Shown here piece by piece: positions 1 to 19,916 of a stretch of 19,916 nucleotides of DNA. Origin of the DNA: Fibrobacteria bacterium. GTDB taxonomy: Bacteria; Fibrobacterota; Fibrobacteria; UBA11236. The position numbers and the translations under genes are program-made. The notes below the pieces were generated by a model. It was not told the DNA's origin. It ran no database searches and saw only the letters and a list, made by a program, of their open reading frames with translations. The stretch is taken from positions 1-19,916 of the forward strand of contig JAYTHY010000131.1 of assembly GCA_043732185.1 (NCBI GenBank). The letters are read 5' to 3'. The stretch's first letter is position 1. Each line of letters opens with the position of its first letter.

Positions 1-340
1 CAATCAAGTGGCTGCGTTCACTCCTGATGAGATCAAAACGCTCTCACCTGGGCAAATCAACGCATTGGGTAAAAACATTAAATACCTTAGCAACGCGGCA
101 CTGGGCGTCCTGACACCCAATGATCCTGTGGGGCATCAAATTTCTGCTATCAGTCCGGAGCAAATCACAGCGTTATCCCCCGAACAGATTAGTGTAATCG
201 CAGGAGTAAAAAATAACACCGGAATTGCTTCGCTGAACGGAGAAGCGTTTGCAAGCCTAAGTCCCGTCCAAATCGCAATCCTTACTGCTGCCCAAAAAGC
301 ATCCTTATCAGCAGCACAACACACTGCATGCGGCTGTTGA
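1..340 (+). CDS. C-terminal fragment of a protein with tandem 8-residue (L/I)(S/T)PxQIxx repeats; function unknown; truncated by the window edge
   Basis: The frame is open from position 2 (AAT CAA GTG...) to TGA at 338-340. Repeats: FTPDEIKT-LSPGQINA, ISPEQITA-LSPEQISV, LSPVQIAI-LTAAQKAS-LSAAQHTA. Ends in CGC. Confidence 0.8.
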   Translation, partial: NQVAAFTPDEIKTLSPGQINALGKNIKYLSNAALGVLTPNDPVGHQISAISPEQITALSPEQISVIAGVKNNTGIASLNGEAFASLSPVQIAILTAAQKASLSAAQHTACGC

Positions 341-429
341 GTTTTTAATAAAAAAATCTACCCCCTACCAATGCGGCGGGCGCCTCAAATATGTTACTGA
401 TGCTGTAGCGTCTATGAAAACCACTAAGT

Positions 430-1149
430 CTAAGGCACGCAGTTCGCTCCCAACGCGCAATTCATGGGCTCATCTTTTAGCGTCTCCGCATCCACCCAAT
501 CGGCGGGCACAACTGTAAGGTTTAGACGTTTGCATTCGTCCATAACCAACTTTGCGCTCCAATCGAAAACCATTCCATAAAACTTGCTGCCTTCCACTCC
601 TGGACGGCGGGCAATAGCGCCGATGAATCGGCCTAAATGATCTTTCAGGAATTTTCGGGTCGCTTCACCGACTCTTTCCGCGCCTTCGGAATCATTGGCT
701 TCTGTTAGATGCACTTCCTTCATCAGCATCAGGGAATAGAATTCCAATTCGATGGCCACATGGTCCAGCATTTCCATGCCACCCAAAGAGGTGTCCAGTT
801 CAAATCCAAAGGCTTTATAGAATCCGGCGATATCGCTGAGTTCAGTACCCTTGGCCATGGCGCGGCGACGGTCGTATTCGGTTTCATAGATGGGATTGGA
901 ATCCTTGCCATTGTCGAAAATGGTGATGTATTCCGATTGGAGATCCTGAATGTTTTCCGGTAAGGTTCGTTCCAGAATCATGTCGCGGAGTTCCTCTGGA
1001 ATAGTGATGTTATCATCATCAAGCAGTAAAGGGACGTTTTCAGAAATGAAATCCATAGGGTATGACGTTAAAATGGAAGCCAGTACAAATGGAGCAGGAT
1101 TGGTTTTGGTTGGAAGGGAATCTTTGGCCGGAATAGATTCGGTAGTCAT
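430..1149 (-). CDS. TorD/DmsD/NarJ-family molybdoenzyme maturation chaperone (delta subunit, NxrD-like), 239 aa
   Basis: Motifs PIYETEY, LSDIAGFYKAFG, EMLDHVAIELEF and FLKDHLGRF are typical of the TorD family. The start was moved to the ATG at 1149 (MTTES...), which follows GAGGAG and lies 1 nt after the upstream stop. Last gene of the operon. Confidence 0.9.
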   Translation of the reverse strand: MTTESIPAKDSLPTKTNPAPFVLASILTSYPMDFISENVPLLLDDDNITIPEELRDMILERTLPENIQDLQSEYITIFDNGKDSNPIYETEYDRRRAMAKGTELSDIAGFYKAFGFELDTSLGGMEMLDHVAIELEFYSLMLMKEVHLTEANDSEGAERVGEATRKFLKDHLGRFIGAIARRPGVEGSKFYGMVFDWSAKLVMDECKRLNLTVVPADWVDAETLKDEPMNCALGANCVP

Positions 1150-1150
1150 T

Positions 1151-2011
1151 TTATTTCTCCTCGATTTGGAAGGGCGTCCAAGCCATGGTAATGGCTTTGC
1201 GCGATCCGACTTCATCTTTTCCACCCTGCCAAACCGCAACCCCGAAGGAAGATCCTTTACCGATTTCTAATACCGAACCACCCGGACACTTGAGCGCGCG
1301 GGAAATGACAACAACCCATTGGCCATCTTTCCATTCCCCATGCCCAATGGAATTTCCACCTGCTGTGACAACGGATGTTCCAAAACCTTCCGCTAGCATT
1401 TCATCCACAGCGCGTTTGCGGCTCGACTGCGGATTGCCTGCTGCGATAGCGGGAGAAAAAGTTTCCATTTGCTCTGTCGTTGCTGCCTTCAACTTGCCCC
1501 GATCCGGAAATTCATTGGGGTAGATATCGGAATGCATATTGGGGTAAATATCCTGCACGGTTTTTTTTCCGACTTCCGCATCGTGTTGGTATTGGGCTCG
1601 CCAATGGAAGATGTTCACCGGGTTCTTGGCAACGCCCATGAAGATGGGGGGAGGCGCGGCATTGTCCAAAACCGGAAACTCCAAGGCAACGGCATCGGAA
1701 AATTCAGCCAGTCTACCCGCTTCGGAATTTTCCTTATCGGCCCATCGCAACCGAAAAGCAATGTACTTGCCATCATGGACGATTTGCACCATGACCTTTT
1801 CGGTTTCAGCTTTGGCCGGCATTGGCTTGGTTATCATCTGGGCCATTAACATTACTGAGTCAGCGGGGACGCCACTCCAATAATCGGCGTTTATCATGGG
1901 CGGCTTGGAAAGGTCCGCGGCCACTTTATGCACGGAATAATCATCTGCCCCAGCCATGGAATAGCAAAGGGCAGCGAGGGATATCGATAGGTAGTTCTTC
2001 ACCGGATTCAT
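1151..2011 (-). CDS. Periplasmic heme b gamma subunit, ethylbenzene-dehydrogenase EbdC/NxrC-like
   Basis: N-terminal Sec-like signal (MNPVKNYLSISLAALCYSMAGA). EB_dh-type motifs: HDGKYIAFRLRWAD, FSDAVALEFP, PIFMG (candidate Met ligand), VNIFHWRA, AEGFGT, W..GQW.VV..R.L, AVWQG...E.GSRK (candidate Lys ligand). No CxxCH. RBS AAGGAG. Confidence 0.88.
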   Translation of the reverse strand: MNPVKNYLSISLAALCYSMAGADDYSVHKVAADLSKPPMINADYWSGVPADSVMLMAQMITKPMPAKAETEKVMVQIVHDGKYIAFRLRWADKENSEAGRLAEFSDAVALEFPVLDNAAPPPIFMGVAKNPVNIFHWRAQYQHDAEVGKKTVQDIYPNMHSDIYPNEFPDRGKLKAATTEQMETFSPAIAAGNPQSSRKRAVDEMLAEGFGTSVVTAGGNSIGHGEWKDGQWVVVISRALKCPGGSVLEIGKGSSFGVAVWQGGKDEVGSRKAITMAWTPFQIEEK

Positions 2012-2020
2012 TCCGACTCC

Positions 2021-3151
2021 TTAAGGTGTATTGTTTCTGGAGACTTTGAGCTTGTCATCATACATGGCCCGTTCGAAAATGGGTTCCGTTACCGGTACCC
2101 GGACAATTTCATCGCCCTTTTCGTCGAAGCCCATGGCCATGCCATCCTTCACCTTGAAGCTATGCATGATGCGGTCTGTACTGCCAATCAGGACCATCAA
2201 TCCTTGGGAGATGGGATCATTTTTCAAGTTCTTGTAATTCTCAATCGCCTTATCCACCTTGGGGCCAAACATCTGCAAGAGGTAATCCCGGTCTGCATGA
2301 ATCGGCGGGATGTAATAGATATTCGGTTCTAAACCCAATTGAGGATAGTAGGGAAGGGCCAGTTCCTTTTTATGGATAAGGTAATCCACTGGATTGTCTT
2401 CACGCAGATTCCAAGGAGGATTCACAAAACCCATCACCCGGATTTTTCCGATGCAATTTTGCACACACATGGGCTGATAACCCTTCTCCACGGCTGGATA
2501 GCAGCCAATGCATTTTTCACTGGTGCGGGTATGTGTGTTGTACATTGATTTTTTATAGGGACAAGCTCTAACGCATTCGCCATACCCTTTGCAGCGGCTT
2601 TGATCGATCAAGACAATGCCGTCTTCTTCGCGTTTGTAAATGGCTTTGCGCGGGCAAGAGGCCAGACACGCTGGATAGGTGCAATGCGCGCAGGTTCTCG
2701 GCAGATAAAAAAACCATTTGTCATGAGGAAGACTTATTTCCTGACCGGTGGTGACATTGCCTAGGCAGTCGTCTTCACCATTATTGGGATACATCCAATC
2801 TTCATCCTTGGGGGCGAAATGGGCTACCACTTCCGTAGGTTTAGCCGCTTCGAATATGGTTTTACCATAGTACGGCTCTTTCGCCTTCCATGCCTGTTGG
2901 CCCAGTTGCTCAAGAACACGGACGTCCCAAGCCAAGGGATAGGAGCCATAAGGTTTGGTCTCCACATTATTCCAGAACATGTATTCCTGGCCTTTGCCGC
3001 TCGTCCACGTGGTCTTGCAAGCCAGCGAACACGTTTGGCAAGCGATACATTTATTCAAATCGAATACAATGGACCATTGCTTTTTGGGACGATTCTCCGC
3101 ATAGGGATATTCCATCTCACGCTGTAGGTGCCAATTCTTTACCTTTGCCAT
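2021..3151 (-). CDS. nxrB: Iron-sulfur beta subunit of nitrite oxidoreductase / periplasmic Nar-type enzyme (NxrB/NarH-like)
   Basis: Four Cys groups: CIACQTCSLAC, CAHCTYPACLASCP, CKGYGECVRACP ([3Fe-4S] type, Tyr in place of Cys) and CIGC...CVQNC. GQEYMFWNNVETKPYG and AIYKREEDGIVLIDQ are NarH/NxrB hallmarks. The N-terminal NWHLQREMEYPY resembles the periplasmic NXR clade. The symbol reflects the family, not a proven reaction direction. Confidence 0.9.
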   Translation of the reverse strand: MAKVKNWHLQREMEYPYAENRPKKQWSIVFDLNKCIACQTCSLACKTTWTSGKGQEYMFWNNVETKPYGSYPLAWDVRVLEQLGQQAWKAKEPYYGKTIFEAAKPTEVVAHFAPKDEDWMYPNNGEDDCLGNVTTGQEISLPHDKWFFYLPRTCAHCTYPACLASCPRKAIYKREEDGIVLIDQSRCKGYGECVRACPYKKSMYNTHTRTSEKCIGCYPAVEKGYQPMCVQNCIGKIRVMGFVNPPWNLREDNPVDYLIHKKELALPYYPQLGLEPNIYYIPPIHADRDYLLQMFGPKVDKAIENYKNLKNDPISQGLMVLIGSTDRIMHSFKVKDGMAMGFDEKGDEIVRVPVTEPIFERAMYDDKLKVSRNNTP

Positions 3152-3154
3152 GTC

Positions 3155-6100
3155 TTAACCCTTCTTCTTCATAAAGTGGCCCTTCAAGTATTCTTTCATC
3201 GCTTGATTTTCGTAGGTCGGCCGGAAGCCTAGGGCCGCCGGTCTCCACATGCCTTGACCATTCAAACCTCCGTTTTCGGCCTTGGTGATTTTCACGAAGG
3301 ATTCGCGCGGTGCGCCTGTGGGGCAATGGATATCGGCCGCAAAACCTTTCTCTATGCCTTGACCAAACATGGTTTTATGCACCAAGGTTTCGGTCATTTG
3401 CGTGGGTCGTAGCCAAGCGCGTGTGGCGCTTTGATGGGACCCATACCGGTACATGGACTGATAATTGGTTTCCGGACTCTTGGCCAAACCATCCGGCCTG
3501 GTTTCCGCGCCCTTCACGCTCCCAAAAGTAGACCCGTACATATTGTGCCATGTGCGTGTTACCCCCCGTGGTGTGCCTGGATAATACCTGGCTCTGAGCA
3601 TCAGCCTAGCCACCTTATATTCTTCCGTTCCCGGTTTGTGACCTCTAAACGGGCGGTCTTCCGGATCCGCATCGATATAGACATAGTCTCCGTCTTCCAC
3701 ACCCAGTGCCTTGGCGTCCAGTGGGTTGATGTCCACGTACCCTTCCACGATGGACGGCATGCGCTTGTCATGGCGATACACGTCACCGAATGGACCAAAC
3801 CAGATGGCATTGATATCCGTATCGACCGGCGTCGAGTGGGCGCCATGGCGATACTTGGGGGTGTGGTAGATATGGGTGTAGTTTTTGAGCTTGAGCGGAT
3901 GTTCGCTCTTGAGCATTTCTTCACCGGACATCATTACATTACGTGCTTGTCGCGTTTCAGAGCTGACATCCTTTTCGTCAAAGCCATAATCCTTCGGGGT
4001 TTTAAACCGCATGGCGGCATGTTTCTTACCTACAATGACATTGGGCTCATGGGGCGTCGAGTCCACCGGTTCCCGGTAAATGACCATGTTCTCACCGCCT
4101 TCGACGAACTCGACCTCGGGACGATAGAATTCCAGGCGTCCGGATTTCGTATGCCAGGGTTTTTCCGACCTCGCCTGTTCATAGGAAGAGATGCGCGGAT
4201 ATGTGCGATTGTTCATCAAAGTGGGAATACCCTGTTTGGCCTTATTCTCCATATCGTTGATGGTATTGCCCTTCAAGGTTGCCGATGCATTGACGATTCT
4301 TTGGAGATATTCCGATGTGTTTCCTTCGGTGGCAAACTTCCACATGTCGGACATGCGTTTGTCATTCGTCACCTTGGCCATGGCATTGGCCACGCCGGCG
4401 ATGATTTCAATATCGGCTTTCGTATCGAAGATTCTCTCCAAGGGTGTTCTTGGAAATACTTGTAGGAATGGATTCGAACAGGATCCACACATATCCGGTT
4501 GCTTGAACTCGGCCCAGGAATCGCAGGCAAAGACCAGGTCCGAGTACTCGCAGGAACCGGTCCACCACCAATCCGAATAAGCAATGAATTCCAGTTTGGG
4601 AAGCGTGTTGTTTACCACATCAAAATGCCATTTGATATTACCGATTACTGAGTTTGAATTGTTGAGCCACATGCCTTTGGTTGGAGCCGGCATATGACCC
4701 TGGCCCGTGAACATTTTATCGCCCACCTTTAGCGGCCGGTCCCCGTAGTTGAAATAATGTAGAGATTCATAGTGTGAATATTTTTTGACCGTGGGTTTTC
4801 CGCCCACTTCCATTTGCAAATTGAAAGGATCTTCGGCAGCGTATACCGGCTCACCGCCAATCAAAGCTGTGCGATAATTGCCGGCATAACTTCCGACATT
4901 GCCACCGGCAAAGCCTACGTTTCGGGTTAAGGCCGCTACCATGAAAATGGCGCGATCTTTAAGGTCGGCATTGAAGAACTGATTGGGTCCCATGCCGCAT
5001 GCAAAGATGGTCTTTTCCTTATTCTTGGCGATTTCCTTGGCCAATTTTATGATGCCGGTAGCGGGGCATCCAGTAATTTTTGATACTTGAGCCGGGGTCA
5101 TATTTGCGTCCAGGTATTCCTTTGTCAGGCTATACACGGTGCGCACATCCACCTGAGTTCCGTCCAGCAGTTTAATCTTTGCCTGATGTTTCAATTCAAT
5201 GGTTGCATTCAATTTTTTGGCATGGTCGCCATAATCATCGCGGGACACGGGAACATATTTCTTGGTCTTTTTATCAAAGACGACAAAGGGCTTAAAGTCG
5301 CCGCGCATCGCCTCGGGAACAAACTGTTCCAACTGCTCGCTGCCAGGCAAGGGTTTGTCGGTTTTCTGCATGAACTTTACCGACGTCAGCTCCGGCGCCT
5401 TGAAGTCTGCGATGAATTCATCTGGGCGGAGAGGTTGCAGGGTATCCAGTCGTATCAGAAACGGAAAATCGGTTTTGTTTTCCACGAAGTCTTGATCATA
5501 AAGATTATTGGCCATGATATATTGGCAAAGACCCAGAGCGAAGGCCGGATCTGTTCCCGGTCGAATCACCAGCACATCGTCCGCCTTGGTTGCGGTGGCG
5601 CTGTATTCCACCGTTACGGCCACGGTTTTGGTGCCTTTGAGTCTGGCTTCCGTCAGCCAATGGGAGTCGGGCATTTTGGTCGTAATCCAGTTCATACCCC
5701 AGACAATCAGAAGCTTGGAATTTTCCACCGTGAACAAATCGAAATCGTTAGTTTGCTGGCCCGTGACCATGGGATGTCCGGGAGGCAAGTCGGTGTGCCA
5801 GGAATACGAATCCCAGCCGCGACCTCCAGTGGCCTTGTCCGGTCCCACTCCGCGAATCTTGGAATCCAAAAGCGCCAACATATTGGCGAACCGATACAAA
5901 CCGAAAATGCGCGTAGCGCCCAAAAAGGCCATGCCCCCGCGGAACTTTAAGGTTTGAACACCTGCGCCTTCCATGGAATGGATCATGGAGGGATCGTAGT
6001 TTTGCTCCTTTAAATACTCCTCGCCCTTGGGTCCGGAATAGGTGGTAGCGATATTGGTCATGGTCTTGGCGGCGTATTCGTAAGCCTGATCCCACGGCAG

Positions 6101-6634
6101 TCTTAGCCACTTGTCTTTTCCGCGTTGGAAATACTTGGCATCCGGTTTTCCAGTTTTGGCATCGCGTGGATAACCGGCATCGACCCATTCCTTAAACCCA
6201 CGACGAATCATTGGGGCTTTGACGCGCCGATCCCCGTAGAACCTACGCACCAGGGCCAAACCCTTTTGGCAAATACGCGGATCCCAGCGATGCGAGCTTT
6301 GATTCCCATACAGATCCACCGCTTTGCCATAACCATAGCTAGGGCCGATTCTTTGCAGCACACCGTTTTTGACCTTGGCTTTCAGTAGGCAATTATGCGT
6401 GTCATTGGGCGCGCAGAGAAAGACGAATTCAGAATCGTGCTCGAAAATATTCCGGTAGGTTTTTTCCCACTCCCGATCCGGATAGGCCGCCAGTGGATTG
6501 TCGATAGCCGTCGGCTTAAAATAGCGGAGCGGGGTTGCCTGCGCCCATTTGGCTGCCGCGAGCGAGCCCCCCACAATGCCCATGCCTTTGACGAAACTTC
6601 GCCGACTGATTCCTTTATTAATCTCTTCGCTCAT
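3155..6634 (-). CDS. nxrA: Molybdo-bis-MGD catalytic alpha subunit, type II DMSO reductase family, NxrA/periplasmic NarG-like, Tat-exported, 1159 aa
   Basis: Tat signal SRRSFVKG plus hydrophobic stretch and AQA cleavage site. FS0 motif [10 protein letters not shown]39-C. Mo-ligand region [20 protein letters not shown] aligns with NarG [20 protein letters not shown]. Also [21 protein letters not shown] and [13 protein letters not shown] at 6634 follows GGAGGA and overlaps the upstream TGA (ATGA). Confidence 0.92.
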
Positions 6635-7029
6635 GTTCTTTCCTCCAATTTCGTGCAAAGACGGGTGGGCTCACCGGTCATGATCGAGAAGACCATGTCG
6701 GCGGGCCAGGTTATGTTTCGATTCACACTGAGTTCACCGGCTTGATTGGCTGCAATCGCATAGTAGATAGGGGATTCGGAAATGGACCGAATGCGCAAGC
6801 CTTCAGGTAGAGATTCTACCAAGAGGGAGTCGGATCCTACCGGCCTTTCAGTTCCAACAGGAAAATCGGATAGCCTTCCGATTTTAAAGTTCGATAATTC
6901 GATGGATCGTCGTCGTTCGTGGGCTGGCATTCGAACCTTGGCCATCGATGGGTCGTTTGACTGTGCAATGGAATTCTTTTCCCAAAATGCTCCAAATAAA
7001 AATGACCTTCTTCCCATCGTTGCCATCAT
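6631..7029 (-). CDS. Hypothetical protein: Rieske-like fold remnant without CxH/CxxH cluster ligands, about 132 aa
   Basis: Coupled to nxrA by an ATGA overlap. Starts (7029 or 7026) just after the upstream stop, with an AGGGA RBS. Contains RRSFL, FKIGRLSDFPVG and Y.I....GEL.V segments like PetC/QcrA-type Rieske proteins. Confidence 0.7.
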   Translation of the reverse strand: MMATMGRRSFLFGAFWEKNSIAQSNDPSMAKVRMPAHERRRSIELSNFKIGRLSDFPVGTERPVGSDSLLVESLPEGLRIRSISESPIYYAIAANQAGELSVNRNITWPADMVFSIMTGEPTRLCTKLEERT

Positions 7030-7036
7030 GAATTCC

Positions 7037-7900
7037 CTAAGCCGCCGTGGTTCCAAGCACCGCTTGCGGTGTGACATCTTTAAGGGAGAGCCCAGGAAAT
7101 TTTTCTTTTACGAGGTTGTGAAATTGCATTCCCAAAAGGTTGCTGTTCCCGCATAGCAAATCAGTCGAGGACGAAAATTCAAAAAACAGGACCCCTTCGC
7201 GGAAACCTTTGAGGACGATGGAAATTCCCGAAGTGCGTTGAAAGTAAGCAGCGATTTCGAAAAGTTCCAAGGCCATATGTTCGGGCAGAGGCCCCCAGGC
7301 CAATGCTTCTGAATCGCTGCGGGCCGATTCTGTAAAAAAAACATCCGTACAAATAGCATCTCCATGTCTGACCGTGGCATGCCGAGCCAATCGCTCCTTT
7401 TCTCCCAGTCCCATCACCAATCCATCCAAGGCTTCCCGCCAGTAATCGCAGGCATGAGAACCGGATTCTACGCAGTAGTCACAGCCTTTACGATTCAAAG
7501 TGCGGGCGTTTTCGCTTACTGTCCAGTCCCCTTGTACGCAAGGTATATTCGATTCAGTCAAAATCTTTTGAAAATCCTCGACTTCAAATGTTAGTCCCAG
7601 GCGTTTAGACAAGCTCAGCGCCAATTTCCTGCTTTTATCAAATATGCTCCGTAAAAGCGTATCCTTGGCCTTTTCCTTTTCATCCGCATTCATGGATTCG
7701 GATTCGATATGCGTGAAAAAAAGATTTACCAAGTAGGATTCAATGGCAAACGATTCCGATGTCGTAGTTTCCGCCCACGCAGTAGCCGATCCTGCCCCTT
7801 CTGCCGGATCAATTTCCGGAAATGCCGAAATTCTTGCTTTAAGCCATCGTTGGTTAAAATCGAAACTGTCAAACTGCTGTAGAACTTTTGTCGCGTCCAT
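7037..7900 (-). CDS. Hypothetical protein: central V4R/MetOD1-like Cys-containing domain plus C-terminal NifU-C/Nfu-like domain
   Basis: GCDYC-x7-C-x7-GLVMG...HATVRHGDAIC fits the V4R-family Cys pattern. The C-terminal ISIVLKGFREGVLFFEF...C...LVKEKFPG resembles an Nfu domain. First gene of the operon. No obvious SD, so the start is uncertain. Confidence 0.7.
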   Translation of the reverse strand: MDATKVLQQFDSFDFNQRWLKARISAFPEIDPAEGAGSATAWAETTTSESFAIESYLVNLFFTHIESESMNADEKEKAKDTLLRSIFDKSRKLALSLSKRLGLTFEVEDFQKILTESNIPCVQGDWTVSENARTLNRKGCDYCVESGSHACDYWREALDGLVMGLGEKERLARHATVRHGDAICTDVFFTESARSDSEALAWGPLPEHMALELFEIAAYFQRTSGISIVLKGFREGVLFFEFSSSTDLLCGNSNLLGMQFHNLVKEKFPGLSLKDVTPQAVLGTTAA

Positions 7901-7915
7901 TGATTGGGGACTGAA

Positions 7916-7932
7916 AGCAAGTAATGCGCCAG
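7916..7932 (-). promoter_or_regulatory. sigma54 (RpoN) -24/-12 promoter for the molybdoenzyme operon
   Basis: The minus strand reads CTGGCGCATTACTTGCT: GG-N10-GC, close to the consensus YTGGCACG-N4-TTGCW, and oriented towards the 7900 start. Confidence 0.7.
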
Positions 7933-7994
7933 ATACTAAAGTCTCACTATTAACGAAAATTCCACTATTACGAGACTTAATTTAAACCTAAGGC

Positions 7995-8016
7995 TTGCCA
8001 GTCTGGCAATTTGGCA
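7995..8016. promoter_or_regulatory. Putative transcription-factor/enhancer site: palindrome TTGCCAGTCTGGCAA plus overlapping TGGCA-ATT-TGGCA
   Basis: Perfect 7-1-7 inverted repeat at 7995-8009. Three TG(C/G)CA pentamers in 8-bp phase (7996, 8004, 8012), about 65-85 bp upstream of the sigma54 -24 element. Confidence 0.55.
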
Positions 8017-8098
8017 AAGGTGTAATGACTGCTTTGTCAAATTGCGGGAAAGCATAAATGCTCTATTCGATTCAAAGTTGCATTCAGAAAAATCTTTA

Positions 8099-9493
8099 TC
8101 ACAATGCCTGGGAATATTGGGGCGATGCGTTTGCCTCTTTGGGTTTTAGCATCGGATCAAAGGCGGAAGCAACAGCCCGCGAAGCATAGTGACCATTTTC
8201 TGTTAGGCAAACGTAGTTTCCGACCAGCGTGGCGAGGCCATCAGCAATCAGCGGCGCTAGGTTCGCTTTAACATCCACCATGTAGGAAGTCTTCCAGTCC
8301 CTTGTAAGCTGCTCTACTTCCAGGCACGCTTGGATTTCTACTTCACCATCGCAGAGCAGACTGTTGATAATATTGCGCACGGCTATGTCTTGAGGCCTCA
8401 TTCGGTAGGCCGTTTCATGGGAAAGGTTTCCGGCATTTACCAAAGTCAAATACTTATCCAAATCCTTGGCGTTTTGAATATACCCTTCATGCAATTGGCT
8501 GATGGCTGATGCGCCCAAGGCATATACTTGGCCTGCTCGCGCTGCAGTGCAATAGCCCTGGAAATTCCTGTGGAGTCCGTGGTTATTGGCCGCGATGGCC
8601 AATTCATCCTCCGGTCTTGCAAAATGATCCATGCCGATGGGAACAAATCCTGCTTCCATCAAAGTTTTTCTGGACTCCCAGGCAATGTCCAGGCGTTCTT
8701 GCACTCCAGCCATGGGCAGCGTTTTGAGTAGGCTTTGGTGGCCCTTTACCCATGGAACGTGCGCATACGGGAAGAGAGAAATTCTATCCGGAGCGGCATC
8801 GATGGTTTTTTCTATCGCTATGCGAAAGGACTCGGGCGTTTGATAGGGTAGCCCATAAATCAGGTCAAGATTATTTCCGCTGAATCCATTTTCCCTGGCC
8901 ACCCGAAACAAATCTTTAGGCGGTACCTTCGGAAATTTTCGATTCACTGCCGCCAAAACCTTTTCATCAAAATCTTGAATACCGATGGACAAGCGATTGA
9001 AGCCCATGGAACCTAGCTCTTGTACTTTTTCCAGGCTTAATAAATTTGGATCGCATTCAATGGCGATTTCCGCATGGGGATCCATGTGCATGGTGGTTTT
9101 AAGCTTTTGGAGCAATCCCTGTAAATAGCTATAAGGAACAGTATTGGGTGTCCCGCCTCCAAAATGAACTTGGGTTACGGTGCGAGTAGGGTCGAGTAAG
9201 GATAAAAGAATATCGAATTCCTTATCCAGTGTCTCCATATAATTCCTGATGAACGCGCCAGGTCTTCCAATCTCGGTATGGCAACCACAAAAGAGGCAGC
9301 GCTTAGGACAAAAAGGAATATGAAAATAAATTGAGGCGTGACGTGGCCCTACGTGATTGGAACGGGTGATTAAATCTAACGTTCCGGCTTCACTTGGGCT
9401 TTGCGTAAAATAGGGCGCTGGTGGGTAGGAGGTATACCTCGGAACTGCCCAATTGTATTTCTTAATGATCTCCAATCCCGAATCCGATGCCAT
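8099..9493 (-). CDS. hemN: Oxygen-independent coproporphyrinogen III oxidase/dehydrogenase (radical SAM)
   Basis: PRYTSYP N-terminal motif, YFHIPFCPKRCLFCGC radical-SAM motif, HFGGGTP, GFNRLSIGIQDFD, DLIYGLPYQT, IGMDHFA and the HemN-specific HRNFQGY. RBS AGGAG. Confidence 0.95.
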   Translation of the reverse strand: MASDSGLEIIKKYNWAVPRYTSYPPAPYFTQSPSEAGTLDLITRSNHVGPRHASIYFHIPFCPKRCLFCGCHTEIGRPGAFIRNYMETLDKEFDILLSLLDPTRTVTQVHFGGGTPNTVPYSYLQGLLQKLKTTMHMDPHAEIAIECDPNLLSLEKVQELGSMGFNRLSIGIQDFDEKVLAAVNRKFPKVPPKDLFRVARENGFSGNNLDLIYGLPYQTPESFRIAIEKTIDAAPDRISLFPYAHVPWVKGHQSLLKTLPMAGVQERLDIAWESRKTLMEAGFVPIGMDHFARPEDELAIAANNHGLHRNFQGYCTAARAGQVYALGASAISQLHEGYIQNAKDLDKYLTLVNAGNLSHETAYRMRPQDIAVRNIINSLLCDGEVEIQACLEVEQLTRDWKTSYMVDVKANLAPLIADGLATLVGNYVCLTENGHYASRAVASAFDPMLKPKEANASPQYSQAL

Positions 9494-9557
9494 GTAAAAC
9501 TCCTAGCTAGGTAAAGCGATTCCATATGGGAACCATACGGAATACATATGCACCAAT

Positions 9558-9574
9558 CGCAAATTTGGTGCCAC
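9558..9574 (-). promoter_or_regulatory. sigma54 (RpoN) -24/-12 promoter for hemN
   Basis: The minus strand reads GTGGCACCAAATTTGCG: TGGCAC-N5-TTGC with exact GG-N10-GC spacing, about 65 bp upstream of the hemN ATG. Confidence 0.75.
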
Positions 9575-9623
9575 CATTCCCTACACTAAAACGGCTACAT
9601 CAGTTCAAAATTTGAATATCCCA

Positions 9624-9665
9624 TGTCAAAATGGCAAAATAATTGAAATTTATGACAAAATGGCA
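9624..9665. promoter_or_regulatory. Paired putative activator boxes TGTCA-AAA-TGGCA (9624-9636) and TGACA-AAA-TGGCA (9653-9665)
   Basis: Two 13-bp near-identical, quasi-palindromic boxes spaced 29 bp start to start, upstream of the hemN sigma54 promoter. Confidence 0.6.
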
Positions 9666-9683
9666 GGCTTAAAATTATATGGA

Positions 9684-10907
9684 TTACCGATGAGCGTTAA
9701 GCATTTGAATATTTAAAGTGTCGGTAATATCTCTAAGATCAAAGGGGTTGGTTCTGTTGGAAAAAAAAGTTCTGGCATCAAGCAGGGGCAATCCCGTATT
9801 AAAAAGGTGATTGAAAATGATTCTAAAGAAATTGACTGGTGAAACAGCTCCAGTGAATTGTTTTTCTTGAGCGCCGCCGGGTAGATACAGCGCGGCCAGA
9901 ATGCCATGCCGTTGATGCAAAAAGTCCAGCTCGTTCGAAAAATCCATGACAGATTCACCATGGTCGGAATGAATAAGTATTACAGCTTGTCCCTTTGAGT
10001 CCTTGATAATCTTGTCAACTATGGCTAGTAACCGTTGGTTGAGATATGTGATTTCGTCGGTGACAGAGAGGCGGAAAAGCCTAGGATCGGTTTTGCGCAA
10101 AATATTCAAGTCAGGTATATCCTCCCGTAATTCGCCATTTGCCCCGAATGCAATGGGTGAATGTGGCGCAAGAATATGGCAGAAAACATATTTTGGGCCT
10201 GGCTCTAGAGGAGCCTCCATCAAGTAATTAAAAGCGAAAAGAATCCGGTTCCTGTGTTGGGATTGAATGCTAAGATCATTATACCCAGCAGTTGCAAGCA
10301 GGTGTGGGATTGGAGTCATGTTCAACACTCCGTTTTGAAATTCATTCAAAATAACATTGCTGAAAATACCTTCCGGAGCTTTAATGATATCCGCTTTTAG
10401 GGGAAAGGTATTCTCCCATCCATTAGGGATTACTTTCCATTTGTACCCGTTAGAGAGTAAAAACTGGGGGACCTTGGCGTTATTTTTTAAAGATTCTAGT
10501 CTCTTCCAATTAGGTGATGTATGTGAAAGGTCAACGAAGTGGCTGTCGAAGTAGTTAAAATTTAAAGTGGACGTCAAGGATAAAGCGGTTGTGGAGTAAT
10601 TGGAGTAACTTTCCCCTCCGATGTTAAATCCCCTTTGGCGTAGAGCTTGGATGAAACCGCTATTGTCAAATCCATAAATATCCTTAAGTATGTCAGCGCG
10701 TGAATACGCATCCAGCATTATATGATAAATATCCGGACGGGATTTCATTTCTAGAGTTGCGTTATTTACTGTAAATAGTTTATTCAGTGGAAAAGGACGG
10801 TATTGCGGATTTTCGAATGCTTCGCGATAAAAAGATTTAGACACCGAAATTAAAGGAAGGGATAACAGAAGCAGGCCAAGGACATTTAGTCGCGGGGACC
10901 AGTTCAT
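9684..10907 (-). CDS. Sulfatase/alkaline-phosphatase-superfamily (LTA-synthase-like) extracytoplasmic domain; probable C-terminal part of a split gene
   Basis: PDIYHIMLDAY, SNYSTTALSL (Thr/Ser nucleophile region), HILAPHSP and ILIHSDHG metal-binding motifs. One N-terminal hydrophobic helix. Confidence 0.8.
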   Translation of the reverse strand: MNWSPRLNVLGLLLLSLPLISVSKSFYREAFENPQYRPFPLNKLFTVNNATLEMKSRPDIYHIMLDAYSRADILKDIYGFDNSGFIQALRQRGFNIGGESYSNYSTTALSLTSTLNFNYFDSHFVDLSHTSPNWKRLESLKNNAKVPQFLLSNGYKWKVIPNGWENTFPLKADIIKAPEGIFSNVILNEFQNGVLNMTPIPHLLATAGYNDLSIQSQHRNRILFAFNYLMEAPLEPGPKYVFCHILAPHSPIAFGANGELREDIPDLNILRKTDPRLFRLSVTDEITYLNQRLLAIVDKIIKDSKGQAVILIHSDHGESVMDFSNELDFLHQRHGILAALYLPGGAQEKQFTGAVSPVNFFRIIFNHLFNTGLPLLDARTFFSNRTNPFDLRDITDTLNIQMLNAHR

Positions 10908-11260
10908 CAGCGATGCTTTTTTTTCCAGAACAGGAAAAACACACCCATGTTCATGCTGATAAATATGCTTAGGATAATGAAATTGGTCCCAGAAATAATC
11001 TCTTTGAATTGGGTGTAAAGGCTCCCGTATAAAAAGAAAATTCCGAAATTGGTGCTTAACCAGAAAGCAGCTTTGTGGACATCCTTGAATAGGCTCCAGC
11101 TAATCCCTAAAAAGAGTGAAGCAGCGAGTAAAGCCCAGAGCACGGGATATAAGGCAACGAGAGGTGAGTAGCGGCTTATGTTTTGAGAATAAAGAAAAAT
11201 CGGAAAATAACTGGCCAGTAAAAGTGGGTAAAATGGAAAGCGAAACGACATGATATTCAA
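10907..11260 (-). CDS. Multi-TM membrane segment; probable N-terminal part of the sulfatase-like protein (frameshifted)
   Basis: About 4 hydrophobic helices. Ends TGG AAA AAA AAG CAT CGC TGA. A -1 shift in the A8 run continues in frame into 9684-10907. Start overlaps the upstream stop (TTGA). Confidence 0.7.
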   Translation of the reverse strand: MNIMSFRFPFYPLLLASYFPIFLYSQNISRYSPLVALYPVLWALLAASLFLGISWSLFKDVHKAAFWLSTNFGIFFLYGSLYTQFKEIISGTNFIILSIFISMNMGVFFLFWKKKHR

Positions 11261-12663
11261 GAAGGTTTTGAGAAAAGATAAAGAATCCGTTCGCTCCCTT
11301 GTAGTGCGATTTTGTCTCTTAGTTCAAACTGTTTCTTGAATGCGGCTTCAAACCCTTCTTCAGAATATTCGCAATAAGTGTCTTCTCGATTTTCAAGCAG
11401 TCGGATAAACTGTGGGTCGGATTTTGGCACGAATTCAATGATGATATTGGTAGCCAGTCTGGCTAAAAACCTTACGATGTGCCCAAGAGGGATGTTCAAT
11501 GCCACGGCTAAGTGGTGGACAAGTGCTAGGGCCAGTATCGTATCGGCATTGGCCCTGGAAAATAAGGAATCTCTTTCCTGATTTCCCCAGCCGATTCCCG
11601 GCGTGGGGTTGCCGAGGTCCATGACTAAGGGTAATAGATTCGACTCCTTCTCCACTTTTACTTGCTGCCAGTTCAAATCCACCGACATGGGATCTAAATC
11701 AAATGCGATGGTGGAAATGCCAGCGGCGGATGCCAGCCGACTGAATTTTCCCGTGTTGGCTCCTAAGTCCCAGATTATCTTGGCATTCACCTTTTTTATC
11801 AGCTTTTTTACGTACTCCTTTTTGTATTGAAATGCGGCAGTGCTGTAATTGTTGTCTGCATAATAATTGGACCAATCGGATTTTTGGGCCTTGATTTTCA
11901 GCCTGCTTAGACAGGATTCCAAATTGTCTATAATCCCGGATAATTGATATTGACTGATGCTTCTGGGGCCTGTGCCTTTTTTGGAGAAGCTATTTTGCGC
12001 CCAACCATGCAAGTGGATATGGATAAAGGTGGAGAGCTCCAGATAGGTGCGTGTGGGCAAAATAGAACTGGCCACGTGAAGAGGAATCCCATCTAGATAG
12101 ACGCGCATAAGTTTGGCCAAGCCGATGTCCACTTTCGACATCAACATTATCGGTGCCAGAAAGTGCTCGCAGAATTGTCTATAGGCAACCCATGGAGTGC
12201 CTTTCACGTACATTTCAAAAGACAGTGTATCAATTAAAACCGGCTTGCCGTGATGAAACTGGATATTATAGGCGCTGGCATCCTTTAGGGACATGCCATA
12301 TTCCATGGCGAGTTTTTGGATTTTTAAAGTTGCTAGGGCGGCATCTTTAAATTGTCCGAAACACCATTCACATGGGTAGGATACAAAGGAGACTTTTTCC
12401 GGTTTAATCACGAGATAGCTGTTGGCATAGTCTAAGGGTGAAACGGAAGTGACTTCATGAGGTATCAACAAACCTTCCGATAACAGTCTTTGATACAGTC
12501 CCGATTCCATCAGATGGCAATAATGCTTTTGGTAAGTGAAATTTATTTGGCGGTACACCGTATTCTTATAATTGAAAACGGTTCCGGATCGGTCACGAAA
12601 GGATCCGCCCAAGGCTTGGGGGGAGTGTGTAGAGAGACCCGTTTCAGGATGGCTTAAAGGCAT
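11257..12663 (-). CDS. NoeA-like protein: N-terminal kinase-like domain plus C-terminal class I SAM methyltransferase
   Basis: GSFRDRSG, FVSYPCEWCF.Q.KDAAL.TL and LKDASAYNIQF...IDTLSF (DxxxxN...D pattern). C-terminal WDLGANTG, AFDLD and LALALVHHL. Confidence 0.8.
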   Translation of the reverse strand: MPLSHPETGLSTHSPQALGGSFRDRSGTVFNYKNTVYRQINFTYQKHYCHLMESGLYQRLLSEGLLIPHEVTSVSPLDYANSYLVIKPEKVSFVSYPCEWCFGQFKDAALATLKIQKLAMEYGMSLKDASAYNIQFHHGKPVLIDTLSFEMYVKGTPWVAYRQFCEHFLAPIMLMSKVDIGLAKLMRVYLDGIPLHVASSILPTRTYLELSTFIHIHLHGWAQNSFSKKGTGPRSISQYQLSGIIDNLESCLSRLKIKAQKSDWSNYYADNNYSTAAFQYKKEYVKKLIKKVNAKIIWDLGANTGKFSRLASAAGISTIAFDLDPMSVDLNWQQVKVEKESNLLPLVMDLGNPTPGIGWGNQERDSLFSRANADTILALALVHHLAVALNIPLGHIVRFLARLATNIIIEFVPKSDPQFIRLLENREDTYCEYSEEGFEAAFKKQFELRDKIALQGSERILYLFSKPS

Positions 12664-12726
12664 TGTTCCGGTTAACGAACTTTGGCGGTCGAACTGCTGG
12701 ACTCAGTCTAACCAAAAGTAACGGCG

Positions 12727-12921
12727 TTATTCCTTTCTGAATATGGGCAAAAATTTGTAGAAATGAACGACCTTTTTCAAAAATGCTTTAATGAAAAAAA
12801 TCCCTCCAAAAACCGTTGCGGCGATAATTTGGACAGCCATGCTGCCCGTACCAGGATCCAAGTATGCATGGGTTGGAATGGCTGTAATTAAAAGAAAAAC
12901 GAAAATGGGTATAAAACGCAT
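12727..12921 (-). CDS. Small membrane protein with AYLDPGTGS motif
   Basis: Signal-like N-terminus ending THA, then YLDPGTGS, a hydrophobic helix and a basic tail. Same strand as, and directly upstream of, the NoeA-like gene. Confidence 0.75.
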   Translation of the reverse strand: MRFIPIFVFLLITAIPTHAYLDPGTGSMAVQIIAATVFGGIFFIKAFLKKVVHFYKFLPIFRKE

Positions 12922-13059
12922 ATCTGATTATCCAATATGGCGACCCATTTAGGTCCGATTTTAACATTGTATCAAAAGATTAACCTGTATTTTACCATAA
13001 ATTCGCCATTTTTTAAAAAGTTGAATAAGCCCGCACTGCTTAAAGGGACTGTGGACTAA

Positions 13060-13089
13060 TTGTCAAAAAAATGGTTTGGACTATATATT
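13060..13089 (+). promoter_or_regulatory. Possible sigma70 promoter for the MBOAT gene
   Basis: TTGTCA-N18-TATATT in the divergent intergenic region. AT-rich context, so a chance match is possible. Confidence 0.25.
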
Positions 13090-13226
13090 TTGCACTTGCT
13101 TCCAAGTTTGCGTTTGCTGACAGCTGTGAGGCTTTCTTCGCTTGATACTTTAATCCAAGTAAAAGTAGGGGCCGAAAATAAATGGGGAAAATTTCGAGTT
13201 AATAAGGCTATCCTTAGGCATCGCCC

Positions 13227-14672
13227 ATGCTTTTCAATTCACTGAGCTTCCTCTTCTTTCTGCCCCTGGTTCTCACCCTGTATTGGTCTGCAGCAAATAA
13301 AAGCTTAAGAGCACAAAATGGATTGCTTCTGGTGGCCAGCTACTTTTTCTACGCCTGTTGGGATTGGAGATTTCTTTTCCTCCTGATTTTTTCAACTTTG
13401 CTGGACTATCTTACTGGAATAAAAATAAGTGCGTCCGTTGGAAACCAAAAGAAAATATGGCTTTGGACCAGCATCGGTATCAATTTGGGGTTCCTGGGCG
13501 TTTTTAAATATTACAACTTTTTCTCTGAATCGCTGGCCAGCGCCCTTTCCCAAATCGGATTCAAAGCGGATCTGGGAACCCTTCAAGTGATATTGCCTGT
13601 GGGTATTTCTTTTTACACGTTTCATGGATTGTCCTATGTCATCGATCTTTACAAAAACAGGATAAAGCCGGAAAAAAACTTCCTGGATTACGCCCTATTC
13701 GTGGGGTTTTTCCCATTGTTGGTTGCCGGCCCAATTGAGAGAGCCACCCATCTTTTACCACAAATAATTAAAAAGCGGGAATTCAATTATTCAAAAAGCG
13801 TGGATGGACTAAAACAAATACTTTGGGGGTTTTTCAAAAAAATAGTCATTGCGGATCATTGCGCCGGAATCGTGAATTCCATTTTTAGGGACTCATCTTA
13901 TTACTCCGGGAGTGTGCTGGTATTGGGGGCAGTATTTTTCGCCCTGCAAATCTATTGCGACTTTTCCGGTTACTCTGATATTGCCCTAGGCACGGCGCGT
14001 CTGTTTGGAATTGATTTATTGCGGAATTTTGCCTTCCCTTATTTTTCCAGAGATATTGCAGAATTTTGGAGGCGCTGGCATATTTCGCTGTCCTCTTGGT
14101 TCAAGGATTACGTCTATATTCCACTAGGCGGTAGCCGTGGTGGAACATCGCAAAAAATTGTAAATACGATGGTGATTTTTCTGTTGAGCGGATTTTGGCA
14201 TGGCGCCAATTGGACTTTTGTCATTTGGGGCCTATTGAATGCTGTCTACATAATGCCCTCTATTCTGTTCGGTACCCATAGAAAAAACATGGATGCCGTT
14301 GCCCAAGGACGAGCTTTTCCATCTATGCGTGAGGCCCAATCCATGGTGGTCACCTTTGCGCTTACCACCTTTGCGTGGATATTTTTTCGATCCGATTCCA
14401 TTGGACATGCCTTAAGATATATATCCGGGATCATTTCCTTCTCATTATTTTCTTGGCCCAATTTCCATGACATTGATGGTGTAAGTTCAGTCGCGATGGT
14501 AATCCCGATCTTTTTACTTATTGAATGGTTTGGTAGGGAACAGGAATATGCCATTGCGCGACTCGGCATGAATTGGCCAATGCCGCTTAGATGGGGACTC
14601 TATTACGGCATACTGTCGGTCATTTTCTTTTTTTCCGGTCGGGATCAACAATTCATTTATTTTCAATTTTGA
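13227..14672 (+). CDS. MBOAT family O-acyltransferase (AlgI/PatA/DltB-like)
   Basis: LPVGISFYTF, FFPLLVAGPIER, QIYCDFSGYSDIA, FWRRWHISLSSWFKDYVYIPLGG, SGFWHGANWTF (catalytic His) and C-terminal FIYFQF. Confidence 0.95.
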   Translation: MLFNSLSFLFFLPLVLTLYWSAANKSLRAQNGLLLVASYFFYACWDWRFLFLLIFSTLLDYLTGIKISASVGNQKKIWLWTSIGINLGFLGVFKYYNFFSESLASALSQIGFKADLGTLQVILPVGISFYTFHGLSYVIDLYKNRIKPEKNFLDYALFVGFFPLLVAGPIERATHLLPQIIKKREFNYSKSVDGLKQILWGFFKKIVIADHCAGIVNSIFRDSSYYSGSVLVLGAVFFALQIYCDFSGYSDIALGTARLFGIDLLRNFAFPYFSRDIAEFWRRWHISLSSWFKDYVYIPLGGSRGGTSQKIVNTMVIFLLSGFWHGANWTFVIWGLLNAVYIMPSILFGTHRKNMDAVAQGRAFPSMREAQSMVVTFALTTFAWIFFRSDSIGHALRYISGIISFSLFSWPNFHDIDGVSSVAMVIPIFLLIEWFGREQEYAIARLGMNWPMPLRWGLYYGILSVIFFFSGRDQQFIYFQF

Positions 14673-15691
14673 TGATGAAGGAGTTTATTCGAAAGTTTGC
14701 TTTATTCCTTGCGATTCTATGCCTTCCGGCTGCACTCTTATTCGTTCCATATATTTATTTTGACCCATTTAAGGTGATTCGAAAATACGATCACTACCAT
14801 GAATCAGGGCCACCGCAGTATGTGGCCTTAAATGCCGATTATGTCGCAGTGGAAACATTTATTCGGCTGTACCCATTTTACTTATATGACTCATTCATAT
14901 TGGGAAATTCACGTTCCCGTTTCTATGAGGTTGAGGCATGGCGTAAGCACATCGAGTCGGATAGATGTTTTCATTTTGACGCCGCCAATGAGACTTTATA
15001 TGGGATTTACAAAAAAATAGAGTTCCTGCATAAACGACATATAAAAATCATGAATGCACTGATTGTAATGGATAATTCAACTTTACGTGGTATTTCCAAC
15101 TCGACCGGACATTTATTTGTCAAACACCCATTACTATCAGGACAAAGCAGCCGAGAATTCCAATTGGAATTTTTTCGCGTCTATTGCTCTTTTAATTTCT
15201 TTCCAGGTTATTTGGCTTACAAGATTTCTGGAAAGGAAAAATGCAATCCGGTTTACACTTTGCACAATCCAAATTTGGAATACAGTTTGAAATACAACGA
15301 AACTCGGTTTAAAACCTGGAATGACTCCATCAGGTTGGATCCTTCACACTATTATACTGTAAAGTCCAAAAGCTTCTATAGCCGCCCCGCGGAGCAAATT
15401 GTCTCTCCGCCTGTCATTAAAGCGGAGCAGATCGAAATGCTTATGGCCATTCAGAAAATATTCAAGGACGCTCCGACACAAGTAAAAATCGTAATTAGCC
15501 CATTATATGATCAAATTAAATTAAACGATCGAGATTTAGAAATATTGAAAAATATATTTGGTGCAGAAAATATCAGCGATTTTTCAGGATTAAACCCGAT
15601 AACTGCTAACATCGAAAATTATTATGAATCGTCCCATTACCGACCAGAGGTTGCCAATAGAATTATGGACTCCATATACCAAAACAATTAA
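14672..15691 (+). CDS. Membrane-anchored SGNH-like partner of the MBOAT (AlgJ/PatB/DltD-like), 339 aa
   Basis: TGATG overlap with the MBOAT stop. N-terminal TM helix, ILGNSRS (block I Ser) and C-terminal YYESSHY (D/E-x-x-H). Confidence 0.75.
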   Translation: MMKEFIRKFALFLAILCLPAALLFVPYIYFDPFKVIRKYDHYHESGPPQYVALNADYVAVETFIRLYPFYLYDSFILGNSRSRFYEVEAWRKHIESDRCFHFDAANETLYGIYKKIEFLHKRHIKIMNALIVMDNSTLRGISNSTGHLFVKHPLLSGQSSREFQLEFFRVYCSFNFFPGYLAYKISGKEKCNPVYTLHNPNLEYSLKYNETRFKTWNDSIRLDPSHYYTVKSKSFYSRPAEQIVSPPVIKAEQIEMLMAIQKIFKDAPTQVKIVISPLYDQIKLNDRDLEILKNIFGAENISDFSGLNPITANIENYYESSHYRPEVANRIMDSIYQNN

Positions 15692-15707
15692 CTCTCATTT
15701 CAATCCG

Positions 15708-16847
15708 TTAATTCTTCGGAAGCCGTAAAAGACTAATAAAAAAAGCTGAAAAAATGGTTTGCAATCCCATAACCATCATAACCATGCATAATAGACTTTG
15801 CTTGGGCATCAAAAAATAACCTACAAAATTGATTTTCACCCAGAGATAGACAATGTAGGTGCTGCCAGCCAGTCCCGCCAGAAAAAGGCATCCGCCCAGT
15901 GCAATGCTGCGTTCCAGAGAGAATACTTTATAGAAGGCTTCCAATCCTTGACTAGGTAGGCTAAATCCTTCACGTACTCCAAAAGCCTTTGCGAATAGGC
16001 CTGTATTGATAATTTGAAATCCCAACAAGGTGAACATTGCGAAAAATATCATGGCATGAATATCGAATACATGTCCAAATAGACTGAGCCATCCCATAGC
16101 CGTATCCAATAAAGCTATCAGCCCTCCGCAAAAAAGCACTAGGCCGGGTATCAAGAAAAGCCAGTTTGGACTGAACAGCAACATGAACCGCATGTGGCGC
16201 CAGGCATCGGAAAGGGACTCCAATTTAGAAATGCCTTTGCGCGGGTAATATGTGATGGGAATTTCGACGATGTGAATTTTATTGCGCAAAGCGGATACAA
16301 TCATCTCAGATGCGAATTCCATTCCTGTCGTGGTTAGCTTCAGCTTTTGGATGGCCTCTCGAGTGAATGCACGGAATCCGGAATGGCAATCTGAAATATG
16401 CGAATGGAAAAATAGGTTGAGGATACCGGATAGCACTGGATTGCCAATATACCGATGCGAAAACGACATGGCACCTTTTAGAATCGTTCCCTTAAACCGT
16501 GAACCAATAACCATATCGGCACCTTTATCGAGTTCAGCGAGCAACTTGGGAATATCCAGAAAGTCGTAGGTATCGTCCGAATCGCCCATGACGATATACT
16601 CGCCTTGGGCCGAATCCAAGCCTTTTAAATAGGCTGCCCCGTAACCGCGAATGGGCTGATGAACGACTTTGGCTCCAAGTGTGATGGCTAATTGCTGGCT
16701 TCCATCGGTGCTACCATTATCCGCCACCACCACTTCGCCGGAAAGATTTGCAGATGCAATGGCATTTAATGCTTTTTGAATACAAATGCCAATGGTCTCG
16801 ACTTCATTTAGGCATGGGAGCACCACAGAAAGAGTTTTTCCGGACAT
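15708..16847 (-). CDS. Family 2 glycosyltransferase (DPM1/GtrB-like) with C-terminal TM helices
   Basis: SVVLPCLNE, VVVADNGSTDGS, RGYGAA, MGDSDDTY, DMVIGSRF, ISDCHSGFRAF and GMEFASEM. ATG at 16847 follows AAGGA. Confidence 0.92.
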   Translation of the reverse strand: MSGKTLSVVLPCLNEVETIGICIQKALNAIASANLSGEVVVADNGSTDGSQQLAITLGAKVVHQPIRGYGAAYLKGLDSAQGEYIVMGDSDDTYDFLDIPKLLAELDKGADMVIGSRFKGTILKGAMSFSHRYIGNPVLSGILNLFFHSHISDCHSGFRAFTREAIQKLKLTTTGMEFASEMIVSALRNKIHIVEIPITYYPRKGISKLESLSDAWRHMRFMLLFSPNWLFLIPGLVLFCGGLIALLDTAMGWLSLFGHVFDIHAMIFFAMFTLLGFQIINTGLFAKAFGVREGFSLPSQGLEAFYKVFSLERSIALGGCLFLAGLAGSTYIVYLWVKINFVGYFLMPKQSLLCMVMMVMGLQTIFSAFFISLLRLPKN

Positions 16848-16920
16848 GCCATCCTTACCAGGTCGAAGGTTTTGCAATCATCAGAAGATGGATTATTATA
16901 GGATGGATGCTTTCCAGCCT

Positions 16921-18030
16921 TCAACTGAAATATTCTAGAAAGACGTCGGCTGTATTTTGTATTGTGCAAAGTTTAGATTTGAGGTAGGCTTTTTCGCCTA
17001 ACCGGTTGCGAAAGGCAGGGTCATCGGCCAATACACTTATTGCAGAAGCCAGAGCTTCTACATCATCAAGCGGGACCAATATTCCGGTTTCATTGTGCAA
17101 TACGGCATCACAATTTCCAAGGGTATGTGTAGCAATGGTAGGCACACCAAACATGCCTGCTTCAATAACTGTAGTCGGGTAACCCTCTACAATCGATGGT
17201 AAAACAAGCGCATAGGCTGATGTGTATAGTTCGGCCATGCCTTCGAAAGGGGCGACAGAATGAAGAGATGCCACGCCGTTCAAGTTGAGCGCCACTATAT
17301 TTTGTTGGACTTCGGAAAAAAGGGTTCCGCTTCCTACGAAAACAAATTGCAATCCTACAAGTTTATTGGTTCGATGAAGCAAGTCAATGGCTTTAAGAAG
17401 CACCATGGGATTCTTTACCGGTTCCATCCGTGCCGCAAAAAGAAACACTTTATTTCCGCTTGTATAACTTATGCGGGTGTCACATTGGATTCGGGTTGCA
17501 TTGGGAAGAATGCCCATACCTGGGATGATGCCATACGTTTCCGCTAATTCCTTTAAGCTTTTTGAAACAAACAAGTTTACGGAAGCACGCTGGCCGATAA
17601 ATTGGTACGCCCATCTGAAAAGAAAACCTGCTCCAGCTGCGCAATTTTGGGTCACTTCTGTATTGTGGTACCAAATTGCATGGGGAATATTTAGTGCGCG
17701 CCGGAGTATCAAACCTGCGATGCCAGCTGGAATAGACATATTTGAAAACACCAAAGAATGGCCTTTTGCCTTTCCAGATAGGCAATAAAGCAAGGTTTGG
17801 AATAAGTAGAGTAACATGGAGGGTACGTTAGTTGTAAAGCGTTTTTTTCGGAAGGTGGGAAAGTAGACCACCTCGAATGGAAAAGTTTGTTTGATGTCCC
17901 TTGGCGGTGCGGCGGTCAGCACGGTCATGGGTATTCTGCGCCTGTGCAACTCTTCGCATAACAGGGATAAAATTCTACCGGCACCCCCACCAAAAGGAGG
18001 AAATTCGTGGGAAAGAAATAGGATTTTCAT
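16921..18030 (-). CDS. Family 4 (GT-B) glycosyltransferase
   Basis: MKILFLSHEFPPFGGGAG, FAARMEPVKN and VLPSIVEGYPTTVIEA (E-x7-E). RBS GGAG. Confidence 0.92.
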   Translation of the reverse strand: MKILFLSHEFPPFGGGAGRILSLLCEELHRRRIPMTVLTAAPPRDIKQTFPFEVVYFPTFRKKRFTTNVPSMLLYLFQTLLYCLSGKAKGHSLVFSNMSIPAGIAGLILRRALNIPHAIWYHNTEVTQNCAAGAGFLFRWAYQFIGQRASVNLFVSKSLKELAETYGIIPGMGILPNATRIQCDTRISYTSGNKVFLFAARMEPVKNPMVLLKAIDLLHRTNKLVGLQFVFVGSGTLFSEVQQNIVALNLNGVASLHSVAPFEGMAELYTSAYALVLPSIVEGYPTTVIEAGMFGVPTIATHTLGNCDAVLHNETGILVPLDDVEALASAISVLADDPAFRNRLGEKAYLKSKLCTIQNTADVFLEYFS

Positions 18031-18058
18031 TCAATGGCTCCCACACAAGATGAATAAG

Positions 18059-19048
18059 TCAATTCTCTTCACGCTTCTTAGATTTTCGCAAACAGCAGAA
18101 TATATTGGCCCCACTTTCCGGAAAACGCAATGCCAACCATCTTGCGTAGCGTTCCAGCCAATTGTTTCGAATAAGGATTTTATTCAAATGCGTATACGTT
18201 TCACAAAATTCAATTTTATAATCTGGAAAATAGCCGGAATAAATTTCTCGCGAAAAACCACGATTCTTTTGCGGACCGCCGGCAGTTGGAGACTGGGCGT
18301 CCAATAAGGAGGAAAGCGTGTCAGCAGGCAAGGGTTTGTGGATAAATTTCCCTGCAAGCAAACGTTCATTCACGGCCTGCAAAAGCAGGTTATGGTCTTT
18401 TAGTTCGGGTATGTATCTGGCCAAAGGATGTCTTAACGTTTCAAACCAACCCAGCCTTAATATGATCTCATAACAAAACAATTTAAAATTCATAAAGGGA
18501 AGTAACATCCAATAATTAAACAGCATCAAGCGGCTATTGGCATAGGTCACGGTGGGTTCATGGCCTATCCATACCTGCCCCCCCGGCTTCAGGAGTCGGT
18601 CTATTTCTTGGCAAACAAATTCAGGTTTTGGTAGGTGATGTAGGACGGCATTCAGAGTGATAAGATCTTGCGATTGGTCCGGTAGACCAACTTGACCACC
18701 ATCCAGCTTGAGGAATGTTAACGAATAATCGAGCCTGGATTTTTTCAAATTATCCTTACACGCGTTCAGCATTCCGGTCGATATATCCGAACACGTTAAC
18801 ATATCATCCGGCCTCAGCCATTCTTGAAGTTGCAAGGGGACGAATCCTGTGCCGGAACCGATATCCAGAATGTTGAAAGGGGATCGATGGCCAGCTAGAG
18901 CTGTTGAGGCTAAGCGTCTCCAACGGGAAATTTCATCCTCAAAAATATCCGGATGCTTGGCAGTATAAGCTTGATTTTCAAGGTCGTGGTAGATTTCATT
19001 CAGGGCTAAAATCAATTTTTCGCGCGATCCTTCTTTTTCAGGCGACAT
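18059..19048 (-). CDS. Class I SAM-dependent methyltransferase
   Basis: ILDIGSGTG, CSDIS.GML, NAVLHHL and RLLKPGG. Start overlaps the upstream gene end. Confidence 0.88.
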   Translation of the reverse strand: MSPEKEGSREKLILALNEIYHDLENQAYTAKHPDIFEDEISRWRRLASTALAGHRSPFNILDIGSGTGFVPLQLQEWLRPDDMLTCSDISTGMLNACKDNLKKSRLDYSLTFLKLDGGQVGLPDQSQDLITLNAVLHHLPKPEFVCQEIDRLLKPGGQVWIGHEPTVTYANSRLMLFNYWMLLPFMNFKLFCYEIILRLGWFETLRHPLARYIPELKDHNLLLQAVNERLLAGKFIHKPLPADTLSSLLDAQSPTAGGPQKNRGFSREIYSGYFPDYKIEFCETYTHLNKILIRNNWLERYARWLALRFPESGANIFCCLRKSKKREEN

Positions 19049-19916
19049 ATACTTGCGCTCCGGAACTTATTTTGGATCGATGTTTCAAGAAAAGAATCCA
19101 GCCCAAAAAGGCAGCCGGCAAATCCATGAGTCGAAGCAAGAGCGAAATGACTACACCAGTGGAACCTAATGAGCCGGCATAATGATACAAGATTCCTAAG
19201 GTGCCTTCGGAAAGCCCCCAGGTGCCGATAGTAACAGGAAGCACCATCACAAGAGTATAACAGAAAAGGAGTAGCATGGCTTGGGGTATGGCCATCGAAC
19301 CACCCACTGAATGGTCCAGCAATAGAAAAGTGGTGACCACCAAAATCTGGCTTCCCAAACTAATACCCACTACGGTAAATATACGGTTTCGGTCGGTTAT
19401 CAAATCCGATAAAGCTTGTCCAATGTCTTCAGTTTCCTCGTTTACATGGCCACGTCGCCGTCCATACCAATCGCTCAATTTTTTAACGCTTAGCGCTGCC
19501 CAGCGGTACCCTCTGAGGCCGATCCAAAGACTTCCAAGTACACACAGCAGGGCTGCGGGAATCGCCACCCAAAGGTTGATGCGCCCGCCGATCACAAATA
19601 GCCAAGCTAGGGTGGCCAAAAAAATTTGGGCCCAAAGTCCCGTGGTCCGATCCAATAAAATTACGGCTAAGGCCAGGCTTTTGGATTTGGATTCTTGACC
19701 AAGGTAGGTCCATCGGGCGAATTCACCGCCTATTCCTCCGGGAAGAAAAGCCGTGAAAAAGACGGTGATAAAATTGACGGCTACGATTTTATAGAAAACT
19801 GGACGCGGTGCCGGAAATAGAAACCATATTTTCGCTGCATTTAAAACTTTTAGGCCCAGATTTAAAAATACCGCAATTGCAAAATAAAAAGCTGAAAGCG
19901 CATGCAAATCCTTACT
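19038..19916 (-). CDS. Lysylphosphatidylglycerol-synthase TM / UPF0104 flippase-like membrane protein; 5' end outside the window
   Basis: FLPGGIGGEFAR, LLDRTTGL, LPVTIGTWGLSEG and many TM helices. The frame stays open to the window edge. Confidence 0.85.
   Translation of the reverse strand, partial: SKDLHALSAFYFAIAVFLNLGLKVLNAAKIWFLFPAPRPVFYKIVAVNFITVFFTAFLPGGIGGEFARWTYLGQESKSKSLALAVILLDRTTGLWAQIFLATLAWLFVIGGRINLWVAIPAALLCVLGSLWIGLRGYRWAALSVKKLSDWYGRRRGHVNEETEDIGQALSDLITDRNRIFTVVGISLGSQILVVTTFLLLDHSVGGSMAIPQAMLLLFCYTLVMVLPVTIGTWGLSEGTLGILYHYAGSLGSTGVVISLLLRLMDLPAAFLGWILFLKHRSKISSGAQVYVA

Follow-up and report, generated by a model that had tools for sequence, protein, structure and literature searches.

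A probable periplasmic nitrate reductase operon of the Nitrotoga/Hydrogenobaculum lineage, with an undescribed accessory protein, in a Fibrobacteria genome

Does an operon built like that of a periplasmic nitrite oxidoreductase (NXR), but carried by a bacterium from a group not known for nitrite oxidation, oxidise nitrite or reduce nitrate? We addressed this question for six genes in a window of 19,916 nucleotides, the whole stretch of DNA analysed. The host is a member of the Fibrobacteria, represented by a metagenome-assembled genome rated 100% complete; its taxonomy confirms the earlier premise that it is not a known nitrite oxidiser.

Gene order and authenticity of the operon

The open reading frames and their junctions bore out the preliminary description of six coupled minus-strand genes with gaps of at most 9 nt or overlaps (430..7900; Table 1). 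The orf1 stop codon is separated by 7 nt from the first ATG of orf2 (7029), or by 10 nt if the second ATG (7026) is used. The ATGA overlap of 4 nt between orf2 and alpha sets the alpha start at 6634, preceded by GGAGG. The alpha/beta, beta/gamma and gamma/delta spacings are 3, 9 and 1 nt, and delta starts at 1149, not at 1239. The hemN gene lies on the same strand, 198 nt upstream, and is close to the operon in just one of 80 related loci; we treat it as a context gene and claim no operon membership for it.

Table 1. Features of the locus
Feature	Position	Strand	Description
orf1	7037..7900	-	287 aa, predicted cytoplasmic, V4R-fold and NifU-C-like
orf2	6631..7029	-	about 131 aa, Rieske fold without [2Fe-2S] box
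alpha	3155..6634	-	1159 aa, predicted catalytic, Tat-exported Mo-bisMGD enzyme
beta	2021..3151	-	376 aa, four predicted Fe-S clusters, no signal peptide
gamma	1151..2011	-	286 aa, predicted soluble EbdC/NxrC-type heme b protein
delta	430..1149	-	239 aa, TorD/NarJ-family private chaperone
hemN	8099..9493	-	oxygen-independent coproporphyrinogen III oxidase, TIGR00538 above cut-off

Positions 121-10000 were matched by one contig of a possible source run with 0 differences and even depth, and fragments from two other runs, one of them from a different study, span all 30 bins. The DNA of the window was found in sediments, and no RNA data set was among the runs listed for it. Promoter and terminator scans of the window remained at chance level, and no Rfam match was found in it. 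Two palindromes, TGAC-N6-GTCA near 8025 and another one that precedes orf1, are candidate elements, for which we claim no conservation.

Subunits and lineage of the enzyme

The four enzyme genes proved to be as first described: a Tat-exported alpha, a signal-less beta, an EbdC-like gamma and a TorD-like delta. In alpha, residues 10-16 form a twin-arginine motif and residues 31-33 read AxA, and the host genome contains TatC, while beta has no leader. Gamma matches the Pfam family EB_dh (1.7e-31), with a Sec-like leader by eye and no transmembrane helix (top hydropathy 1.13). Delta matches Nitrate_red_del (PF02613, 3.9e-15) and, under the cut-off, TIGR03482 (1.1e-17), and has weak PDB matches to NarJ-type and TtrD chaperones.

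The best solved relative, covering all three subunits, is NXR-ABC of Kuenenia stuttgartiensis (7B04), with 942 bits for alpha and 381 bits for beta. In the numbering of PMC8387239, the FS0 residues C74, D78, C82 and C122 of alpha align with Kuenenia C67, D71, C75 and C115, the substrate residue Asn77 with N70, and the Mo ligand Asp282 with D275. The Mo Asp lies in a Y-x4-D-x11-Q stretch and FS0 is N-terminal, as in the type II (Asp-ligated) DMSO reductase family. Beta has 16 Cys, 15 of them at expected cluster positions, and M125 and K272 of gamma align with Met155 and Lys305 of Kuenenia NxrC. As predicted from these alignments, alpha has a Mo-Asp site and a 3Cys/1Asp FS0, beta four Fe-S clusters and gamma a Met/Lys heme b site. 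Compared with the Kuenenia enzyme, the Mo-site motif differs, beta is shorter, and no NXR-T-like gene is present among the six genes.

By its sequence features, the alpha-delta complex belongs to the Nitrotoga/Hydrogenobaculum lineage (NxrA2) of type II molybdoenzymes and is exported and soluble, with the layout of that lineage: Tat-exported alpha, signal-less beta, Met/Lys heme b gamma and TorD-like delta in the order ABCD. Alpha falls in a clade of 31 rows with 100% SH-aLRT support, together with Natronococcus and Gaiellaceae-type proteins and separate from the NxrA1-type clade. This was a quick tree of 41 rows, in which the Natronococcus alpha, split in two in its record, is represented by its longer piece. 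Named sequences of Nitrotoga, Nitrospira, Hydrogenobaculum or Kuenenia are absent from it, so the lineage assignment draws on unnamed anchors, scores against PDB entries and a published alignment compared by eye. In that alignment (PMC8387239, supplement file 4, as scrambled PDF text), motifs typical of the lineage are common to alpha and the Nitrotoga and Hydrogenobaculum rows; the FS0 stretch of alpha is like that of Nitrotoga, and two other stretches are like those of Hydrogenobaculum. The earlier placement on a Nitrotoga-type branch therefore holds at the level of the Nitrotoga/Hydrogenobaculum sister clade, but two alpha motifs given in its favour fit the Hydrogenobaculum nitrate reductase row of the same file better. 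A possible grouping of the window with the loci L001, L003, L005 and L007 has support of 61/90.

Other identities were rejected. The enzyme is not of the Nitrospira/anammox NXR type (NxrA1): alpha scores 942 bits, as against 1590 for an NxrA1-type protein, has an HTDL-type rather than an HGDQ-type Mo stretch, and lies in a separate clade, NxrA1 being defined by at least about 60% identity to Kuenenia NxrA (bands from the legend to Extended Data Fig. 1 of PMC8387239). Cytoplasmic NarGHJI, which the preliminary description had set apart from the periplasmic layout, is indeed excluded by a TIGR01580 score of 156 bits, far below the cut-off of 1084, and by the Tat motif and soluble gamma. Nor does alpha cluster with perchlorate reductase or ethylbenzene dehydrogenase (EBDH), an outcome that would have overturned the first reading: it scores 176 bits against 4ydd, which we take to be perchlorate reductase, and 98 against EbdA, as compared to 942 against NxrA. 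Members of the Pcr/Clr/Ser/EBDH group were defined by an alpha of about 900-980 aa nearest PcrA or EbdA and, for (per)chlorate, a chlorite dismutase partner.

The family to which the enzyme belongs is already known: the lineage has been published with 581 sequences, and its presence in hundreds of non-nitrifier genomes (PMC12823411) makes a non-nitrifier host the rule. It includes a characterised periplasmic nitrate reductase, according to section 9 of PMC6050957, which cites Kameya 2017. Nitrotoga NxrABCD and the Hydrogenobaculum-Hydrogenobacter pNAR (PMC6050957, PMC12823411, PMC8387239) share with our operon the ABCD order, Tat-exported alpha, signal-less beta, soluble EbdC-like gamma and TorD-like delta and, by eye, the HTDL-type Mo stretch and a second stretch of alpha. 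The alpha and beta sizes are close (1159/376 here, 1169/385 aa in the Nitrotoga-type system), and the sub-cut-off TIGRFAM scores resemble those given for Nitrotoga in section 44 of 10.1101/317552. On the other hand, gamma is shorter here (286 versus 371 aa), the Mo stretch ends in QT rather than QM, and two accessory genes lie upstream, where the Nitrotoga and Natronococcus operons instead have an Mrp/NBP35 ATPase nearby. The host also differs: it is probably a heterotroph, and its genome yielded no RuBisCO. In Haloferax mediterranei, the narBCGH operon likewise encodes a nitrate reductase exported by Tat; EbdC-like and TorD-like genes are present there too, and a Rieske gene precedes narG, but the enzyme is only 24% identical. 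The Rieske/cytochrome b pair of Haloferax is intact, unlike orf2 here, and neither the host genome nor the 80 loci yielded such a pair.

Direction of catalysis in its genomic context

The host encodes an alternative complex III (ACIII) adjoining a caa3 oxidase, a second A-type oxidase, a cNOR-type NorB with NorCB, and a clade II NosZ, with NosD above cut-off. NarG, NapA and cbb3 oxidase were not found in its genome, no convincing NirS or NrfA was detected, and the best NirK candidate scored 46.7 bits against a cut-off of 296. One-query searches of the genome found neither a chlorite dismutase nor a formate/nitrite transporter. Besides alpha, the only MopB genes of the host encode NuoG and, within an assimilation cluster, a Nas-like protein, and the operon contains no quinol dehydrogenase. 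Thus, of the genes proposed earlier for a search, ACIII was found, but not RuBisCO, acetyl-CoA synthase, NirK above cut-off, a convincing NrfA or a nitrite transporter. Chemolithoautotrophy by the Calvin or Wood-Ljungdahl route was rejected, as the RuBisCO and acetyl-CoA synthase searches of the genome were empty with positive controls. A search for ATP-citrate lyase gave no match, but its positive control was likewise unrecovered, and a citrate-lyase-like motif search was uninformative because it missed even citrate synthase. Two 2-oxoacid:ferredoxin oxidoreductases are present. As the only GH5 match was a single weak one, we do not claim cellulolysis.

The closest relatives of the operon, 65-93% identical, come from groups that are mostly heterotrophic, Bdellovibrionota and Myxococcota among them. 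Of the 79 carrier genomes, 50 were screened: nosZ-II was present in 24 (carriers alone were counted), nirK in 31 and either or both in 38; cytoplasmic narG was present in two and RuBisCO, as a partial gene, in one. Given that nirK is also common in non-carriers of the family (12/20) and occurs in nitrite oxidisers (10.1101/317552), it does not discriminate between the directions. A single 64-kb contig in a genome of the same genus carries cbb3 oxidase, hemN, moeA/moaA, the operon, NnrS, nos, Ric, Rrf2 and NorCB. FNR/DNR-type boxes with at most one mismatch precede orf1 in 12 of 65 loci, where 0.6 would be expected, and seven are perfect, four of them from related Sericytochromatia. No FNR box was found at the operon of this host (best, three mismatches) or at its nor, nos and ACIII genes.

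The preliminary description held that direction cannot be read from sequence. This is true of the enzyme, but the genome context, with its low-oxygen neighbours, FNR boxes in relatives and carrier genes, is informative and suggests nitrate reduction. We consider it probable, from sequence and context, that the operon encodes a horizontally spread periplasmic respiratory nitrate reductase, with cytochrome c as its electron donor, in heterotrophic, partly denitrifying Fibrobacteria. Delta, with orf1 and orf2, would mature alpha-beta in the cytoplasm; Tat would export the pair, and gamma, passing through Sec, would then join it. At low oxygen, ACIII would oxidise quinol, and electrons would pass from periplasmic cytochrome c through the gamma heme b and beta to Mo, where nitrate would be reduced to nitrite. 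NorCB and the clade II NosZ would draw on this pool of cytochrome c as well.

The enzyme might instead work mainly as a nitrite oxidoreductase in a lithoheterotroph that oxidises periplasmic nitrite for energy or detoxification and passes electrons through gamma and cytochrome c to the A-type oxidases. Nitrotoga NXR has the same lineage and ABCD layout (PMC6050957, section 9; 10.1101/317552, section 44), and according to the former Nitrotoga oxidises nitrite with an enzyme of this lineage and an ACIII. NXR-type enzymes are reversible (PMC8387239), and Kitzinger et al. state that no other cultured member of the lineage has been tested for nitrite oxidation. The Met/Lys heme b is as in high-potential NxrC, the host has ACIII-caa3, a second A-type oxidase and no detectable respiratory nitrite reductase, and a lithoheterotroph needs no CO2 fixation. 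Against these points stand the single operon copy, compared with two or three in Nitrotoga, the near absence of both RuBisCO and NarG from the carriers, the low-oxygen and NO-stress neighbours with FNR-type boxes in relatives, and the motifs nearer the Hydrogenobaculum row; we consider this explanation unlikely. A bidirectional redox valve at an oxic-anoxic interface, reducing nitrate as oxygen falls and re-oxidising the stored nitrite on its return, would suit the sedimentary source of the DNA and a host in which nitrite would accumulate, as no dissimilatory nitrite sink was detected. Kuenenia NXR works in both directions, according to PMC8387239, but the valve would need a cytochrome c of sufficiently high potential, and we regard it as quite improbable. 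Reduction of another oxyanion (chlorate, perchlorate or selenate) or action on an organic substrate such as ethylbenzene is very improbable, given the scores against 4ydd and EbdA, the retention of the substrate Asn (Ile in EbdA), the one-query result for chlorite dismutase and the large distance in the tree between alpha and the cld-adjacent enzyme L103.

If the enzyme is a nitrate reductase, many predatory and heterotrophic bacteria without narG begin denitrification with an enzyme labelled 'nitrate reductase / nitrite oxidoreductase' in databases, and would be miscounted as nitrifiers or as non-nitrate-respirers. If it oxidises nitrite, nitrification would extend to non-autotrophs.

The accessory proteins orf1 and orf2

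Both accessory genes had been described by resemblance, orf2 as Rieske-like and orf1 as V4R/Nfu-like; in each case the fold held, with no Pfam match behind it. For orf2, the Kuenenia Rieske domains gave Z 11.1 (9rk4; rmsd 1.6 over 70 residues) and 8.6, and the top 31 rows were all Rieske-type or Rieske-containing. However, no Cys or His is conserved in 24 aligned members, which excludes the two-Cys/two-His ligands of a true [2Fe-2S] Rieske protein. An N-terminal RRxF motif is followed by no hydrophobic stretch (top 19-residue hydropathy 0.48). The gene is found in 25 of 80 loci, and its product most likely represents a vestigial helper devoid of a cofactor.

The predicted orf1 model (pLDDT 91) combines, at fold level, a V4R/H-NOX/TRAPP-type domain (about 20-193) and a NifU-C-like alpha/beta domain (204-281), with VIA-align Z scores of 8.3 to Bet3, 7.3 to DmpR and 7.2 to CnfU. 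The N-terminal part matches Bet3, DmpR, PoxR and H-NOX at Z 6.4-8.3, within the range of common arrangements, and the C-terminal fold is tied between zinc-transporter CTDs (7.5) and CnfU (7.2). Structure-atlas matches were all below 0.8 and are leads only. The 60 orf1 members gave no Pfam match beyond chance level, neither the orf1 nor the orf2 profile found a PDB match by sequence, and the two proteins are unrelated to each other. Residues C121, C140, C151, C184 and D186 are invariant in all 156 rows, and C250 is conserved in 122 of 136 ungapped rows. The V4R sensors DmpR and PoxR (Z 6.7-7.3) are also cysteine-rich, but orf1 lacks their ATPase and DNA-binding domains and any sequence-level family match. 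Nfu proteins bind their cluster through a CxxC motif. The Nfu-type Fe-S carrier CnfU matches the C-terminal domain at Z 6.7-7.2; with a single conserved Cys250 in place of CxxC, orf1 was rejected as an Nfu/NifU-C carrier. A replacement of the Mrp/NBP35 carrier by orf1 is likewise unsupported, as Mrp is absent from all 80 close loci but also from all 10 orf1-less loci; the host encodes its own Mrp away from the operon.

Present in 70 of 80 loci, orf1 tracks this alpha subclade: it occurs in the same five of 296 Fibrobacterota genomes as the operon, and among 251 genomes of another phylum is confined to six close carriers. The literature searched contained no description of orf1 or of the subclade, and orf1 is an undescribed protein travelling with this branch of the enzyme. 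We see roughly even chances that it is a dedicated metal- or Fe-S-binding maturation factor; as the main alternative, it may be a redox or NO sensor. A bolder combination, in which heterotrophic Fibrobacteria, Bdellovibrionota and Myxococcota run the enzyme oxidatively as unrecognised non-autotrophic nitrite oxidisers of freshwater sediments and sludge, with orf1 as a new Cys-liganded V4R-NifU maturase or redox/NO switch controlling both assembly and export of the complex, appears unlikely to us. Orf1 cleanly marks the subclade, and it gives a concrete starting point for studying the maturation of a 3Cys/1Asp Fe-S molybdoenzyme.

The operon and the lineage of its enzyme

The six genes, all on the minus strand, are as tightly coupled as the preliminary description had held, with junctions of 7 nt, a 4-nt ATGA overlap, 3, 9 and 1 nt; reading them also placed the start of alpha at 6634 and that of delta at 1149. 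The assembly of the window is sound. A single contig from what is possibly the source run spans positions 121-10000 with 0 differences, and all 30 bins are covered by fragments from two further sediment runs. The window is the entire 19.9-kb contig, in a genome (G000) of 4.46 Mb rated 100% complete and 1.2% contaminated.

Alpha (1159 aa) bears a twin-arginine leader and scored 942 bits against Kuenenia NXR-A, as compared to 176 against 4ydd, which we take to be perchlorate reductase, 131-137 against NarG and 98 against EbdA. Beta lacks a leader and has 16 Cys, 15 of them where the cluster ligands are expected, gamma is soluble and retains the Met/Lys heme b pair, and delta is a TorD/NarJ-type chaperone. 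The scores and subunit features therefore refute the Pcr, EBDH and cytoplasmic NarG identities. The 3Cys/1Asp site of the N-terminal cluster FS0, the substrate Asn and the Mo-ligand Asp of alpha match their Kuenenia positions as given in PMC8387239.

The published lineage to which the enzyme belongs unites Nitrotoga NXR with the Hydrogenobaculum and Beggiatoa NARs (reviewers' file of PMC8387239), includes one characterised periplasmic NAR alongside numerous untested proteins (Kitzinger et al., PMC6050957), and was counted at 581 sequences in Microflora Danica (PMC12823411). In a 41-row quick tree with no row named as Nitrotoga, the window fell into a 100% clade of 31 rows that also contains Natronococcus and a representative of the Gaiellaceae cluster; the NxrA1-type clade is separate (NxrA1 being the Nitrospira/Nitrospina/anammox type). 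Against Kuenenia, the NxrA1-type protein P0124 reached 1590 bits, much more than the window alpha. Gene order and subunit sizes agree with those of Nitrotoga nxrABCD, as described in 10.1101/317552. The proposal that alpha is closest to the Nitrotoga type held in part: compared with the alignment in supplement file 4 of PMC8387239 (scrambled PDF text, with the order of rows verified via residue numbering), the FS0 stretch is shared with the Nitrotoga row, whereas the two alpha motifs originally quoted differ from that row and resemble Hydrogenobaculum.

The lineage itself is already published, and the interest of the operon lies mainly in orf1 and in the putative direction of catalysis. A literature search, thin in subscription papers, found no description of orf1, and none of this subclade in these hosts. 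Other Fibrobacterota have been named denitrifiers, without this enzyme (10.1101/2024.07.11.603112).

The accessory proteins orf1 and orf2

Among the best 80 loci, orf1 lies upstream of alpha in 70, and two of the ten misses are without upstream DNA. In Fibrobacterota, it occurs in exactly the same 5/296 genomes as alpha. Among 251 genomes from a different phylum, a periplasmic alpha occurs in 16. Just 6 of these have orf1, adjacent to alpha; they are exactly the genomes whose alpha has at least 66% identity, and orf1 occurs in 0 of the other 245.

In the model of orf1 (pLDDT 91), one domain matches the V4R/H-NOX/TRAPP type and another is NifU-C-like; the Z scores of 7-8 are suggestive but not decisive. 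The V4R/Nfu-like label is compatible with the modelled fold, but none of the 101 homologues returned has a Pfam domain, and any with names are 'hypothetical'. Four Cys and one Asp are invariant in 156 sequences, and one more Cys is conserved in the C-terminal domain. The likeliest predicted role of orf1 is in maturation, as a factor that binds a metal or an Fe-S cluster; it may instead be a redox/NO sensor. Exchange of orf1 with Mrp carriers was also tested and received no support.

The orf2 gene, present in 25 of the 80 loci, encodes a Rieske fold without the cluster ligands, and has an RRxF motif without a hydrophobic core. It is Rieske-like in fold, but cannot carry a Rieske cluster.

Host metabolism and the direction of catalysis

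In G000, ACIII (alternative complex III) is encoded next to a caa3 oxidase; the genome also encodes complex I, a second A-type oxidase, TatC, NorCB, an assimilatory nitrate cluster and a clade II nos cluster. NarG, NapA, RuBisCO and acetyl-CoA synthase were not found in this genome, and ATP-citrate lyase gave no hit in a search whose positive control likewise stayed silent. Counts over the first 50 of the 79 carrier genomes, carriers alone, gave above-cut-off nosZ-II in 24, nirK in 31 and either one in 38; cytoplasmic narG was found in 2 and RuBisCO, as a fragment, in 1. Operon neighbours in the best 80 loci include moaA (52), moeA (26), moaC (24), cytochrome c (13), FNR-like (5), NnrS-like (5 and 3), norB (3) and nosZ (3) genes. 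In the same-genus carrier G001, the operon shares one contig with cbb3 oxidase, hemN, NnrS, nos, Ric, NorCB and an Rrf2 regulator. Of the 65 loci with enough upstream DNA, 12 (four of them close kin) have an FNR/DNR-type box with no more than one mismatch ahead of orf1, against 0.6 expected from base shuffles; the window has none upstream of orf1.

Together, the host genes, carrier counts, neighbours and boxes favour respiratory nitrate reduction as the putative role. Searches of G000 found no NirK, NirS, NrfA or cbb3, which counts against a tidy denitrifier picture; NorCB and nos in this genome, with no respiratory nitrite reductase detected, may serve as a sink for NO and N2O that leaves the Nir step unfilled. 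NirK is present in all four other carriers of the family, and also in 12/20 family non-carriers, including G011, counted as a non-carrier in the Fibrobacterota tally. Oxidative or two-way use is possible, because NXR-type enzymes are reversible (PMC8387239) and nitrite-oxidising Nitrotoga also uses ACIII (PMC6050957). In nitrate reduction, quinol would supply the electrons, with ACIII and cytochrome c relaying them to gamma.

Features in the window, the host genome and related loci
Location	Feature	Remarks
Window 8-340 (+)	ALTTAQ-repeat protein (PF20080), C-terminal end	Converges on operon; contigs break and read depth rises, as expected for a repeat
Window about 7975-8040	Two palindromes upstream of orf1	Possible regulator sites; TGAC-N6-GTCA near 8025, 15-bp inverted repeat nearer orf1 start
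Window 9684-19907	Lower-GC block (38-46%)	Glycosyltransferases, methyltransferases, MBOAT acyltransferase and partner; probably a surface-polysaccharide locus unrelated to operon
G000:C74:147963-163065	Assimilatory nitrate cluster	ABC transporter, NarK, NirA-family protein, DmsB-like Fe-S protein, Nas-like molybdoprotein
G000:C114:43824-45856	NorCB	
G000:C4:32410-38837	Clade II nos cluster	
L116:12209-17816 (G001:C219)	c-type cytochrome cluster near operon	Candidate electron-donor module, absent from G000; one member is a di-heme cytochrome c with a fused EbdC-like domain
L100:8001-11512	Natronococcus occultus plasmid alpha gene	In two pieces, unannotated in record; Mrp ATPase, heme-copper oxidase-family gene and ric nearby

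Host range and probable transfer

Among 120 listed matches to the host's ribosomal protein L2, the three carrying an organism name are Fibrobacteres/Fibrobacteria. The operon is patchy in Fibrobacterota: all five carriers belong to the same family as the host, and it occurs in 2 of 14 congeners. The best 80 of 579 loci, with 65-93% identity, are spread over Fibrobacteria, Bdellovibrionota, Myxococcota, Sericytochromatia, Leptospiraceae, Acidobacteriota and other groups. A careful 14-row tree joins the window with two Fibrobacteria-titled loci in a clade (100/99), nested in a 100/100 group that includes Pseudobdellovibrionaceae sequences, and monophyly of five Bdellovibrionota sequences, a group picked after seeing an earlier tree, was rejected (AU p 0.0005). 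This nesting and this rejection make transfer of the operon between phyla, in either direction, likely. One Bdellovibrio MAG holds two divergent operon copies (L008 and L040, 78% and 70% to the window), one lacking orf2 and the other having it.
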